From IMG/VR virus record IMGVR_UViG_3300035675_000001: a stretch of DNA of 64,000 nt. One strand, written 5' to 3'. This document shows, piece by piece, positions 1 through 64,000 of this stretch (positions are counted from its first letter, which is position 1; each line of letters starts with the position of its first letter). This stretch comes from a virus. Lineage: Duplodnaviria; Caudoviricetes. Both the position numbers and the translations under genes were made by a program. A model generated the notes under the pieces. It had not been told where the DNA came from. It did no database searches and saw nothing but the letters and a program-made list of their open reading frames with translations.

Positions 1-1
1 C

Positions 2-295
2 AACTGCCGGGCCAACTGCCATCGCTGGTGCCGCCAGGGCGGACTGCTCTACTTCATGAATCCGAAGACGGGCCACTGGCCCAAGCACGGGTTCCACTAC
101 TTCACGATGGCCCATTACCACAAGTTGGCCGAAGCCTGCGGCTATCTGGTATTGGAGATTTCAGAGAACCCATCGCTGGGCAACTACAGGGACGGCTGGC
201 AAGTTCACGCTGCCTTCCAAAAGATGACCTCCACGCCCTTTATCTCGCTGGAAAAGTTCAGTGAGATTTACGCGAACACCGTCTTCGCGGCTTAG
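2..295 (+). CDS. Partial (5'-truncated) ORF, probable C-terminus of a SAM-dependent methyltransferase
   Basis: Frame open from the window edge: NCHRWCRQGGLLYFMNPKTGHWPKHG resembles the 'N.H..C..GG....P' post-motif region of class I methyltransferases; the catalytic N-terminus is outside the window. Confidence 0.35.
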   Translation, partial: NCRANCHRWCRQGGLLYFMNPKTGHWPKHGFHYFTMAHYHKLAEACGYLVLEISENPSLGNYRDGWQVHAAFQKMTSTPFISLEKFSEIYANTVFAA

Positions 296-915
296 ACTGC
301 AAACCAGCACTTGTCGCAGGGTGGATGGCAGCGCGAGATTTCCTCGCGCCAATTTTCCGTCAGCGGAATACCGTGCTCCGGCAGGCCAGGACCGACACAG
401 CAGGGATACAGCAAACCCCTGGCATAAGCCACGCTGAGCTGACCCCGGTAGCACATCTCTGTTCCCCTTTGGGTGCGCGGTGTGAACTCGATGGTGCCGA
501 CGACGAGTTTCTTTAAGCCCATCCCTGACAGCGTGCGGAGCGCATCCAGGTTATTGGGGCAACCTGGGAAACTTGCCTCAGTATAGGTGCTGAAATAGAC
601 CTCATCAAACAGGCGGAAGACCTCCGGGAACTTGCGTGCGCCGTAGCCATTGGTCTCAATCGTCAAGAGCTTACATCCGAATAGCTGCTTGAACTTCGCA
701 GCGAACTCCGGGAATTGGGGATGGACCGTAGGTTCACCGCCTGTGCAGTGGATTTGCTCGATGCCGTAAAAGTATCGAGCCGCGTGCTCGAAATACTCCC
801 AGGAGTGATGCTCGCGCTCGACCGCCTTTTTATCCGGGATGCCGCAGGCGCAATCCGGGCACCGCATGGAGCAGTGGCTTGTGACCTCCAAGCTGACTGC
901 CGCGATCTTCCTCAT
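292..915 (-). CDS. Radical SAM protein
   Basis: CSMRCPDC (CxxxCxxC), TGGEP and IETNG motifs; ATG at 915 overlaps the upstream stop (ATGA). Confidence 0.85.
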   Translation of the reverse strand: MRKIAAVSLEVTSHCSMRCPDCACGIPDKKAVEREHHSWEYFEHAARYFYGIEQIHCTGGEPTVHPQFPEFAAKFKQLFGCKLLTIETNGYGARKFPEVFRLFDEVYFSTYTEASFPGCPNNLDALRTLSGMGLKKLVVGTIEFTPRTQRGTEMCYRGQLSVAYARGLLYPCCVGPGLPEHGIPLTENWREEISRCHPPCDKCWFAV

Positions 916-1700
916 GAACAGCCGGTCGTCTCCCCGCAGTTCGGGCAGACATGGCACTTCCCGGCAGGCCGGGTGATCGTGCCGCACTTCGGGCACGGTG
1001 GACCGTCATTCCGCACTTCCTTCTCATGAGGCGGGGCCACAGCGGCAGTGATTTCCTTCGGCGGTTCAGCCGTGGGAGGAGACAGCTTGGTCGGCTCAGC
1101 CGGGAGCACGGGGGTATTCTGGACGAAGTAAATCCGCATCCACCGGAACACGTAGTCGATGATCGAGGAAGCCTGGCGAATCTCCGGGTTGCCCGTCCAC
1201 CCGGATGGCTCAAATCGCTGGTAGCTGAACTTGGTGGAAAGGGTGTCGATGTCCACGCCAAACTGGAGCGCAATGCTCGTCAGGCACCCAATGGTGTCCA
1301 TCAGCCCGCCGATGGTCGAGCCTTCCTTGGCCATCGTAATGAACAACTCGCCGGGAGCGCCATCGTCATACATGCCCACCGTCAGGTAGCCCTCGTGGCC
1401 CCCGACCGTGAACTTGTGGGTCACGGCGCGTCGGGTATCCGGCAGGCGCTTTCGCACCGGCGCACCAACCTTGGAGTGGAGCTGTTCGTTGTGCCGGACA
1501 AGATCGAGACAGCGGACGTTCAGCTCGTTGATCTGGCGGACGAAATCCGCGTTTTGGACAAGGAGCTGGGCGTGCTGGCCCTGGACCTCATCGAGCCGGG
1601 ATTGGACTTCGGCCCGGCCTTTTTGGTAGGCAGCTTCGAGCTGCGCGGAAACGTCAACTTTTTGAGTCTTCTTCGACATATCCTTGAAGAACGAAATCAA
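912..1700 (-). CDS. Stand-alone TSCPD domain plus Zn ribbon (C-terminal part of class II ribonucleotide reductase NrdJ) with N-terminal coiled coil
   Basis: RLPDTRRAVTHKFTVGGHEGYLTVG..DG.PGELFI.MAKEGST..G...SIIDYVFRW, then DGPPCPKCG...CHVCPNCGETTGCS; alternative start at ATG 1679. Confidence 0.85.
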   Translation of the reverse strand: MISFFKDMSKKTQKVDVSAQLEAAYQKGRAEVQSRLDEVQGQHAQLLVQNADFVRQINELNVRCLDLVRHNEQLHSKVGAPVRKRLPDTRRAVTHKFTVGGHEGYLTVGMYDDGAPGELFITMAKEGSTIGGLMDTIGCLTSIALQFGVDIDTLSTKFSYQRFEPSGWTGNPEIRQASSIIDYVFRWMRIYFVQNTPVLPAEPTKLSPPTAEPPKEITAAVAPPHEKEVRNDGPPCPKCGTITRPAGKCHVCPNCGETTGCS

Positions 1701-4027
1701 TCGACTTCGTTGTTCAGGATAACGTCGCCGATGCGAAGAAGTTCAGTTTCGACCGCTGACAGCATCTTGGTCGTATTGCCGGGGGTGTCGAGGGCCACAC
1801 GGTTGACGCCGACCACGCCGCTGATTGCCGCGATGACCTCAGTGATATTGGACTTGGAACCGACGATGCCGGATACCTCGCTGGCATAAATCGGAGAGCC
1901 GATTTGGAGGCCGTCGCCCCAGGCGCGAATCGCGGAACGAATCTCCCGGCGCTTGCTCTGAGACGTGTCGCCGGTGTAGCCCACGTAAATGTTTACAGTT
2001 TTGTCCGAAGCGTAGCCGACGATGGGAATGAGCTTCATGCTCAAGTCGCCGGGCACGCCCTTGATCCAAAGCGTGATCTGGCCGGTGAGCAGGTTGATCG
2101 TCGAGGGATAGTCGAGCGTGCCGCTCAGGTTGTCGCCAAACACTTGGGCGGTGCCGGGGATGATGCCGGGCACGACCGTCAATTCTTGGATGCCCAGGAA
2201 CAGGCGCACGGACCAGGCCGAAATCGGATAGATCACGAGCTGCGCGGAATACTGGCTCACCGTCACCTGGTCGTAGGTGCTGTAAACCGGAGTGCCGACC
2301 GACTGCTTGCTGAGCGCGTAAACAAACTCCTGGTCGGGTCGCGTCCACAGCTCCAGCGAGTTGGACGGATACAGGTCCGAAGTCGGCGTGGACATGTTGA
2401 TCGTATCGACGCCGTAAACCTCGTCGAGCGCCCGGACCAGGTTGGAGTAGAGCACCGGCTGGCCGGGCCGGAGCACGTCCACAAAGCTGTTGAGCGTGTC
2501 CTGAACCAGCAGCCCAGTATCGGTGACGCTGAACCCGGTGAAGACCTTGTAGCGCACGCTGACCGGGATGGGCCTGGCGGTGCCGTCGCCCAGGCGGACC
2601 AGATCGGTGCCGATGGCCTTCGTCTGCATGTAGTTCTCCAGGTCGATCTTTTGCGAAGCTGTCAAGTTGACCAGTGTGCCATTGGGTCCGCTCGTCCAGG
2701 CGTAGATGAAGACGAGATTGCCCTCCAAGAGCGAGTTCTCCGTCCGCACTGTGGCGCGGGCAAAGGTGACGCCCGGATACATCATGGCGATGGTCTGGTA
2801 ATCTTCTAAGGTTACCGCCCGGTCGTTGGCCCGTGTGGCGGCGGGGATGTTGACCCGCGCTTCCTCCAGGGTTTCAGCCTCGCGCCCGCCCGATCCGGCG
2901 TTTGTCCGGTTCGTAATCGCAATGGTGATCGGGTTGTTTGTGGAGCTAATCAGCCCGGTAATGGACGTGCTGATGGCGTTGATCTCGACGTTGCCTGCGG
3001 ACCCGCCGCCCACCCGGTAAGTGACGTTGATAGTCGCATCCGTAGGGATGACGGCTCCCAGGGTGCCGTCTCCAAAGATGATGAGCGGCTGGCCGGAAGC
3101 GGTGGTTTTGAAGACGAAATCGGTGGAGTCGCCGGTGGACTTGGCAAAGCTGGTAACCTGGTTCCAGATCGCACCGTTGACTACGACCTGAACAGAGCCT
3201 TCGATGACGGGGGTGGTGCTCAGCTTGACGACAAAAGAGGGAGTGGAATCCGAAGGCGACACGAAGCTATCGACCACGGTCAATCCCTGGACGCAGTTGA
3301 TGCGCTGGTCGTAGATCGTCGCCGTCACGGACGCCTGGATGCTGCCCTCGTAGGGGGTGGACAGAATCAGCCTGTTGTTCGTGATGGCCCCCGGCGATGC
3401 CTGGATGTCCTGGATCAAGTAGGTGTCCAGCTCGCCTGACACCTTGAAAACCTGGCCCGGTTGGACGAAATCAGCCAGGTTGATGGTGGTGTCGAGCAGA
3501 TCGACGTTCGACGAACCGGGTGTCACCAGGGCGAAGGTTGACAGCACGCTGGCACCTGTGGCCGAAGGGGAAATCGTGACGATGGGCGTGACCGGCGTCG
3601 TGTTGCCCGGCAGAATGAAATAGTCCTTCTCGACCTCGAACGGGATGGAATCCTGGGAGGAACTGCGGATGACGGTGCCCTTGGAAATGGTCACGGTCGC
3701 GCTCTCCAGGGCTGCCGTGATGGTCGCTTCGCAAGACACCGATGCGGCGGTCGGCCCGCGCAACTCGTATCCGGTCAGGCTGCCGATGTTCACGGCAGAC
3801 TCCCGCAGGGTCATCGTGTTGATGTAGTTCTCGCCCGCCGCCCGGTTGACCAGGAAGGCCATCGTGGCGGTTGACCAGGCGATCAGATCGACCAGAACGA
3901 TCCCGAAAGAGTTGTTCAGGAAGTCGTTCCAGACGCGGGGATACCGAGCGCGAACGCGCTGGAGGAGCGCGTCCTTGTGCGCCTGGTAATCGACGCGGAT
4001 AAATCGTAGCGTATTCTCTGTCGCCAT
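1697..4027 (-). CDS. Baseplate wedge protein (baseplate J / T4 gp6-like)
   Basis: DYQAHKDALLQRVR..YPRVWNDF, IIFGDGTLG..P, YRVGGGSAGNV, GSGGREAETLEEAR, RAVTLEDY. Confidence 0.9.
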   Translation of the reverse strand: MATENTLRFIRVDYQAHKDALLQRVRARYPRVWNDFLNNSFGIVLVDLIAWSTATMAFLVNRAAGENYINTMTLRESAVNIGSLTGYELRGPTAASVSCEATITAALESATVTISKGTVIRSSSQDSIPFEVEKDYFILPGNTTPVTPIVTISPSATGASVLSTFALVTPGSSNVDLLDTTINLADFVQPGQVFKVSGELDTYLIQDIQASPGAITNNRLILSTPYEGSIQASVTATIYDQRINCVQGLTVVDSFVSPSDSTPSFVVKLSTTPVIEGSVQVVVNGAIWNQVTSFAKSTGDSTDFVFKTTASGQPLIIFGDGTLGAVIPTDATINVTYRVGGGSAGNVEINAISTSITGLISSTNNPITIAITNRTNAGSGGREAETLEEARVNIPAATRANDRAVTLEDYQTIAMMYPGVTFARATVRTENSLLEGNLVFIYAWTSGPNGTLVNLTASQKIDLENYMQTKAIGTDLVRLGDGTARPIPVSVRYKVFTGFSVTDTGLLVQDTLNSFVDVLRPGQPVLYSNLVRALDEVYGVDTINMSTPTSDLYPSNSLELWTRPDQEFVYALSKQSVGTPVYSTYDQVTVSQYSAQLVIYPISAWSVRLFLGIQELTVVPGIIPGTAQVFGDNLSGTLDYPSTINLLTGQITLWIKGVPGDLSMKLIPIVGYASDKTVNIYVGYTGDTSQSKRREIRSAIRAWGDGLQIGSPIYASEVSGIVGSKSNITEVIAAISGVVGVNRVALDTPGNTTKMLSAVETELLRIGDVILNNEVD

Positions 4028-4031
4028 AGCC

Positions 4032-4226
4032 TTAACTACCCGTCACCAAATCGGCCATGATCGCCGCTACCTTTTCATCGTCCGGGTCTTCCTTGAGGCA
4101 TTCCACGGCGATCTTTGACACCTGCGCCAAAGTGTAAATCGCATCCCGCAAGGCCGGATCGTTGCTTTTTGCCGCCACTTTGGCCACAGCGGCGGCTTGT
4201 TGCCCGAAAGTCGTTCTCTTTCCCAT
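4032..4226 (-). CDS. Small hypothetical protein
   Basis: 64-aa helical ORF (MGKRTTFG...LVTGS) filling the gap between two minus-strand genes. Confidence 0.5.
   Translation of the reverse strand: MGKRTTFGQQAAAVAKVAAKSNDPALRDAIYTLAQVSKIAVECLKEDPDDEKVAAIMADLVTGS
4033..4039 (-). promoter_or_regulatory. GTAGTTA element (putative late promoter) before the baseplate gene
   Basis: GGGTAGTTAAGGCT-ATG, 5-nt spacer. Confidence 0.6.
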
Positions 4227-4242
4227 GACGGTTAGAACCGGA

Positions 4243-4650
4243 TCAGAGCTTGAAGATGCCGTTGGGACCGGTGTCCCAATGGATGCGGACCACTTCCCCC
4301 TGCGGCGTAAAGGGGAGGTCTGTCGCCGTGTCCAGGTAGCAAACCAGCTCCGACGTGTTCTCCGTCCCGGTATCGTGGTAGATGACCAACGCCGTAACGT
4401 CCTGGCCGAACACCGGCCCGATTGTGGGATCATCCGCCCGCGCTACGCCGCCCGTGGCGGTTTTGCCGCTAAGTGGATTGCTGGTAAAGACCCGCGCTGC
4501 CAGCGGGAGGTCCGCCAGCGTGTGGTGAACGTCGATCTGGACAAAGTAGTTCCGCGTGTCAACCAGCACGACCCGAAACATATCGGTGAGCCAGTTGAGC
4601 TGGCCGGACAAGAAACGCTCGTTCGCGTAGGTGTAGCGTTGATTCGCCAT
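4243..4650 (-). CDS. Conserved phage virion/tail-associated protein
   Basis: KTATGGVARADD...VTALVIYHDTG...S.LVCYLD...LP.TPQG....WD.GPNGIFKL pattern recalled from many phage structural modules. Confidence 0.6.
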   Translation of the reverse strand: MANQRYTYANERFLSGQLNWLTDMFRVVLVDTRNYFVQIDVHHTLADLPLAARVFTSNPLSGKTATGGVARADDPTIGPVFGQDVTALVIYHDTGTENTSELVCYLDTATDLPFTPQGEVVRIHWDTGPNGIFKL

Positions 4651-4694
4651 GCCATAGATACGAAGTAGAAATTGCTTACAATTTTGAGTTCTGC

Positions 4695-6356
4695 TTGAAT
4701 GTGAATGTGACCGACGAAAAACCAGTGGCGGAAATCATGGGGCACTTTGTGCTCCAGGAGGCCCGCGCCAAACAAGTCACTGCCCTGGAATACATTGAAC
4801 GCAAGTATTATGAGGGCTTTAAGGACATTGTGATCGCCGCTCCCACGGGCATTGGCAAGTCCGCGATTGGGGCGACCGCCTGCATGTGGTCGAACAGTCT
4901 CGACGAGGATGGCGACAACGGGGGCTACTACCTGGTCACGCAGAAGATGCTCCAGGACCAGCTCCAGCGGGACATCCCCAAATACCGGATGACCGACGCC
5001 GCCCGGCAGTGCTGCTCGATCAAGTCAGCCTCCGAATACTCCTGCCCGAAGCACGGCAACTGCGCCTTCGGCATGAGCCGAAAGACCAAGTGCGCCTGCG
5101 TCGGCCAGGGCACCTGCGCCTACGTCCGCGCCCGGATGGCGTTTGGCAGGGCGAAGATGGCGGTAACCAACTACCCCTACCTGTTCACCGAGCATCAGCT
5201 CGTCAACAAACTCTTGCCCAGGAAGGTGCTGGTCCTGGACGAGTGCCACAGCCTGGAGCGCCAGATTCTCAAGTTCGTCGAAATCAACATCACCCAGGAA
5301 AGCCTCCGAAAGTGGGCCAGAACCATCAAGCAGGTGCCCCACTTTGATGACGTGGTGGAGTTCGCTAACTACTTGTTGAACACCTACTTGCCGACCATCA
5401 AGCCGCGCCTGGAAGCCTTGATCGAGTGGGAGTCAACCTCCGACTCGGAACAAGACCGCCAGTTGAACCAGGAGAAGCTGGACCTGCAAAAGCACTACGG
5501 CCAGGTCTTGTCCGGGGCCAAGCTGGTCATCAACGACCCCAAAAACTGGGTGTTCTGGCAAGAGGAAGACCGGCACGGCAACCTCGAAGCTCTCGCCAAA
5601 CCTCTTGACGCTTCTCCGTTTGGTCAAGAGTTGATCTTCGAGATGGGCCGCGTCCGCATCTTCATGTCCGCTTACCCCGGCAGCAAGAAGGTGTTCTGCG
5701 ACAGCCTGGGCCTGGACAGCAACCGCGTAGCCTGGCTGAACCTGAACAGCACCTTCCCCGTCGAGAACCGGCAGATTTTCCTGACCACGATTGGCTCGAT
5801 GAGCCGGAGGAACCGGGATGACACCATGCCCGCCTTCCTGCGGTTCACGGCGAAAATCATGGAAACCCACTACGACACCAAGGGGATCATCCACTGCAAC
5901 AGCTACGAGCTGGGCAAAGCCATCTACGATGCCTTCCGTGGCACCGAGCACGGTGCCCGGCTGCTCTTTCCCCAGTCTTCCGATGAACGCGACCCGACGT
6001 TCGCCCGGCACAAAGTGACCCCCGCGCCGACCGTCATCATCAGCCCATCCATGACCGAAGGGTTCGACTTTGCCGAAGACCTGGCCCGCTGGCAGATCAT
6101 CGCCAAGGTGCCCTACCCTTACCTGGGGGACCGCCAGGTCGCCGCCAAGAAAGACATCAACGCCGACTGGTATGACCTCCAGGCGGTCATGTCGATCATC
6201 CAGGCGTGCGGGCGCATCGTCCGGTCGGATACGGATATAGGCCAGACCTACATCCTGGACAGCGATTTTCTCCAGCTTTACGAGCGGCAGAGTCACATGT
6301 TTCCCCGGTGGTGGACGGATGCCCTGGTATGGCCTAAACGGAAGGGTAGTCGGTAA
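4695..6356 (+). CDS. dinG: DinG/YoaA-family (XPD-like) SF2 DNA helicase
   Basis: APTGIGKS Walker A, Cys-rich Fe-S region, LVLDECH, SPSMTEGFDF, IIQACGRIVRS..D.G..YILD. Confidence 0.9.
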   Translation: MNVNVTDEKPVAEIMGHFVLQEARAKQVTALEYIERKYYEGFKDIVIAAPTGIGKSAIGATACMWSNSLDEDGDNGGYYLVTQKMLQDQLQRDIPKYRMTDAARQCCSIKSASEYSCPKHGNCAFGMSRKTKCACVGQGTCAYVRARMAFGRAKMAVTNYPYLFTEHQLVNKLLPRKVLVLDECHSLERQILKFVEINITQESLRKWARTIKQVPHFDDVVEFANYLLNTYLPTIKPRLEALIEWESTSDSEQDRQLNQEKLDLQKHYGQVLSGAKLVINDPKNWVFWQEEDRHGNLEALAKPLDASPFGQELIFEMGRVRIFMSAYPGSKKVFCDSLGLDSNRVAWLNLNSTFPVENRQIFLTTIGSMSRRNRDDTMPAFLRFTAKIMETHYDTKGIIHCNSYELGKAIYDAFRGTEHGARLLFPQSSDERDPTFARHKVTPAPTVIISPSMTEGFDFAEDLARWQIIAKVPYPYLGDRQVAAKKDINADWYDLQAVMSIIQACGRIVRSDTDIGQTYILDSDFLQLYERQSHMFPRWWTDALVWPKRKGSR

Positions 6357-6398
6357 ATGTTTACAAAACTACTCGTGAGAAGGGCCGAAACTGGGGGC

Positions 6399-6405
6399 GT
6401 AGTTA
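6399..6405 (+). promoter_or_regulatory. GTAGTTA element before the head-like gene cluster
   Basis: Intergenic, 7 nt before TTG 6413. Confidence 0.55.
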
Positions 6406-6412
6406 GGTCGAA

Positions 6413-7273
6413 TTGAACGGCATGAAAAAGAATTTGCTAAGCTTCCTGTTCCTGGAGTCGGCTGAGGCTGATGCCGCAGACGCGGAACGCCGCGATTTGA
6501 GCATCGCTGAGAACCTGGAACAACTGTTCGAGGCCGCAGCCGACATCGAAATGGGCGAGCTGGAGTCCAAGAAGACGCCTCTGGCCAAAGCCCTTGGCGA
6601 GTTCGGTATTTCCGATGCCGACCTCCAGATGGACCCGGAGGGATTCTGCCTTTGCACCGATAATCGGGACCGCTACACCGACATTCTTGCTGTGTTGGGT
6701 GATGCCGACGCCATGCACAAGCTGGCTCAGATGGGCTGGGTTGTGACCAAGCCTGGCGACGCCGCAATGACCAACGAACCCCCTGAGTTCCGCATCCGCT
6801 TCCTTGAGATCACCACCGTTGACACTGGTGACTCGGACAAGCCCGATGAAAAGGTCAAAGCCATCACTAAAGCGGCCCGCGAGTTCGCTACCACGCCGCT
6901 CGACCGGGATGACAAAGACAACCCGGTGGAAACGGATACCGGTAAAATGGGGAAGAAGCAGACGGGAGTGGGTAAGCCTAAAGAGGGTGAAGACCCCGAA
7001 AAGGCCATCCACGACAGCCTGCAAGAAATGACCTCGACCGGGAGCATGGGCACCGTCGAAGGCGGTCCCCAGGGTATCGCCGGAGCGGGCATCATCAAGA
7101 AGCCCAAGCCCTACGGCAAGGGCACCAAGTTCGCCATGCCCGGCCAGTGGACCGTGAAGCAGCCGGTCGTCAAACAGCAGATCAAGCGGAAGGTCCGCAC
7201 CGAATCTGCCGAAGAATTTCTGAGCGAACCTCTGCCCGGCGCGGCAAAACCCAACCCTGAAAAGGCATCGTAA
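6413..7273 (+). CDS. Acidic hypothetical protein, probable head/prohead core component
   Basis: Acidic, with several LxE sites (FLESAEA, LQEMTST, RTESAEE); GTAGTTA element upstream; probable ATG at 6422. Confidence 0.45.
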   Translation: MNGMKKNLLSFLFLESAEADAADAERRDLSIAENLEQLFEAAADIEMGELESKKTPLAKALGEFGISDADLQMDPEGFCLCTDNRDRYTDILAVLGDADAMHKLAQMGWVVTKPGDAAMTNEPPEFRIRFLEITTVDTGDSDKPDEKVKAITKAAREFATTPLDRDDKDNPVETDTGKMGKKQTGVGKPKEGEDPEKAIHDSLQEMTSTGSMGTVEGGPQGIAGAGIIKKPKPYGKGTKFAMPGQWTVKQPVVKQQIKRKVRTESAEEFLSEPLPGAAKPNPEKAS

Positions 7274-7860
7274 TGGCCAAAATCTTTCATGATTACGAGA
7301 GCATGGGCACAGTAGGCCCCCTCGAAGTCTTGGAGCCGCCTCTGCTCGAAGCCTTTCGCGGTAGCGACATCGTGGGCTGGTATAGCATGATCGAAGATCA
7401 GCTCCAGCGGATGCTCGACGACCAGGAAGCTTCCCGCAATTTCGAGAATGCTGACCGCATTCGCTCGTTCCTGAACACCTGGCGCGAGAACGAAATCACC
7501 GGCTCGATGAACATTGACGAGATCAAGCCGCTCAAGGCAGCCGCCGAGCAGCAGGCATCCGTCAAGTGGCCCCTTCGGAATTACTTTAGCAGCCTCAAAG
7601 GCAAGCTTCGCAAACTCGAAGCGACCGAAGTTGAACTGCCTCGCGGCATCGACACCAACCAGGTTGACCCGATGGCGGGCGGACTGGGCGCTGGCGCTCC
7701 GCCGATGAGTCCCGACTTCGGGCCGGAGGAAGAAGCTCCTGGTGACCTCGGTGCCGAGGAGGAACTGGGGCCGGAGGCCGGAGCTGGATTGGAACAGCCT
7801 GGCGAAGATGAAAAACTCGACAAAGAAATCGCCTTTGCTGAGTCCAAAACACGCAAATAA
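7273..7860 (+). CDS. Hypothetical protein with UVR-like helix pair and acidic low-complexity tail (scaffold-like)
   Basis: EASRNFENADRIR; C-terminal GPEEEAPGDLGAEEELGPE; start overlaps the upstream stop. Confidence 0.45.
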   Translation: MAKIFHDYESMGTVGPLEVLEPPLLEAFRGSDIVGWYSMIEDQLQRMLDDQEASRNFENADRIRSFLNTWRENEITGSMNIDEIKPLKAAAEQQASVKWPLRNYFSSLKGKLRKLEATEVELPRGIDTNQVDPMAGGLGAGAPPMSPDFGPEEEAPGDLGAEEELGPEAGAGLEQPGEDEKLDKEIAFAESKTRK

Positions 7861-7866
7861 TTCGTT

Positions 7867-8505
7867 ATGAGCAAGACACATCCTGAAATCGCAAAAGCAC
7901 TCCTGGAACGCCGCAACAGGATGACCCACGTCATTCTGCCTGGCGAAATCACCGCCGAGATCGGTCCCGATGGGGTCGCCGAGGCGCTGAAACAACGCTG
8001 GCTCGTGCCCGACGTGGAGGAGTCTGGCTACCTGTGCGTCAGCAAAGACCTGGGTGTCATCGCTGAAATGCGCCGGTTGGCCGAGATGAAGCCGGAGGAA
8101 TACAAGCCCGAAGCGATGCCCGTCGCCGAGAGCCACGACATCTCCTTGCTCCACACCAAGCGCAACCACCGTCTCCAGGAGGTTGCCGCCCCCATGACGG
8201 GTGCGCCGTCGCCTGGTTTGTCCAGCATGGCACAGCCGCAGGCTCCCGTCTCCCCCACTGCCCCCAGGGGAACGCCGGGAGCGGACATGCCAGTGAGCAC
8301 CAAGGTCATGGTGTCGCGCCAAGGCAAGTCTTTCAACGGTGTGATCGAGAAGCTTCTGCCCGATGGTCGTTTCCAAGTTGGTTTCCCTGACAACGAGAGG
8401 CCACAAGGTGAGCATGTTTTCTCCAAGGATGAAGTGAGCGTCGTCCCGACGAGTCCTCAGCGTCCTGGCGGAAGCGTGGCGACTGTTGGTGCGGCAGCTT
8501 CATGA
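7867..8505 (+). CDS. Hypothetical protein with C-terminal SH3/Tudor-like domain, probable head protein
   Basis: LQEVAAP site, Pro-rich linker, TKVMVSRQGKSFNGVIEKLLPDGRFQVGF. Confidence 0.45.
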   Translation: MSKTHPEIAKALLERRNRMTHVILPGEITAEIGPDGVAEALKQRWLVPDVEESGYLCVSKDLGVIAEMRRLAEMKPEEYKPEAMPVAESHDISLLHTKRNHRLQEVAAPMTGAPSPGLSSMAQPQAPVSPTAPRGTPGADMPVSTKVMVSRQGKSFNGVIEKLLPDGRFQVGFPDNERPQGEHVFSKDEVSVVPTSPQRPGGSVATVGAAAS

Positions 8506-9002
8506 ACACGTTACTGCTACGCCGAATCCTGGAGGCCGACGACGAGGATACGATTAAGGACATCCTCGGCGCGGACTATCAAGAGCCAGAACAAGCTCCC
8601 GAACAGGGCGAAGTCGAGCGGCACGACCGCTGGGCTGACGTGAAGATGGGAGACTGGAACTGGTGCGTTTCCTACCTCACCCCGGTCGCTTTTTACGAGC
8701 CGGGCGCGGGCATTACCGTGACCCAAAAGCGGTGGTCGAACGCCACGCTCAACCACATCAAGAAGTGGGCGGACCACATCGGTTTTGGCGGCGGCTTCCG
8801 CCGTTACGCCGACCTGGAAGCTCGTGCCAAGACGATGCCCCAGGAGGAGATGATCGAGCTGTTCAGGATGCGGGCTGGCCGCGTGCGCTGGACAAAGCGC
8901 CACGCCCGAAAACTGTCGGCGGTCCCCTACAACAAGATTCAAACCGGCCTCAAAGGTGACCGCGAAGATCGCGTCGAAATCGAACCTCACCGTGAGCAAT
9001 GA
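8502..9002 (+). CDS. Tagged putative internal head protein (SYxTPVA family)
   Basis: N-terminal ILEADDEDTIKDI tag; SYLTPVAFY...WSNATLNHI; paralog of the next gene. Confidence 0.6.
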   Translation: MNTLLLRRILEADDEDTIKDILGADYQEPEQAPEQGEVERHDRWADVKMGDWNWCVSYLTPVAFYEPGAGITVTQKRWSNATLNHIKKWADHIGFGGGFRRYADLEARAKTMPQEEMIELFRMRAGRVRWTKRHARKLSAVPYNKIQTGLKGDREDRVEIEPHREQ

Positions 9003-9706
9003 ACGAAGTCAAATCCATTCTCGCGCACCTGCTCGAAGCCGAGGAGGAAGACTTCGGGATCAAGGATGTTGAGCCGACAGAGCCGGTAGCAGGCCAGGCC
9101 AAGGTCACACGTCACGGGCGCTGGAAGGTTGTGGACATGCCCCACTACACCTTCCTGATTTCCTACCTCACTCCTGTCGCCTACTACGACAAGCTGCTCG
9201 ACGCCTTCTACCAAACGCGCAAACAGTGGTCGCCCACGACCAACGGCCACATCCAGCAGTGGATCAGCCAGGTTTACAAGTCGCCGGAATGGCAAAACCG
9301 CGAGGACAACAAAGAGTGGGAACCTCCCACGGAGTGGAGGCCGGAAGGCTACTTCCGGGTGAAGTATCCCCAGCTTGCCTACAAGAAGCAGGACGAGATT
9401 TCAGGCTTGTTCAAGAAGCTGATGGCGACGATGGAATTGAAGCCCCGCGAAAAGAAACGGCTCTACCACGTTGCTCCCGTGATGCGAGCGGGCAGTGAAG
9501 CAGCTCGCCGGGCAAGCCAATGGGTTTCGGGCCACGGCAAGCACCACGATACCGGCGAACAAGGCTTGCCCCGACCTGGATCGACCTGGCGCAGAGAAGA
9601 CCCGGACCTCGGTAAGTTCTTCGCTGACTTCGAGCCGGATGAAGCTGAAATGTGGGACTGGCAACAGAGTGAGCGCCGGAGCCAAGAACCCCATGAGCCA
9701 GAGTGA
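8999..9706 (+). CDS. Tagged putative internal head protein (SYxTPVA family)
   Basis: LLEAEEEDFGIKDV tag; SYLTPVAYY...WSPTTNGHI. Confidence 0.6.
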   Translation: MNEVKSILAHLLEAEEEDFGIKDVEPTEPVAGQAKVTRHGRWKVVDMPHYTFLISYLTPVAYYDKLLDAFYQTRKQWSPTTNGHIQQWISQVYKSPEWQNREDNKEWEPPTEWRPEGYFRVKYPQLAYKKQDEISGLFKKLMATMELKPREKKRLYHVAPVMRAGSEAARRASQWVSGHGKHHDTGEQGLPRPGSTWRREDPDLGKFFADFEPDEAEMWDWQQSERRSQEPHEPE

Positions 9707-10484
9707 TGAAATCCTTCGAGCACTGCTTGAGTCCGACGCCGATGACGAATCGGGCGTGAAGGACTTCCTGGGTATTCCCCAGGAGATTCTGGACCGCCAG
9801 TTGAAGGAGCTGTTGCCCGCCGCCATTGATCGCAAGTCCAAATACCTGGGCTACCCGTGCGTTTGGGTGGGCAAGCCATTCACCAATCCCCAGGGCGAGA
9901 CCTTCATCTTCGGCAAGTTCGGCAAGAAGCAGCCTCACTCCACCATGTCCACGCTGCTCTACCTGAACCCTGACACGGGCTGGCAGCTCGCGGAGAGCTT
10001 GAACGAGGACGAGGAGGACGAGTTCAAAGAAGTTTACGGTGGAGTCGAGCCGACCGCCTACCTGCCCCTGGGCACGGTGATCCACCACACCATGCGCCCG
10101 GAAGACCTGATCCCGGCCTTCCTGGACGCCCTGGAAAGCGTGGCCCCGGACGAAGCCGCTGAGATTCGAGCCGGTTACGCGGAGGAGATTGCCAACGACG
10201 ACGAGGAGTTCCTGAACGAAACCCTCTGGAACGTGCTGAACAGGCACACGCCTCCCTACACCTACTTCGGATCACATCCCGGCGACGGCAGCGATTACGG
10301 CGTGTGGGTGAACACCGAGGCCATCGACGATGACATCCGTTACGAGGAAACCGACAAGCTCCTGCCGATGCGGAAGGGCGAACGGATGCCCCAGGGCAGC
10401 CAATACGTCATCGTCATGGATCACGCGGGCAACTACGAGGAGCTGATCGACGGCTTAACCGGTCGGCAGATTTGGGTCCAATGA
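9693..10484 (+). CDS. Two-module tagged protein
   Basis: Tags LLESDADDESGVKDF and LNEDEEDEFKEV; second module GTVIHHTMRPEDLIPAFL...YFGSHPGDGSDYGVW resembles a conserved phage domain of unknown function. Confidence 0.6.
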   Translation: MSQSDEILRALLESDADDESGVKDFLGIPQEILDRQLKELLPAAIDRKSKYLGYPCVWVGKPFTNPQGETFIFGKFGKKQPHSTMSTLLYLNPDTGWQLAESLNEDEEDEFKEVYGGVEPTAYLPLGTVIHHTMRPEDLIPAFLDALESVAPDEAAEIRAGYAEEIANDDEEFLNETLWNVLNRHTPPYTYFGSHPGDGSDYGVWVNTEAIDDDIRYEETDKLLPMRKGERMPQGSQYVIVMDHAGNYEELIDGLTGRQIWVQ

Positions 10485-11434
10485 CAACTACCGACCTCAT
10501 CCTCACCGGCCTGCTGTCTGAAAAAGGGACCGGCATCTTCGTGAAGCAGCTCCGCACCGGGCCGATCTACACCTGCAAATGCCCCACCTGCGGCACGCTC
10601 CACGGCGCGTTCAGGAGTTACCCCGAAGCCGAAGCCAACCTGAAATGCCGCCAGTGCAACCGCACTGCCGTTGACAAGCTCAAGAAGGACGTGGCCAAGG
10701 TGGAGGAGCCGGAGAAGCCGCAGAAGAACATCTTCCAGAATCCGCTCAAGAAACCGACCGTGATCGGCGAAGCAGAGGACGATGACTTCCAGGTGAAGGA
10801 CGTGGGCCTGCCGGTGCAGGATCACATCCGCTACGAGATTTTCGATGGTCGTGAATACTACCCGCTGACCAACACCGGCCTGATCGGTCGCCAGGGCTGG
10901 AAAGACCTCGGCCAGTTCAGCGGCCAGTGGCGCTTCATGGGGATCAAGCCCAACGCCGCCGACCGGCGCTTCATCCCCTGGGCGGAAGTCGTGAAGGAGC
11001 TGGAGAGCGGCCAGTCCATCAGCGGCCACATCGTGGATTTCGACCACGGCAGCTACCGGCAGTGGGGCGCAATGGCAAAAGTTTACAGATTAACTGTAAA
11101 CGAATCCTTCGAGGACGATGAGATCGAGGATGTGAAGTCGATCTTGGGCGACATCCCGCTGGACCCCGATGCTCCCACGGAGCCAGGTCAGGTAAATAAG
11201 TGGGTGTGCGTGAACGCGCACCACGGGCAAGAATTTTACAGCCGCAGCGAGTTTCACGCGAATGGGTATCCCAAGCGCGTGCGCGTGAGCGGGAAATGCA
11301 AAACCTGGAAGACACGACCAAATGAATTTAAGCTCCCCGTCAAGTATGGACTCAATAAGAACCTTTATATCACCGATGCTGACGCGAGCGACTGGAGCAC
11401 AGTCGCCATTGGTCGAGACGGCAGGCCGATATGA
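10481..11434 (+). CDS. Three-module tagged protein with N-terminal Zn finger
   Basis: CKCPTC...CRQC; internal tags IGEAEDDDFQVKDV and VNESFEDDEIEDVKSI. Confidence 0.6.
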   Translation: MTTTDLILTGLLSEKGTGIFVKQLRTGPIYTCKCPTCGTLHGAFRSYPEAEANLKCRQCNRTAVDKLKKDVAKVEEPEKPQKNIFQNPLKKPTVIGEAEDDDFQVKDVGLPVQDHIRYEIFDGREYYPLTNTGLIGRQGWKDLGQFSGQWRFMGIKPNAADRRFIPWAEVVKELESGQSISGHIVDFDHGSYRQWGAMAKVYRLTVNESFEDDEIEDVKSILGDIPLDPDAPTEPGQVNKWVCVNAHHGQEFYSRSEFHANGYPKRVRVSGKCKTWKTRPNEFKLPVKYGLNKNLYITDADASDWSTVAIGRDGRPI

Positions 11435-11438
11435 CGGT

Positions 11439-12107
11439 TTGATCCAGGAGGCTTCGGCACTCCTGAAAGACGGCCCGATCAGCGAGCTGACGCACATCCA
11501 GCGCATGTGGGCCGACGTGACCTGGAACAAGGTGGAAGACCAGCGCGTGTCCACTGACGCCGAAGTTGCCCGCGACGGTTCACACCGAATCGCCCTTTAC
11601 CCATCGCTCACGCAGAAGCCCAAACAGCTCGCGTGCTCCATTCTGATCCGGGAGTTCGGTCACCTGCTCTACCGCAAAGCCCCGGAAGCATTGAAGCGCC
11701 GGTGGACGAACAAGCTCTGCCTGCCCGCCAGCGCACAGATCGACGCAGTTCAGCGCAAGCTCACGCCGGAGTTCAAGAGCTACCGCAGCCTGGTTGAGTC
11801 CTTCAAGACGGCGATGGACCGCTACGTCGCCCTGAATCTGGCCAACGCGCTGATCGCCAAGGGTGTCCCCTACGCCCAAGTCCAAAATGTAAACTTGCGG
11901 CAATGGGGTGCCACGCAGGAATACGCCAACCGCAGGCGCTACCACGTCCTGATCCCGCTGGTCTCGGCCTACAGCTCGAAGGACATCTTCGAGGACTTTG
12001 GGACGGCCTTGGCGGATTGGGTGTGCGGCACCAACGGGATCACGGAGTCCAGCGTCGCCGAAGCCACGCACGGGATCATCAAAGACATTCTGGAAGGGAT
12101 GCGCTAA
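11439..12107 (+). CDS. Zincin-like protein with degenerate HExxH
   Basis: ILIREFGHLL and EDFG..LA; start uncertain (TTG at 11439). Confidence 0.45.
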   Translation: MIQEASALLKDGPISELTHIQRMWADVTWNKVEDQRVSTDAEVARDGSHRIALYPSLTQKPKQLACSILIREFGHLLYRKAPEALKRRWTNKLCLPASAQIDAVQRKLTPEFKSYRSLVESFKTAMDRYVALNLANALIAKGVPYAQVQNVNLRQWGATQEYANRRRYHVLIPLVSAYSSKDIFEDFGTALADWVCGTNGITESSVAEATHGIIKDILEGMR

Positions 12108-12766
12108 ATCCGCTGCCCAAGCGCCTGCTCGGCCTCGCGCTTCGACATCTCGAACTTGTGGCCCAGCTCGTCCACGCCGACGTAGCGCGTCAGCTCGCAG
12201 AGCTGGTTTTGCAGCGGCCATGATCGAAACTCCTCCACGGTCTGACCCATCGCCTGGGCAGCCCCTTCGGCGTGTTGCTCCAGCCAGGAGTCCAACTTGC
12301 CGTCGTCGCTGACGTGGATTTCATACCAGGGGAACCGCTTGCGCTCATTCAGGAAGGCGGCACGGGCCGTCTGATACTGGCTGACGAGCTGTTCGCGCTC
12401 GCGCTCATTGTCGTCCCGCGTGCGCTGCTGCCATTCCAGGTCTCCGTCCGGGTCCAGGTAATTGGAGGGGAACCGATGCTCTATATTGGCCATGACCTGG
12501 GGCGGAACCTCCACGTCTTCGGGCTGGATTTCGTGGATGCCCAACTGATCCATCACATCCATGCCCTCGAAATACCAGATGATCCGCTTGATCGGGTTGT
12601 AGAAGTAGCCGCCGTAGTCCCACGCGCTGCCGAAGTCGCCGTCGATCTGCTCCCACCACCCATCCTCACTTTGGGGGTCATCAACCTCCTTCACGTCAAA
12701 GTCATCCTCGTCTTCCAGCAGATGGCGGACGATTTCCGGCGCGGTCAACAGGGCTTCTTCTCTCAT
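12104..12766 (-). CDS. Tagged putative internal head protein
   Basis: APEIVRHLLEDEDDFDVKEV at the N-terminus; typical codon usage. Confidence 0.6.
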   Translation of the reverse strand: MREEALLTAPEIVRHLLEDEDDFDVKEVDDPQSEDGWWEQIDGDFGSAWDYGGYFYNPIKRIIWYFEGMDVMDQLGIHEIQPEDVEVPPQVMANIEHRFPSNYLDPDGDLEWQQRTRDDNEREREQLVSQYQTARAAFLNERKRFPWYEIHVSDDGKLDSWLEQHAEGAAQAMGQTVEEFRSWPLQNQLCELTRYVGVDELGHKFEMSKREAEQALGQRI

Positions 12767-14490
12767 TGCAGCAAGAGGGTGACGAGCTGGGCGGCACGCT
12801 CCTCGATCTGCTCGCGCAGACCGCGCTTCTGCCCCATGCGCTCTTTGTGATAGGCGGCTGGATCGGCGATGATGTTCGACGGGTCAAAGCCTTCGCCCCA
12901 CTCACGGATCGTGCGAAAAGCCCGATTGAAGCTCCGGGCCAGGGCTTGAAATTCAGCGGGCTGGAGCCTCTGCCGCCAGTCCTGAATGATGTCAGCCCAG
13001 GTTGCCCTTTCCTCGGATTGGCCACGGCGGAAAACAACGCCCTGGTAAGGCGGTCTCAGCTCCACGAGGTCATCAATGCTCACCACGGCCAGAATTTTCT
13101 CAGGCTGCCCGGTCTTGACGTGGAACATGATCGGGATTTTCTTGAACGGCCTGATACCCGCATCGCCGCTGTAATCGTAAGCGTCAATGCCCGCCTGGAA
13201 CTGCGACCAGGGCGTCAAACTGTGCCGGGAGCCGGTCGTGACCTGGGTAAGCTGCTCAGGGTCGGAAATATCCCACTCCTTCTGCCCGGCCCGCACGGCT
13301 GCCGCCAGGGTGAGCGGGACATAGACATCAACATTGGCGTCAGAATACAGACGCTCATTCCGGCCCACCTTCCCCTTGGCCCCGGCATAGCGCACATCAC
13401 CCAGGATGCGCTCGCGCATGGGCAGATTGGAGATGGCTTCATTCGCCTTGTTGACTTCCTGGATCGTCGGATATGGACCCTTGTAAACCAGGTCGCCGCC
13501 CTTGCTGAGCGTGACCTTGCCGATCTCCAGGTTGATGTCGATAGGCTCGCGGGGAGGGATTTGCTGCTCCGGGGGTAACCCCTGATTCTTCTGTGCCAGG
13601 CTGGCGTTGTAGGCGTCGAGCTGCGAGTTCCGGCGCTCCACGCGCTCCTTGTTGATGAGGAACTGGCGCATCGCGTTGTAAACGATCTCGTAGCGCCCCT
13701 CCTTGCCGCCCGGCCAGTGCCGCCAAAAGCCGAACAGCGTGTAGTGCTTGGAATCTTCGTCGCCGAACAGATACTCGCGGCGGCGATCCGGCTCAACCGA
13801 CTTCCACTCCTGCTCCGCCGCCTCACGGTCGATACCGCGCATGAGCTTGCTGTAAACGAACAGGGCATGAACGCGGTCACGGACCTTGGTTTCGAGCTGA
13901 TTCTTGATCCACTTCTTGATCTTGCCGCTGACCAGCGCCATCGCCACTTTCTCCTCCTTGCCGGGCGCGACATTGTTGGTCCGCAGGACGTTGAGGATGC
14001 CAGTAAACCGCGCACCCACGTCAGGAGAAGATGTAGCCGAAGCCAGGGCGGTAGTCAGGCTGGTGAGCTGCTGCAACCCGGTGGTGCGGGCGTAGTCGCT
14101 GATTTCCTGAGTCGTCAAACGGGTGTTCGGCGCTTCTGCCTGGAACTTTCGGAAGAAGTCCTCCGGCGTCTTTTCCGGGAACCCATCGCCCCACTGCTTC
14201 TTGGCCTTCTCGAATGCCTCCGAGCCGCCGCCCGCCTGGTAGAGCATCCAGTCCAGGTAGCGTTTGTCCGGGGTGCTATCGAGTTCGGCAAACTTGTTGA
14301 AGACCTCCGGGTCCAGGAGCGGTCCTTTGCCCAGCGGGCGGTTATCAGGGCCAACCGCATTGATCGAGACCGTATCATCAAGCCGATACTTCTTTTTCAG
14401 CTTGTTGAGCGTGGCCTCTGGACTCTTGCGAGTCTTGGGCTTCGGAGCTTCCTCCGGGGCCTGCCCTGGTTGTTCGACTGGTTCCGGCAT
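12763..14490 (-). CDS. Large hypothetical phage protein
   Basis: ELDSTPDKRYLDWML and VYVPLTLAAAVRAG..W patterns recalled from large-phage proteins; ATG at 14490 preferred over the track start, which overlaps rusA. Confidence 0.6.
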   Translation of the reverse strand: MPEPVEQPGQAPEEAPKPKTRKSPEATLNKLKKKYRLDDTVSINAVGPDNRPLGKGPLLDPEVFNKFAELDSTPDKRYLDWMLYQAGGGSEAFEKAKKQWGDGFPEKTPEDFFRKFQAEAPNTRLTTQEISDYARTTGLQQLTSLTTALASATSSPDVGARFTGILNVLRTNNVAPGKEEKVAMALVSGKIKKWIKNQLETKVRDRVHALFVYSKLMRGIDREAAEQEWKSVEPDRRREYLFGDEDSKHYTLFGFWRHWPGGKEGRYEIVYNAMRQFLINKERVERRNSQLDAYNASLAQKNQGLPPEQQIPPREPIDINLEIGKVTLSKGGDLVYKGPYPTIQEVNKANEAISNLPMRERILGDVRYAGAKGKVGRNERLYSDANVDVYVPLTLAAAVRAGQKEWDISDPEQLTQVTTGSRHSLTPWSQFQAGIDAYDYSGDAGIRPFKKIPIMFHVKTGQPEKILAVVSIDDLVELRPPYQGVVFRRGQSEERATWADIIQDWRQRLQPAEFQALARSFNRAFRTIREWGEGFDPSNIIADPAAYHKERMGQKRGLREQIEERAAQLVTLLLQ

Positions 14491-14560
14491 ATCAGACCTA
14501 AATACGTTCTCTACAGTGCAGAACGGCATGATTGTCGGCTGAACGATTGAAAATGTAAAC

Positions 14561-15103
14561 ATGGGCATCACCCCTGAACAATTTCGTGAGATGGAAGCGC
14601 GGAACGACGCCAACCGAAAGAAGGGCCTGGCGACTCGTCCGGCTCCCGTCCCAGCCACGGCTACGGCTGCGCCGATGGTGGGTTGGCCCTGGCCCCTGCT
14701 ACCCTTCCCGGCATTCGACACCAGGGAGTTCACCTACCACGGGTCGCCCATCGGCAAACCCAGGATGACCCGAAGTGACAAGTGGAAGAAGCGCCCCCGC
14801 GTTCTCAAATACCGCGCCTTCTGCGACTCCCTCCGGGCCGCATCGGGCGTATTGCCGGAAAAGGCAGACATGGTGCTGGTCACCGCCTACTGCCCCATGC
14901 CGCTGTCCTGGTCGGGTAAAAAGAAAGCCGCCCTGAACGGCAAGCCCTGCCGGTCCAAACCAGACTGGGACAACATCGGCAAGGCCGTGTGCGACGCGCT
15001 CTTTGACGAGGACTGCTGTATCTGGCTCGGCCTGACCATCAAATACTGGTGCTTCACGGGCGAGGAACGACTGAACGTAAAGGTGCTCTATGCTAAATCC
15101 TAA
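14561..15103 (+). CDS. rusA: RusA-family Holliday junction resolvase
   Basis: PIGKPRMT...KPDWDNIGKAVCDALF.ED..IW. Confidence 0.85.
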   Translation: MGITPEQFREMEARNDANRKKGLATRPAPVPATATAAPMVGWPWPLLPFPAFDTREFTYHGSPIGKPRMTRSDKWKKRPRVLKYRAFCDSLRAASGVLPEKADMVLVTAYCPMPLSWSGKKKAALNGKPCRSKPDWDNIGKAVCDALFDEDCCIWLGLTIKYWCFTGEERLNVKVLYAKS

Positions 15104-15449
15104 CGAAATCAACCCCAAGCACATCCACTCGCTCCAGGCGACGCTCATGAAGTATCGCTCGAAGCTGGATGAGCGGAAGATCACGAACCTCTACAAAGCG
15201 GCCAAAACGCTGTTTTTCCAGAGCAACCCATCGGCGAGCTTGCTCCAGGACCAGACCATGTGGCGGTCCCGCATCGCCAACAACGCCGTCGTGATCTCGA
15301 CCTGCACCGACGTAGAAACGGGCCTGTTCATCCAGCTCGCCGGTGACCCCAACTCCCACGAGGACGCCCTGCTCCTGACCTTCGGCCAGAAGTATTGCGT
15401 CGAGTGGAAAGACGCCATGCGGAACAACGTGGCAACCAAGATTTGGTAG
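15090..15449 (+). CDS. Hypothetical protein
   Basis: 119-aa ORF coupled to rusA; typical codon usage. Confidence 0.5.
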   Translation: MLNPNEINPKHIHSLQATLMKYRSKLDERKITNLYKAAKTLFFQSNPSASLLQDQTMWRSRIANNAVVISTCTDVETGLFIQLAGDPNSHEDALLLTFGQKYCVEWKDAMRNNVATKIW

Positions 15450-15475
15450 CCTTGAATAATGTAAACATTTCCCAC

Positions 15476-15504
15476 TTGACCCGGTGGACGCTTTTGTTTA
15501 CATT
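15476..15504 (+). promoter_or_regulatory. Sigma-70-type promoter (TTGACC-N17-TACATT), probably near-leaderless
   Basis: -35 at 15476-81, 17-nt spacer, -10 at 15499-504; ATG 8 nt downstream; TGTAAACA at 15460 and TGTTTACA at 15495. Confidence 0.7.
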
Positions 15505-15512
15505 TATTCCGT

Positions 15513-16136
15513 ATGGACGATACCAGTAAGCAATTACGGGACACGAACCTGAGATTTCACGGCCTTTGCCAAAAGGCGCGTGAATGGCTCCTGACGCAGC
15601 TTGCGACCAGGGGCTTCAACAGCAAGGCAGACGGGCACAAGATCACTACCACTGTCGAGGACGAAGCTACCGGTATCACCGCTGATGCCACGATCTGCAT
15701 TTGGCCAAAGGTGCGAGATTTTTCAAAGCTCGCTGAGGGGATCAAAGTTAGGGTAGAGCGCGACCGCCACGCGGTCAACTACGCGAGGGCGACCGAGAAG
15801 TGGGAGGACTTCCCGTGGGAGAAAATCATCGAAGCCCATGTCGAGGAGCTGAAACGACGCCTCAAGTCGAGGCTCCAATACCGGGCCGAGGAGAATGAGC
15901 GCGAGCGCCTTGAAACGCTCGCCAAGGAAGAAGTTCCACTGCCGTTGAACCCCGATCACTTCCGGGGTGAATACCTGTCCGGGTATGAGAGACGGCGCAA
16001 CCGAGACGGCACGTATCACGTTCAGGTGAACTGTCACCGTCTTACCGCAGAGCAAGCCCGCATCGTTCGGGATTTCGTTCTTGCGGCTAACCAGATCACT
16101 ACTCATGAAAAAACAACAGACACCGACCCGACCTAA
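15513..16136 (+). CDS. Hypothetical protein
   Basis: 207-aa ORF directly downstream of the promoter. Confidence 0.55.
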   Translation: MDDTSKQLRDTNLRFHGLCQKAREWLLTQLATRGFNSKADGHKITTTVEDEATGITADATICIWPKVRDFSKLAEGIKVRVERDRHAVNYARATEKWEDFPWEKIIEAHVEELKRRLKSRLQYRAEENERERLETLAKEEVPLPLNPDHFRGEYLSGYERRRNRDGTYHVQVNCHRLTAEQARIVRDFVLAANQITTHEKTTDTDPT

Positions 16137-16563
16137 GAAACGTGAGCCACGGACGCACATCGTGTCCTTCCGCCTGCGCGAAACCGAAGCCGACATGCTG
16201 CTCCAACACCTGGAGAAGCACCCTATCGCCGGATTCAAGTCCTTGAAGCAGTTCTGCCGCAAACTCAGCGTGGACTACGCGCTGGAACGGCTCATCTACA
16301 TCAATCCCATCGACTGCGAAATCAACTTCGACTCGCGGGAGTTTCTGCCGATTGAGCCGCCCAACTGCAAAATGTCCGACAAGAAGTTCATCAAGGCCCT
16401 CCGCGATTTCATCACGGTGCCGGAGAACTGGAACAAACTCCGCCTGTTCATGCTGCGGGCAGGCTGGCCGGAAAAACTCAAGAACGAGTGCCGCGATGCC
16501 GACAGTCAGGAACGTCTGCTGCTCGCGCAGCGCGTGCTCACCGAAATGCTAATCAAACCATGA
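16105..16563 (+). CDS. Ribbon-helix-helix (MobC/CopG-like) DNA-binding protein
   Basis: REPRTHIVSFRLRETEADML...G...LKQFCR alternating beta-strand followed by two helices. Confidence 0.55.
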   Translation: MKKQQTPTRPKKREPRTHIVSFRLRETEADMLLQHLEKHPIAGFKSLKQFCRKLSVDYALERLIYINPIDCEINFDSREFLPIEPPNCKMSDKKFIKALRDFITVPENWNKLRLFMLRAGWPEKLKNECRDADSQERLLLAQRVLTEMLIKP

Positions 16564-16745
16564 ATTACACACTCACCAAAGGCAAGGTCAGGGTCCAAAT
16601 CCGGTTTCTCGCTGAAACCGCCGAGGTCTCGAAAACTGTCGGGGGCAACCTCGACACCAACAAAACCGTCATCACCCACCAGGAAGCCAACCGTAAGGTC
16701 AACGAGCTGGTTCGGGAGGGTTACAAGGCGACAAAGCACTCCTGA
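16560..16745 (+). CDS. Small hypothetical protein (WGR-like ending)
   Basis: ATGA coupling; EANRKVNELVREGY. Confidence 0.45.
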   Translation: MNYTLTKGKVRVQIRFLAETAEVSKTVGGNLDTNKTVITHQEANRKVNELVREGYKATKHS

Positions 16746-16746
16746 C

Positions 16747-17445
16747 ATGGATGCCGAGGAGTTCAAAGAGCTTGCCCTGGAGATGACCGATTGTGCGGAC
16801 GAGTCGCTGGAAAGTGTTCGACGCCTCATAGGTCTTCTCAAGGGCAGTCCCCTGGTGGTGATATGCGGCGGGCGTGCCTGTGGAAAAACCGCCCTGCTCG
16901 CCGCTATCACCAAGCTCCTCGATGGCGACTGCTACTACCTGGACGAAGGGGCGCACTGCCAGCTCGATCCGCACGACCTGAACAACCGGGCGCAGTGGAT
17001 GCGGGACCGGGCCAGGCAAAGCCAGAAGTCTGCCTTCCTGACGGTCAGTATGCACCGGAACGTCGGCCCCAACGATGACTTCCTGGCGGACTTCACGCTC
17101 CAGCACCCGCCGCCCGCGCACGTCGCCTTCATCGCCGACGCCGCCGTTTACATGAACCGGACAGGCTGGAAGATCGTCAAGAGCCGCCTGGGGCCTGCGG
17201 GCGACCACGGACGCTTTGAGCTGGAACATCTGCTGTCCGACCGCACGGCTTACGACAGCGTGCTTTACCGCAGCAACCAGCGCCCCTGCAAAACCGACCA
17301 GCAGACGGAGCGGGAGGAGCGGATTGTCAACCGGGGCTGGAGGCACATGGTTCACCTGGTTCACGGCATTGACCTGGCGGCTGGACCCGACCGAACAGGC
17401 TACCAAATCGTCGGCACGCGCACCGGGCGCATCGCATACGCATGA
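16747..17445 (+). CDS. P-loop-containing protein
   Basis: VICGGRACGKT Walker A, followed by YYLDEG. Confidence 0.5.
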   Translation: MDAEEFKELALEMTDCADESLESVRRLIGLLKGSPLVVICGGRACGKTALLAAITKLLDGDCYYLDEGAHCQLDPHDLNNRAQWMRDRARQSQKSAFLTVSMHRNVGPNDDFLADFTLQHPPPAHVAFIADAAVYMNRTGWKIVKSRLGPAGDHGRFELEHLLSDRTAYDSVLYRSNQRPCKTDQQTEREERIVNRGWRHMVHLVHGIDLAAGPDRTGYQIVGTRTGRIAYA

Positions 17446-18131
17446 ACCCCTCGCGCATAGGCACCCCAGTCCAGAAGGAAATCGACGAGTGGCATTTCCG
17501 GTTCAACCACAAGATCATCGTCTTTAAGGTCTTCATCCACCGCGCCCGCGACCCCCAGCGCAGCGAGGACCACCCCGATCCCTGGATCAAGTTCAGCGCC
17601 GAAGTGGATAGCCGGTCAATGGAGAAGGCCAAGATCGACCCCAAGGAATTTGCCCTGGTCACGATCAAGGAGGACACCATCCAGAAGCTCCGCGACCGCT
17701 GCCAGGCCCATGTCGAGGCCATGCTGCGGCTCAACTGGAAGAAGGTCATCATCGTCGGCTTCCAGCCGGAGCACGAGAAGGAGCTGTTCATGGGCCGCGA
17801 ACGCCGCGATCCTGCGGTCCAGCTCCAGTTCGACTACGCGACCGGCGAGCAGGCCGGAGAGTTCTTCCGGCGCGAGGACGAAGATGAGTCCAAATGCTAC
17901 TTCCTCAAGGAAGCAGCCAACCTGCTCAACGGCTATTCCTGGGAGAAGAAATTTGTCCACGTTTTTGACTATGACGAAAGCCTGATGGCGACCCTGGCGC
18001 TGCTCAAAACCAAGTATGAGGAGCTGAACAACCGAGTCGCTGAACTGGTCAAGCCCGGCAAACTGGAGCTGCTGGGCGCGGCCTTAAATCGAATGCTCCC
18101 ACCACCCCCACCCGATGCACATACTCCGTAA
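17442..18131 (+). CDS. Hypothetical protein
   Basis: 229-aa ORF with ATGA coupling. Confidence 0.55.
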   Translation: MNPSRIGTPVQKEIDEWHFRFNHKIIVFKVFIHRARDPQRSEDHPDPWIKFSAEVDSRSMEKAKIDPKEFALVTIKEDTIQKLRDRCQAHVEAMLRLNWKKVIIVGFQPEHEKELFMGRERRDPAVQLQFDYATGEQAGEFFRREDEDESKCYFLKEAANLLNGYSWEKKFVHVFDYDESLMATLALLKTKYEELNNRVAELVKPGKLELLGAALNRMLPPPPPDAHTP

Positions 18132-18501
18132 ACACGTTGCCCACCTGGGCTTCAAGGGCATCAGCCCGTTCGACAGCTCCTTCCAGTCCGTCTGGTATAA
18201 GGTCATCCCGGAGAAGAACGTCGTCATCGGCATCAGCAACACGATCCCCAGGGGTGTTTTTCGGTTCGACCTGACGCCGCAGCAGATGAAAGCTTTCCAG
18301 AACGGCAAGCTCTCGCTGACGCCGCCCGGCCACTGCCACGTCACCGGAGGTCCGAACGTGGAGGACTGCTCCTGGGTCTTCCAGGGCGAGTTCGAGCGCA
18401 TCAAAGAGCTTTACGAAATCCTCAAGCTGACCCGCGTGTTCCCGGCAGGAACGCTCAAACCTTTACCCCGAAAGAAACCCAATGCCTGTATCGCCGCATG
18501 A
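18115..18501 (+). CDS. Hypothetical protein
   Basis: 128-aa ORF in a co-directional run. Confidence 0.5.
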   Translation: MHILRKHVAHLGFKGISPFDSSFQSVWYKVIPEKNVVIGISNTIPRGVFRFDLTPQQMKAFQNGKLSLTPPGHCHVTGGPNVEDCSWVFQGEFERIKELYEILKLTRVFPAGTLKPLPRKKPNACIAA

Positions 18502-18691
18502 GTTCATGGAATGGGTCGTCCTGACCCTGGTCTTTATCGTCGCCGGAAACTTCGGCGCTATCGCGCTTTCCAGGCTGCTCAAGCTGGAGAAGGACGCCAA
18601 AACCGTCGCCAGAGCTGTGCTCGTCATGGCCCTGATCGGCAACCTGATCGCCCTCCTTTTCGCCCTTACCGGCCTCGCCATCGCTCGCTGA
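18482..18691 (+). CDS. Small two-TM membrane protein
   Basis: Two hydrophobic stretches separated by KLEKDAKT. Confidence 0.55.
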   Translation: MPVSPHEFMEWVVLTLVFIVAGNFGAIALSRLLKLEKDAKTVARAVLVMALIGNLIALLFALTGLAIAR

Positions 18692-18707
18692 TTCCGTTCT
18701 ATCCGGC

Positions 18708-19157
18708 ATGAGCGACTACATCGGGTTTTTGGTGGTAAGTAGGAAAGACGGCTACTTGCTGGAAGGCAAAGATCATGCAGCGAAGGTTTTTGAACGACGG
18801 GCAGACGCACAAAGCGCGTGCGGGGCTTTGCAGAACCGAGAGGTTGTGCGGCTTCGATACGACGTGGCCGTGCAATCGCTCATGGAGGGTTCCGCATTCA
18901 GCTTTGACTGCCAGGAGGGCCTGGAGCGGTTTCAAAAGAAGGTGCGAAACGACATGGCGCACAAGCCCTACCTCGCCAAGAGCCAGGACCACACCCTGGT
19001 CCGATGGAAAGAGTCCGATGCACGACCTGCTGAAAACGATAGCCCTGGTGCCCGTATGGTTTCTGACGCTGCTGCTCAAGCCGCTGCTGCCAGCCAGCCA
19101 TCCGTGGAAACACCAAAGTTTAACCCTGCAATCCTGGTGCCGGAACGGAACCAGTAA
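18708..19157 (+). CDS. Hypothetical protein
   Basis: 149-aa ORF with GTTCTAT 5 nt upstream. Confidence 0.5.
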   Translation: MSDYIGFLVVSRKDGYLLEGKDHAAKVFERRADAQSACGALQNREVVRLRYDVAVQSLMEGSAFSFDCQEGLERFQKKVRNDMAHKPYLAKSQDHTLVRWKESDARPAENDSPGARMVSDAAAQAAAASQPSVETPKFNPAILVPERNQ

Positions 19158-19223
19158 CGCCATCCAGTTTGGTGTGACGTTTTGGATTCTTGGCCTGTGC
19201 CAGTGTGCGCTAATCTACCTGCT

Positions 19224-19424
19224 ATGCCGAAAGTGAAAAAGAAAGCCAAGGCGCAAGCCAAGGCCGGAGACATCTGTGAGTTTTGCTCTGGCGTCCTGAT
19301 CGAAGTCCAGGGGAATCTCTGCTGCCAAAGGTGCCATCGCGTGCCCGGCCAGGTTGACCCGGAGGTCAAGGCCCCCGAAGTCATCCACCCACCCGTGGGT
19401 CCACGCCGGAGCATGAGACCATGA
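19224..19424 (+). CDS. Small Zn-ribbon protein
   Basis: CEFC...CQRC. Confidence 0.5.
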   Translation: MPKVKKKAKAQAKAGDICEFCSGVLIEVQGNLCCQRCHRVPGQVDPEVKAPEVIHPPVGPRRSMRP

Positions 19425-19846
19425 AAGCCGTTCCCATTGACCTGCTCCAGCAGATCGCTGATCGCAAGCTGGAGGTCACCGGCAAGAACATCTGGAACGC
19501 GCTCCGCTACCGCGCCCATATCCAGTTGATCGGCCACGACGGCGACGTGCTCACTGGCGTCCCTGGCACGGACAAGGTTGCCTCCATCCGGTTAACCAAG
19601 CGCGGGGAGGAAGCCCTGGCCAGCGCCGGAGCCAAGGCCATGTTCAACAAGGACGACCTTCCGATGGACGTGCGCCTGTGGGTCAGCTCCTTCCGCCGCT
19701 GGTGCCGGAACTGCCCGAAGCACGTCCACCTGGCCTACTCTGACGGCCAGCTTCACGTCCTGGGCGAAGACAGCAGCGGCCAGGTCAAGGATGATGACGG
19801 GCATCGGCTTTCGTCGATGAAAGTGCCGTGGGTAGTTAAGGCGTGA
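19421..19846 (+). CDS. Hypothetical protein
   Basis: 141-aa ORF with coupled start and stop. Confidence 0.5.
   Translation: MKAVPIDLLQQIADRKLEVTGKNIWNALRYRAHIQLIGHDGDVLTGVPGTDKVASIRLTKRGEEALASAGAKAMFNKDDLPMDVRLWVSSFRRWCRNCPKHVHLAYSDGQLHVLGEDSSGQVKDDDGHRLSSMKVPWVVKA
19832..19838 (+). promoter_or_regulatory. GTAGTTA element
   Basis: GGGTAGTTAAGGC-GTG, 4-nt spacer. Confidence 0.6.
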
Positions 19847-20415
19847 ACGACGCCGTTCAGGACATCATAGACTTTCTCTTGGAAGACGATCCGGTTCGCC
19901 GCGAGCGAGCCGCCTACGTCGCCCGGCTGCGGAAGCGCCACGTCCCTTTCTCCAAGATCGGCAAGACGATGCACGTCAGCCGCCAGCGTGCCCACCAACT
20001 CTACCGGTCCTTTGCCGAAACCGAAGAAGACTTCGAGGCGAAGGACTTGGCCAGCCCCTCCAGCCCGGAGGAAGCCCAGCAGAAGATCGCGGAGTGGATG
20101 AACGCCCACCAGATGCGCGGGGAGTTCAAGCTTTGGCCCAAGGGCACCTATCGCGGTCCCTACCCGGAATACGCCCAAAACGCCGAGTTCTCCATGACCC
20201 TGAGCGGCCTCCTGGCCGACGAATGGGAGGAGAACTTCCGCATCCAGGACGAGTTCGATCTGGTCTGCAAAAGCCTGGGCTACCACTACGAGCACGGCAC
20301 CCGCAGCTCCCTCCACTTCTATCTCAACCCGCCGATGGAAGCCAGCGAACTAGGGGAACCTCCGCCTGAGCGCGAACCGCTGCCGCCGCCCAATCTCCGA
20401 GACATCGAATTTTAG
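19843..20415 (+). CDS. Tagged protein with sigma-70 region 4-like HTH
   Basis: IIDFLLEDD; VPFSKIGKTMHVSRQRAHQL; tag FAETEEDFEAKDL. Confidence 0.55.
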   Translation: MNDAVQDIIDFLLEDDPVRRERAAYVARLRKRHVPFSKIGKTMHVSRQRAHQLYRSFAETEEDFEAKDLASPSSPEEAQQKIAEWMNAHQMRGEFKLWPKGTYRGPYPEYAQNAEFSMTLSGLLADEWEENFRIQDEFDLVCKSLGYHYEHGTRSSLHFYLNPPMEASELGEPPPEREPLPPPNLRDIEF

Positions 20416-20483
20416 TTCTACCTGGTGCGAATTGGGGGCCTTCACTGATGGTCCTTGAATTTGTTTACAAAATTTAGCACCGT

Positions 20484-20804
20484 GTGGAATCAATGAATCG
20501 GCGCGGCTTTTTCAAAATCCTGGCGTCCGGTCTGGTCATAGCGACCGGCCCGACAATCTTCATTCCGAAGATCATCAAACCCGTCTGGAAGCCACTGGTG
20601 GTGCCCCGCGCCAGCATCGGCAACTTCGACCGCTGGATTTTTCCGATCATCGCCAACATGTCCGAGACGGACGTGATCGACCAGCTCGTTAAGGTTCAGC
20701 CAATGAGCCTGCCAACCGGCGCTACCTTCTACATGGACTTCAAGTATGGCCCGCCGCGACGGCGACCTTTCCTGGAACGGCTATTCCCCTGGCTTCCCGC
20801 ATGA
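20484..20804 (+). CDS. Small protein: twin-arginine-like signal fused to a T4 gp23-like capsid fragment
   Basis: MNRRGFFKILASG...; FPII....VIDQLVKVQPMSLPTGATFYMDFKYG. Confidence 0.55.
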   Translation: MESMNRRGFFKILASGLVIATGPTIFIPKIIKPVWKPLVVPRASIGNFDRWIFPIIANMSETDVIDQLVKVQPMSLPTGATFYMDFKYGPPRRRPFLERLFPWLPA

Positions 20805-21430
20805 TCCCGAAAATCATTCATCAGATTTGGTTTAACGTCCACGAGCTGCCGCCGCGCTACGTGGCCTACCAGGAGACTTGGAAAAAGCACCACCCCGGCT
20901 GGGAATACCGATTGTGGACGAAAGACAATCTGCCGGGCATGGCCAACCGGCACATCTTCGATCATTTGAACAACTATGGAGCCAGGGCCGACGTGCTGCG
21001 CTACGAACTGATCTACCAGTTTGGCGGCTGGTATTGCGACATGGACACCCAGTGCTTCCGCGCCATCGACCCCGTGCTCGAAGGCAAGCGAGTCGCGCTC
21101 TGCTACGAAAGCCCGCCGCCCCGCACGGACATGATCTGCAACTGCTACCTGGGAGCCGAACCGCGCCATCCGCTGTTCGAGGCTCTGCTGCGCGAGCTAC
21201 CTGACAGCGCCTTCAAGCAGGACTGGCCCGTAGTTGGAGCAACCGGACCTGGTTTCCTCACTCGTGTCGCCAAACAGGTCGGCGTCGAACCGGACTTGCC
21301 TTACTACCAGTTCGTGCCGTTCCTGTGGAACGAGCGAGAAAAAGCCAGCAATCTGCCGCCCGGCATCTACGCCGCGCACTACTGGGACATGGGCTGGCGC
21401 GACAAAGACTCAAACCCAACCGTCTCATGA
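20801..21430 (+). CDS. Glycosyltransferase family 32 (OCH1-like, DxD)
   Basis: IPKIIHQIW, ADVLRYELIYQFGGWYCDMD, ATGPGFLT, YAAHYW. Confidence 0.9.
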   Translation: MIPKIIHQIWFNVHELPPRYVAYQETWKKHHPGWEYRLWTKDNLPGMANRHIFDHLNNYGARADVLRYELIYQFGGWYCDMDTQCFRAIDPVLEGKRVALCYESPPPRTDMICNCYLGAEPRHPLFEALLRELPDSAFKQDWPVVGATGPGFLTRVAKQVGVEPDLPYYQFVPFLWNEREKASNLPPGIYAAHYWDMGWRDKDSNPTVS

Positions 21431-21717
21431 AAGAGCAAACCAGCCGAGGCACCACCAACCGTTTGATCTGCGCGGTCGCCTACTGGTTTTGGGAAAGCCA
21501 CGCGGCATGGCCGCACCGCATCATCCGGGTGTATGGGTTCAGCGAATACCAGACCAACCACGGCAGCCACGTTTGGGTGGAGCACTACAAGTTCTGGCAC
21601 ACGCTCTGGCGGGCCACAGGCATGATCTTCCCAGCCTGCAAAAAGGTGTGGGACAAAATCGAGCAGAAGGTCTGGCTTAGGAATGTGGACAAAGATGAGT
21701 TCCGAGGCGGTATGTGA
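21427..21717 (+). CDS. Hypothetical protein
   Basis: ATGA-coupled 96-aa ORF. Confidence 0.4.
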   Translation: MKEQTSRGTTNRLICAVAYWFWESHAAWPHRIIRVYGFSEYQTNHGSHVWVEHYKFWHTLWRATGMIFPACKKVWDKIEQKVWLRNVDKDEFRGGM

Positions 21718-21922
21718 TCTGAAAGAGCTGGCGCTCGACATGACCTGGCTGACCTGCGAACGATGCGAGGTCGTGGCCCCGGATGTCACTGTGCGTCCCT
21801 GCATGACCGCCTACGCTGACCCGAAAGAGAACGTCAGGCCGGTCCTCTGCGACCAGTGCGCGGGGGAGTATTTTGACTACTGGGATTCGCTCTGGAAAGA
21901 ATACAACTCGTCACGCGGATGA
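21683..21922 (+). CDS. Small Zn-binding protein
   Basis: CERC...LCDQC. Confidence 0.5.
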   Translation: MWTKMSSEAVCDLKELALDMTWLTCERCEVVAPDVTVRPCMTAYADPKENVRPVLCDQCAGEYFDYWDSLWKEYNSSRG

Positions 21923-22101
21923 AACCGTTAACGCTCAAAGAACCAGCCAAGTGCTGCGGGTCGCCAACCTTGCTCTGGATACCGGCCAAGGGCTTCTACA
22001 TGTGCCCCTGCGGCGAAACCAGGGCAGACCTCGACGGCCAGCTCATTGGCAAACGTAAACCTTTCGGATACGGTCGCAGAAAGAATGAACGACGGCCTTG
22101 A
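21919..22101 (+). CDS. Small Cys-rich protein
   Basis: KCCG...YMCPCG. Confidence 0.45.
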   Translation: MKPLTLKEPAKCCGSPTLLWIPAKGFYMCPCGETRADLDGQLIGKRKPFGYGRRKNERRP

Positions 22102-22321
22102 ACTGATGTCGGACGCCGACATGCCGGACGACCCGCCGATCCCCGGTGGTCACTCGCGGGCCTGGATAGAGCAGATGCTTGGCCTCACCCGCGCCCCGGA
22201 GCACATCGTCCTGGACTTCACCATTACCCCGGAAGGGGCGCAGATGGCCGAAGACGTTCAACGGCTTGCGGATACTGTGCGCCAGGGGGTCGGCATCCCG
22301 CGTGAGTTCTTCGGCCCGTAG
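22046..22321 (+). CDS. Hypothetical protein
   Basis: Acidic ORF of about 80-90 aa; start uncertain. Confidence 0.4.
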   Translation: MANVNLSDTVAERMNDGLELMSDADMPDDPPIPGGHSRAWIEQMLGLTRAPEHIVLDFTITPEGAQMAEDVQRLADTVRQGVGIPREFFGP

Positions 22322-22324
22322 TTA
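22318..22324 (+). promoter_or_regulatory. GTAGTTA element before the lipoprotein gene
   Basis: Abuts ATG 22325; second ATG at 22334. Confidence 0.5.
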
Positions 22325-22804
22325 ATGGCGGTCATGAAAAACTTCGTCGTTGTTCTCGTCGTCGCTGCACTGGCCGGATGTTCAACTCCGCCCGTGTCAA
22401 AACCCGCTACCACCACGGCGGTTGTGATGCCGCCATTGCCGCCCATGCCGCCCCTGCCTTCGGCAGCGCCAAAAGCTCGCATTGCCAGGATGGCCCTGGC
22501 AGCAGCGGGCGCACCGGCTGCCGCCCCACAGTCGTTTACATTTTCGGCCACGGACCCCTGTGCTCCCCGTGCCTGGGTGCAAGGGACCAACGTCCACCTG
22601 GAGTGGCCCTGCTTTACCAATGCGTGTTTCAGGATCGACAGCAGCACGAACCTGTTCACCTGGGAAACTATCGGGACCAGCATCAACTACGACACAGAGC
22701 CAGTGACGAATACCATTGTCGTCATTGACTTCACCGCTGGTCTCCGCTCGTGTCGATACTACCGCGTCGTGCCTGTGGACACCAACGGCGTCCGGTTACC
22801 CTGA
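22325..22804 (+). CDS. Lipoprotein with Pro/Ala linker and a Verrucomicrobia-type C-terminal 'STNL..W...YYRV' domain
   Basis: Lipobox LAGC; FRIDSSTNLFTWETI...CRYYRVV. Confidence 0.7.
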   Translation: MAVMKNFVVVLVVAALAGCSTPPVSKPATTTAVVMPPLPPMPPLPSAAPKARIARMALAAAGAPAAAPQSFTFSATDPCAPRAWVQGTNVHLEWPCFTNACFRIDSSTNLFTWETIGTSINYDTEPVTNTIVVIDFTAGLRSCRYYRVVPVDTNGVRLP

Positions 22805-23565
22805 TGTTGTCCACAGCCACAAAGAAGATGAAGAAAATCCTGGTCATGGGACTCTCCGGGAGCGGCAAAAGCACGCTCACCGGCGAGCTGGCTCCGCTCC
22901 TGGGAGCAGTCGTGTTCAACAACGATGAGGTCCGCAAAAACATCAATCGAGACCTTGGGTTCACGATGACCGACCGCATCACGCAGGCCGAGCGCATGGG
23001 CTGGCTCTGCGAACAGGTGGTCAAGGCCGGTCACTTCGCCATTGCCGATTTCATCTGCCCGACCGAGCAAACGCGGATCGCGTTCGGCCCATGCTTCACC
23101 ATTTTCATGGATACCGTGAAGCACAGCCGCTTCCCGGACACCGACAAAATCTTCGAGCGGCCACAGCAGCCCGACCTGGTGATCGACAACTTCCGGCAGC
23201 CACGGCTGCTCGCGCTCCAGATCAGGGACCGACTGGTAGGCACCACAGCCAAGAGCATGTTCATCGGTCGCTACCAGCCACTCCACGAAGGCCACATCAA
23301 GCTGATCCAAAAGGTGCTCGACGAAGGCCGCGAAGTTGTAGTTGCCCTGCGCGATACCACGCTCAACGAATCGAACCCATATACGCTGGCGGAGCGCCGG
23401 GAGATGTTCAGAAAAGCTTTCGGCAGCCGGGTGCAGGTCGTCTCGATTCCAGACATCACTGAGGTATGTTACGGTAGAGGCGTCGGCTGGGGCGTGCGCG
23501 AGATACGCCTGGATGCTGAGACCGAGGCCATCAGCGCCACAGCCATCCGATCCGCCTGTAGTTAG
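22804..23565 (+). CDS. Adenylylsulfate kinase-like domain fused to a HxGH nucleotidyltransferase
   Basis: MGLSGSGKST, NDEVRK..N.DLGFT..DR, DFICP; FIGRYQPLHEGH. Confidence 0.8.
   Translation: MLSTATKKMKKILVMGLSGSGKSTLTGELAPLLGAVVFNNDEVRKNINRDLGFTMTDRITQAERMGWLCEQVVKAGHFAIADFICPTEQTRIAFGPCFTIFMDTVKHSRFPDTDKIFERPQQPDLVIDNFRQPRLLALQIRDRLVGTTAKSMFIGRYQPLHEGHIKLIQKVLDEGREVVVALRDTTLNESNPYTLAERREMFRKAFGSRVQVVSIPDITEVCYGRGVGWGVREIRLDAETEAISATAIRSACS
23558..23564 (+). promoter_or_regulatory. GTAGTTA element
   Basis: 7 nt before GTG 23572. Confidence 0.5.
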
Positions 23566-23571
23566 CTTGGC

Positions 23572-23934
23572 GTGAATGAAATATCGACCATGCAGACACG
23601 CATCAAGACCCAAGTTGCCCGATGCGAAAGAAGACAACACGCGGCCAACGTGATGGTCTTGCTGTCTGTCGTTTTCGGATCAATCGCGCTACTCCTGGTG
23701 TTCCAGGACGAGCTTGTCTATCCACTTCTGATTGGAGGCTGGATCGTCCACTTAGTGGCCGCAGCCTACTGCCATAAGCTGTGGGTAGGCAGGAAGTTGT
23801 GCTGGATGGCCCTGGGCAAATGGTGCGCCATAATGGACGACATTACGGCTTCCATAGCCGGTCCAGGATCGCTTTTACCAGCACCGGAAGACAGATTAGC
23901 AGAAATGCGGCAACCACTGCCCATTTTGAGCTGA
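23572..23934 (+). CDS. Two-TM membrane protein
   Basis: Two hydrophobic helices; GTAGTTA upstream. Confidence 0.5.
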   Translation: MNEISTMQTRIKTQVARCERRQHAANVMVLLSVVFGSIALLLVFQDELVYPLLIGGWIVHLVAAAYCHKLWVGRKLCWMALGKWCAIMDDITASIAGPGSLLPAPEDRLAEMRQPLPILS

Positions 23935-24190
23935 CCATTGATTTCCAGTCCTGTAACTCTTGGACGCGCAGATCGGTCTCGATGGCGCTACGGTTGCCCT
24001 CAAGGACGGCCTTGATAAGCCATTCATTCTGAGCCTCCATCCGAGAAAGAGTCTCAACGAGATACTTCTCCTGCTCCGACAACTTGTTCACCAAGTGCGG
24101 AGGGATCGCGGACTTGAACTCAGGCTTTTCGAGTTCCTGGTATCTCGGAATGCGTTGATCGGCCATTCTGCGCTTAACTACGTGCGCCAT
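23843..24190 (-). CDS. Coiled-coil protein with C-terminal membrane anchor
   Basis: Heptad-like core followed by WAVVAAFLLICLPVLV. Confidence 0.55.
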   Translation of the reverse strand: MAHVVKRRMADQRIPRYQELEKPEFKSAIPPHLVNKLSEQEKYLVETLSRMEAQNEWLIKAVLEGNRSAIETDLRVQELQDWKSMVSSKWAVVAAFLLICLPVLVKAILDRLWKP

Positions 24191-24237
24191 CGTCCTTAGA
24201 CGCAGGAGGCAGCCCAAAAATAAATGCACTTCCACTC

Positions 24238-24266
24238 TTGACACCGGAATCGAAATCGTTTACACT
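24238..24266 (+). promoter_or_regulatory. Sigma-70-type promoter (TTGACA-N17-TACACT)
   Basis: Perfect -35, 17-nt spacer, TAnnnT -10 preceded by GTT; heads the run of small genes at 24324-26635. Confidence 0.8.
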
Positions 24267-24323
24267 TCTTTCCAGAATGAAAGACGGCCAGGCTCGTAGC
24301 CCGGCCAAAACGAACGGAACATT

Positions 24324-24776
24324 ATGATCGAGATTGGAAAGAGCAAGACCATCAAGGTCCGCACCAAGAAGCACGGCAAGCTCGTGTTCAAGACGGACGC
24401 GGACGGAAACCCGGAGACCAAGGTCGTTTGCGCCGAAGTCGTCCGATGCACACGCGGCGAACTCGACGGCCACTACGGCAGAGACCGTGGCCGCAAGCTG
24501 GTTGTCCGGCTCAAGGCCGGTGACGTAATCGAGATTTGGCCGATGGGCACCCGGCAGCGTTACACCGCCGAGATCAAGTCGGTGTTCTCCTGGATGCTCA
24601 GGAACGCCGCCAACAAGGCGCAACTGGAGAAGGCCCGCGAGCGCAAGGTCAAGGTCGAGCAACGCCGCTCCGTCCGCCGCCAGGAAGCCCGCGACCGCCG
24701 CTTCCGCGAAGGCTGCCGGGCGCAGACCCTCAAGTCCCTCGCCGGTCAGGAAATCAAAAGCCTTGGCCAAGCCTGA
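24324..24776 (+). CDS. Hypothetical protein with basic C-terminus
   Basis: 150-aa ORF after the promoter. Confidence 0.55.
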   Translation: MIEIGKSKTIKVRTKKHGKLVFKTDADGNPETKVVCAEVVRCTRGELDGHYGRDRGRKLVVRLKAGDVIEIWPMGTRQRYTAEIKSVFSWMLRNAANKAQLEKARERKVKVEQRRSVRRQEARDRRFREGCRAQTLKSLAGQEIKSLGQA

Positions 24777-25126
24777 TGAAACTGGCACCCGCAACCTACC
24801 TGGGGATGAGCGCGTCCGAGCGCGAGCAATGGCACCGCGACCATCCCCAGGGTTTGCCTAAACCCAAAACCGGACTCCCTATGAACGCTCCCACGCCTGC
24901 CCAACTGGTCTGCATGACCACCATCCAGGAAGCTCTGAACCACGTCGTGTGGCTCGACCCACACGTCACCTACGAAGCCCTGGGCGACCGCGTATTCTGC
25001 ACCGCCCACTGCCGCACACCCCAGGAACAGAAAGAAGTCCTCCTGGCTTTTTCCGCCATCCCCAACGTCGGGATGTCGAGCACCCAAAACCCGCCAACCG
25101 TAACCGTCGTCATCCAACAGTCATGA
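24776..25126 (+). CDS. Hypothetical protein
   Basis: TGATG coupling. Confidence 0.45.
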   Translation: MKLAPATYLGMSASEREQWHRDHPQGLPKPKTGLPMNAPTPAQLVCMTTIQEALNHVVWLDPHVTYEALGDRVFCTAHCRTPQEQKEVLLAFSAIPNVGMSSTQNPPTVTVVIQQS

Positions 25127-25473
25127 AACTCAAACAAATCCGCTGCGAGATCACCCTGGAGGAAGCCAGGAAGCACGAGCAGTATCGCAAGATTCCCGAC
25201 CACATCCTCCAAAGCATCTTCCTCTACGTTCACGAAGGCCGTCACCCCGGCCACTTCCTGAGCGCCGTGCTCTGCAACGATCTGTTCGAGGCCGTGGGCC
25301 GCGCCGACAAAGAGGCCCTGGTCTCGCTGCCGGAGCTGGTCATCTTCATCCACAACCGAGTGCCGACCTGCGCCTACAAAATTCACGGCGTCCCCGGACC
25401 CAAAGCGATGAACCGCTGGGTGAAGTGGCACCGGGATCAGGTCGAAGAAATCGACACCGACCAGGAGGAATAA
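25123..25473 (+). CDS. Conserved hypothetical phage protein
   Basis: YV.EGR.PGHFLSAVL.NDLFEAVGRAD..A...L..LV.FI.N..P..A pattern recalled from phage genomes. Confidence 0.6.
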   Translation: MKLKQIRCEITLEEARKHEQYRKIPDHILQSIFLYVHEGRHPGHFLSAVLCNDLFEAVGRADKEALVSLPELVIFIHNRVPTCAYKIHGVPGPKAMNRWVKWHRDQVEEIDTDQEE

Positions 25474-25474
25474 C

Positions 25475-25774
25475 ATGGCCAAAAAAGTCCGCATCACCCT
25501 GGAGCTGGAAAACGGCTTCATCAAACTGCTCAACGCGAAGTGCCAGCTCGACGGCGCAATCCATTCCGCCATGAAGGGCGACCCGTCGCGGCAGCTCGAT
25601 CCCGCCGAAGTGCTGGCCATGCTGGTCCTGGCCGAAGCACGCGGAGGAACCGAGGAGCAGATTCACGCCATGACGCCGCACGAGTGGCGATCCGAGATCA
25701 ACCTGATTCATGAGGAGCGCCGGGTTTATGAAGGCGGCAAACAGATCGCCGGTCCAAAATTTTCAGCCTCGTAG
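25475..25774 (+). CDS. Hypothetical protein
   Basis: 99-aa ORF preceded by AGGAGG. Confidence 0.5.
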   Translation: MAKKVRITLELENGFIKLLNAKCQLDGAIHSAMKGDPSRQLDPAEVLAMLVLAEARGGTEEQIHAMTPHEWRSEINLIHEERRVYEGGKQIAGPKFSAS

Positions 25775-25830
25775 GGAATTTCGTTTACATTTTCGAGGCA
25801 ACCCCGTAAAGTGGGTGAGCAGCGTTGGCT

Positions 25831-26067
25831 ATGTCACTCACTTTATCAAAACTATCGAAGCCGGACCTGAGCGTATCTTCCGCCCCCTACCGGGTTACGC
25901 TCAAGTCCGGCAAACAATTCTTCTACAGCACCCTGCGGGAAATAGTTCATGACTTCCCGGTCAGCAGGATTGAGCAAATCTACGACCGCCACAAGCGGCG
26001 GGTCGTGGACCTGCTCAAGATCGGGCGTCGAGAAAGAAAACGTAAACATGAGCAGAAAAACGATTGA
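25831..26067 (+). CDS. Small basic hypothetical protein
   Basis: 78-aa ORF. Confidence 0.4.
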   Translation: MSLTLSKLSKPDLSVSSAPYRVTLKSGKQFFYSTLREIVHDFPVSRIEQIYDRHKRRVVDLLKIGRRERKRKHEQKND

Positions 26068-26635
26068 GCACCCCAGTTTCGGACACGTAACCATTGGCAG
26101 GCAGTCCAGCAACCGCGACCGGCTTTTCGGAGCCGCTGGCTCCAACCACAACTGCATAAGCATCGAAATCAGCGACGCGACTGTGGACGTGGATGAGGCC
26201 GAAGGCAGCTACTTCATCAACGCCAGGAAGCGCATCCTGGAGATCGCCATGACCCCGCTCCAGTTCGCCGAGGCGATTGCTTCGCTGAACTGCTCGGAAG
26301 GGTCGCCTTGCACGATCACCTGGCGGGACGGCAAGTTTCTGTCCGCGCCCGACGAACCGCCGACCACGCGCCTGGAGCACGTCGAAAAGCAGTTCCAGCA
26401 CGAGATGATCGAGCTGGGCAAAGAGTGCGACGAGTTTCTGGCCACGGCCAGGGCGCTCCGGGAGAAAGCAAATGTAAACAAAGGTGACCGGGAACAGTTC
26501 GTCAAGCTGGCCGAGGGGCTGGTCAACAAGATCACCGCCACGACCCCCTACCTCATGAAGCGGTTCACCGAGTGCGTCGAAGACCTGATGTGCGAGATCA
26601 AGGTCGATTCCAGTGCCAAGCCTCCCGGTAGTTAA
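26048..26635 (+). CDS. Hypothetical protein
   Basis: HPSFGHV.I.R...LFG...H...I.I.I.A...I.E.AMT..QFAE.I.S.N..EG.PCTI pattern recalled from phage proteins. Confidence 0.55.
   Translation: MSRKTIEHPSFGHVTIGRQSSNRDRLFGAAGSNHNCISIEISDATVDVDEAEGSYFINARKRILEIAMTPLQFAEAIASLNCSEGSPCTITWRDGKFLSAPDEPPTTRLEHVEKQFQHEMIELGKECDEFLATARALREKANVNKGDREQFVKLAEGLVNKITATTPYLMKRFTECVEDLMCEIKVDSSAKPPGS
26628..26634 (+). promoter_or_regulatory. GTAGTTA element before tail fibre 1
   Basis: GGTAGTTAAGGC-GTG, 4-nt spacer. Confidence 0.6.
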
Positions 26636-26638
26636 GGC

Positions 26639-28810
26639 GTGGCAGTCTATGCTTACTACGACCTGAACCGGGTCACCCGGTATCTGAGCGACGCCGAGTT
26701 GAACTGGCGCGGAACCTGGGCGGCGGGAACGACCTACCTGCCCGCCTCCAATGGAACGCCCGGCGACGCTGTGACCTACGCCGGGGCGATGTGGCTCGCA
26801 CTGACCACCAACACCGGCATCACCCCCACGGCGATTATGCGCCAACGGGTTTGGGCGCAGCTCGTTTACTACAAGGAGGGTTCCGTCCCGGACTACACCC
26901 CTCTGGCCCAAGCCGCTTACGACATCGCCGTCACCGGGACCAATCTCGGTTGGGACGCTCTCCACACCGCCTGGGCAGCCGGATCGCTCGCCCAAGACGC
27001 TTACGACATCGCCGTGGCGGGCACCAACCTGGCTCAAGCCGCTTACGATCTGGCCGTCACCGGGACCAACCTCGCCCTGACGGCCATCGACACCGCCAAC
27101 GGAGCCGTGGACATCGCCACGGACGCTTTGACCACGGCCTGGAACGGCACGGCGGGCGTCGATCAAGTGCTCCAGATCGCGGCCAGCGGAACCTCTGGTG
27201 CAAATTCTGCACTCCAGATCGCGGTCCAGGGGACATCTGGCGTCAATCAGCTCTATCCGATTGCTGTCGCGGGCACCAACCTGGCCCAAGCCGCTTACAA
27301 TCTCGCCGCCATCGGCACCAATGTCGGGACGAATGCCCTGAACTTGGCGACCGCAGGCAGCAACCTGGCCTGGCAGTCCTACCTGCTGGCCTCCGAAGCC
27401 AGCTTCCCGCAGATCGCCGAGGACGCCTGGAGCCTGGCCAACATCGGCACCAATGTCGGGACGAATGCCCTGAACTTGGCAACAACCGGCTCGAATCTCG
27501 CCTGGCAAGCCTACCTCCTGGCTGCTACTCCCCAGCCAAGCGACGGGCCGGTTGCCCAAGCCGCCTACAGCCTGGCTGCCATCGGCACCAACGTCGGCAC
27601 CAACGCACTGAATCTGGCCACAGCAGGCAGCAACGTCGCCTGGCAGGCCCTCGTGACCGCTCAGACGGGCACCAACGGCCTCCAGGTCATCACCCTGGAC
27701 CTGGCCGACACGGACAGCCTCGCGCAGTCGGCCTACCAGATCGCAGGCATCGGGACGAACCAGGCGCAACAGGCTTACGCCCTCGCGGCCATCGGCACCA
27801 ACGTCGGCACCAATGCCCTGACCCTCGCGCAGTCGGCCTACAACCTGGCTGCCATCGGCACCAACGTCGGGACGAACGCCCTGAACCTCGCGCAGCAGGC
27901 TTACGACATCGCCGTGGCCGGGACCAGCGCCGGGGCTGCTTTTGCGATGGCCGAAGCCGCCTACCTGCTCGCCCAGCGCGGCACGAACGCGGCCAATGAC
28001 GCCTACGCCATCGCCGTGGCCGGGACCAACGTGGCCAACGACGCCTACGCGATGGCCCAAAACGGCACCACGGTCGCCCAGGTCGCATACGAACTGGCTG
28101 TCTTCGGCACCGAAGGGGTCCAGCAGCTTTACCCGATTGCAAACGCCGGAACAGCCGGTGTCAACCAGCTCTACCCCATCGCCACGGCAGGCACGGCAGG
28201 CGTGAACCAGCTCTACCCGATTGTCGTGGCTGGGACCAACCGCGCCGATGCCGCCTACGCCTTGGCCATCAACGGAACCGAAGGTGTCCAGCAGCTCTAC
28301 GCCATCGCCAATGCGGGCACGGACCTGGCACTCCTGGCCATGACCTGGACCGGCACCAACGCCAGCCTGGCCCAAGCTGCTTACGATCTGGCCGCGATTG
28401 GCACCAACGTCGGAACCAATGCCTACACCCTGGCGACCAGCGCCAACGGGCTGGCCCAGGTCGCCTACAACCAAGCGATCAACGGGACGATTTCCACGAC
28501 CGGCACGTTGCCCACCGCGCAGGCCGTCAGCGGCACGCTCTATTTCGACTTCGCCGGATCAGCGGCTTCTTACCAAACAACCACGGTCGATCAGAACGTC
28601 TGGATCAGCGCCAAAAACCTGCAAGCTGGCCGCGAGATCGGTGTGATCCTGGTTCCCGACAACACGAATCACTGGCTGGGCTATTCCTCTTTCAAGTGGT
28701 TTGGGACGTATCCGCCCGGCACGATCTCGACGAAGGAAATTCTGATCGCCATGACCGCTTTCGACGGGAACCTCGGCAGCATCCGGGCAGCGGCCAGCGT
28801 TCAGATATGA
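26639..28810 (+). CDS. Tail fibre 1: CBM5/12-like N-terminus, long Ala-rich G-T-x repeat stalk, C-terminal beta domain
   Basis: WAAGTTY...GDAVTYAGAMW; dozens of ~14-aa AQAAYDLAVTGTN-type repeats. Confidence 0.75.
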   Translation: MAVYAYYDLNRVTRYLSDAELNWRGTWAAGTTYLPASNGTPGDAVTYAGAMWLALTTNTGITPTAIMRQRVWAQLVYYKEGSVPDYTPLAQAAYDIAVTGTNLGWDALHTAWAAGSLAQDAYDIAVAGTNLAQAAYDLAVTGTNLALTAIDTANGAVDIATDALTTAWNGTAGVDQVLQIAASGTSGANSALQIAVQGTSGVNQLYPIAVAGTNLAQAAYNLAAIGTNVGTNALNLATAGSNLAWQSYLLASEASFPQIAEDAWSLANIGTNVGTNALNLATTGSNLAWQAYLLAATPQPSDGPVAQAAYSLAAIGTNVGTNALNLATAGSNVAWQALVTAQTGTNGLQVITLDLADTDSLAQSAYQIAGIGTNQAQQAYALAAIGTNVGTNALTLAQSAYNLAAIGTNVGTNALNLAQQAYDIAVAGTSAGAAFAMAEAAYLLAQRGTNAANDAYAIAVAGTNVANDAYAMAQNGTTVAQVAYELAVFGTEGVQQLYPIANAGTAGVNQLYPIATAGTAGVNQLYPIVVAGTNRADAAYALAINGTEGVQQLYAIANAGTDLALLAMTWTGTNASLAQAAYDLAAIGTNVGTNAYTLATSANGLAQVAYNQAINGTISTTGTLPTAQAVSGTLYFDFAGSAASYQTTTVDQNVWISAKNLQAGREIGVILVPDNTNHWLGYSSFKWFGTYPPGTISTKEILIAMTAFDGNLGSIRAAASVQI

Positions 28811-29775
28811 GATTAGGACTCCGCAACTTTCAATACATCGGCGGTCTTTGGAGACCTGCTGCTGCCGGTCCTGCCGCTGTGAGCCGAGGTTACGAGTTCA
28901 ACGGTTCCACGTATGTCCGGTTCACCGGAGGAGGCGTAACCCTGGCCCACCAAGCCTACACGATTTCTGCGTGGCTGCGCCCGTCCATTCCTGGAAACAC
29001 AGGTGTTACCGTCAGAAGTGACGGCGGGCCTATGGGTTCCTGGTCGCACTCCTTAAAGCAAAGTGGATCAGTCTGGCAAAACTACACCTACGGCGGATCA
29101 GGCGGAACCACCGTCAACAGCATCACCGCTCCGATTGTTGGCACCTGGCAGCACGTCACCGCGTCCGCCACAGCCAATGGCCTGCAAAAGATTTACGTCA
29201 ACGGACAGCCGGAAGGTTCGTATCCAGTTTCGAGTCTTTGGGCGGGCGGCAATGACTATTGGCTCGCTGCTGCTTTTCCAGGTGGCAACACTCCTTTTAC
29301 CGGCCAGATGTGTGAATACGCCATCTGGAGCAGCCAGCTCAGCGACGCCGAAGTTGAACAACTGGCCACAGGCCAGCGCGGCTTGCCGCCCACCATCCAA
29401 CCCGGCACCCTGATTGTTTACATTCCGATGCAAGACACGGCAGAAGGCGTTACCGTGCCAGGCAACTACGACGAAACCCAGGGAGTGACGCAAACCAGGA
29501 CCGGAGCGCCCATCGGAAGAAACGTCACCCTTCCCTCCAATACTCCCCTTGTTCGCGTAAGCGAAGATTTCGAGTCTTACGCAGCGGGAGCTGTTGGAGA
29601 CGGCTCCGGCTTGACCGGTGGAACCGAATGGAGCGGAGCACCTGTCGTCTTCGACTGGGTTCCGACCACATCGTCAGAAGATTTCGAGTCTTACGGAGAG
29701 GGAGCTGTTGGAGACGGCTCCAGCTTGACCGCAGGAGCAAACTGGAACGGAGCACCCGTGGTAACCTCATACTGA
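28807..29775 (+). CDS. LamG/concanavalin A-like lectin domain virion protein with two C-terminal EDFESY repeats
   Basis: GTWQHVT......KIYVNG, FTGQMCEYAIWSSQLSDAEVEQL. Confidence 0.75.
   Translation: MRLGLRNFQYIGGLWRPAAAGPAAVSRGYEFNGSTYVRFTGGGVTLAHQAYTISAWLRPSIPGNTGVTVRSDGGPMGSWSHSLKQSGSVWQNYTYGGSGGTTVNSITAPIVGTWQHVTASATANGLQKIYVNGQPEGSYPVSSLWAGGNDYWLAAAFPGGNTPFTGQMCEYAIWSSQLSDAEVEQLATGQRGLPPTIQPGTLIVYIPMQDTAEGVTVPGNYDETQGVTQTRTGAPIGRNVTLPSNTPLVRVSEDFESYAAGAVGDGSGLTGGTEWSGAPVVFDWVPTTSSEDFESYGEGAVGDGSSLTAGANWNGAPVVTSY
29563..29763 (+). repeat. Two coding direct repeats, period 114 bp
   Basis: gaagatttcgagtcttac...gagctgttggagacggctcc at 29563 and 29677. Confidence 0.85.
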
Positions 29776-29777
29776 TT

Positions 29778-30473
29778 ATGGCCGCATCAATCGTTTCAAC
29801 AGCTTATGGACTGGCGCTGAATCCAGACAAGGTTCTCACGCTCGGCAACGAGGAATACGTCCGCACCTTTTCTTTCGGCTCTGCCTGGACAAAGATTCGC
29901 CTCGGCATCTGCTACTCGATTCGCTCAACCACGAGCATTGGCAGCGCCTCTTTTGTCCTGGGAGTCTGTTCTGGAAAAACCAATCCGTATGCAGCCGCTA
30001 CCACGACCAATTTCGTCGGTGTAAACTTAACGTCCTCAAACTCTTTGACCGGAACGATTACGGCAAATTACGGCCCTCCGTGGTATGCAAGCATGAGCGG
30101 AACGGTCGTCATCAAACGATCCGGGAGCACCACAACTATCGGCAATGGCAGCGGGTCCATTCTCTACGGCCACTACACGGCTGCCTCCCTTCGAGCCTTC
30201 ATGATTGTGGACATCACCAAAGGAAGTCCGAACTACACACTCAGCGTTTTCCGATACGTCAACGTCTTTAACCCCTACTTGGACACGGCGATGTTCACTG
30301 CCGCCCTGAACTCAATTTCAGACCCACCGACCAACGCACTCGCTCAGATGAGCGGAGTGACCATTGCCTGCGACGAGTCTGCGGGAGCTTTTGACTGCTT
30401 CGACCTCTTTTGGAACGATTCGCCCAACCCGCTGGATGTCGGATACCTGGGCGCAACCCGCCTCGTTATCTGA
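29778..30473 (+). CDS. Tail-associated paralog family, member 1
   Basis: LTLGNEEYVRTFSFGSAWTKIRLG ... FDCFDLFWND. Confidence 0.65.
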   Translation: MAASIVSTAYGLALNPDKVLTLGNEEYVRTFSFGSAWTKIRLGICYSIRSTTSIGSASFVLGVCSGKTNPYAAATTTNFVGVNLTSSNSLTGTITANYGPPWYASMSGTVVIKRSGSTTTIGNGSGSILYGHYTAASLRAFMIVDITKGSPNYTLSVFRYVNVFNPYLDTAMFTAALNSISDPPTNALAQMSGVTIACDESAGAFDCFDLFWNDSPNPLDVGYLGATRLVI

Positions 30474-30513
30474 AATCGCCTTTGTCAACATTCTCAATGG
30501 GCTGGATCAGGGT

Positions 30514-30520
30514 GTAGTTA
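30514..30520 (+). promoter_or_regulatory. GTAGTTA element before tail fibre 2
   Basis: GTAGTTATGGC-GTG, 4-nt spacer. Confidence 0.6.
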
Positions 30521-30524
30521 TGGC

Positions 30525-32648
30525 GTGGCGACGCAGACGCAATATGCTTACGCCGATAGCTCATTCCGGCGAGTTGTAATCGCGGAAGCGGAACTCCATC
30601 TACGGGGAACCTATTCCGGGACAACGAATTATGGGCCGCTTGACGCCATCGACTACGGCGGTGCCAGATACAACTGCCTGGTTTCAGTTTCCGGGACCGC
30701 ACCGGAGGGAAACCACTCAGATTTTTGGTCGATCCTGAGCCTTATCAACCAAGGCCCAGTCGATCCCTACGCCCAACTCCGAGAGGAGATTGACGCAGCC
30801 CAAAGCACGGCGAACAGCGCGATTTCTGGAGCTGATTCCGCCTTCGATCTGGCCTGCATCGGGACCAACGTCGGCAGCAACGCCTACAGCCTCGCCCAGC
30901 AGGCTTACGACTACGCCCTCCAGGGCACGGCGGCGGGGGCCGCTTTGGCGCTCGCCCAGGTCGCCACGAACACAGCAGACCTCGCCCTGGCCATCGCCTG
31001 CTCCGGGACCAACGGCGTCGTCCAGGTCAGCTACATCGCTGAATCTGGCACGGCAGGGGCCAACCAGGCTTTCCAGCTCGCCACGCAAGGCACTGCCGGT
31101 GCGGACCAGGCTTACTACCTGGCGATGCAGGGCACCAACGGGGCCAACTTCGGAATTTCTCTCGCGGGCGTGGGCACCAACCTCGCCCTGCTCGCCCTGG
31201 AGTGGCTGGGCACGAACGAGCAGATGGACGCCTCGATCCGCGAGGCAGCCTGGAGCGGCACGGCAGGGGTCCAGCAGGTCTATCCCATCGCCAACGCCGG
31301 AACGGCAGGCGTCAACCAGGTTTACCCGATTGCCAACAAGGGCACCGAGCTGGCGATCCTGGCCCTCTCCTGGCTCGGCACCCTCAGCCCGGTTGACCAG
31401 GGCGCTCGTGACGCCGCCTGGTCGGGCACGGCTGGCGTCGAACAGCTCTACCCCATCGCCAACAGCGGCACGGCAGGGGCCAACCAAGCCTTCTACCTGG
31501 CCACGCAGGGAACGAACGGGGCGAACTTTGGCATCTACCTCGCCTCCCAGGGGACCAGCGGTGCCAACGACGCCTACTACCTGGCGACCCAGGGCACCAA
31601 CGGCGCGAACTTCGGCATCTTCCTGGCCGGGCAAGGAACAGCAGGGGTGAACCAGGTTTACCCGATTGCCAACAGCGGAACAGCCGGAGTCAACCAGCTC
31701 TACCCCATTGCGAACAGTGGAACGGCTGGCGCGGAGCAGGCGTTCTACCTGGCGACCCAGGGCACGAACGGAGCCAACTTTGCGATCTACTTGGCAGGCG
31801 TCGGCACCGACGCAGCGGCTTACGCGCTCCAGATCGCCATGATGGGGACGGAGAGCGCGGCGGGCGGAGGAGCCTTGGCCTACACGGCATACCTGATCGC
31901 CGTCAACGGCACCAACGGCATCTTCCAGGTCTATCCGATTGCGAACAGCGGGACAGCCGGGGTCAACCAGGTCTTTCCCATCGCCAACTCAGGAACGGCA
32001 GGCGTCGAGCAGGTCTTCCCGATTGCCGTCAACGGCACCGCAGGCATCCCGCAAGTCAGCTACATCGCGGAGTCGGGCACATCCGGGGCCAATGCCGCCT
32101 TCGCTTTGGCCGTCGCGGGCACGGTCCTGAACGCCTACGTCCTGACCTGGCTGGGCACGACCATCGGCCTCACGGGCACCGGCACGCGCTCGATGTTCAT
32201 TTCGCAGGTGCAGAACGCCCGCACTGACGTAAAAATCACGATCCAAAACGGTCTCGTCACGTCGTTTGGAGAATCCTCGGCGAGCGTCGAAACTTTCGAC
32301 AATTACACCCCAGGCCCGCTCACCAATGGTCCGGGAGAGCTGAACCTGATGAGCTACTGGTATGGCACCGGCAACATCAACGGCGGCTACCTGCAAGCGA
32401 CAGTCTCCAACGATGCTTATGTCTCCAGGGACAGCATCCAGAGCTACGCCGTTTTTGGAACGGTCATCGGCCCCATCCCCGGACCTGGCACCTTGGCTGG
32501 AGGCACGTATTGGTCGAGTTCATGGAACGCCGGGAGCGTAGCCATGAATTACACTGAGGACACCCTGGCTACTTATGCTGCGGGCACGATCACAGTCGGC
32601 CAGATTAACGGCGGTGTCGGCTGGGGCAGCGATGGAATTGTGAACTGA
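30525..32648 (+). CDS. Tail fibre 2 with G-T-x repeat stalk and C-terminal (D/E)xFxxY repeats
   Basis: DAIDYGGARYNC; repeated QVYPIANSGTAG and AFYLATQGTNGA. Confidence 0.75.
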   Translation: MATQTQYAYADSSFRRVVIAEAELHLRGTYSGTTNYGPLDAIDYGGARYNCLVSVSGTAPEGNHSDFWSILSLINQGPVDPYAQLREEIDAAQSTANSAISGADSAFDLACIGTNVGSNAYSLAQQAYDYALQGTAAGAALALAQVATNTADLALAIACSGTNGVVQVSYIAESGTAGANQAFQLATQGTAGADQAYYLAMQGTNGANFGISLAGVGTNLALLALEWLGTNEQMDASIREAAWSGTAGVQQVYPIANAGTAGVNQVYPIANKGTELAILALSWLGTLSPVDQGARDAAWSGTAGVEQLYPIANSGTAGANQAFYLATQGTNGANFGIYLASQGTSGANDAYYLATQGTNGANFGIFLAGQGTAGVNQVYPIANSGTAGVNQLYPIANSGTAGAEQAFYLATQGTNGANFAIYLAGVGTDAAAYALQIAMMGTESAAGGGALAYTAYLIAVNGTNGIFQVYPIANSGTAGVNQVFPIANSGTAGVEQVFPIAVNGTAGIPQVSYIAESGTSGANAAFALAVAGTVLNAYVLTWLGTTIGLTGTGTRSMFISQVQNARTDVKITIQNGLVTSFGESSASVETFDNYTPGPLTNGPGELNLMSYWYGTGNINGGYLQATVSNDAYVSRDSIQSYAVFGTVIGPIPGPGTLAGGTYWSSSWNAGSVAMNYTEDTLATYAAGTITVGQINGGVGWGSDGIVN

Positions 32649-32649
32649 T

Positions 32650-33387
32650 ATGGCAGTCATTAGCAGCAGAGTTTATGGCGACGGAACCAGCGTTCTGATG
32701 CGGTTGCAGAACGAGGAGTTCATCCGCCAGTTTTCCTGGCTGAACGGCTGGCAGCGATTGCGGATTGGCGTGCTGTGGTCGGTCCAAGGCAGCGGCACTT
32801 TCACTTTGAACAACGCAGGGGTCGGCATCGCCAGCTCGGCCAGCCCGTTCTCAGCGACGCTGGGATTCAAGTCGTCCTCCTGCAAAAACGCCATGATCCA
32901 GGCCGTCTCCCTGGATGATGTTTACAGCCCGACCAGCTACGTTTACAACGCGGGCGGCGGCATCCCCTACTACAGCATGACCTTCACGGGAGCTTCACGA
33001 AAAGTTGGAGCGACCTGGGCGGGTGGAGGAGGAAACGGCACCCAATACTTCATGGCCGTGGCTGGCGCTGCGCGGGGATTCTTCTTTGCTGATTTCTGGA
33101 AAAGCGGACTCAGTGGCATGGGCGGGTATTCCTACCTCCCCACCAGCGCGGCGTTGGCGCAGACCAACTGGACGATGAACGACATCTACTACGGGTGCCA
33201 GCAAGCCAACATGGACAGCCTGATCTTGAGAGGAACAACCATCACGCGAACTGCGGGAGGGCAGGGCGACAGCAGCGCCCTTGAAACTGCCGGAGTTTAC
33301 GATTGCCTGAGTATTTGGTGGGATAACGCCGCCGTGCCGCTTGAAATTTACGGCATCGCCGCTTTTGGAGTCCCACTCACATCATAG
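32650..33387 (+). CDS. Tail-associated paralog family, member 2
   Basis: MRLQNEEFIRQFSWLNGWQRLRIG ... YDCLSIWWD. Confidence 0.65.
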   Translation: MAVISSRVYGDGTSVLMRLQNEEFIRQFSWLNGWQRLRIGVLWSVQGSGTFTLNNAGVGIASSASPFSATLGFKSSSCKNAMIQAVSLDDVYSPTSYVYNAGGGIPYYSMTFTGASRKVGATWAGGGGNGTQYFMAVAGAARGFFFADFWKSGLSGMGGYSYLPTSAALAQTNWTMNDIYYGCQQANMDSLILRGTTITRTAGGQGDSSALETAGVYDCLSIWWDNAAVPLEIYGIAAFGVPLTS

Positions 33388-33389
33388 CT

Positions 33390-34106
33390 ATGTCAGCCGT
33401 TATTGGACAACGAGTTTTTGCGGTTGGCGGCAACCAGGTTTACCTGTCGTTGCGCCAGGACGAATACATCCGCCCGCTGGCCATTGGCTCGGACTGGACT
33501 TGGCTCAAAATCGGCCTTCTGTTCAACATCGTTGGACCGCCCGGAACCCTCGCCTACTCTGATTTCGGCATCGGCGTCTGCAACTACAGCCTGCTCGGAC
33601 CCCAGGGGCTTTTATCCTGGTCGTGCCCAAACTGGTATGGCCGAACATTCAACGCCACGGCTGGAGGCATTGTCACCTACACCGGAGGAGCCAATCCTTA
33701 CTACAACATGAGCGGAACGTATCGCTCTTACCGGCAGTTCAAATCTCGCGGCTGGTGGGGAGGCAATGTGACCACCAAGGCGATGGCCGCAGGCGGAACC
33801 GGCGCACTCCAGCGCCGAAGTATGCACGTTGTTGAAATCGTCAAAGGCACAGACGGAACGCGGGGCTACGGCACGACAACAGCAGGGCTGGTGGTTCAAG
33901 ACTGGACCTTCGACAACCTGCTCGAAATCACCGAAATGTATAACCAGACCCCCTACGTCGGAGCAACCGCCATGCAAGGCGATGAAGCCAGCGGCACGGG
34001 CGCACAGAACGACAACGCAGGGCCGTTGGACGCGATCTCTGTCGCCTGGGCCGCAGCCAACGCGACCCTCGATATTTACGGTATCGTGGTCTATCGAGTA
34101 TATTAA
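33390..34106 (+). CDS. Tail-associated paralog family, member 3
   Basis: LSLRQDEYIRPLAIGSDWTWLKIG ... LDAISVAW...YRVY. Confidence 0.65.
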   Translation: MSAVIGQRVFAVGGNQVYLSLRQDEYIRPLAIGSDWTWLKIGLLFNIVGPPGTLAYSDFGIGVCNYSLLGPQGLLSWSCPNWYGRTFNATAGGIVTYTGGANPYYNMSGTYRSYRQFKSRGWWGGNVTTKAMAAGGTGALQRRSMHVVEIVKGTDGTRGYGTTTAGLVVQDWTFDNLLEITEMYNQTPYVGATAMQGDEASGTGAQNDNAGPLDAISVAWAAANATLDIYGIVVYRVY

Positions 34107-34108
34107 CT

Positions 34109-35755
34109 ATGGCCCAAATCGCTATAAGGCTATTTAATTACATTCCCGACCACTACGTGTTGTTGGGTGGAGAGGAATGGCTTCGGCCCCTGGGTCGGCT
34201 GGGCGACTGGAATCGCATCCGGCTGGGATGTCTCGTCGCCATCCGGCCCAACAGCACAGCCTCGATTTACAATGCAACTTTCACGGTCGGTTTGACCAGC
34301 GGGCGCTACGGCACGACTTCGGGCCACATCGCAGACAATGCCATCGGCATGTGCCTGTGTGGAAATCCCACTCCGCCAAACCTGCGGAATTGGAGCTACA
34401 ACGCCAACTCTGGCTACCCTTACTACGACGTAAACCAAACCGGCCAGTTCTTCCACCGCTACACCAATCCGGTCACCAACGCTCAGACGTATGTGCTCGC
34501 GGCCTCATCGAGCAATAATTTCGGCATCCCGGTCGCTGGAATCGGCTACCGCAAACGCCGATACCCCTTCGTCCTGGACATCCAGCGCACAGGTTCGCTC
34601 TACTCATTCAGGATGCACTTCCCAGGCAACAGTGCCACGATTCTGGCACAAGACTGGGACGCTGGAAAACTGATGGACGCGGTGATGCAGACGAGCGCCA
34701 CGATCATCACCGACAACGATACCTGGTCCTCATCAGCCAACTCGCTCCAAGCCAGCGAAATCAACGGCGCATTCGACACGTTCAGCATCTACTGGAGCCG
34801 TGCAACTTATCCGCTGGAGCTTTACGCCGCGTGCGCCTGCCTGCTCTCCGACAACAACACGCCGCAGAGCACCTACAACCCATTCACGCCAGGCGGATAC
34901 GACTACTACACCGGAGCGCCGGTGGGTAATGCCGCAGGCGTCAACAGCGGCAAAGGCTGGGTCTCCGGCTACAGCTTCCAAGGGACGAGTAACAGCACGC
35001 CTGCTTTCGGCATGGCAGGCACTTCGACCGGCCTCGACGATCCATTCGAGCAGTATGCTTCCGGCACGGCGCTAAGCCTGGCTCTGGCGGCGGGCACCAA
35101 CTGGCCGACAGGTTTCGTCATCGCAGGCACCTATCCCAACCTCAACCCGATCACAGGAATCGGAACTCAATTCTATGGGACCACGGTCGGGATGGACGAC
35201 CAGTTTGACCAATACACCAACGGCACTGTCCTGACCGGAGCCACTTACTACGGAACCAACTGGAACAGCGCCCTCCTCATCGCGGGCACTTACCCCAACC
35301 TCAGCCCGATCACCGGCATTGGAACGCAGTTCTACGGAACCACAGTCGGGATGGACGACCAGTTTGACCAGTATGCCACTGGAACTGTCCTGACCGGGGT
35401 GATGAACGGAGGAACAAACTGGGGCGGTGCGTTCCTGATCGCAGGCACCTACCCCAACCTCGTTCCCTACACCGGCACCGCGTTCTACGGAACCCAAGTG
35501 TTCCCCTCCGATACCTTCGAGACTTACCAGGTCGGCAGCATCGCGGTCATGGCTAATGGCTCGAACTGGGGCGGAAATTTCAATGCCCTCTGGTATGCGG
35601 GCACGACCTATGGAAATACGTCGGCCCAACTCGACATGGGCGGCACGAGCGTCGGGTCACCCTGGGACAGCATGGAGCAGTATTCGCTGGGCACCATCAC
35701 GCAGCTCAACCAGGGCACCGGCTGGGGAAGCTATGGAACCTTTTTCTCTTACTGA
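34109..35755 (+). CDS. Tail-associated paralog family, member 4, extended by five D.FEQY repeats
   Basis: LLGGEEWLRPLGRLGDWNRIRLG ... FDTFSIYWS, then DDPFEQY / DDQFDQY repeats. Confidence 0.65.
   Translation: MAQIAIRLFNYIPDHYVLLGGEEWLRPLGRLGDWNRIRLGCLVAIRPNSTASIYNATFTVGLTSGRYGTTSGHIADNAIGMCLCGNPTPPNLRNWSYNANSGYPYYDVNQTGQFFHRYTNPVTNAQTYVLAASSSNNFGIPVAGIGYRKRRYPFVLDIQRTGSLYSFRMHFPGNSATILAQDWDAGKLMDAVMQTSATIITDNDTWSSSANSLQASEINGAFDTFSIYWSRATYPLELYAACACLLSDNNTPQSTYNPFTPGGYDYYTGAPVGNAAGVNSGKGWVSGYSFQGTSNSTPAFGMAGTSTGLDDPFEQYASGTALSLALAAGTNWPTGFVIAGTYPNLNPITGIGTQFYGTTVGMDDQFDQYTNGTVLTGATYYGTNWNSALLIAGTYPNLSPITGIGTQFYGTTVGMDDQFDQYATGTVLTGVMNGGTNWGGAFLIAGTYPNLVPYTGTAFYGTQVFPSDTFETYQVGSIAVMANGSNWGGNFNALWYAGTTYGNTSAQLDMGGTSVGSPWDSMEQYSLGTITQLNQGTGWGSYGTFFSY
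35120..35500 (+). repeat. Coding tandem repeats, period 159 bp
   Basis: atcgc(a/g)ggcac(c/t)ta(t/c)cccaacctc at 35120, 35279 and 35438. Confidence 0.85.
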
Positions 35756-35758
35756 GCA

Positions 35759-36436
35759 ATGGCCATCATCGTCAACACTATCGTTGGAGAGCAGCAGCTC
35801 GAACTGAGAAACGAGGAGCTGCTGCGGCAGATGCCCTGGGGCAACGACTGGCGCTTTATCCGCCTGGGCTTGCGCTGGAGCGCCCAAATGTCAGCCACGC
35901 TGACGAACTTCAACATGATGATGGGGTTCAACGCAGGGACCACCTACGGCTATCGCAGCGCCAACACGGTGGAGTTCATCGGAACCTGCGTCGGCGGCGT
36001 GTCCAAAAGCACCTGGACCTACGCGGCTGGACCGCCTGCCTACTGGTCGTCAAACTGGTATCGCTACTCATATAAAGTCGGAGCAACTGAGTCGATTACC
36101 CAATCAAGCTCTCAGACCTCCTATGGCCCCATCGCTCCCAAGCGCGGGCTGATGTATTTCGATCTGCAAAAGGGCAGCGGCAACACGCTCAATCTGGTCT
36201 GGCAGACTCCGACCAATCCGACAACCGCTCAAACTGACTTCACGGTCGATCAGTTTTATCGAATGATGGAAGTGGATTACGCTCCAACCTTTATCTCAGG
36301 CTGGGCTATAAGCACAAACGCCATGACCTCCTGGGCTTACGCGGGCACCTACCCGTTCGATTCCGTCTCAGTCTCCTGGGACAACGCCATCAACCCGATC
36401 CTGATTTCCGACATGGCGGTAACCCGGTTTTATTGA
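35759..36436 (+). CDS. Tail-associated paralog family, member 5
   Basis: LELRNEELLRQMPWGNDWRFIRLG ... FDSVSVSWD...VTRFY. Confidence 0.65.
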   Translation: MAIIVNTIVGEQQLELRNEELLRQMPWGNDWRFIRLGLRWSAQMSATLTNFNMMMGFNAGTTYGYRSANTVEFIGTCVGGVSKSTWTYAAGPPAYWSSNWYRYSYKVGATESITQSSSQTSYGPIAPKRGLMYFDLQKGSGNTLNLVWQTPTNPTTAQTDFTVDQFYRMMEVDYAPTFISGWAISTNAMTSWAYAGTYPFDSVSVSWDNAINPILISDMAVTRFY

Positions 36437-36437
36437 T

Positions 36438-37124
36438 ATGGCTTTCATCACCCAAACTTACGTCGGAGACAACACCCTCCAGCTTGGCATGGAGGAGTTC
36501 GTGCGCCCGATGGCATTTGGTGCCCAGTGGCGTAAAATTCGCATCGGCTTGCTCTTTGGCGTTTACGGAAATCCTGGCGTGAACACCAGCGTTTATGCTG
36601 GAAGCAACGTCAATCTCTATGTCGGAGTTTGCCAGGGTGTGAACAGCGGATTCAGCAATCCCACTCCCACGGACGCCATTGTTCTCGCCCCTTTCACTTC
36701 TAATTCGGCCCTGAACTATGCCACTACGACTTACTGGTCCGCTGGCTTGAACCCTGGCCGTCTGATTTGGAAATATGGCAGCAGCACTACGACGGTCACA
36801 GGCGGTTCCAACAGCATCTATGGATTTATTCCTCCTAACCGAATAGCCTGGTTTTTCGACTTCGCCATGAATCCCCGCAACGCCTCCTCGGCGCTGCTGA
36901 CTCCCTCGACGTGGATCACCTACACCACACCGTCGAACGTGAGCCGATCCCAATTCCTGGCCTCCATGCAAAACGAAGCTGATCCTGCTCTGAACACGAG
37001 CAACCTGCTATCCGCCTCGCTGACTTACGCTGGAAACTTTTTGCTCGATTCGGTCTGCGTTTGGTGGACGCGCTCAATCCCAACCTTGCTGATAAGCGAA
37101 ATCAGCGTAACTCGTTTTTACTAA
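36438..37124 (+). CDS. Tail-associated paralog family, member 6
   Basis: LQLGMEEFVRPMAFGAQWRKIRIG ... LDSVCVWW...VTRFY. Confidence 0.65.
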   Translation: MAFITQTYVGDNTLQLGMEEFVRPMAFGAQWRKIRIGLLFGVYGNPGVNTSVYAGSNVNLYVGVCQGVNSGFSNPTPTDAIVLAPFTSNSALNYATTTYWSAGLNPGRLIWKYGSSTTTVTGGSNSIYGFIPPNRIAWFFDFAMNPRNASSALLTPSTWITYTTPSNVSRSQFLASMQNEADPALNTSNLLSASLTYAGNFLLDSVCVWWTRSIPTLLISEISVTRFY

Positions 37125-37125
37125 T

Positions 37126-37815
37126 ATGGCATACATCGTTCAAAATCTGCTCGTGCCTGACACCCGGCTCCAACTGGGCTGCGAAGAAATTCTCCGCACC
37201 ATGAATTTCGGCATCCAGTGGACTAAAGTTCGCCTGGGCATCCGGTTTTTTGTCCAAGGTGGATCAGCGTTCAACGGAGGCAGCCTTTACGGCGGCGTGT
37301 GCCAAGGCAACAAAGGCTACTCCGCCGTGGACTGCACAGACGTTCTGGCTGCCTGGTTTGGCGCTTCTTCCAACATGCCGAGCGTAGGCTGGATTTACGG
37401 CACAAACACCTTCACCGTCAATTCCGGCGTGAATTTTGTCAGGAAAGTTGGAGCCGTGTGGACCGCAAATCAAGCCACCGGCAGCTATCCCGTCACCTTG
37501 GCCGCGCAGCCCGCCACCAATGTCCTGAACTCAGTTTACTGGGATTTCACTAAACTCTCAGCTTCGACCGTGCAGTGCAGCCAGTGGGCACCTTACAGCA
37601 CATCCGCCAGCGTCAACATGACCCGATACAACCACCTGGCTTCGATGGAAAATGAGCTGTCTCCGGGGACGTTTTCTTCTGCCTACTATCAAAACACAAC
37701 ACCTGCCATGAGCGTTGCCGGAAGCTCCCAGCTATGGGACACTGTTTTTGTGGGCTGGGGAAGAACATGCCCCAACGTCGAGATTCACGACATCACCGTT
37801 CTTCGCTTCTATTAA
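37126..37815 (+). CDS. Tail-associated paralog family, member 7
   Basis: LQLGCEEILRTMNFGIQWTKVRLG ... WDTVFVGW...VLRFY. Confidence 0.65.
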   Translation: MAYIVQNLLVPDTRLQLGCEEILRTMNFGIQWTKVRLGIRFFVQGGSAFNGGSLYGGVCQGNKGYSAVDCTDVLAAWFGASSNMPSVGWIYGTNTFTVNSGVNFVRKVGAVWTANQATGSYPVTLAAQPATNVLNSVYWDFTKLSASTVQCSQWAPYSTSASVNMTRYNHLASMENELSPGTFSSAYYQNTTPAMSVAGSSQLWDTVFVGWGRTCPNVEIHDITVLRFY

Positions 37816-37816
37816 C

Positions 37817-38545
37817 ATGGCCTTTATTGTCCAACGCCTGACGCTCAGTAACCGGCTCCAACTGGCCAAGGAGGACATGATCCGCCCCCTGTCCTTCGGC
37901 ACAAATTGGAACTCGCTGCGGATCGCGGTGCTCATTCAGATCAACCACGCTACAAGCTGGCAGACTGCCACAGGCTATCCGTTCCTGGCACTGGGCGTGT
38001 GCTTGGGCAATAGCCCCATCTTCGCCGGTGACACCACGGTCGATGCTTTTGGATGGGGAGCGGGCAACACCGGACCTACCTGGACAAGCGGGCTAGTCAC
38101 TTGGAGCGCGACTTACAACAGCTTTGCCTCGCCCGCTGGCGGAGGAACTGCTTTCCAGAAAATCGGCTCGTCTATCGTTGCCAGCAATCCAGTAACCGGG
38201 AGCGGCTATACCCTGCAAATGGGAGGCATGAGTTCCCCTGGAGGCACCACTTACCTGAATCGAACTCCCATTTACCTGGACATCACGCGGGGCTACCCAG
38301 CTACCCCCGCGATGAACAACTACACCCTGCTCTGCAATGCCCCATACTCCAACCAAGGAGTTGACCTCGACCCCGGCACTTTTTACGACCGGTTGCAGAC
38401 CTCGACCTTGACCGGCACTCAGATTCAATACAATTCCACGCTGACCGTAACCGGCAACATGCTTTGGGATTCGGTGTTCTTCTCCTGGCCGCGCTTGACG
38501 CCCACTGTTGAAATCGTTGAGCTGGCAGTCGTGCGCTGGGGTTAA
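37817..38545 (+). CDS. Tail-associated paralog family, member 8
   Basis: LQLAKEDMIRPLSFGTNWNSLRIA ... WDSVFFSW...VVRWG. Confidence 0.65.
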   Translation: MAFIVQRLTLSNRLQLAKEDMIRPLSFGTNWNSLRIAVLIQINHATSWQTATGYPFLALGVCLGNSPIFAGDTTVDAFGWGAGNTGPTWTSGLVTWSATYNSFASPAGGGTAFQKIGSSIVASNPVTGSGYTLQMGGMSSPGGTTYLNRTPIYLDITRGYPATPAMNNYTLLCNAPYSNQGVDLDPGTFYDRLQTSTLTGTQIQYNSTLTVTGNMLWDSVFFSWPRLTPTVEIVELAVVRWG

Positions 38546-39007
38546 TCACCACAGCCCAACCGGGCAGTATTCCGTGGCCAGACCCGCCTTGGTGTAGCAG
38601 ACACACTTGCAGTATTGGCAGTAGTAGCCCTTGAACTGTCCACACTTGTTACTCTGGCAGACCTGGTAGCGTTGCGCGTGGTCCGCCTTGGACATGACCG
38701 GCATCCCCGCCGCGATCCACCGAGCCATTGACTCCTCAAAATTCTTGACGACCTGCGGCCAGGTGAGCACCGGCAGCGCATTGGGGTCCACTGGCGCACC
38801 GCAGCCCGCGCACCCGCCCGTCCCTTTTGGTTTGACGACCCTGCCGTTGTCCGGCGCGTAATCTGCCGACAGGATCGGCTCGAACTTACGCATGGGGCAC
38901 CCAGCGGAACTCTGGAGCGCGTGCCCGCGCAGACAGACGCCATCCCACTCGGAACAGACCTTGCAATGCTGCTCCAAACGAAAGTAGAAGATTTCTCTCG
39001 GAATCAT
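38546..39007 (-). CDS. Cys-rich protein (DUF6171-like C-terminus)
   Basis: CKVC, CAGC, CQSNKC...CQYCKC..K.....CP.G.W. Confidence 0.6.
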   Translation of the reverse strand: MIPREIFYFRLEQHCKVCSEWDGVCLRGHALQSSAGCPMRKFEPILSADYAPDNGRVVKPKGTGGCAGCGAPVDPNALPVLTWPQVVKNFEESMARWIAAGMPVMSKADHAQRYQVCQSNKCGQFKGYYCQYCKCVCYTKAGLATEYCPVGLW

Positions 39008-39090
39008 AAATGTTTACAAACAAATTCTTAACTTTTTCTTGGCCTTGAATCCTTTTTGTCCACCTTGGTCAAGTAGGTAGCGCAGAGATT

Positions 39091-40065
39091 ATGGCCTGGA
39101 TTATCGAAAGCCCGGCAATGCGCCGTGTGCATGAACTGACGAAGCAAATCGGACCTTCCACGGCTCCTGTGCTGATCTCTGGTGAGACAGGCACAGGCAA
39201 GGAAGTGATCGCCGAGATGATCCAGTTTTATAGTGAACGGAAGAACAGTCCCTTCATTCGCGTCAACTGCGCGGCCATCCCCAAAGACCTCCTGGAGTCC
39301 GAACTGTTCGGCTCGGTGCGCGGTGCCTACACCGGGTCCATTGTGGACCGGCGCGGGCTGTTCCAGGCAGCGGACACGGGCACGATCTACCTCGACGAGC
39401 TTTCCGAGATGACGTTCGACTTGCAGGCCAAGCTGCTTCGCGTCGTCGAGAACCAGATGATCCGGCGCGTGGGCGACACGGTGTGGAACAAGGTGGACGT
39501 GCGGATCATTTCGTCGATCAACCGGCCTCCCGATCTGTGCGTCGAACTCAAAGTCCTGCGCGACGATCTCTACTACCGCATCGGCACGTTTCACATCCGG
39601 GTTCCCGCGATGCGGCAGCGCGTGCCCGACATCCTGCCGCTCTGCCGCGCCTACCTGGAGAAGTATAGCGCCGAACAAAAGCGCGTGCCGCCTGTCCTCA
39701 GCCCGGAAGTCGTGGCCATCCTCCAGGGCTACCACTGGCCCGGCAACGTCCGCCAGATCGTCAACGAAATGCACCGGCTTGCCGTCATCAGCAAGGCCAC
39801 TGCGCTCCCGGAGGACATCGACTTTCATCTGCAAAAAGAACCTGATTTCAACACGCCGCTGAGCCGCATGGAGCTGATGGAGAAGACCACCATCGAGAAC
39901 GTCCTGATCGAAACCAACGGCAACAAGCTCGAAGCCGCCAAGCGACTGGGCATCGGAAGACAAACGCTCTATAACAAGCTTCACCGCTACAACATCGAAA
40001 CGATCAAAGAAAAACCGCCAGGCGACGAATCACCTGGCGGCAACCAACCCTTCCCTTTGCCGTAA
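39091..40065 (+). CDS. Sigma-54 enhancer-binding protein (AAA+ plus Fis-type HTH, no regulatory domain)
   Basis: GETGTGKE, VNCAAIP..LLESELFG, GAYTGS, IYLDE, DLYYRI, WPGNVRQ, GNKLEAAKRLGIGRQTLYNKL. Confidence 0.92.
   Translation: MAWIIESPAMRRVHELTKQIGPSTAPVLISGETGTGKEVIAEMIQFYSERKNSPFIRVNCAAIPKDLLESELFGSVRGAYTGSIVDRRGLFQAADTGTIYLDELSEMTFDLQAKLLRVVENQMIRRVGDTVWNKVDVRIISSINRPPDLCVELKVLRDDLYYRIGTFHIRVPAMRQRVPDILPLCRAYLEKYSAEQKRVPPVLSPEVVAILQGYHWPGNVRQIVNEMHRLAVISKATALPEDIDFHLQKEPDFNTPLSRMELMEKTTIENVLIETNGNKLEAAKRLGIGRQTLYNKLHRYNIETIKEKPPGDESPGGNQPFPLP
40006..40040 (-). terminator. Probable intrinsic terminator for the minus-strand lipoprotein/holin-like operon, embedded in the bEBP 3' end
   Basis: CCGCCAGG-N10-CCTGGCGG followed on the minus strand by TTTTTCTTT. 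Confidence 0.65.
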
Positions 40066-40485
40066 TTACGTGGTCGGAGCTGCCGGTTTGGCAGCCGGTG
40101 GTTCCTCACCGCCGCCGAATCCCGTCAACACCAATACCTGCTTGGACGCTTCGCGCAGGCCGACGCCTGCCGCACCGCAGAGCGCACCAAGTTCCCACGA
40201 ACTGTGGGGAATGACGCCCGACTTCGCCAAGAGCCAGTCCGCACCTACACCGATAACCGCAGCCAGAAACGGCCAGGTTACCTTGGGCAAGGACGGAAGC
40301 ACCTTTTTGATGCCAAGCACCACCAGCGGCACCACCAGGACAATCAGCCCGTTCCAGATGTTGACCAGGACGGGGTTGACCGGGGTTGACGCCGCAGGCA
40401 CGGCATTGGTGACTTGGGCGAGGGCCACAAGCGTAAATGCCAGCAGGACGGCGCAGGCCACTGTGATTTGCTTTAGTGTCTTCAT
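40066..40485 (-). CDS. Multi-TM membrane protein, holin-like
   Basis: N-terminal signal/TM plus 3 short TMs (IWNGLIVLVVPLVVLGIKK..., WPFLAAVIGVGA, GALCGAAGVGLRE) and a polar tail. Confidence 0.55.
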   Translation of the reverse strand: MKTLKQITVACAVLLAFTLVALAQVTNAVPAASTPVNPVLVNIWNGLIVLVVPLVVLGIKKVLPSLPKVTWPFLAAVIGVGADWLLAKSGVIPHSSWELGALCGAAGVGLREASKQVLVLTGFGGGEEPPAAKPAAPTT

Positions 40486-40486
40486 A

Positions 40487-40530
40487 GTAGTTTACTCGTT
40501 GCCCCACACCGTGGGGCCGAGAGTAACTAC
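40487..40530 (-). promoter_or_regulatory. Long hairpin overlapping a GTAGTTA element and the translation start region
   Basis: mRNA GUAGUUACUC-UCG-GCCCCAC-GGU-GUGGGGC-AAC-GAGUAAACUAC-U-AUG. Confidence 0.7.
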
Positions 40531-40532
40531 GA

Positions 40533-41024
40533 TTACTGTGCCCCCTGTTTGATCTGGTCGATGCCCTTGAGGCCATCGCTCACACCGTCAACCAGGGCTT
40601 GAGCCAGCATCTTCCACCCGACCTGTTCCTCCAGCCCGGCCTGAACGTATTGCTGGCCAAAGGCAGCGTAGGCTGAAAGCAGAGGCGTGATAATCAACTG
40701 AGCCTCCGGGGTCTTCAACTCCTTCACAGGCAAGGCGTAAATCTTGGCCTGGAGTGCGGACGGCGACATGTTTGTGGACAGGACGAACTCCTGGAGAGCC
40801 GTCTGAACGACGCTGATCCAGGTCACGGAGTTCTTGTCCTTCGTGTAACCATAAACCACTGCGCCAGCGACAGATGTTCGCAGGATCGGGGCGAGCTTTT
40901 CAGCCGCAGCCGGATCGAGCACTTTCTTGCCGGAGGACGTGGTTGTGCAACCTGTAAACACCACCGGTGAGCCAATCGCCAGGATTGCGGTGAGTGCCAA
41001 TGCGAACAGTCTGTTCTTCTTCAT
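40533..41024 (-). CDS. Lipoprotein (possible lysis/spanin-like or surface protein)
   Basis: Signal peptide with lipobox FTGC, followed by an all-helical body. Confidence 0.65.
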   Translation of the reverse strand: MKKNRLFALALTAILAIGSPVVFTGCTTTSSGKKVLDPAAAEKLAPILRTSVAGAVVYGYTKDKNSVTWISVVQTALQEFVLSTNMSPSALQAKIYALPVKELKTPEAQLIITPLLSAYAAFGQQYVQAGLEEQVGWKMLAQALVDGVSDGLKGIDQIKQGAQ

Positions 41025-41071
41025 AGTTTTGATGTTTGTTTTCGCGGATCATCCGCCCTGTAATTACTCTG

Positions 41072-41539
41072 ATGGCGAGCACGCTGATACCGAAGCTCAA
41101 GGCCGAGATCGAGGCGCTTGAGGCGCAATACCAAGCTGCCGAGGACCGGATCGAGCGGTCAGGCGGCGTGGACTATCGCGGGGAGCTGGTCACGCTCCGA
41201 AGAAAATTGGACGACAAGCGGCATAAGCTGGAGATGTGGTCGAAACTCTGGCAGGCCGCTGAGTCCAACAGCCGCACCAACGCTGCCAAGCTCATGGTGG
41301 AAGTCCTTCTCGCTGATGACGATGTTGACACCATCGAGGACATCGCCGCCGACTTCGTGGAAGACATCGGGGTGGGTCGGCATGACTGGATGACCAACTG
41401 GGCGCTTTTGCAGGACAAGGGAGAGGCTTTGCCCAGGGTCCAGGCTTACCTGGACGAGTATGGCATCGCCGCCGACGCGCAAAAAGTTGTAAACTTTATC
41501 GACCACATGCTGGTCAAGCGGCCTGGCCGCTGGAAATAA
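41072..41539 (+). CDS. Coiled-coil protein with a variant acidic tag
   Basis: AAKLMVEVLLADDDVDTIEDIA. Confidence 0.5.
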   Translation: MASTLIPKLKAEIEALEAQYQAAEDRIERSGGVDYRGELVTLRRKLDDKRHKLEMWSKLWQAAESNSRTNAAKLMVEVLLADDDVDTIEDIAADFVEDIGVGRHDWMTNWALLQDKGEALPRVQAYLDEYGIAADAQKVVNFIDHMLVKRPGRWK

Positions 41540-41551
41540 TTTGTAAACATT

Positions 41552-42274
41552 ATGCCTGTAAATCCCTGTGCCATTACCGACATACTGGCCAACGATTACA
41601 ACGAGGCCCTAAAGACGATCAATCGAAAGTTCGCCGCCCTCCAGCGTCTCTCCCAACTCCTGGAACAGATCGGCGACATCAGCGGTTTCATCCCCAACAT
41701 CGGGGCGCTCATCCCGATCTACCTGATCGACCTCAGCTCCTACGCAACCCTGGTCGCCGCGTGCCCCTTCCTGAACTTGCCGAAGTCGCCGAGCACCGAA
41801 GACATCGGCAAGCTCCAAAGCCAGGTCGCTGCCGCCTACGGCAACCTGGTCAGCAAGCTCTACCAGCATCCCTGGCTTCGGATGGGCAGACTCCAGGACC
41901 AGATGAACAAGGTCCAGGGTAAGGTCAACGAAGTGCTCAACCAGGGCACGCAGTTCATGCAGTGTCTCCAAGCCGCGTGCGCCGGTGTGGACGCCGCAAC
42001 CAATTTCGTAAACGAAATCTCGCAGACCGACTTCCAGGAGAACTTCGACACCTACACGCGGCAGTTCCTTGGCAGCAACGGCCAGATCATGAATGACGCC
42101 ATGCAACAGAAGTTTGACCAGGTGCAGGGCGGCATCAACCAGATCAACGAGCTGATGTCACCGCAGCCCCTCGCGGGCGCGGTCGGCAGCCCCGGTGCCA
42201 CGGGTCCGACGATCCCGGACATTGGTCGCGCTCCGCAGATACCCCAACTTCCTCCAAATCCGCCCTCAACCTAA
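41552..42274 (+). CDS. Hypothetical helical protein, probably virion-associated
   Basis: 240-aa Q/N-rich ORF with a Pro-rich tail. Confidence 0.5.
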   Translation: MPVNPCAITDILANDYNEALKTINRKFAALQRLSQLLEQIGDISGFIPNIGALIPIYLIDLSSYATLVAACPFLNLPKSPSTEDIGKLQSQVAAAYGNLVSKLYQHPWLRMGRLQDQMNKVQGKVNEVLNQGTQFMQCLQAACAGVDAATNFVNEISQTDFQENFDTYTRQFLGSNGQIMNDAMQQKFDQVQGGINQINELMSPQPLAGAVGSPGATGPTIPDIGRAPQIPQLPPNPPST

Positions 42275-42295
42275 AACAGAAAGGTGGTGAGAAAC

Positions 42296-42541
42296 ATGAC
42301 AGAAACCAAACTGACAGTCGGTGGTAAGGTGGTGTTCGTTGACCCTGTGGCTGTGGCGCACGACGCGCTCATCACGGCCATTTGGGGCGACCCCAACGCC
42401 ACGCCCGCTATCAACATCGTTTACGTGAGTGACGATGAGAAGCGCACCGATCAGTATGGACGGCAGACCGTCCACTACACCAGCGTTGTCCACGAGTCGA
42501 TGCAGTCGGCTCACGGCAACTTCTGGCGTCACGCGGTCTAA
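42296..42541 (+). CDS. Small hypothetical protein
   Basis: LTVGGKVVFVDP...ALITAIW.......IN.VYV...TSV.H pattern. Confidence 0.55.
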   Translation: MTETKLTVGGKVVFVDPVAVAHDALITAIWGDPNATPAINIVYVSDDEKRTDQYGRQTVHYTSVVHESMQSAHGNFWRHAV

Positions 42542-42594
42542 GCCGCGCCCGCAAGCGGAACCCAAAAGGAACCTCCAGAGGCGCGGACCCAACT

Positions 42595-44028
42595 ATGGAT
42601 GACGATTTCAAAGAGCTGTATGTGCCGGACGCCGAAGCGATCCCTGAGAAGGATATTCGCTGGTGGTCCCGCTACATGTCGCGGCGGAAGTTCCAGACGG
42701 AAGCCGAAGCCAGGGAGGAGATTTTTCGCATCCTCCAGCACAACGACACGCAGAGCTGGGCGCACATCTTCGGCCCGCAGGGCGAGCCTAAGAACCGCTG
42801 GGAAGCCGACAACATGCCCCTTTACCAAAACAAATGGGGGCACTGGAAGGTTGGCCGTCCCCTCAGCCACTACCGCCGCCTGGAGCTGCCGGGCGACGCA
42901 GAGGAGCGCGAGCGCCAGAAACAGGTCCAGCAGATTCTCCGGCAGCACCAGCTTCGGGAATACCTCTCGAACAACACCAGCGATTTCTCTGACGGCACCA
43001 ACGGCGAGCCGTCCGCCCAAGCCTCGTTCGCGGGCGATGGCGGCACCAATGTCGGCCTGCCGGACTACAAGTATGCGGAGCGCAAGGAGCGCAGGCACGC
43101 CAAGCTGCGTGCGCTCATCAAACGCCGCGATCCCACGCACCGGTCCAACGTGGACTGGGATGTCCGGGCGCGGGCCGGTATGCGCGAGAGCGAGGAAGAA
43201 GACATGATGAAGGAAGTCTCGGAGCCGCCGCCCACGCTCCAGGCTGTCCCTACCCATCGCACCGAGGAATACCTCGTCACCCGCTACGACGGCCAACACC
43301 TGGGCGCAATTTTCCTGGAGCCGGAGGAGCACATGCCGAAGGTTCCGGTCCTGCTCAAGCTCCATCAGATGTATCCCTGGGTCGCCTGGTGGGGGATGGA
43401 GACCGCCCGCTTCAAGACCAAGGAGCAGGCCGTGGCCCACCTGGTAGCGATTGCCAAGGGCGAGTTCCCCGACAAGCACCACCCTGACCGCCAAGGCCGG
43501 GCCTACATGCAGTCGATGAGGAACCGGGCGCTGGGTGAGATGCCCAGGGAAGTCGAGGAAGCCCACGAGGAGCTGGCCGACGCCGGAGCTTACCCGGACA
43601 ATCCCTTCTCGACCTGGATGACGCTCGACCACACCAACCCGGACGGTGAAGCCGTCTATGAGGCCACACACGAAGTGCGCGTCAACGGCGCTCCCTACTA
43701 TGCCAGCGCCAAGATCACTATTGGCCTGCCGGGCGGACACTGCTGGCTTTACACGCACTGGGCCTTTGAAGATTTCGACCGCTGGACCGACATCCCTCGC
43801 GGCGGCATGAACCAGCAGCCCTACTGCCCGACGATGGAGGACTTGCAGGCGCTCTCCGATGACCTCCAAGCGTTCCTCAAGTCCGTCGAGACCAGGGACG
43901 AGGAGCAGGTTCGTGCGGCCAACGACCTGATCGGATCGAAGATTTACAGCGGCAGGCGCACCGGCTACAGCAAAGGCGTAGTCGAATCCCATGCCGCCGA
44001 GATTGTGAAGAACCTGTTGGAAGCGTAA
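42595..44028 (+). CDS. Multi-module tagged protein
   Basis: Starts MDDDFKELY; internal MRESEEEDMMKEV; ends AAEIVKNLLEA. Confidence 0.6.
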   Translation: MDDDFKELYVPDAEAIPEKDIRWWSRYMSRRKFQTEAEAREEIFRILQHNDTQSWAHIFGPQGEPKNRWEADNMPLYQNKWGHWKVGRPLSHYRRLELPGDAEERERQKQVQQILRQHQLREYLSNNTSDFSDGTNGEPSAQASFAGDGGTNVGLPDYKYAERKERRHAKLRALIKRRDPTHRSNVDWDVRARAGMRESEEEDMMKEVSEPPPTLQAVPTHRTEEYLVTRYDGQHLGAIFLEPEEHMPKVPVLLKLHQMYPWVAWWGMETARFKTKEQAVAHLVAIAKGEFPDKHHPDRQGRAYMQSMRNRALGEMPREVEEAHEELADAGAYPDNPFSTWMTLDHTNPDGEAVYEATHEVRVNGAPYYASAKITIGLPGGHCWLYTHWAFEDFDRWTDIPRGGMNQQPYCPTMEDLQALSDDLQAFLKSVETRDEEQVRAANDLIGSKIYSGRRTGYSKGVVESHAAEIVKNLLEA

Positions 44029-44043
44029 TCTGTTCTATTGAGT

Positions 44044-44235
44044 ATGGCACATCCAGACGATGGCAAGTTCGTGGTGGTTCAGAACGGGCAGAGAGTGTCC
44101 GGTCAGCTCCACGAGAAGCAAGACACCGCGCAGGCGGAAGCCGCGAAGGTCGAGAAGAAGCGCCCAGTCAACGAGACTGGACAACCCGTGGCCGAATCCG
44201 GCCCGATCAAAGTTGTCCAGAATCTCTATGGCTGA
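44044..44235 (+). CDS. Small hypothetical protein, possibly head core
   Basis: 63-aa ORF with VNE and VAE sites; GTTCTAT 5 nt upstream. Confidence 0.55.
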   Translation: MAHPDDGKFVVVQNGQRVSGQLHEKQDTAQAEAAKVEKKRPVNETGQPVAESGPIKVVQNLYG

Positions 44236-45187
44236 GCTGAAACAACTGCGGCCTATCGACGCGCCGGTCACGACAGCGCCTTGGCGAAAGCCAAAGGCGG
44301 ATGTCAAAGATTTACCCGCGCCCCCATCCGCCCCCAAGCCTCCGGCGCAGCCCCCGTCTCCCCCTGCGCCGGAGGCCCAGGCGGAACCCAAGAAAAAGAA
44401 GGGCAAGGCCAAAGCTCAGGCCGAGGCTCCCCCGCCGCCCCCGCCGCCCAAACAGCCGGTGGAGGCACCCCAAATCGACGCGCCCAAGGCCGCGCCCGTT
44501 GAAGTCGAAGTTGTAAACAACGGCAGCCACATCCCGATCCCGATGCCCTACCAGCCGGTCCCGCTGCTGGAAGCCCTGGCGTCGCAGAACCCCATAGTCG
44601 CGGGCGTCATGATCCGGCAGCTCCGCGATCTCCAGGGACCACCCCCAAACACCAGCGACGGAGTGCTGGTGACGATGGGCAAGCTGGCCGATGGCTTCAA
44701 AAACGGTAGGGACGTGTCCGACCAGATGGAAGCCGTGGCGCTCCACCTGACCGGGCGAGGCGACCGGCGTGAACTCCAAGCAGAGCTGGCCGACGTGCTG
44801 GACGACGAGCGTGTGATCGAGATATTCAGGAGCCGGTCCAAGTTTGAGGACTTCCTCCACGGCTGCCTCCGGCGCTCCGACATCAGCGTCACCGAGGGCA
44901 TCGCGGTCCAGGCTTACTTCAATGCCGAACTGGACAAGATTTTCAGCCGCCGATCCAAGCGGGGTTCGGGAGATTTGGTCAGCGGGCGCGAGCCGCATGA
45001 ACTCGTCACCAAGTCCAATCTGCCTGCCCAGCTCCACCGGAAGGAGCTTCAACACAAGTTCAATGACGCTTCACCCCAGGAACGTGAAATTCTGCGGAAG
45101 CTTGGGTTCAAAGTGCAGACAATGGTCGCCGCCAGGCTGACGCGGACCACGACTGAAACTGTCGAACTTGTTGAACCAGAAACGTGA
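44228..45187 (+). CDS. Hypothetical protein with Pro/Lys-rich N-terminus
   Basis: ATG at 44228 overlaps the previous stop; helical C-terminal domain. Confidence 0.55.
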   Translation: MAELKQLRPIDAPVTTAPWRKPKADVKDLPAPPSAPKPPAQPPSPPAPEAQAEPKKKKGKAKAQAEAPPPPPPPKQPVEAPQIDAPKAAPVEVEVVNNGSHIPIPMPYQPVPLLEALASQNPIVAGVMIRQLRDLQGPPPNTSDGVLVTMGKLADGFKNGRDVSDQMEAVALHLTGRGDRRELQAELADVLDDERVIEIFRSRSKFEDFLHGCLRRSDISVTEGIAVQAYFNAELDKIFSRRSKRGSGDLVSGREPHELVTKSNLPAQLHRKELQHKFNDASPQEREILRKLGFKVQTMVAARLTRTTTETVELVEPET

Positions 45188-45891
45188 CTCTGAAACCGAT
45201 CAAGGGAATCTTCGACGCCGCCCTCGCAGATGATCCGAGAATCACCAAGGCAGGCAGCTACGCGCTCAATACGACAGGCGGCTGCCAGCAGACCTACGTC
45301 CTGAGCCGCACCGTGCTGGAACGCCGCATCCCAGGCGTCTTTGTCGAATGCGGCACAGCCTACGGCGCTCAGTTGGCGATCATGGCGATGGCGATGGAAA
45401 GGCTTAACGACCGCCGAGAAATTCACGGCTACGACTCATTCGCTGGTATTCCTTGTGCCGGGCCAAAAGACAGTCTCCAGCCAGGCTTGGGTGGGTTTCA
45501 GATGGACCGCAACTTGCCCCTGGAAAAACGCCTGGTCGGAACAAAGTCAATGGTCGCCGACCACGACACCTGCCGGGAGATGTTCTACGCCTGGAAAATC
45601 CCCGGCGTCACGCTTGAGCTGCACAAGGGCTGGTTTCAGCACACTCTGCCAGACAACAAGCTTGGCACCATCGCCTTCCTCCGCCTGGACGGCGACCTCT
45701 ACGAATCCACGGAAATCTGCCTGCGCTACCTCTACGACAAAGTGGCTCCTGGAGGAATAGTCTATGTGGACGACTGGTGCCTGAGCGGACCCGCCAGCGC
45801 CGTTGAAGAACTGTTCGAGGAGCGCAAACTCACCGCGCCGATATACCAAGACAAAGGAGGGTGCGTCGGAGCGGCCTACTGGTTCAAATGA
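45184..45891 (+). CDS. TylF/MycF/NovP-family O-methyltransferase
   Basis: PGVFVECGT..G, GYDSFAG, KGWFQHTLP, IAFLRLDGDLYEST, PGGIVYVDDW. Confidence 0.9.
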   Translation: MTLKPIKGIFDAALADDPRITKAGSYALNTTGGCQQTYVLSRTVLERRIPGVFVECGTAYGAQLAIMAMAMERLNDRREIHGYDSFAGIPCAGPKDSLQPGLGGFQMDRNLPLEKRLVGTKSMVADHDTCREMFYAWKIPGVTLELHKGWFQHTLPDNKLGTIAFLRLDGDLYESTEICLRYLYDKVAPGGIVYVDDWCLSGPASAVEELFEERKLTAPIYQDKGGCVGAAYWFK

Positions 45892-46244
45892 TCGCCATAA
45901 TCGGAACTCCTGACAGCACGACCACCTACATGGCCAACGCCCTGGCCCGGTCGGAAACCAGCTACATCATCGTCTGCAACTCCTCCGACTACACCTACGA
46001 GCCGCCCAAGCCGCCCGACCTCTCCGCGCTCGTTCACGCCTTCAAGCTTCATCAGGTCATGACCGAAGCCGAGGTCGCACTGATGAGGATGTGGAACGAC
46101 CAGCCCACCCGCGAAGGCATCCAGACCTGCCGCGAGCGGCATCGGAATCTGTATTCGTCGATCAAGTCTTTACCGCACTTCCGGTCAAGGTCTGATCGGC
46201 GAATCCCGTGCTGGCGCTCCACCCGCTGGAAAAGCCTGACTTAG
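45888..46244 (+). CDS. Hypothetical protein
   Basis: ATGA-coupled ORF with a basic C-terminus. Confidence 0.4.
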   Translation: MIAIIGTPDSTTTYMANALARSETSYIIVCNSSDYTYEPPKPPDLSALVHAFKLHQVMTEAEVALMRMWNDQPTREGIQTCRERHRNLYSSIKSLPHFRSRSDRRIPCWRSTRWKSLT

Positions 46245-46747
46245 AATGGCTCGTTATCTGAGACCGGCTGCTCGTAGTCAGGCACAGGCCCTTCGTAGCC
46301 GTAGTCCACGCAGTCAGGCTTCGAGTCGTTTTGCATGGTCTCCTGGCCAGGAACGACGTGCCCGTTCTCACTGTTCTCCGCGTGAGATAGGGGCTGGATG
46401 TTCCAGATATGGTAACCCTTATCGTGGTCGATCCGGTCCACGGTCATCGAGTCGGGGTTCTGCCCGCGCTTATCCATATAGCCCGTCTCCTGGCACCACT
46501 TTTTGAACTCAGCCAGGGTGATGGTGAAAGCCAGCTTGCGCTTCTTGGCCTTTTGCCGGATCGCGTTCAGGACGTAGGTTTCAGGATGGCGCTCCTTGAG
46601 CTGGCGGGACCGGCACTTCCAACAAAGCCTCAGCCTGCGACCAGTGTTGTTGATCGCGGCCTTATTACGGCACCATTTGGCAGCACACTTCTCCGCCTTG
46701 CTGGAGGCTTTGGGTGCCTTGCGAGTTCGTTTCTTCCGACGCCACAC
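46241..46747 (-). CDS. HNH-like endonuclease with N-terminal Zn finger
   Basis: CAAKWC...CWKC; MTVDRIDHDKGYHIWNIQPLSHAEN. Confidence 0.75.
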   Translation of the reverse strand: MWRRKKRTRKAPKASSKAEKCAAKWCRNKAAINNTGRRLRLCWKCRSRQLKERHPETYVLNAIRQKAKKRKLAFTITLAEFKKWCQETGYMDKRGQNPDSMTVDRIDHDKGYHIWNIQPLSHAENSENGHVVPGQETMQNDSKPDCVDYGYEGPVPDYEQPVSDNEPF

Positions 46748-46765
46748 GCCTATAAGAACGGAGCG

Positions 46766-47371
46766 TCATTCGATGTGATACTTGCGCTTCATCTCCCGTT
46801 TCCAGTTGGCAAACTCACCCGCCAACTTGTCTTCGTCAACAATGAGCGCGTTCTCCAGATCACCGATGGCCATGACGAGGGTTGTGAAGGTCAGCCCCTC
46901 GACGGTGCGGACGATGAAGAAGCGGTGCTTGCCGGGCACAACCTCCGAAAGATTGCGCTGCTCCAGCCACTCGACCAGCTCCATGTGGAGGTCGTCGAAA
47001 ATCTCCTGCTCCTCGTCGTCCCCTGGCGGGCCGTAAAGCTCCTCCAGGACGGTCTGATGGGCGTCCCACTCGAACCACATCATCACGTCGGCCTCGCGGT
47101 CGTCCGGGCGGAAGGCGGCGTCGAGGCCGCTGTCGCTCCAGGGGTAAGAAGTCGGTCGGCTTTGGACCTTGAACTCGTAGCCCCGGTCCCACAGCGACTC
47201 CATTTCCGCGAACTCCCTGGGGGCCTTGCGCTGCCAGTCTTGCTCATGGCTATTCCAGAGGGAGTCCTTCATCCTGATCTCGACAGTAACCGGCTGATAC
47301 CCGGCGTCTTTCACCAGGTCTTCGTCATCGGTTTCGAGCAAAAACCGGAGGATTGGCTGCGTGCGGTCCAC
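46766..47371 (-). CDS. Tagged putative internal head protein
   Basis: ILRFLLETDDEDLVKDA near GTG 47371. Confidence 0.6.
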   Translation of the reverse strand: MDRTQPILRFLLETDDEDLVKDAGYQPVTVEIRMKDSLWNSHEQDWQRKAPREFAEMESLWDRGYEFKVQSRPTSYPWSDSGLDAAFRPDDREADVMMWFEWDAHQTVLEELYGPPGDDEEQEIFDDLHMELVEWLEQRNLSEVVPGKHRFFIVRTVEGLTFTTLVMAIGDLENALIVDEDKLAGEFANWKREMKRKYHIE

Positions 47372-47393
47372 AGTTCGTTCTTCCTTGATAGGT

Positions 47394-49457
47394 ATGCCTG
47401 TCGGAAAGGTAAACAAAAAGACGCTCACTGAGCAGGTCGAAGACATTCTGGCCAAAGGGTTACAGGGCGAGAATATCAACGCCATGCTTGCCTCTCTTTC
47501 TCCTTACGCGAGAAAGGTATGGGAGGACATGCTGACCCAGTTCCGTGAGTCCGGCGATTCTGAGCTTTTGGAACAGCTCAAGGTCGCCGACTACACCGAG
47601 AAGCCGCCCACGATGGATGAGTTCCTGACCGATCCTTTCTACCTGGGGTCGCTGATGGTCAAAAGCCAGGACTCCGAGGGCTTGTTCCCCACCTGGAAGG
47701 ACATCCTGGTCAGCGACTTCAACTACGACAGCGCGATCCACAACTGCGTCATCACCGGGTCGCTGGGCATCGGCAAGACCTTCGTGATGGTCACGATCCT
47801 CCTCTACCGGATGCTCCTGGCCACGCTCCTGCGGAACCCCCACAACTTCTTCGGCCTGACTCGCGGCACCAAGATCATCTTCAACCTCCTGTCCGTCACC
47901 AAGGCAGCAGTCACGGAAACGGCGTTCGGCGACGCGCAGAACTTCATGTCGAACTGCCCCTACTTCCTGGAGGAATGCGGCTACGACCCGGACAACAGCT
48001 ACACCAACTTCCGCATCCCGCTGAAAAACTCGCTGATGCTCACAGCCGGGTCCAAGGGCCAGCACTTGCTGGGTCGTAACGTGATCGGCGTGGGCCTGGA
48101 CGAAGGCAACTGGCGCTTGGAAGCGGAGCCGGACACCAAGGCTTACGAGCTGTTCAACGAAGTCCGAAATCGTATCAACAACCGCTTCCGCAAAGTCGCG
48201 GGCTACCTCCCGGCCATCTCGATCCTGGCGTCGTCGGCCAAGGACGAATCGAGCTTCACGGAAACGATCATCAAGGAAATCGACGCGGCCAAAGACCCGG
48301 ACACGCAGAAGGTCTATCGCAACAGCGTTTACAAAATCAAGCGGCACGCCCTCCAGCTTGGACCGCGCTGGTTCAAAGTCGCCTACGGCCTCAAGAACAT
48401 CCCGCCCATGATGCTGGCGGGCTGGTATGACGAGCAAGGCACTCCCACCGGCCAGGACACTCACGAGTCCCCCGCGCCGGGCGCGAGCACTGAGCTGGTG
48501 CCGGAGCTTTACTTCTCCGAGTTCAAGCGCCGACCGCTCAACGCGCTGCGCGACGTGTGCGGTATCAGCACGGGCGGCGTCAACCGCTGGTTCGGCTCAA
48601 TGGTGGATTTCGAGCGTTGCGTCGAGCTGGCCGAGAAAGACGGCGTGCTCTGCCCGGTCACATCCGCCCTGGAGATGATCCCGGTCTCGATGGAGGACGG
48701 CAAAAACATTTGGGACTACCTCGATCACCGCACCTTCCTGACCCGCGTCCAGTCGCAGATCATCCCCAAGCGGCACCCTTACTCCCAGCGTTACGCCCAC
48801 ATCGACTTGGCCACGCAGAACATGGCGGGCCTGGCCGTCTGTCACCTGGTCGGCAAACAACTGATCGAGGGCATGGTTTCGTCCTCCAACCCCGGCGTGC
48901 CCTTCTCCGACTACCGGCTGATCGTGGAGTATGACTTCATCCTGACCCTGACGGCAGGCCAGGTGAAGCCCATCAGCCTGGAGAAGATTCAGAACTTCCT
49001 GCTCTGGCTGGCGACCAAGTGCGGCTACAACTTCGGCCTGGTCACGTTCGACCAGTTCCAGTCGGAGATGAGCCTCCAGATGCTCGAAGCTCGCGGCTTC
49101 AAGGTAGATAAACAGAGCGTTGACCGGAACAAGGACGCCTACATCAACTGGCGCATGGCCGTTGAGGAATTGAGGCTCCGGCCCTACCGGCACCGCCACA
49201 TGATGATGGAAGCCGAAAACCTGCTGGACACCGACAAGAAGGTGGATCACCCGCCCAACGGGTCCAAGGACACGACCGACGCCTGCGCGGGGGCCTACAA
49301 CAACGCCGTCAACAGCGAGGAGAAGGTCACCATCATGAACCCCAACAACCCGCGCATCCACTCCACGCGCAATCTGGAGGGGCTGATCCAGGAGAAACCG
49401 CCTATCGAGATCAACATGCCCCCTGGCTACACCCGCGTTAAGAGCTTCAAAGTCTGA
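47394..49457 (+). CDS. terL: Terminase large subunit
   Basis: ITGSLGIGKT Walker A, VGLDEG Walker B, HIDLA, TFDQFQS, VDHPPNGSKDTTDA RNase H-like nuclease. Confidence 0.93.
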   Translation: MPVGKVNKKTLTEQVEDILAKGLQGENINAMLASLSPYARKVWEDMLTQFRESGDSELLEQLKVADYTEKPPTMDEFLTDPFYLGSLMVKSQDSEGLFPTWKDILVSDFNYDSAIHNCVITGSLGIGKTFVMVTILLYRMLLATLLRNPHNFFGLTRGTKIIFNLLSVTKAAVTETAFGDAQNFMSNCPYFLEECGYDPDNSYTNFRIPLKNSLMLTAGSKGQHLLGRNVIGVGLDEGNWRLEAEPDTKAYELFNEVRNRINNRFRKVAGYLPAISILASSAKDESSFTETIIKEIDAAKDPDTQKVYRNSVYKIKRHALQLGPRWFKVAYGLKNIPPMMLAGWYDEQGTPTGQDTHESPAPGASTELVPELYFSEFKRRPLNALRDVCGISTGGVNRWFGSMVDFERCVELAEKDGVLCPVTSALEMIPVSMEDGKNIWDYLDHRTFLTRVQSQIIPKRHPYSQRYAHIDLATQNMAGLAVCHLVGKQLIEGMVSSSNPGVPFSDYRLIVEYDFILTLTAGQVKPISLEKIQNFLLWLATKCGYNFGLVTFDQFQSEMSLQMLEARGFKVDKQSVDRNKDAYINWRMAVEELRLRPYRHRHMMMEAENLLDTDKKVDHPPNGSKDTTDACAGAYNNAVNSEEKVTIMNPNNPRIHSTRNLEGLIQEKPPIEINMPPGYTRVKSFKV

Positions 49458-49476
49458 AATCCGTTCTATTGGGAGT

Positions 49477-49869
49477 ATGAAAAACGAACAAGTTGATCGA
49501 CCGCCGCTCGACCCGGAGGCGCTACGCCAGGAGATCGAGGATGTGTTTACGTTCGGCATTCCCGTCACCCCGGAGCAACATCACGCATGTCAACAAATTC
49601 AAAACGCCTGCAAAACCCTGGCTCACGGCATCATGCAGCTCGTGCCAGAGGGCAAGGAACAGACCATCGCCATCAACAACCTGCTGGGAGTGGCCCTGTG
49701 GAGCCGCCACGGGATCACGCGCCGGAGCATCATTGTTGCGGCGGGGGTGCCGTGGGAGGAGGCTGCGCCTGTAGCCACGGAAGTTCACCTGGGGCCGGAG
49801 CCGACGATTCAGGACCAGGTGGAAGCCCTCCAGAAGAAGCAGCAGGGCATCCCCGGCGACAATACCTGA
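49477..49869 (+). CDS. Acb2/Tad1-like helical hairpin protein (divergent)
   Basis: IEDVFTF..P...EQ.....I...K.LA..I..L.P.G.E.T.A...L.....W....I.R. Confidence 0.55.
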   Translation: MKNEQVDRPPLDPEALRQEIEDVFTFGIPVTPEQHHACQQIQNACKTLAHGIMQLVPEGKEQTIAINNLLGVALWSRHGITRRSIIVAAGVPWEEAAPVATEVHLGPEPTIQDQVEALQKKQQGIPGDNT

Positions 49870-49984
49870 TCTCCGAGGACCGAATCCTCCAGATCAGCAA
49901 TGACATCTCGGAGGACATGTGTTCGGCCAAGGCCAGTGAACTGGTCGAGGTCGTTAAGTATTTCAGAGATGAGTTCGATGACCT

Positions 49985-51142
49985 ATGGAATCAGACACAA
50001 GAGCTAAAGATGACAGTGGGCGGAACGCTCGTGGAGACCGGCCTAAAGCTGATGCAGTCAAGACTGTGTTCGTCTCCGGGTGCTTCGACCTCCTCCACGG
50101 CGGGCACATCGAGTTCCTTACGCAAGCCAAAGCCCTCGGCCAAAAGCTCGTCGTCTGCGTCCCCACGGACGAAGTGATCCAGCGGCACAAGCAGCGCCCC
50201 GCTGCCATGCCCTTGGATCACCGGATGGACGTGCTCAAGTCGCTTTCGATGGTGGACGAGGTTGTCGTCGGCGATGACCCGGACGCGGGGCTGAACTTCA
50301 AAACCAAGTTCGGCGAAATCAAGCCCGCGATCCTGGCCGTCACCGAAGATGACAAATTCGAGGCCGGGAAGCGGAAGCTCTGTAAACGGTTTGGAGCCGA
50401 ATATGTGAAGCTCCCCAAAACCCTCAAATACGAGCCTGTCAGCACAACTGACCTCCGCAACTCTCTCAAAGCCCCGGAATACGTTCCCGTGCGCGTGGAC
50501 TTCGGCGGCGGCTGGCTGGACGTGCCCCGGTTTGCCCGGCCTGACAGCTTCGTAGTCAACTGCGCCGTCACCCCGATGGTCAGCCTCAAGAACTGGGGCT
50601 ACGAGCGCAACGGCGGGCTGGGCGGGTCCGCCGCCTACAACGTCCTGATGGGCAATAACGCCGTCAACACCGAGCTGGAGCTGGGCGTTGGCTGGCAAGA
50701 CCCCGCCGTCATCACCGAGACCGGCCTGTGCTCCTGGGTCTCCGGGCCACGCCCGGTCCTGGACATGAAGACCTCCGGCGACTGGCTGGCGGGCATGATG
50801 GCGCTGGCCTGGACCGGCAAGCCCCACAACACGCCCAGCTTGGTCTCGAACTCACGCAACTGGGACATGATTGCCGAGGCAGGTAAAGTTTGCCGCAATG
50901 CCGTCCGCAGCGGGTCGTTCATGACCCTGGTGACGGGCATCAACCTGAGCTACACGGTTCAGCGTCAAGAGGGAATGGACGAATTGCCCTCTGTCGGCGA
51001 GATCGCCAAAAAGTATTGCGGGGGAGGATTTGGCGGATACGCATTATATTTGTTTACAAATTCGACTAACCGCGAGAGCTTCGTCGCGGCTGGGAGCGGA
51101 CGCATCGCAATCGAGCCGTTCATCCGCCAGCCTGGAAGCTGA
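49985..51142 (+). CDS. Cytidylyltransferase (RfaE/TagD-like) fused to a GHMP sugar kinase (HddA-like)
   Basis: FVSGCFDLLHGGH; PVRVDFGGGWLDVP, GGLGGSAA, GWQDP, KYCGGGFGGY. Confidence 0.85.
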   Translation: MESDTRAKDDSGRNARGDRPKADAVKTVFVSGCFDLLHGGHIEFLTQAKALGQKLVVCVPTDEVIQRHKQRPAAMPLDHRMDVLKSLSMVDEVVVGDDPDAGLNFKTKFGEIKPAILAVTEDDKFEAGKRKLCKRFGAEYVKLPKTLKYEPVSTTDLRNSLKAPEYVPVRVDFGGGWLDVPRFARPDSFVVNCAVTPMVSLKNWGYERNGGLGGSAAYNVLMGNNAVNTELELGVGWQDPAVITETGLCSWVSGPRPVLDMKTSGDWLAGMMALAWTGKPHNTPSLVSNSRNWDMIAEAGKVCRNAVRSGSFMTLVTGINLSYTVQRQEGMDELPSVGEIAKKYCGGGFGGYALYLFTNSTNRESFVAAGSGRIAIEPFIRQPGS

Positions 51143-51172
51143 GATTTCCACGGGCGGAGTGCGTTCGTCCTG

Positions 51173-51179
51173 GTAGTTA
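51173..51179 (+). promoter_or_regulatory. GTAGTTA element before the gp53-like gene
   Basis: GGTAGTTATGAC-ATG, 4-nt spacer. Confidence 0.6.
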
Positions 51180-51183
51180 TGAC

Positions 51184-51543
51184 ATGGCAGATAATGAGCC
51201 AGCAGCAGTCCGTGTTGAGCTGGTGCCGTATTCGATGTTTGCGGCAACCCCGGCTTATCAGATTGACGCTGAACTCGATACCGGCAAAGAGTCGGTAATC
51301 GTGTTCGGCCTCAAGCGCGACCCTGTTGTCCCCGATCCCACCGACATCCTGTTCACCGTTCCGACCGGAGGCGGCGGACGGTTTGACCTCATCTCGCAAA
51401 AGTTCTACGGCACCCCGGAGCTATGGTGGGCCATCTCGCGCTGCAATGTTGACCTCGACCCGATGATCGGGCCAGAGGTTGGCAGCATCATCCGGGTTCC
51501 AACCCGCCTGCGACTGGCCAGCCTGGGGGTGCTGAATGTCTGA
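51184..51543 (+). CDS. Baseplate wedge/tail protein (gp53 / P2 gpX / LysM-like)
   Basis: RFDLISQKFYGTPELWWAI...N..LDP....VG..IRVP. Confidence 0.75.
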   Translation: MADNEPAAVRVELVPYSMFAATPAYQIDAELDTGKESVIVFGLKRDPVVPDPTDILFTVPTGGGGRFDLISQKFYGTPELWWAISRCNVDLDPMIGPEVGSIIRVPTRLRLASLGVLNV

Positions 51544-53284
51544 GGCCCTGGCCATCCTCGCCCGCGTGCTGGAGTCCGACGAAGATTTCGTCGGCAAGGA
51601 CATGGACATCCACATGCCCTACGGCATCGGCAGCCGCGTGAAGGTCACCGATGGTGACTACACCGGCGAGCCAGGCACGGTCATGGGCATGGGGAACCTG
51701 GGCAACAACGTGCGCGGCTTTTGGGTCCACCTGGACGGGGCTGACGACGACATCAACAGCGCGATCCTCTACCCCGCCGACCGCCTGGCTCCCGCCCACG
51801 ACCTCAAGTATCCTCCCGGCATCCTCTGGCGCATCACCCAGGGCGAGTTCGCCGGGCGCAAGGCCATCCTGACCGGCACCAACAAGGCCGGAAGCATGTT
51901 CGTTCACGTCGAGGGGCACCCGGACGACTGGCAGATGATTTCCATGCGCCAGAACGAGTTGGAGCCGCTGGCCGAATCCGAGCTGATGGGCGACGAGGAC
52001 GACGTAAAAGCTGTGGCGGGCTACGTCACGCCGGAGTTGCAGCTCGACACCGATCCCAAGTCGAAGAACCAGCAGACTTTTGTTTACGCCTACGGCGAGT
52101 TCATTGGGACCGTTTCCGAAGACCTGGCCACGCCGGGCGACTGGGTGGTGACCTTCGTGCCCAACAAGGGCTACATCTGGAAGCGCGGGTTCAGGACCAG
52201 AGAGGATGCCGCAATGGCGATCTGGCAGGACCGCATCGGCATGAAGAAGCTGCGCGAGGAGGTCGAAGATGACGAGGGCTTCAAGGACGTTTACAGCGGC
52301 GAATACCCGACGTTCAACTTCCTGGTGAAGCGCGATCCGCAGGGCCGGGAGCAGTGGGGCAGCGGGGTGTGGAATGTTTACATCGACGGCTCAGAGCTGG
52401 GCATGGAGCACGTCCCCCACATGTGGATCGGCGAGATCGAAGCCGTGCGCGGCGAGGGCAACCAGCTCCAAGGCTGGCGCATCAGCAACCTGCCCTACCC
52501 GTCATCGCCCAAAGCCATCCCTGAGCTTTTTCCGCAGCAGCTCGACGCCGCCCGCTACATTTGGGGCGAGCGCCTGCGCCCGCGCAACGAGGCCAAGGAC
52601 CATCAGCGAGTTCGCCGCCTGGTCGGCAAGCTGATTGACGAAGCCGATGAGGACGAGCCTGACTTCAAGGAGTTCGCCTTCGATCCCGTGGCCAGCGCCG
52701 TAAGCGCCCTGGAGGGAGCCGGGTTCAAGATCGAGCGAGCCGACCGTGAGGGCGACGACATCTTCCTGCGGTTCACCTGGCCCGCGTTCAACGCCGTCGC
52801 CTACATCAATGGGGCCAAGCGGGCGCTGGAAGCCATCCGGCCTTTCATCAACGTGAGGCACGGCGACTACCGCGTGGACCGGGAGCTGGACGAGCAGGGC
52901 CAGAAGATCGCCCGCATGTTCATCCGCCGAAAGGATGACCAGGCACCCTGGCTCTGGAAGATCGAGCGCATCCCCAACTATTACGACCACAATGTCGCGC
53001 CGGGGGACGTGGTGAACACGTCGGCGGAATACAAGATTTTCTTCAATGGCCAGGAAGCAGGACTGTTCTTGGCACCGAACTATGACGTAGCGGAGCGCGT
53101 CCGGGAGGAGATGGCCCAACTGCACAAGGTGCATGGGTTTTACCCTCCTGGATGGGACGCGCCCGGTAACGCATGGGGCAAGGGCCACGCCATTGAGTGG
53201 TGGAGACGCAACCGTAAAAAGTTAGGCAACGTCGCCAGAAGCAACGAACCGTTTTTTGATCGGGGCCTCCTGGCGACCCGATAA
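51536..53284 (+). CDS. Four-tag polyprotein-like protein with two KOW/SH3-like units
   Basis: Tags VLESDEDFVGKDM, LAESELMGDEDDVKAV, LREEVEDDEGFKDV, LIDEADEDEPDFKEF; RVKVTDGDYTG..G and WRITQGEFAG..A. Confidence 0.65.
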   Translation: MSEALAILARVLESDEDFVGKDMDIHMPYGIGSRVKVTDGDYTGEPGTVMGMGNLGNNVRGFWVHLDGADDDINSAILYPADRLAPAHDLKYPPGILWRITQGEFAGRKAILTGTNKAGSMFVHVEGHPDDWQMISMRQNELEPLAESELMGDEDDVKAVAGYVTPELQLDTDPKSKNQQTFVYAYGEFIGTVSEDLATPGDWVVTFVPNKGYIWKRGFRTREDAAMAIWQDRIGMKKLREEVEDDEGFKDVYSGEYPTFNFLVKRDPQGREQWGSGVWNVYIDGSELGMEHVPHMWIGEIEAVRGEGNQLQGWRISNLPYPSSPKAIPELFPQQLDAARYIWGERLRPRNEAKDHQRVRRLVGKLIDEADEDEPDFKEFAFDPVASAVSALEGAGFKIERADREGDDIFLRFTWPAFNAVAYINGAKRALEAIRPFINVRHGDYRVDRELDEQGQKIARMFIRRKDDQAPWLWKIERIPNYYDHNVAPGDVVNTSAEYKIFFNGQEAGLFLAPNYDVAERVREEMAQLHKVHGFYPPGWDAPGNAWGKGHAIEWWRRNRKKLGNVARSNEPFFDRGLLATR

Positions 53285-53285
53285 C

Positions 53286-53435
53286 ATGACCGAAAGAGAT
53301 GAACAACTTTGGAAAGAAAGAGTAAGCAGGGAACACCCGGAACGCGGGCTGGCTATCATCATACTTGGTAGCACCCTGCTCTACGGAACGCTGACAGTAT
53401 TTTTGTTGATTAAACTTTTTAACTACTTGCTATGA
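53286..53435 (+). CDS. Small membrane protein (49 aa; below the ORF track cutoff)
   Basis: MTERDEQLWKE...GLAIIILGSTLLYGTLTVFLLIKLFNYLL; stop overlaps the next ATG. Confidence 0.5.
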   Translation: MTERDEQLWKERVSREHPERGLAIIILGSTLLYGTLTVFLLIKLFNYLL

Positions 53436-53917
53436 GCTTTTTAACTGAACGCAAGATGGCGAACACGCTGGACGTGCCCATCGCCCTGCCCGCCACGGAA
53501 CTCAAGATGTCCGATTGGCTGGTGATCGCCACGATCAAGCTGACCGCACCTTCGCGCCTCGCGGTGCGGATGCTCCACTTCAACTTCATCAGCTCGACCG
53601 TGGACTTGCAGAACATCAAAACGGTCAACTACATCAACTCCAGCATGGGCTTGTGCTACGTGGGGCTGTTCCTGAACTACACGAACGGCGACCCCTCGCA
53701 GCTCACCAAGCTCGACAAGGTGAGCGCCAGCAGCCTGGGCGTCTTCACCCGCCTTGGCAATCCGCTCATCATCAGCACGCCCGGCACCTACACCTGGCTG
53801 GCCGTCAACAACGTCCAATACAGCAACCAGAACCCCTACCTCACGGTGACGGACAGCGCGGACTTCCGCGTGAGTTGCACCGGCCAGTGGCGCATTGAAC
53901 TCGACCCGACGCAATGA
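53432..53917 (+). CDS. Beta-rich virion protein, paralog of 57927..58352
   Basis: LDVPIALPATELK...PGTY.....NN...D..V..TG. Confidence 0.55.
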   Translation: MSFLTERKMANTLDVPIALPATELKMSDWLVIATIKLTAPSRLAVRMLHFNFISSTVDLQNIKTVNYINSSMGLCYVGLFLNYTNGDPSQLTKLDKVSASSLGVFTRLGNPLIISTPGTYTWLAVNNVQYSNQNPYLTVTDSADFRVSCTGQWRIELDPTQ

Positions 53918-56900
53918 AGGAAGTGGATGACATCCTGGCCGCGCTCCTGGAGGATGAGGATGACCTCAGCTCCAAGGACGTGTTCTTCCCCAATGACCCC
54001 AAGGCTGTGGACTTCTCCGAGCCGCTGGCGGGCAATGAGGCGAAGCTGCGCCGGGTGTTCACCTGGCTCACGCGCCTGGGGATGACGCCCGCCTTTGGCA
54101 GCGTGCCCATCGGCTGGTATCAACAGGCCCAGTTCGAGGCCATCGACCGGCTGCGGGCGCTGGCCAAGCTCAAGGGCATTGACCTGCGCTGGGTCAAAAA
54201 GAAGAACGAGCACATCCTGGCCTATCACCAGGACCGCTGGGTGCCCATCGCCAAGTTCGGCTGGCGAGATGAGCTGGTCGCCGAAGCGATGGACGACGAC
54301 TTCGACATGAAGGAAGTCACGGGCGGGGCCTTCGATGAGCTGGCCCAGCTTGTAGCCAGCGGCGTCCTGGACCTGAGCGGCAAGGTCGAGCGTGGCAGTT
54401 CCCGCTACGTCCACGAGCGCAGCACCACCTTCGAGCTTTACAACAGCTACAACTGGCCGGACGACATGCCGCAGGAGGAGCGCGAGGCCGAAGAAGTCCG
54501 CATCGACAAGCTCATCAGCGAGCTGGAGAAGTATGTCAGCGAGCGCATCGTTGCCTGGAACCACAAGATTTACCAGGAGTTGGAGAAGGACTACGAGTGG
54601 GCTTACGAGGACGAGAACATCGCCGACACTCTGGAAGCAAACGACTACCACTTCACCGAGGATGGTGAGCGGGATGATGAAGGCCCATTCACCTACCAGC
54701 AACTCCAGCCCGACGCCCAAGAGGCTGCCCGCCAGTGGTGGAAGGACGCCAACGAGCAGGACAACTGGTGGAGCGAATCGACCATTGCCGAGTGGAAGTG
54801 GCTGCTCGACCAGAAGGGATTCCTTGGCGTGGAGATCGCCTTTAGCGGCTTCTGGAGCCAGGGCGATGGCGCTTCCTTCGAGGCCAAGCGGTTTGACGCG
54901 GCCCAGTTCTTCAAGGGCGTCGATCCCCTCGACTTCCCGGAGCAGGACCGCGAGCAGATGAGCGAGTCCCAGGAAGATGACATCCATCCCAAAGACCTGG
55001 CGACCACCAACCCGGAGGACGTGGCTTCCGAAATCCTCCGCCTGGTCACCGCCATTCCGGGCGTGACCGACGTGACCATGACCAGGGGCGCGGTCAACCC
55101 GGAGCACGTCATCATCAACGGCAAGATCAACCTCGACCACTGGGACGCGGGCTACGCCATCGACAAGGCGATCTTCCCGGTCATGGAGAACCCTGCCGTC
55201 GAGATTACTCGCCACACCGCCTTCGCCGCCCCGATGGACAAATATCCGCGTGGCTTCGCCGTGGTGGTCAAGCCCGCGCTGCGCGAGTCACTGCTGGAGC
55301 GTTACGGCGGGGCCGAGAAAGAGCGCCAGATTTTCTACCACGGCACGACCTCCACCCTGCTGCCCAAGATTCTCGCCCAGGGCTTGATTCCCAATCCCAA
55401 GGTCCGCTCCTGGTCCGACGATCCGCACAAGGGCCTCATCCAGCCCTCGCGCCAAAGCCTGGAGGGCATCTACGTCACGACCAACCTGATGACTGCCGTC
55501 TCCGCCGCTGGCCGCGTGGCCCGGCGCGACAAGGCCCACCGGCTGATCGTGGTGATGGAGCTGCAACCCCGCGACCTCCTGGCCGACGAGGATGACATCG
55601 GCGGCACGATCAACGCACTGGCCAACCACATCAGCGACCACGTTTACTCGCACATCTGGCCCTACTTCGCCGAAGTCTATCGAGACCGAATGCGCTACGC
55701 GGAGGAATACGCGCCCCGCGCCGACCAGGCCAAGGCCAAATGGGTGGACGACGCCGCCAAGCAGATGCTCTACAAGTTCGGCCAGAACAGGCCGGAGCTG
55801 GAGACCCGCCTGCGCGAGCTGCTGGCCAACGAGGGCTACCGCATCATGCTGACCCGCATGGCCTCCTATGCGGGCGACTGGGAGAAGGGCTACTGGCACA
55901 GCGAATGGCGGCACCTGTTTGGGACCGACGAGGACGCTCCTCCGGTGCCGGACAAGAACCAGGCCGAAGCAGACTTTCTCGCTTTCAAGGACAAGCTGAC
56001 GCGCACGCTCAAGGGCAAAGCCCGCCCGCTGATGCAGAAGGACTGGAAGCTCAACGTCAGTGGCCGGTCCATGAAGCCCATCGGTTTCGACGGCAGCGAC
56101 CGCATCATCTGCATCGTCGAGGAGATCGACCACTCCGGGCCGGAGTATTACACCGGCATGATCGTCCACTACGGCAAGCCGCCCGAACAGCTCATCAAGG
56201 ACTGGACCGAATCCCACGGCCCCCTGGACAAGCCAGACAGCATTGTTTACAAAAACGCGCAGCAGGAAGCTTTCGAGACGCACGGCCAGGCTTTGGCCCG
56301 CACCGGCGAGTGGGGCACCCAGGCGGCAGGCGGCGTCTATATCGCCCAGGACACCGGGCGCGTGCTCATCGGCTTTCGCTCCAGCGATGTTCTCAAGCCG
56401 CACACCTGGGGCACCTTCGGCGGAGCAATGGACGAAGGCGAAGACGCGGCCACGGCTGCCCAGCGCGAGATGAAGGAGGAGACCGGCTACAGCGGGCCGA
56501 TGGAGATGAAGCTCGTTTACGTTTTCGAGAAGGGCACGTTCAAGTATCACAACTTCGCCGTCATCGTGCCCGCCGAGTTCAAGCCGCGCCTCAACTGGGA
56601 GAACGATGACGCCGAGTGGTTCGAGCCGGGCAAGTGGCCAAGCCCGCTTCACCCTGGCATGGATCAGCTTCTTTCGCGCCTGGGCGCGGTCCAGGAGTCC
56701 GAGGATGACGACTTCGACGTGAAAGAAGTGGCCAAGGTCGATGACGGAATCTTCGTCAACTACACCTACGACTCGCACGACCCCGATGGCCAATACGAGC
56801 AGGTGTGGGAAGACGAGGGACCGTTCGTGTCCATGCAGAGCGCCTACGAGTGGGCGCAGAAAAACCTGTCCCGCGACAAGATCGCCGAGCTGAACATCAC

Positions 56901-57930
56901 CCGCGAAGTCCTGGGCAGCGTGACCGACAAGATCATCGTCGATCAGTTTTGGGGAACCTGGGAGAAGCGCGGCGAGCAAACGGTTCCTGTAAACATTTCC
57001 GAGGCAGCCGATGACGACTTTGAAACCAAGGAGATCGCCGAGTTTGACCCGGACCCGTTGACGTTGACGCGCAACTTCATGGAGACGGCCTACACGACGC
57101 ACGGCGATCTGGACCGCTTCATGACCAAGCTCTCCGAGGTCGTGGACTGGCCCCAGCTCTACGCCGCCTATCCGCGCATGGCTGACATGCCGGTCAAGCT
57201 TTACGGCGGCGTGCCCATGCAGATCGGCTGGGCTGTGAGCAGACCCGGCACGGTTGCAGGCGTCAACCTGGAGCCAGGGCAGACTGTGTTCCTTGTTGGT
57301 CGCCAGGCATTCGATGATGCGCCCAAGCGCCTGGAGCGCCGGTTCGCGTGGGCCATCAAGTGTGCCCTCGACGTGCTCGATGGCCGCAACCCGGACAAAG
57401 AAGCCGCCAAAGAGTGGGCCGCGAGAAAGACCAAGAGCCGCTGGCCCGACGACTACCAGTATGGGTTTGAAAGCCGTGATCCCGACGCCGTAGTGGAAAC
57501 TGCCGAAGACGACTTTGAGGTCAAGGATGTGGGGCTGCCCGGCCAGAACTGGACCTACCACATCTTCCGCTTCCCCACCGCAGCGGCCATCAACTACTTC
57601 GTGGTCGAAGACCCGGCCTTCAAACACGAGCCGTTTGTGACCGACCGCACCGGCGATGAGCTGGAACGCGGCATCCGCCCTCGCTGGCCCAACTGGGACA
57701 AGCTGGGCAAGACGGTGGGCGGTCACACCTTCCCCCGGCGAATGCCGGACAAGGAGCTTCACCAGATCGCCCAGGCGCAGATCAGGCAGTTCTTGAGAGC
57801 GGGCGAATTTCCGCGCCAGGGCTACCGCGACGTGTGGGAATGGATGCGGGATGTGCGCGACACCGGCAAGCCCCATGATCCGCTCCCGTGGGACATCCGC
57901 AGGCGCGGCAATACTTACAGACAGATATGA
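53914..57930 (+). CDS. 1338-aa tagged polyprotein containing ART-like and NUDIX domains
   Basis: Six tags; FYHGTTS.LLPKILAQGLIP...GIYVTT; GGAMDEGEDAATAAQREMKEETG Nudix box; FSGFWSQGDGASF domain. Confidence 0.8.
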   Translation: MKEVDDILAALLEDEDDLSSKDVFFPNDPKAVDFSEPLAGNEAKLRRVFTWLTRLGMTPAFGSVPIGWYQQAQFEAIDRLRALAKLKGIDLRWVKKKNEHILAYHQDRWVPIAKFGWRDELVAEAMDDDFDMKEVTGGAFDELAQLVASGVLDLSGKVERGSSRYVHERSTTFELYNSYNWPDDMPQEEREAEEVRIDKLISELEKYVSERIVAWNHKIYQELEKDYEWAYEDENIADTLEANDYHFTEDGERDDEGPFTYQQLQPDAQEAARQWWKDANEQDNWWSESTIAEWKWLLDQKGFLGVEIAFSGFWSQGDGASFEAKRFDAAQFFKGVDPLDFPEQDREQMSESQEDDIHPKDLATTNPEDVASEILRLVTAIPGVTDVTMTRGAVNPEHVIINGKINLDHWDAGYAIDKAIFPVMENPAVEITRHTAFAAPMDKYPRGFAVVVKPALRESLLERYGGAEKERQIFYHGTTSTLLPKILAQGLIPNPKVRSWSDDPHKGLIQPSRQSLEGIYVTTNLMTAVSAAGRVARRDKAHRLIVVMELQPRDLLADEDDIGGTINALANHISDHVYSHIWPYFAEVYRDRMRYAEEYAPRADQAKAKWVDDAAKQMLYKFGQNRPELETRLRELLANEGYRIMLTRMASYAGDWEKGYWHSEWRHLFGTDEDAPPVPDKNQAEADFLAFKDKLTRTLKGKARPLMQKDWKLNVSGRSMKPIGFDGSDRIICIVEEIDHSGPEYYTGMIVHYGKPPEQLIKDWTESHGPLDKPDSIVYKNAQQEAFETHGQALARTGEWGTQAAGGVYIAQDTGRVLIGFRSSDVLKPHTWGTFGGAMDEGEDAATAAQREMKEETGYSGPMEMKLVYVFEKGTFKYHNFAVIVPAEFKPRLNWENDDAEWFEPGKWPSPLHPGMDQLLSRLGAVQESEDDDFDVKEVAKVDDGIFVNYTYDSHDPDGQYEQVWEDEGPFVSMQSAYEWAQKNLSRDKIAELNITREVLGSVTDKIIVDQFWGTWEKRGEQTVPVNISEAADDDFETKEIAEFDPDPLTLTRNFMETAYTTHGDLDRFMTKLSEVVDWPQLYAAYPRMADMPVKLYGGVPMQIGWAVSRPGTVAGVNLEPGQTVFLVGRQAFDDAPKRLERRFAWAIKCALDVLDGRNPDKEAAKEWAARKTKSRWPDDYQYGFESRDPDAVVETAEDDFEVKDVGLPGQNWTYHIFRFPTAAAINYFVVEDPAFKHEPFVTDRTGDELERGIRPRWPNWDKLGKTVGGHTFPRRMPDKELHQIAQAQIRQFLRAGEFPRQGYRDVWEWMRDVRDTGKPHDPLPWDIRRRGNTYRQI

Positions 57931-58352
57931 ACGGCTTTGTCACAACTCAGCGTTACGGGACCACATTTGATGTGCCCATCAGCCTGCCGCAGACTGAACT
58001 CCGGCGCGGGCGCTACATCAACTGCGGCCAAATCCGGCTGACGCTGGGCCAGGTCTTGCGGATTCGCTGCCTGAACCTGCACCTGGTCAACATCATCACG
58101 GCCACGGCGCTGCCCGACATTTTCAGCACGCCCCTGGGCATCGTGAGCGCAGGCGTCTATCTCTCGCCGATGATGTGCTCGTCGTCCTGTCTGCTGACCG
58201 CTCAGTCGCCTGGGATCATTTCTGTAAACAGTTTCGCCTACAAGGAATACCGGTCGCCTGGCCTCTATTACTTCACCGTCAGCAACAACACGACGAACGT
58301 GGACGTGAGCGTCGCCCTGACGGGGGTCATCAAGCTGCTCAACTACGCATGA
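57927..58352 (+). CDS. Beta-rich virion protein, paralog of 53432..53917
   Basis: FDVPISLPQTELR...PGLY...SNN..NVDVSVALTG. Confidence 0.55.
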   Translation: MNGFVTTQRYGTTFDVPISLPQTELRRGRYINCGQIRLTLGQVLRIRCLNLHLVNIITATALPDIFSTPLGIVSAGVYLSPMMCSSSCLLTAQSPGIISVNSFAYKEYRSPGLYYFTVSNNTTNVDVSVALTGVIKLLNYA

Positions 58353-58365
58353 AGTTCTATCCCCT

Positions 58366-61281
58366 ATGAGTGACGCACTCGAATCTGCCCTTATCATTCA
58401 GCTCCAGGAGGCGATCAAATGGGGTTCGCCGCTGCCTGCCCCGGAGATCGTGACCGGGCGCATGACCCAAGTCGATCCTGGCCTGCCGTTCAACGTCGTG
58501 GACTACTCCAAGCGCGACCGCGAGTTGCAGCAGCGCGACAACATCATTGCCGCCGCCGTCTGCAAGGTCTCGCTCCATGCCCGCACCGTCTGGAGCGGCA
58601 CCGTGGTCTATCCCCGGCTCCAGGGCGTCCAGGGTGTCACCGACTACACCGGCACCAACATCTTCCTGGGCGTGGACCCGCAAGAGCTGAACTATCCGCT
58701 CCCGGTGAACTACACCAGCGTCATGTATGTCGGCAATGGCAGCGTGCCCTACGACGCAGTGCTCACGACCGACAAAGACCTCTATGGCCGAGACCTGCTG
58801 CTCTACGAGACACTGGCCCGCGCTGCCTCCATCTTCCCCATCGAACCCATCCAGGAGAAAGACCCTGCCGGTGCGGTCATCGGCTCCACCAGCATTTGGG
58901 CCACGGCCAGCGGCACCGACCGCAACGTCACGCCCAACTCCGCGCAAGCGATGGACGTGGCCATGCTCAAGGAGCCGGACATGTATCTGGCCGAGCGCGA
59001 CAATCAGAACGCGGCCTACGTGTCGCGGGTCGCCCAGGCGCTCAAGAACCCGTTCGAGTATGCCTCGCGCATCTACGTGGAAGTCGTCGGGCCTGCCGAG
59101 CGCGAGACTGAGACCTACGTCCTGAGCGAAGCCGTCTTCATTTACGGCCAGGTTTACGCCGCCAACGAGGAGGTCAAATACACCAGGCCGACCATCGACT
59201 CCGGCGCGGACACGGTGACCATCGCTGCGGACGGGACTGCCACGATCTCGACCACCGGCTACCTGTTCGGCAACGGCAACGACGTGGGGCGCATCTTCGT
59301 CCTGGACTCCGACAACCTGCCCTACACGATCACCAACTTCATCAGCACCACCCAGTGCGTGGTCACGACGGACGGTGCCAAGACGGCCACGGGTTTCACC
59401 ATCACCAACACGATCTCGCAGTGGTATCGAGCCAACTACACCACCGGCGACATCCCCTACGGCAGCCCCGCCTGGACGCAGATCAGCGCCCCCAACCTGC
59501 GACAGTTCCTCTCGGAACCGGCGCTCTCCAGCCGCAACCGGATCATCTACAACGTCTCGGCCAAGACCCTCCAGTGGCTCCGGGAAAACCTGGACCTGGT
59601 TCACGTCCCGCAGATCGTCGGCTTCATGATCCCCGGCGTGCTGCCCGGCCAGACCGTGGAGACGGTCCCGCAGGTGCCAGAGACGAAGGACTCCCAGTTC
59701 TGGCGGCAGAAGTCAGGCCGCGTATCGCTCCAGAGCGGCACCTGGCAAAACTTGGCCTCCATCTATCCCACGGCGGGAGCAGCCACAACGGGCGGCATCG
59801 ACACGATGTTTCAGAGCGCCAAGGCGCTCACCCTGATGATGCCCGATACCGCCGCGATCCAGTTCAGCGCCCCCATCTGCCCGCCCGGCACCTATGCCAT
59901 GACGGCGCTGATCCGACCAGCCTCCACCGTTTACATCGCGGGCATCGACCGCGTGGTGGGCGGCACAAGCGTCCCAGCCAACAGTGGCGTCAACTTCAAC
60001 GGGCTGAACGAAGTCATCCAATACAACATCAAGCTGCCCTATGGCACCTGGACGCTGCGGATCGAATACACCAACGACGTGACCGCGCTCACGGACAGCG
60101 TGGGGTTTGGTGTCATTGTCAGCATCCCCGGCCAGATTCTCTTGGGCGACGCCACGCCGCTTTACTTCGCCGATACCAACGGCAATCCGCTGCCCAAGGG
60201 CCTGCTTGTGACCAGCAGTGGACTTGACATCAACGCCCAGGGCCAAGCCTACCCGCTCTCGATCCAATGGACTGCCGGGTCCGGCAAGCTCCACATCCGC
60301 CGCCTCATCTTCTCGTCCACGACCAACCAGACCAGCCATTACATCGTGGACACATCCTGGCGCGGCAAGAACTACACGGCCAAGCTGGACGTGATGGGCG
60401 AACGCGACTGCCCCGACGTGATGCCCTTCCGGTTCTACCTGGCGACAGGCGACAGCAACCCCACCTTCGACCTGACCTGGAAGATTGCCAAAGGCGCACC
60501 CTACGACGCCACACGGACGTATTATCCCGGCGACCAAGTGCTCTATAACGGCATCTACTGGCAAGCGACGGACATCATCAGTCCCGGCGTCTATCCAGGC
60601 AGCTCGACGGACTGGAATCCGCTCAGCCGCGAGCCACAGATTCCGCTCCTGGTCGAAAGCCTGAACCTCCAGTATCTCCGCACCACGGAGGTCACACCGA
60701 TGACCAGCGGCAACCTGGGCTTCCGCCAGGACATGGTTGAGCGGTCGCTGCGCTGCGACCAGGATGCCTACCGGGCCAGCATCAGCAGCGTCGGCAGCAA
60801 CTTTCCTGAGTTTCGCGTCGCCAACGCGACGGGCTACTCCTGGGAGCGTGAATCCACCGAAGCGTGGATGGGCTTCCAGGAGAGCTATAACCCGCGCCTG
60901 CGCGAGTTCCAAGCTGTCAGCGGTGCGATCCTGGAGGGGCGCTACTACGAAGTGCGCGGCACCACCGGGAGCCTCATCTACAACTCTGTCGTCTATGCCC
61001 CCAACCAACGCTTCTACGGCGTGGCCGGGGTGACCACTTTCACGCCTGGTGGTGATTGCACGCTCTGGCAAGTCGGAGCTTACCGGGTTTCTCTCCCAGG
61101 GGATGTGGGACAGCCAGCTTACGTGCCGGACGGGCTGGAGTTCGTTTTGTCAGCGGGAACCGTGGCCGGTTGGTATGCGTCGTATGCGTCCTACCCCACC
61201 ATCCAGACCCTTCAACCGTGGATGGTGGAGAAAGGTATTTATGTGGCGCAGCCGGAGTTCTGGTCGCCGCCGACAATGTAA
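58366..61281 (+). CDS. Large virion structural protein (tail/baseplate-associated) with a CBM5/12-like module
   Basis: T/G/Y-rich beta composition; YDATRTYYPGDQVLYNGIYWQAT....PG..P...W. Confidence 0.6.
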   Translation: MSDALESALIIQLQEAIKWGSPLPAPEIVTGRMTQVDPGLPFNVVDYSKRDRELQQRDNIIAAAVCKVSLHARTVWSGTVVYPRLQGVQGVTDYTGTNIFLGVDPQELNYPLPVNYTSVMYVGNGSVPYDAVLTTDKDLYGRDLLLYETLARAASIFPIEPIQEKDPAGAVIGSTSIWATASGTDRNVTPNSAQAMDVAMLKEPDMYLAERDNQNAAYVSRVAQALKNPFEYASRIYVEVVGPAERETETYVLSEAVFIYGQVYAANEEVKYTRPTIDSGADTVTIAADGTATISTTGYLFGNGNDVGRIFVLDSDNLPYTITNFISTTQCVVTTDGAKTATGFTITNTISQWYRANYTTGDIPYGSPAWTQISAPNLRQFLSEPALSSRNRIIYNVSAKTLQWLRENLDLVHVPQIVGFMIPGVLPGQTVETVPQVPETKDSQFWRQKSGRVSLQSGTWQNLASIYPTAGAATTGGIDTMFQSAKALTLMMPDTAAIQFSAPICPPGTYAMTALIRPASTVYIAGIDRVVGGTSVPANSGVNFNGLNEVIQYNIKLPYGTWTLRIEYTNDVTALTDSVGFGVIVSIPGQILLGDATPLYFADTNGNPLPKGLLVTSSGLDINAQGQAYPLSIQWTAGSGKLHIRRLIFSSTTNQTSHYIVDTSWRGKNYTAKLDVMGERDCPDVMPFRFYLATGDSNPTFDLTWKIAKGAPYDATRTYYPGDQVLYNGIYWQATDIISPGVYPGSSTDWNPLSREPQIPLLVESLNLQYLRTTEVTPMTSGNLGFRQDMVERSLRCDQDAYRASISSVGSNFPEFRVANATGYSWERESTEAWMGFQESYNPRLREFQAVSGAILEGRYYEVRGTTGSLIYNSVVYAPNQRFYGVAGVTTFTPGGDCTLWQVGAYRVSLPGDVGQPAYVPDGLEFVLSAGTVAGWYASYASYPTIQTLQPWMVEKGIYVAQPEFWSPPTM

Positions 61282-61292
61282 AACGTAAACAA

Positions 61293-61976
61293 ATGAAAAA
61301 GCTAACATTATTGCTGGTAACAGCGTTCCTATTCGTTCAAGCCGCGATGGTTCAAGCGGCCTCCTCCGTCACCCTCGCGTGGGACGCAAGTCCTGACGTG
61401 GGCGTGACCAACTACAACCTCTACTGGGGTCTCATGTCGGGCACCAATCACGCGACGACCAACACGGTGCTCACCGGCAACGTGACAGTCTATACGCTGA
61501 CCAATGCTTTAACCCAGCCCAACACCTACTGGTTCTACGTGACCGCCCTGGGCAGCGGGCTGGAGAGCGTGCCCTCCAACGAAATCCGCTACGCCCCGCC
61601 GTATCCGTCGCCGGACCAGATGGCTGGCTTCCGCTACACGACGTTCTGGCAAGGCAGAAATCCGTGGGTGCTGCAACTGGACTGGTTCGCGGTGACCAAC
61701 ATCCCGCTGGCCAACTACCGCATCTACTGGGGCCTGATGAACACCAACAACGGCACCCATACGACCACCAACATCTTGCCGGTCTCCGCGTCGCAGACCA
61801 CCTGCACCGTGAGCAACCTTATCACCGGCAACACCTATTGGTTCAGCGGAGCCGCCGTCTCGACCGACATGGTTCAAGGACCATACTCGGATGAGATTCG
61901 CTACTTCGTTTATCCGATTGCGCCAAGAGGCCCTGGGTCTTTCCGCCAGGTCATCACTGTGCAGCCCGGACAGTAA
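61293..61976 (+). CDS. Secreted protein with two fibronectin type III domains
   Basis: Sec signal; SVTLAWDASPDVGVTNYNLYWG...Y.FYVTAL...ES.PSNE; second copy LDW...NYRIYWG...YWFSGAA. Confidence 0.8.
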   Translation: MKKLTLLLVTAFLFVQAAMVQAASSVTLAWDASPDVGVTNYNLYWGLMSGTNHATTNTVLTGNVTVYTLTNALTQPNTYWFYVTALGSGLESVPSNEIRYAPPYPSPDQMAGFRYTTFWQGRNPWVLQLDWFAVTNIPLANYRIYWGLMNTNNGTHTTTNILPVSASQTTCTVSNLITGNTYWFSGAAVSTDMVQGPYSDEIRYFVYPIAPRGPGSFRQVITVQPGQ

Positions 61977-62674
61977 TGTGCCGGGATCAAATTCCAGTCT
62001 GCATCCAGTCCTGCTCGAAGGAGTTCGCCTTCGAGCGGCGAATGGCTTGCCTGGACACTTGGGTTCCGACGTTATCGTCGAAATTCTACCCCATCTTCCT
62101 GGTCGGCAACCCCGACCAGGAAGTTGATTACATCTTCAAGGAGCTAGGCCCTGGCTGCGGCAATTACCTCAGCGTCCGCTTCTGCGACGAGTGGTATGCG
62201 CTCTCCGGCAAGATGAGGCGCTGGTGGGTGTGGGCGCTGGAGCACTTCGACGCGCCCTGGTTTTTCAAGTGCGACGACGACAGCTACGTCAACGGCAGGC
62301 TGTTCAACGATTTCCCCTTTGAGCGTTACGACTACACCGGCCATTTCTACACCGAAACTTACGCCTGGAAGCAGAAACGTCCGCTGGTTGGCAGCGAGAT
62401 TCAATACAAGGCCCACGGCGCGGGCTACAGCCTTTCCCGGCGCTGCGCCAAGCTCGTGTCCGAGAAGCTGGGCGACTGGGAGCCTGGCGGCGAAGACGTG
62501 AGCACGGCCAGGACCATCTTCAACGGCATCCCCGACGTGGTGATCCACGACATGTGGGAACCGCGAGTCGCGCCCTGGGCCAGACTGAACATGCAGCCCG
62601 ACTGGTTGGTCGGCCACGAGATTCGGGGCATGGACATGATGCGCCAGGTTCACCGGAAGGTAGTTAATCCGTGA
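61976..62674 (+). CDS. GT31/Fringe-like galactosyltransferase
   Basis: WFFKCDDDSYVN, GAGYSLSR, EDV. Confidence 0.8.
   Translation: MCRDQIPVCIQSCSKEFAFERRMACLDTWVPTLSSKFYPIFLVGNPDQEVDYIFKELGPGCGNYLSVRFCDEWYALSGKMRRWWVWALEHFDAPWFFKCDDDSYVNGRLFNDFPFERYDYTGHFYTETYAWKQKRPLVGSEIQYKAHGAGYSLSRRCAKLVSEKLGDWEPGGEDVSTARTIFNGIPDVVIHDMWEPRVAPWARLNMQPDWLVGHEIRGMDMMRQVHRKVVNP
62660..62666 (+). promoter_or_regulatory. GTAGTTA element before the terminal polyprotein
   Basis: GGTAGTTAATCC-GTG, 4-nt spacer. Confidence 0.6.
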
Positions 62675-64000
62675 GACTAAAGACGACCTCGCTCAAGCGC
62701 GGCCTGCTCCTCTATCACGGCACCAGCTCGCCGGATTTTGACGAGCGGGCTGGCAGCCTCGCTTTCCCTGCCTGGTTCAGCGAGAAGGAGCGCGTCGCCC
62801 GCTACTTCGTCAACTGGCATGGTGAGCCGGAGCCTTACCCCTACAACGAGGAGCTGCCAAGCTCCGCCCGCATTATTGTTTACAAAGTCTCTCAGCCCAT
62901 CAAGGTGCTCCTCATCCCGGACGGCGAGACGATGGATTACATCCGCGACGAGATGGCGATGGCCGACGACGTTGAAACCCTGGCCGACTGGTGCTGCTCC
63001 AACGGCTACAACGGCTGGGTCATCCCCAACAACTACCCCGCCGAGGGCGGCAGCGACATCATGCTCTGCCGAGACGAGGGCCTGGAGTATGTTGAGACCA
63101 AGGCCCTCAACGAGAGCGCCGAAGACTTCGACAGCAAGGATGTCAGCGAGCCGGACCCGGTGGGGCTGGTTCACAGCATCATCCAGAACGCCGGGATCAC
63201 CGACATCAACGTGAAGCGCACAGGCCGGTCCATGATATTCGACGGCATCCTGGGCCGGTATCCCACGCACACCAGGGACGGCACCAAGATCGAGGTCGCC
63301 GACCTGTGCTACGCCCAGCAAATCTCCTGGAAGATCGCGGAGCTGCCCCAGGTCGAGAAGTGTAACGCGACCACCAACCGGCTGCCGGACGGGCGCAAGA
63401 CGGCTCACTTTTGGGTGCTCTGGCGCGAGGAGACCAACGCGCAAATCCAGATGGAGGCAGAAGAAATTGTAAACAATCTCATCGAGGCCAACAGCGCCCA
63501 CCTGGAGATGGCCACGCGAGCAGCCCGCTGGATTTACCAGCACGACCCTGACTTCTTCGAGGGCGGCTGCGGCGATGTCAACCACGTCATCAAGAAGTTC
63601 CTGGAGACCCAGCAGGTGCCCGTTCGCCTGCTCACCGGCTATGCCGTCTTCGCCCGCGAGAAGGTGCCTCATGCCTGGCTAGAGATTGACGGCCAACAGT
63701 TTGACCCGGTTTACACGCTCCAGCGCATCGTGCCCAAGAGCTACGTGCCCAAGCCAATGGACCTGGGCGACTTCGGGGTGGACGAGGAAAGCGGCTACCA
63801 CGACGAATTAGTCCAGCAGCTCCAGCAGGCCGTGACCCTGGGCGAGAGCGAGGAGGAAGACGACTTCAAGGATGCCTGGAAGGAGCCGGACGCCTGGGAA
63901 TGGATGCGCGACACCTTGCCCGGCCTGGGCTTCCAGTATGAAGACATGGGCATCAAACACTGGTGGAAGAAGGCCAAAGGCGGCAAGCGCGTGCGGGTAT
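62671..64000 (+). CDS. 3'-truncated tagged polyprotein: ART-like domain, unknown module, transglutaminase/papain-like domain (absent from the ORF track)
   Basis: GTG overlaps the upstream TGA and the frame stays open to the window end; LLYHGT...AWFS; tags LNESAEDFDSKDV and LGESEEEDDFKDA; GGCGDV...HAW...FDP. Confidence 0.7.
   Translation, partial: MRLKTTSLKRGLLLYHGTSSPDFDERAGSLAFPAWFSEKERVARYFVNWHGEPEPYPYNEELPSSARIIVYKVSQPIKVLLIPDGETMDYIRDEMAMADDVETLADWCCSNGYNGWVIPNNYPAEGGSDIMLCRDEGLEYVETKALNESAEDFDSKDVSEPDPVGLVHSIIQNAGITDINVKRTGRSMIFDGILGRYPTHTRDGTKIEVADLCYAQQISWKIAELPQVEKCNATTNRLPDGRKTAHFWVLWREETNAQIQMEAEEIVNNLIEANSAHLEMATRAARWIYQHDPDFFEGGCGDVNHVIKKFLETQQVPVRLLTGYAVFAREKVPHAWLEIDGQQFDPVYTLQRIVPKSYVPKPMDLGDFGVDEESGYHDELVQQLQQAVTLGESEEEDDFKDAWKEPDAWEWMRDTLPGLGFQYEDMGIKHWWKKAKGGKRVRV

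Follow-up and report, generated by a model that had tools for sequence, protein, structure and literature searches.

Tandem paralogs with a predicted concanavalin-A-like fold beside the fibre genes of a jumbo phage, and their linkage to a C-terminal motif encoded upstream

Introduction

Several diverged binding modules on one phage are a known theme; the examples so far rely on large tailspikes and on anchors at the N terminus. Branched systems of receptor-binding proteins (RBPs) have been described in the podophages KP32, K11, and KP34 of Klebsiella, with a branching domain and a conserved docking peptide (PMC13352976), in the tailspike complex of the Ackermannviridae (PMC11414711), and in Alcyoneusvirus RaK2/phiK64-1 (PMC10253068). 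In these systems, diverged binding proteins encoded side by side are thought to be hung on one primary fibre. The docking peptide lies at the N terminus of the secondary RBP, a T4 gp10-like or XD domain on the primary RBP serves as the socket, and higher branching goes through a member that carries docking sites itself. The secondary proteins are large trimeric tailspikes.

Other described systems resemble the locus studied here in fold or gene order. At the baseplate and tail tip, carbohydrate-binding modules (CBMs) such as the CBM2 of the evolved Dit of phage J-1 (5ly8), TM4 gp23 (9n6a), and the Douge protein (8zdo_a) are concanavalin-A (ConA)-like beta-sandwiches that are inserted into or covalently fused to a structural protein. 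The gp38 proteins of T2 and S16 and the Tfa proteins of Mu and P2 are encoded directly after a fibre gene, likely act on the fibre C terminus, and may help in receptor binding. Chi-like phages have tandem old paralogs of a lectin-shaped virion protein (Chi gp072 to gp075) at the end of the tail operon.

Here, we describe eight paralogs (m1 to m8) encoded beside the fibre genes of a wetland jumbo phage, within a 64-kb window (the whole stretch of DNA that was analysed). Our preferred reading, to which we give a probability of roughly 55%, is that they are lectin-fold accessory subunits of the virion, docked on C-terminal motif repeats, with the extended members forming second-order branches.

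Eight paralogs beside the fibre genes

An earlier note on this DNA had listed eight diverged ORFs; all of them are present on the plus strand, starting where the note had placed them. The tight packing that it reported for the last seven is borne out as well, with successive gaps of 2, 2, 3, 1, 1, and 1 nt from m2 to m8. The gap between the LamG gene and m1 is 2 nt, and that between fibre 2 and m2 is 1 nt. A recoded polyprotein was ruled out for the array: all three stop codons are in use, and the frame shifts between genes. The locus comprises the following features.

26639..28810 (+): fibre 1, 723 aa; ORF with Ala/Gly/Thr-rich 14-residue repeats (42-nt tandem repeats)
28807..29775 (+): LamG carrier, 322 aa; its start ATG overlaps the fibre 1 stop
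29548-29652 and 29662-29766: C-terminal motif copies of the LamG carrier (motif HMM E values of 2e-12 and 2e-11)
29778..30473 (+): m1, 231 aa; subfamily A, ConA-like
30525..32648 (+): fibre 2, 707 aa; ORF with a repeat stalk (tandem repeats) and three motif copies at its end
32274-32381 (weak), 32418-32531, and 32544-32645: motif copies of fibre 2 (motif HMM E values of 4e-2, 2e-4, and 1e-11)
32650..33387 (+): m2, 245 aa; subfamily A, orthologous to L017 m1
33390..34106 (+): m3, 238 aa; subfamily A, orthologous to L017 m2
34109..35755 (+): m4, 548 aa; extended member with a ConA-like core at 34109-34852
35024-35125, 35183-35284, 35342-35443, 35495-35590, and 35651-35746: motif copies of m4
35759..36436 (+): m5, 225 aa; subfamily B, orthologous to L017 m4
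36438..37124 (+): m6, 228 aa; subfamily B, the protein used for the structure model
37126..37815 (+): m7, 229 aa; subfamily B, orthologous to L017 m6
37817..38545 (+): m8, 242 aa; a separate old lineage shared with L017 m7

Fibre 1 matches PHROG 5073 (tail fiber protein) weakly at its N terminus (E = 9e-4), is 46% identical to a 475-aa protein of the closest related phage (L017), and has no C-terminal motif. The LamG carrier matches the Pfam family Laminin_G_3 (E = 1.5e-21).

The paralogy of m1 to m8 is real. Pairwise BLASTP comparisons gave E values of 1e-25 to 1e-3 (0.1 for one pair), with identities of 21 to 34% in full-length alignments, and many pairs aligned over their full length, which indicates homology and not mere shared composition. 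A family HMM found exactly eight copies in the window, and these are m1 to m8. In the alignment, the ends are conserved and the middles divergent, as the note had described: conservation peaks at residues 1 to 40 and 201 to 228, with invariant A2, I4, L, R, and W columns among the N-terminal 40 residues and invariant G, D, and W columns among the final 30, and is lowest around residues 45 to 60 and in several stretches between residues 80 and 200.

Predicted fold of the family

We modelled m6 with AlphaFold2, using a 150-sequence alignment. The model (pLDDT of 90.2, pTM of 0.88, 15 strands) predicts with high confidence that m6 is a ConA-like lectin/glucanase beta-sandwich, having the two curved sheets (jelly-roll) and the about 12 to 15 strands of this fold. 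It aligned with ConA-like lectins and CBMs at VIA Z scores of 10 to 11.3 and an rmsd of about 3 Å over 140 to 170 residues, and every Foldseek match in PDB, AFDB, and Atlas was ConA-like. Phage matches included the baseplate protein of mycobacteriophage Douge (8zdo_a), the receptor-binding domain of TM4 gp23, and the CBM2 of the J-1 Dit (Z scores of 9.7 to 11.3 for these modules); other matches included legume-lectin-like chains, ERGIC-53, VIP36, galectins, and CBM chains. At the level of sequence families, the 8 paralogs and 150 diverse members gave no match to a Pfam model of the ConA clan (Laminin_G_3, Lectin_legB, Gal-bind_lectin, and others) at an E value of ≤0.1.

The lectin-like character that had been proposed for these proteins thus agrees with a confidently predicted fold, although a fold of this kind is by itself no proof of sugar binding. 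The proposal that their conserved ends form a distinct attachment scaffold does not hold, as the ends map to six predicted beta-strands that belong to one domain: three short ones at the N terminus, a long one, and the final two.

PL7/PL14 alginate lyases, ulvan lyase, GH16, and glutamic peptidases resemble the m6 model at similar scores, as would be expected if the paralogs were ConA-like glucanases, lyases, or peptidases, either serving as depolymerases on the virion or modifying the motif. We nevertheless regard an enzymatic role as very unlikely. No catalytic-type set of residues is conserved (the columns conserved in at least 90% are L, R, W, R, G, G, and W), none of the 150 members matches an enzyme family in Pfam, and lectins and CBMs score equally well or better.

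A C-terminal motif on the upstream genes

The extension of m4 by repeats, also seen in the earlier note, consists of five copies of an ~35-aa motif, and part of this region is a recent 159-nt tandem repeat. The motif ([DE]xF[ED]xYxxG ... LxxGxGWxG...[IV]) occurs in 1 to 9 tandem copies and usually reaches the very C terminus of the protein encoded just upstream of a family member. Besides the fibre and the LamG protein, small carrier proteins bear it, and so do extended members of the family, m4 among them. In the window and in almost all other phage and prophage loci examined, a family member directly follows such a carrier. At the junctions examined first, the upstream gene ended in the motif in nine out of nine cases, and the motif HMM had no other match when run on six-frame ORFs from the window and from these loci. 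In a test set of 15 further Verrucomicrobiota-order loci, the motif was found directly upstream by HMM in 11 (one of them the fusion described below) and by eye in 3 more, and in 1 it was present but internal. Two additional loci (L036 and L039) also fit the rule; L040 is an exception, as two of its three members have no motif-bearing gene before them. In L032, the motif and the domain are fused within a single open frame, joined by a linker of 2 residues. The LamG orthologs in L017 and L005 have neither the motif nor a following family member, whereas the LamG protein of the window has both. No PDB sequence is related to the motif region. The attachment element is likely the C-terminal motif on the upstream protein, the repeats of m4 being copies of it, and the linkage between motif and domain genes suggests that binding modules are hung on virions in a plug-and-socket manner.

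The number of motif copies also follows the number of paralogs. Across 12 jumbo-phage carriers, the two counts correlated with a Spearman coefficient of 0.95 under a relaxed motif threshold, which was set after the data were seen, and 0.85 under a strict one. Eight of the carriers matched exactly (permutation P of about 4e-4), although P values overstate independence here because the carriers come from related phages. Examples of inexact counts, with motifs given before paralogs, are two to one for LamG and five to four for m4 in the window, nine to seven in P0010, four to three in L038, and two or three to one in the single-copy prophage loci.

A gene directly downstream of a protein with a conserved C-terminal element is in the classic position of a tail-fibre chaperone. 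The paralogs sit in this position, with 1 to 2 nt between the carrier and the first paralog, and a chaperone and its client would be just as likely to show linkage between motif and domain. The paralogs could then act like Tfa, gp38, and gpU, as assembly chaperones or maturation factors that fold or trimerise the C-terminal motif region of the fibre, with retention in the virion being optional. However, a catalytic chaperone would not be expected in up to 11 diverged copies per phage, nor in numbers that track the motifs. In head-connector modules, the family also comes after small non-fibre carriers of 120 to 170 aa, and there is a stable fusion in cis of the motif with the domain. By Pfam and PHROG searches, the 8 paralogs and 150 members have no Caudo_TAP/gp38-family similarity, and the predicted fold is that of binding modules. 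We consider a chaperone role unlikely and favour accessory subunits docked on the motif.

Distribution and evolution of the arrays

No model in Pfam, PHROG, or NCBIfam covers the family, which in metagenomes amounts to about 1,600 clusters when grouped at 50% identity; no member was found in cultured phages. Related phages of 220 to 250 kb have arrays of 5 to 11 copies after their fibre genes, and the layout of a fibre followed by an array is shared by the window (fibre 2, then m2 to m8), L001, L005, L017, and the P0010 contig. Single copies occur in the head-connector and tail-tip/baseplate modules of prophages, some of them in Verrucomicrobiota, and the pairing of motif and domain is also present in a prophage of a Dehalococcoidia genome assembly. 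The positions seen are after fibres, between the major capsid protein and the head-tail adaptor, after the tape measure protein, and before the baseplate hub. The copies in head-connector modules indicate that the family is not strictly a tail-fibre tip component.

A fused homolog encoded in one bacterial genome carries a lipobox-like leader, which hints at use at a cellular surface. As an alternative, m1 to m8 could be non-virion proteins (e.g., host-surface or defence-related factors) that ride in late operons. This seems scarcely plausible, as all examined gene contexts are virion morphogenesis modules with fibres, head-connector proteins, or a protein upstream of the baseplate hub as partners, and direct reading of the sequences showed neither a signal peptide nor a transmembrane segment in the phage copies.

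The comparison of copy numbers across relatives that the note had called for revealed 1 to 11 family copies per phage and lineage-specific duplications. The array order of carrier, A-type, extended A, and B-type members, derived from the window, L001, and L005, mostly recurs in L017 and L038. The extended members form one clade, to which m4 of L038 belongs as an unextended member. Orthologs in the window and L017 correspond one to one by position (support of 100/99). Identity to L017 is 31 to 45% for the array members, 40 to 53% for the fibre-module genes (LamG, the fibres, and a 228-aa protein), and 58 to 63% for three flanking genes downstream of the array. The array members evolve faster than these downstream genes.

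The ancient origin of the paralogs, the fixed order of the old subfamilies, and the one-to-one positional orthologs in L017 argue against reading the proposed repertoire as freely interchangeable. For the same reasons, a defined hetero-complex fits better. One-to-one orthology over a long divergence suits fixed structural subunits equally well as adhesins. The paralogs could be fixed parts of a hetero-oligomeric knob or of a complex at the baseplate periphery, lacking any ligand binding of their own, their divergence reflecting old subfunctionalisation; the positional orthology, the fixed order, and the tight translational coupling, which suggests co-expression, are in line with this. The wide range in copy number with lineage-specific duplications, the divergence of the orthologs beyond that of flanking genes, and the nearest phage structural matches, which are receptor-binding or carbohydrate-binding modules, argue against it, and we find such a purely structural role rather improbable.

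Discussion

In the preferred reading of docked lectin-fold subunits, m1 to m8 would be one half of a two-part module and the motif on the upstream protein the other half, each motif copy being a putative docking site for one subunit. The three motifs of fibre 2 would hold m2, m3, and m4. On m4, the tail of five motifs would in turn bear m5 to m8 as a second-order branch, and m1 would sit on the LamG protein, which has two motifs. The fibre ends would thereby display diverged binding domains in a branched bouquet, most likely serving host-surface glycan recognition through presumed ligand binding. We infer the physical docking, stoichiometry, virion location, and ligand binding of m1 to m8.

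This arrangement would share with the branched RBP systems diverged binding proteins encoded side by side, a conserved docking element, and higher branching via a member with docking sites. It differs from them in that the repeated peptide is C-terminal on the carrier, a whole small ConA-like subunit would be the socket, and small subunits take the place of trimeric tailspikes. Pfam and PHROGs detected no T4 gp10-like or XD domain in the fibres or the LamG protein, and no sequence relationship was found between the two kinds of system. With the baseplate and tail-tip CBMs, the family shares the beta-sandwich and, in some prophages, a location just before the baseplate hub, but its members are separate polypeptides paired with a motif on a structural protein; identity is <10%, and there is no family-level match. 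The gp38 and Tfa proteins have another fold; here, many copies follow one fibre, non-fibre carriers occur, and no Pfam match is found. The Chi paralogs are 320 to 409 aa long, and the family HMM scored at most 1.7 bits, mostly negative values, against Chi 071 to 075 with filters off, with no PHROG match (PHROG 2448/Chi gp32-34 type). Cohesin-dockerin pairing is an analogy only: a small beta-sandwich is the partner of a short, duplicated peptide module at a C terminus, and the repeat number sets the subunit number. In cellulosomes, however, the scaffold repeats are the beta-sandwich cohesins, whereas the carrier repeats here are peptides with a presumed pairing, and the carriers and paralogs have no cohesin/dockerin match in Pfam and no Ca-binding dockerin signature.

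More tentatively, the locus may represent a general plug-and-socket system for phage virion appendages, undescribed so far, with one ConA-like subunit per FxxY...GxGW repeat. The carrier could be a fibre, a tail-tip protein upstream of the baseplate hub, or a head-connector protein. Subunits with repeats at their own ends would give rise to second-order branches. How large the tree-like lectin bouquet becomes would be set by the number of repeats, and new binding specificities could be added by the joint duplication of a repeat and a gene.

Across very different virion modules, a large family that Pfam and PHROG miss is paired with a peptide repeat that is simple and can be counted. Should this repeat be a docking site, it would explain the composite host-recognition organs of uncultivated jumbo phages and give a widespread dark-matter family a name, and both how many subunits a fibre carries and in what order would become predictable from the DNA sequence.

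A tandem family of separate genes beside the tail fibres

All eight open reading frames that the earlier note had read as diverged paralogs (m1 to m8) were found on the plus strand, starting at 29778, 32650, 33390, 34109, 35759, 36438, 37126, and 37817. Their paralogy was borne out by full-length alignments (21 to 34% identity; BLASTP E values down to 1e-25), with conservation concentrated at the two ends (residues 1 to 40 and 201 to 228). An HMM built from the eight found exactly eight copies in the window. Genes m2 to m8 are indeed packed 1 to 3 nt apart, and the array adjoins the fibres in the following order:

Upstream of fibre 1: 228-aa protein, first gene of the run
26639-28810: fibre 1
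28807-29775: Laminin_G_3 (LamG) protein, between fibre 1 and m1
From 29778, plus strand: m1, between the LamG protein and fibre 2
30525-32648: fibre 2, followed by m2 to m8
38546-39007, minus strand: 152-aa Cys-rich protein, next gene after m8 and pointing toward the array
39091-40065, plus strand: sigma-54-type activator, after the 152-aa gene

Because all three stop codons (TGA, TAG, and TAA) are used among the array genes and the frame differs from gene to gene, a recoded stop codon or polyprotein was ruled out. The array consists of separate genes, which are probably translationally coupled.

Both fibres are built of 42-nt (14-residue) Ala/Gly/Thr-rich repeats (26903-27072 and 31256-31723), with related repeat units common to the two genes; metagenome contigs end within these repeats and within the repeat of m4. 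The activator just 3' of the array is receiver-less (Sigma54_activat, AAA_lid_14, and HTH_8) and is also present downstream of the array in the related jumbo-phage locus L005 (18792-19883), while it is absent in another, L017. Since an activator adjoins the operon, we scanned the window for the sigma-54 promoter consensus and obtained no signal (20 matches versus 36 expected); sigma-70 and terminator scans near the operon were at background level. The 152-aa protein, which has a weak match to PHROG 13558 and nothing else, is kept after the last paralog in L017 (14798-15256, minus strand; 58% identity), and a gene of equal size and orientation occupies its position in the P0010 contig. A TylF-like O-methyltransferase (45184-45891) and a cytidylyltransferase-like protein (49985-51142), both on the plus strand ~7 to 12 kb past the array, possibly serve sugar modification.

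The window also encodes a Baseplate_J protein along with numerous phage-like genes, m6 is present on a 222-kb contig, and the DNA occurs in wetland metagenomes from two studies; the source is therefore an uncultivated jumbo phage. Among the sequencing runs listed as containing the DNA, none was of RNA. In four wetland runs the low-depth contigs were identical and showed no informative variation. Contigs covering 26000-39500 were identical between the two studies, whose samples date from 2019-2020 and from 2022, so the phage population persisted with an unchanged array.

An ancient family with a predicted lectin-like fold

In a set of 1.84 billion representative proteins, a profile search returned 1,614 clusters at an E value of ≤1e-3 (1,181 at ≤1e-10). 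Pfam, PHROG, and NCBIfam gave no family match for the window copies and 150 relatives (the best matches). The family profile drew just compositional antibody matches in a PDB sequence search, and the motif region described below drew none. Neither megablast (10 kb) nor tblastn (three members) found a match among 50,697 phage records, IMG/VR pattern scans with m6 and the m4 core found no relatives, and the family profile gave 8 matches only in a word-index protein search. The eight proteins belong to a real, ancient paralog family that is nameless in current databases.

With 8 sequences AlphaFold2 gave a poor model (pLDDT of 58), which was superseded by one of m6 from a 150-sequence alignment (A3). 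This model is all-beta, with 15 strands and one helix (pLDDT of 90.2; pTM of 0.88), and the conserved terminal segments lie on six predicted strands (E3-8, E11-16, E19-24, E33-43, E205-210, and E216-226). VIA-align matched it (Z of 10 to 11.3; rmsd of ~3 Å; 140 to 170 residues aligned) to structures including a mycobacteriophage Douge baseplate protein, legume-lectin-like domains, ERGIC-53/VIP36, and galectins; the TM4 gp23 receptor-binding domain scored a Z of 10.0 and the phage J-1 Dit CBM2 a Z of 9.7. A Foldseek check (PDB, AFDB, and ESM Atlas) agreed on a ConA-like fold, and one true relative was found in BFVD (A0A516LLJ0; TM of 0.77). The lectin-like character suspected earlier is hence confidently predicted as a concanavalin-A-like lectin/glucanase sandwich. 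The tied plateau of ConA-like scores assigns the fold, yet neither a specific family nor a function follows from it, and one main rival to a binding role is that the family members are ConA-fold enzymes. Kinship to the lectin-fold paralogs of Chi phage was tested, and those proteins are unrelated in sequence.

A C-terminal motif on the upstream neighbor

The repeats noted in m4 turned out to be a ~35-residue motif in five copies, [DE]xF[ED]xYxxG...LxxGxGWxG...[IV] (alignment A4). Fibre 2 ends in three copies and the LamG protein in two. In all loci first examined, the gene directly upstream of a family member ends in this motif; the carriers are fibres (L001, L005, and L017), 120- to 170-aa proteins in head-connector or tail modules (L009, L011, L012, and L013), or extended family members such as m4. 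The motif HMM had no other match among six-frame ORFs of these loci. Derivation of the motif from the domain's own N-terminal hairpin was unsupported (hhalign probability of 0.6%).

Independent loci came from 301 genomes of the Verrucomicrobiota host's order, 9 of which carry the family (15 new full-length loci). The motif was directly upstream by HMM in 11 of the 15; a further 3 had two diverged copies seen by eye (GxGF variants), and in 1 the motif was internal to a LamG protein. Counted among the 11 is L032 (genome G484, contig C83, 1495-2772, minus strand), a single 426-residue open frame in which a hydrophobic leader and LPVC lipobox-like site, ~110 residues, a single copy of the motif, and the ConA-like domain are combined, with two residues joining motif to domain. 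It is a Rosetta-stone fusion and possibly encodes a surface lipoprotein of cells that arose from the phage module. Loci L036 and L039 kept the rule, and two of three members in L040 broke it. The LamG protein with two motifs is followed by m1 in the window; the LamG protein of L017 and L005 is free of the motif, and there is no m1-like gene behind it. The family and a hitherto unnoticed C-terminal motif of the upstream gene product are thus coupled.

For 12 jumbo-phage carriers, we compared motif number with the number of family genes after the carrier, counting through the next carrier.

Motif copies and following paralogs per carrier (W, window)
Carrier, motifs, following paralogs
W LamG, 2, 1
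W fibre 2, 3, 3
W m4, 5, 4
L001 fibre, 2, 2
L001 m2, 3, 3
L005 fibre, 3, 4
L005 m4, 3, 3
L005 m7, 2, 2
L005 m9, 2, 2
L017 fibre, 3, 3
L017 m3, 4, 4
P0010, 9, 7

The two numbers were correlated among these related phages (Spearman 0.95; 0.85 with the strict count, the relaxed motif threshold having been picked after the data were seen). Agreement was exact in 8 of 12 carriers (permutation P of ~4e-4, the phages being related). The excess of motifs in m4 goes together with a 159-nt tandem duplication of recent origin, and in L038, a later addition, a carrier with 4 motifs precedes 3 family genes.

In the simplest interpretation, motif and family would form a two-component display system, in which the motif repeats would be docking sites, the ConA-like proteins the docked subunits, and extended members such as m4 the seeds of a second tier. 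We favor docking only slightly (probability of about 0.55); a main rival for the same coupling is that the family members are chaperones of the motif-bearing C termini.

Recurrence, order, and divergence

Across relatives, the module recurs in 220- to 250-kb contigs with 5 to 11 copies: 5 in L001 (after a 1,230-aa protein), 11 in L005 (after LamG_3, a 349-aa protein, and an 868-aa fibre, and before the activator), 10 in the P0010 contig, and 7 in L017 (followed by the 152-aa gene as in the window). The 232-kb L001 contig also encodes an AcrVA2-like protein (Pfam match; 1203-2309) ~8 kb upstream of the array.

Lone copies lie in regions resembling prophages in Verrucomicrobiota and one Dehalococcoidia MAG, in morphogenesis modules in every case: between the major capsid protein and head-tail adaptor Ad1 (L009, L011, and L013), past the tape measure protein of a lambda-like tail module (L012), or directly ahead of the baseplate hub protein (Phage_BR0599/Gp84_N; L022 and L024). 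In L040, a T4-like contig, the family lies near gp21/gp23-like head genes, likewise a morphogenesis module. We consider it quite probable that the family is a virion-associated accessory or binding protein. In the Verrucomicrobiota elements L009 (499-8566) and L011 (1926-11482), genes for the portal, scaffold, and major capsid protein precede the small motif carrier and the family member; the Ad1 adaptor, two further genes, and an integrase come after. Tail genes were not seen on this flank, and the arrangement recalls that of capsid-forming satellites, on contigs that are cut.

Trees resolved two old subfamilies and a clade of extended members. The order carrier, A-type, extended A, B-type holds in all arrays of the window, L001, and L005 and is largely kept in L017 and L038; m4 of L038 groups with the extended clade without having the extension. 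Window m2 to m8 have one-to-one positional orthologs in L017 (support of 100/99). The earlier note had offered either a repertoire or a hetero-oligomeric head; old, ordered, orthologous paralogs argue against freely exchangeable cassettes and for a defined hetero-complex. Another main rival makes the family members fixed structural subunits without a binding function. Array orthologs share 31 to 45% identity between the window and L017, compared with 40 to 53% for the other fibre-module genes (LamG, fibres, and the 228-aa protein) and 58 to 63% for three flanking genes on its downstream side.

Relation to known systems and probable role

In concept, the system comes closest to the branched receptor-binding complexes known from Klebsiella podophages, Ackermannviridae, and RaK2-like phages (PMC13352976, PMC11414711, and PMC10253068). 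Those complexes rely on large tailspikes with N-terminal docking peptides and on gp10-like or XD branching domains; neither feature was found here, the branching domains having been sought with Pfam and PHROG models in the fibres and the LamG protein. Phage CBMs of equal fold are covalent parts of Dit or RBP proteins, and the likeness to cohesin-dockerin is by analogy only. The most likely role of the family is recognition of the host surface, presumably of its glycans, as suggested by its fold, by the presence of that fold in tail tips of other phages, and by the comparatively fast divergence of the array.

Follow-up and report, generated by a model that had tools for sequence, protein, structure and literature searches.

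The DNA analysed here is a 64,000-nt stretch, called the window throughout, of an uncultured wetland jumbo phage (Caudoviricetes; IMG/VR record IMGVR_UViG_3300035675_000001), with a GC content of 60% (58-60% for the phage). On its minus strand a predicted lipoprotein gene is followed, after a spacer of 47 nt, by a gene for a small membrane protein (Table 1), and the same gene order is conserved in relatives. The terminator scan placed an intrinsic terminator behind the second gene and found none between the two. The lipoprotein has no Pfam or PHROG match. Judging from profile searches, the regulated gene appears to encode a holin-like small membrane protein: phrog_1129 is matched by 12 of the 13 members of its family (best E 1.1e-5), and the Pfam profile Phage_holin_5_1 gives a weak match in one relative. 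The N-terminus of the protein resembles a signal peptide, and no endolysin gene was identified adjacent to it.

Table 1. Features at and around the junction of the lipoprotein and holin-like genes, with positions in the window.
Feature	Position	Strand	Description and basis
Palindrome GTAATTAC	41060..41067	.	in a 47-nt divergent intergenic region; 5 nt before ATG 41072 (+), 36 nt before ATG 41024 (-)
Lipoprotein gene (predicted)	40533..41024	-	163 aa, signal peptide ends FTGC; start ATG 41024, stop TAA 40535-40533; ORF and translation
Long hairpin	40487..40530	-	about 44 nt; sequence, RNAfold, covariation, covariance model
GTAGTTA, candidate -10-type promoter element	40524..40530	-	start of 5' arm; enrichment, position, conservation
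5' arm GUAGUUACUC	40530-40521	-	after TAA stop and UC; followed by loop UCG
Predicted transcript start zone	40517..40520	-	+4 to +7 past motif; from the 4-nt modal motif-ATG/GTG spacing (first coding base +5)
Inner stem GCCCCAC / GUGGGGC	40517-40511 / 40507-40501	-	perfect 7 bp; loop GGU 40510-40508
3' arm GAGUAAACUAC	40497-40487	-	preceded by AAC; followed by U 40486 and AUG 40485-40483
Start AUG of holin-like gene	40483..40485	-	1 nt past 3' arm; MKT(L/M)K N-terminus conserved in alignment
Holin-like membrane protein	40066..40485	-	139 aa; phrog_1129 holin match, E 9e-4
Intrinsic terminator	40005..40041	-	canonical, 12-bp stem and T run; terminator scan; closes the two-gene minus-strand unit

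The terminator sits within the coding 3' end of a convergent gene for a sigma-54 activator without receiver (39091-40065 (+); Pfam Sigma54_activat, E 3e-58). The holin-like and activator genes converge without a spacer at a second GTAATTAC, which here consists of two back-to-back TAA stops (40062-40069). Compared with the relatives L001, L004 and L005, the activator gene is a reverse-orientation insertion that separates the holin-like gene from a gene for a Cys-rich protein of 153 aa (38546-39007). In those relatives the holin-like gene is immediately followed by an ORF on its own strand, about 150-166 aa long; the L001 copy, the sole one compared, is 75% identical to 38546-39007. The sigma-54 -24/-12 promoter pattern occurs in the window less often than by chance. 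In L001 the holin-like gene itself (3553-4092; identical in L013-L016) either has about 40 extra residues after MKTLK or begins instead at an internal ATG immediately ahead of the protein's conserved hydrophobic segment.

Within the spacer, the minus-strand RNA can fold into a long hairpin. Its outer helix has 10 bp and one bulged A, and GUAGUU in it pairs with AACUAC, the pairing ending 1 nt before the AUG. Re-reading of the sequence bears out the geometry given in a preliminary description of this DNA, namely an outer pairing of 10 bp with a single bulged A, a perfect 7-bp inner stem, a 3' arm that ends one nucleotide short of the AUG on the minus strand, and GTAGTTA as the opening of the 5' arm. 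RNAfold gives -27.1 kcal/mol for a 71-nt segment (z -3.45, 2/200 shuffles) and -25.5 kcal/mol for a 54-nt segment (z -5.36, 0/200 shuffles). In the minimum free energy structure the pairing is shifted to UCGUAGU with ACUAUGA, a second register that includes the AUG itself; the start is buried in both registers. By raw energy the hairpin is merely in the top ~1% of the 54-nt segments of the window (mean -14.0, sd 4.5, 1st percentile -24.9). Its stability alone is not exceptional, and its main support is conservation and covariation in relatives. An Rfam search of 39800-41300 returned only two sub-threshold chance matches elsewhere in the region, and no known RNA family.

Conservation and covariation of the hairpin

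The relatives are 12 database homologues of the 139-aa protein (46-91% identity), and for most of them the upstream DNA was compared. GTAGTTA is present at the lipoprotein/holin-like junction in 10 of the 12. The long hairpin is kept at six loci: the window, L002, L003, L010, L011 and L008. At all six GUAGUU pairs with AACUA(C/U), ending 1 nt upstream of the AUG, and the six fold individually into the same hairpin (RNAfold, z -3.5 to -5.4, 0/200 shuffles each). The middle helix varies in sequence and retains complementarity (CTC/GAG, TACTC/GAGTA, TTCG/CGAA, TACTCG/CGAGTA, TTGC/GCAA). With 46% protein identity, L008 is the most distant; its inner stem, GTGCC-cgaaa-GGCAC, is unrelated, yet the outer GUAGUU/AACUAC-U-AUG is still present.

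Three of the hairpins served to build a covariance model, which was searched against 127 kb of the window and its relatives. It matches exactly the six loci, and otherwise the reverse strands of two hairpins and two weak matches. In the model alignment of the six lineages 93.3% of cells are paired, versus 31-54% with partners slid, and five pairs (7 cells) carry compensatory changes on both sides, versus 0-1 in the slid controls; since the alignment was fitted to the structure model, these figures are somewhat inflated. The observed values are reached by 0-2 of 500 shuffles. Covariation in related phages, which the preliminary description had named as a check, is thus found, with five compensatory pairs over six lineages. 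On the evidence of these sequence comparisons, the hairpin is real and under selection.

Other relatives depart from this plan in different ways. L005 and L006 have a different hairpin that fills exactly the interval from the last motif base to the AUG; in L005 its arms are unrelated, and it still runs from 2 nt past the stop to the AUG. In L009 the motif lies 4 nt ahead of a GTG start, without a hairpin. L001 and L012 retain the motif and the inner hairpin, with a compensatory C-G to U-A change, and are without the masking helix; their leaders have an added second hairpin and a Shine-Dalgarno-like GAGGA. L004, L007 and L017 have neither the exact motif nor the hairpin. Apart from duplicates of the L001 type, protein-based scans of metagenome and viral contigs yielded a single distant jumbo phage, which lacks the hairpin. 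A scan of IMG/VR with the arm pattern gave 36 matches, and all 21 that were re-matched are AT-rich (GC 0.20-0.41) and are read as chance.

Contigs of four runs from one study, labelled metatranscriptomic and probably DNA, carry phage matches that cover only 40050-40489, that is, the holin-like ORF; two 31-nt partial matches also occur at 39719-39749, where the contigs otherwise diverge. The piece nearest the 5' end of the holin-like gene stops at 40489, leaving the hairpin and the lipoprotein gene uncovered; these matches count neither for nor against any of the readings.

GTAGTTA as a candidate promoter word

GTAGTTA occurs 13 times in the window, versus 0.86 copies expected (0/100 shuffles). 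Eleven of the 13 have the sense orientation and precede a coding start by 0-38 nt (mode 4 nt), and several overlap the preceding stop codon; two of the genes preceded in this way encode baseplate wedge proteins. The copies at 5366-5372(-) and 53420-53426(-) are the antisense of AAC-TAC (Asn-Tyr) codons within genes and were rejected as artefacts. The one-mismatch variants GTAGTTG, GTAGTAA and GTAGTTC, which are enriched, and GTAGTCA are likewise mostly antisense to genes, consistent with an Asn-Tyr/Tyr codon artefact. The ORF that explains the copy at 53420-53426 is 59 aa long (53256-53435 (+)), has a clear hydrophobic helix, LAIIILGSTLLYGTLTVFLLIKLF, and overlaps the ATG of the next gene by ATGA.

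In G002, a relative of 35.7 kb, five of six GTAGTTA copies precede a start codon, three of them at 4-nt spacing; three copies are at positions matching window sites, one of these three being matched to the antisense-codon copy 53420-53426. The more distant relative G001 (238 kb) shows no GTAGTTA enrichment and has GTAGCTA at this junction. A looser family, GTAnnTA, has 28 members in the window, of which 18 stand ahead of coding starts. One of them, GTAGGTA (39073-39079 (+)), lies 11 nt before the sigma-54 activator gene. Another, at 4655-4661 (-), heads a divergent minus-strand gene as GTATCTA-tggc-ATG, with the spacing and the tggc found at some GTAGTTA sites, and the divergent gene of L005 likewise uses GTATCTA. 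The palindrome GTAATTAC upstream of the lipoprotein gene may be a two-way member of the family, to judge from its sequence; L001, L002 and L004 share it, and in L005 its place is taken by GTAGATAC. GTAATTAC and GTATCTA occupy divergent intergenic regions of 44-47 nt, in which they are the only conspicuous element. Given that transcripts of divergent genes must start within such short regions, the presence of motif variants there fits promoters.

Shine-Dalgarno sequences are rare upstream of the genes of the window. Because the spacing from motif to start varies from 4 to 38 nt and variants occupy divergent regions, a promoter word acting at the DNA level is favoured over a ribosome-binding signal. 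Enrichment, orientation, position and conservation thus fit GTAGTTA as a promoter word, and most GTAGTTA transcripts would be leaderless or near-leaderless. A purine stands at +5 or +6 past the motif in all relatives. The 4-nt gap between motif and start, of leaderless type, is shorter than the geometry of sigma-70 or of T4 gp55, and profiles of the gp55 family (phrog_234, phrog_12791) have no match in G001 and G002. A literature search for the literal word GTAGTTA returned primer matches only. The late promoters of other jumbo phages, AACA-N6-TA/G in AR9 and TATG in phiKZ, are also short single motifs at or near the transcript start, and AR9 leaders measure 26-491 nt (PMC5312081). The word used here is different, and unlike in AR9 most motif copies of the window are 4 nt from the start codon, which implies leaderless or near-leaderless RNAs.

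At the GTAGTTA copy at 6399, an AACTAC lies upstream, and the sequence does not fold significantly (z +0.2). Another word, TTTGTTTACA, is also enriched, with 17 matches at one mismatch or fewer versus 1.0 expected (e.g. 15493, 20460, 26473-, 51049). Some copies lie about 10-15 nt before start codons, e.g. 15513 and 20484, and the word may represent another promoter class.

Proposed masking of the start codon and its alternatives

What might the hairpin do? Contact with the start region is made by the outer helix only, that is, by GUAGUU itself, so an RNA beginning anywhere past the motif is unmasked whatever its exact start. Folded from after the motif, the RNAs of all six lineages have 11-12 unpaired nucleotides directly ahead of the AUG and the GC-rich inner stem at or near their 5' end. 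The preliminary description had proposed a comparison of long and short leaders, and its expectation holds at five of the six loci, where opening of the region -8 to +5 costs 5.7-6.9 kcal/mol in long leaders and 1.3-4.7 kcal/mol in short ones; in L010 the computed relief from the shortened leader is nil.

The best single explanation, to which we give a probability of roughly 0.45, is a masking hairpin of the T4 type with an embedded promoter. RNAs that contain the motif, having come through the lipoprotein gene, would have their initiation region buried by GUAGUU/AACUAC. In the DNA, GTAGTTA would serve as a virion/late promoter of the -10 type that consists of a single element and from which RNA polymerase would start a few bases past the motif, at about 40517-40520. 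The short transcripts would lack the 5' arm, carry the GC-rich inner stem-loop at their 5' end as a likely stabiliser, and expose the A-rich leader and the AUG. On read-through RNA, ribosomes ending the lipoprotein ORF would also open the helix, giving some coupled expression alongside. Promoter activity, the start of the transcript and a difference in time between the two kinds of transcript are what we infer in this explanation. In E. coli, mRNAs of the ompA type are stabilised by a 5'-terminal stem-loop; similarly, a GC-rich stem-loop would stand at or within a few nucleotides of the predicted 5' end in both the holin-like and the lipoprotein leaders.

For T4 genes e, soc, 49, I-TevI/II/III and segB and for Aeh1 mobE, hairpins are described that cover the translation start and whose 5' arm contains a late promoter; the long early transcripts of gene e are translated about 100-fold less (PMC3014915, PMC2988022). 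The precedent that the preliminary description had drawn from T4 e and I-TevI is apt, in that the architecture at the junction matches the design set out in PMC3014915 and PMC2988022. As in T4, the start of a late or lysis-type gene is buried on upstream transcripts and the structure is conserved among relatives. Unlike in T4, the promoter word is GTAGTTA and not TATAAATA, with a putative promoter activity, transcript start and timing here; the masked region has no Shine-Dalgarno sequence, only the AUG in an A-rich context; the phage is an uncultured jumbo phage; and a promoter of this same family may also serve the upstream gene.

This last difference bears on timing. Upstream of the lipoprotein gene is the same-family motif GTAATTAC, and the layout there parallels the holin-like leader: the motif is followed after 4-6 nt by a small GC hairpin, whose loop has 3 nt, and then by an A-rich leader and AACU-AUG-AAG. 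On the minus strand the GC hairpin begins at +5 after GTAATTAC; its fold alone is not significant (z -0.7). With a motif of the same family at the lipoprotein gene, both promoters may share a temporal class; there would then be no early transcript for the hairpin to silence, and the read-through transcripts may not be early ones. A timing switch on a lysis-type membrane gene had been claimed for this hairpin. Of that claim, the sequestered start, the selected hairpin (93% paired versus 31-54%) and the holin-like gene (12/13 with phrog_1129) stand, whereas the motif of the lipoprotein gene complicates the split into early and late. The observation is therefore confirmed and its T4-like interpretation partly supported.

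A selected AACUAC 1 nt from the start codon makes sense only if some RNAs contain the motif and others lack it. In this respect the hairpin offers evidence, at the level of sequence, on gene regulation in an uncultured phage: it would support GTAGTTA (family GTAnnTA) as the word for late or virion promoters in this jumbo-phage clade, with the predicted transcript start just downstream of the motif. By analogy, an unrelated lineage would then use the T4 trick of holding back a lysis-type gene, with another promoter word. At about 100 nt, the locus is compact and open to direct reporter testing.

Translational coupling has to be taken seriously as a rival or as an accompanying mechanism, although as the whole explanation we consider it rather unlikely. 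Synthesis of the holin-like protein would then depend on translation of the lipoprotein ORF: a ribosome at the lipoprotein stop would melt GUAGUU and so free AACUAC-U-AUG for initiation, and no promoter activity of the motif would be needed here. Coupling by the melting of a hairpin operates between the coat and replicase genes of MS2 and in the ribosomal protein operons of E. coli; as there, the downstream start is sequestered by sequence that the ribosome terminating upstream must unwind. The geometry is favourable, with the upstream stop within reach of the ribosome: it lies 2-3 nt before the motif in the window, L002, L010 and L011, and in L003, L008 and L005 it is the TAG within the motif. 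With a stop 0-3 nt from the 5' arm or inside it, the terminating ribosome must melt the outer helix, and therefore read-through RNAs would not be fully silent and the hairpin would act on the bicistronic RNA as a coupling device and not as an absolute block. Coupling also agrees with the L005 hairpin, which despite its different arms still fills the interval from 2 nt past the stop to the AUG, with the arrangement of both genes as a unit under one strong terminator, and with the rarity of Shine-Dalgarno sequences in the phage, through which internal starts may need help. However, it leaves unexplained why the exact motif is present in 10 of 12 relatives, including L001, L012 and L009, which have no masking helix, and why the 3' arm follows the motif and not some other sequence; L009 shows the ordinary 4-nt layout of motif and start without any hairpin. 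Unlike in MS2 and the ribosomal operons, the arm here is a recurrent, class-specific DNA motif.

Less likely than masking or coupling are a role in processing or stability and a role of the motif at the RNA level. The hairpin could, which we hold quite unlikely, be an RNA processing or stability element, either an RNase III-type cleavage site or a protective hairpin at the 3' end of the lipoprotein mRNA. In the RNase III version cleavage would release a translatable downstream RNA, as it does at the intercistronic sites of T7. A lower stem, a 3x3 internal loop and an upper stem, with about 17-19 bp in all (an interrupted stem of roughly 20 bp), would suit such a site; the hairpin comes immediately after the stop codon, and L001 and L012, which lack the outer helix, still have the inner GC hairpin. 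Yet a processing element would explain neither GTAGTTA as an arm nor the fixed distance of 1 nt to the AUG, and the hairpin has no Rfam match. Nor is it an intrinsic terminator: AACGAG follows the inner stem in place of a U tract, and the scan that found 40041-40005 does not list it.

GUAGUUA might instead be a signal in the RNA, a translation enhancer or a nuclease target in the manner of GGAG for the T4 RegB nuclease, with the hairpin regulating its availability. Many start codons do have the motif 4 nt upstream, in the position of a ribosome-binding site, in a phage with few Shine-Dalgarno sequences. We nevertheless judge this very unlikely: at 38 nt from the holin-like AUG and 8-16 nt from others the distance is too variable for a ribosome-binding signal, variants stand at the heads of divergent units, the long leader of L001 carries its own Shine-Dalgarno-like GAGGA, and we know of no complementarity of GUAGUUA to the usual 16S 3' tail.

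There is a slim chance that the hairpin hands over ribosomes: a spacer of 24-38 nt would be looped out, and the ribosome terminating on the lipoprotein ORF would move straight on to the start of the holin-like gene. In seven lineages, including L005, the upstream stop and the AUG are 3-5 nt apart across a conserved stem base; hand-over by a bridging stem would be a form of termination-reinitiation distinct from simple unmasking. A chance inverted repeat without function, for which one could cite the GC-rich genome and a raw energy merely in the top ~1% of segments, is in effect refuted by covariation: compensatory changes occur among loci whose proteins share 46-91% identity, and composition-matched z values are -3.5 to -5.4.

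The nucleotides before start codons show a further regularity. (A)ACT or nCT often stands directly ahead of the ATG, as at 40485, 41024, 34109, 42595, 33390, 4027, 58366 and 53432, which, together with the rarity of Shine-Dalgarno sequences, suggests a start context of another kind in the phage or its host.
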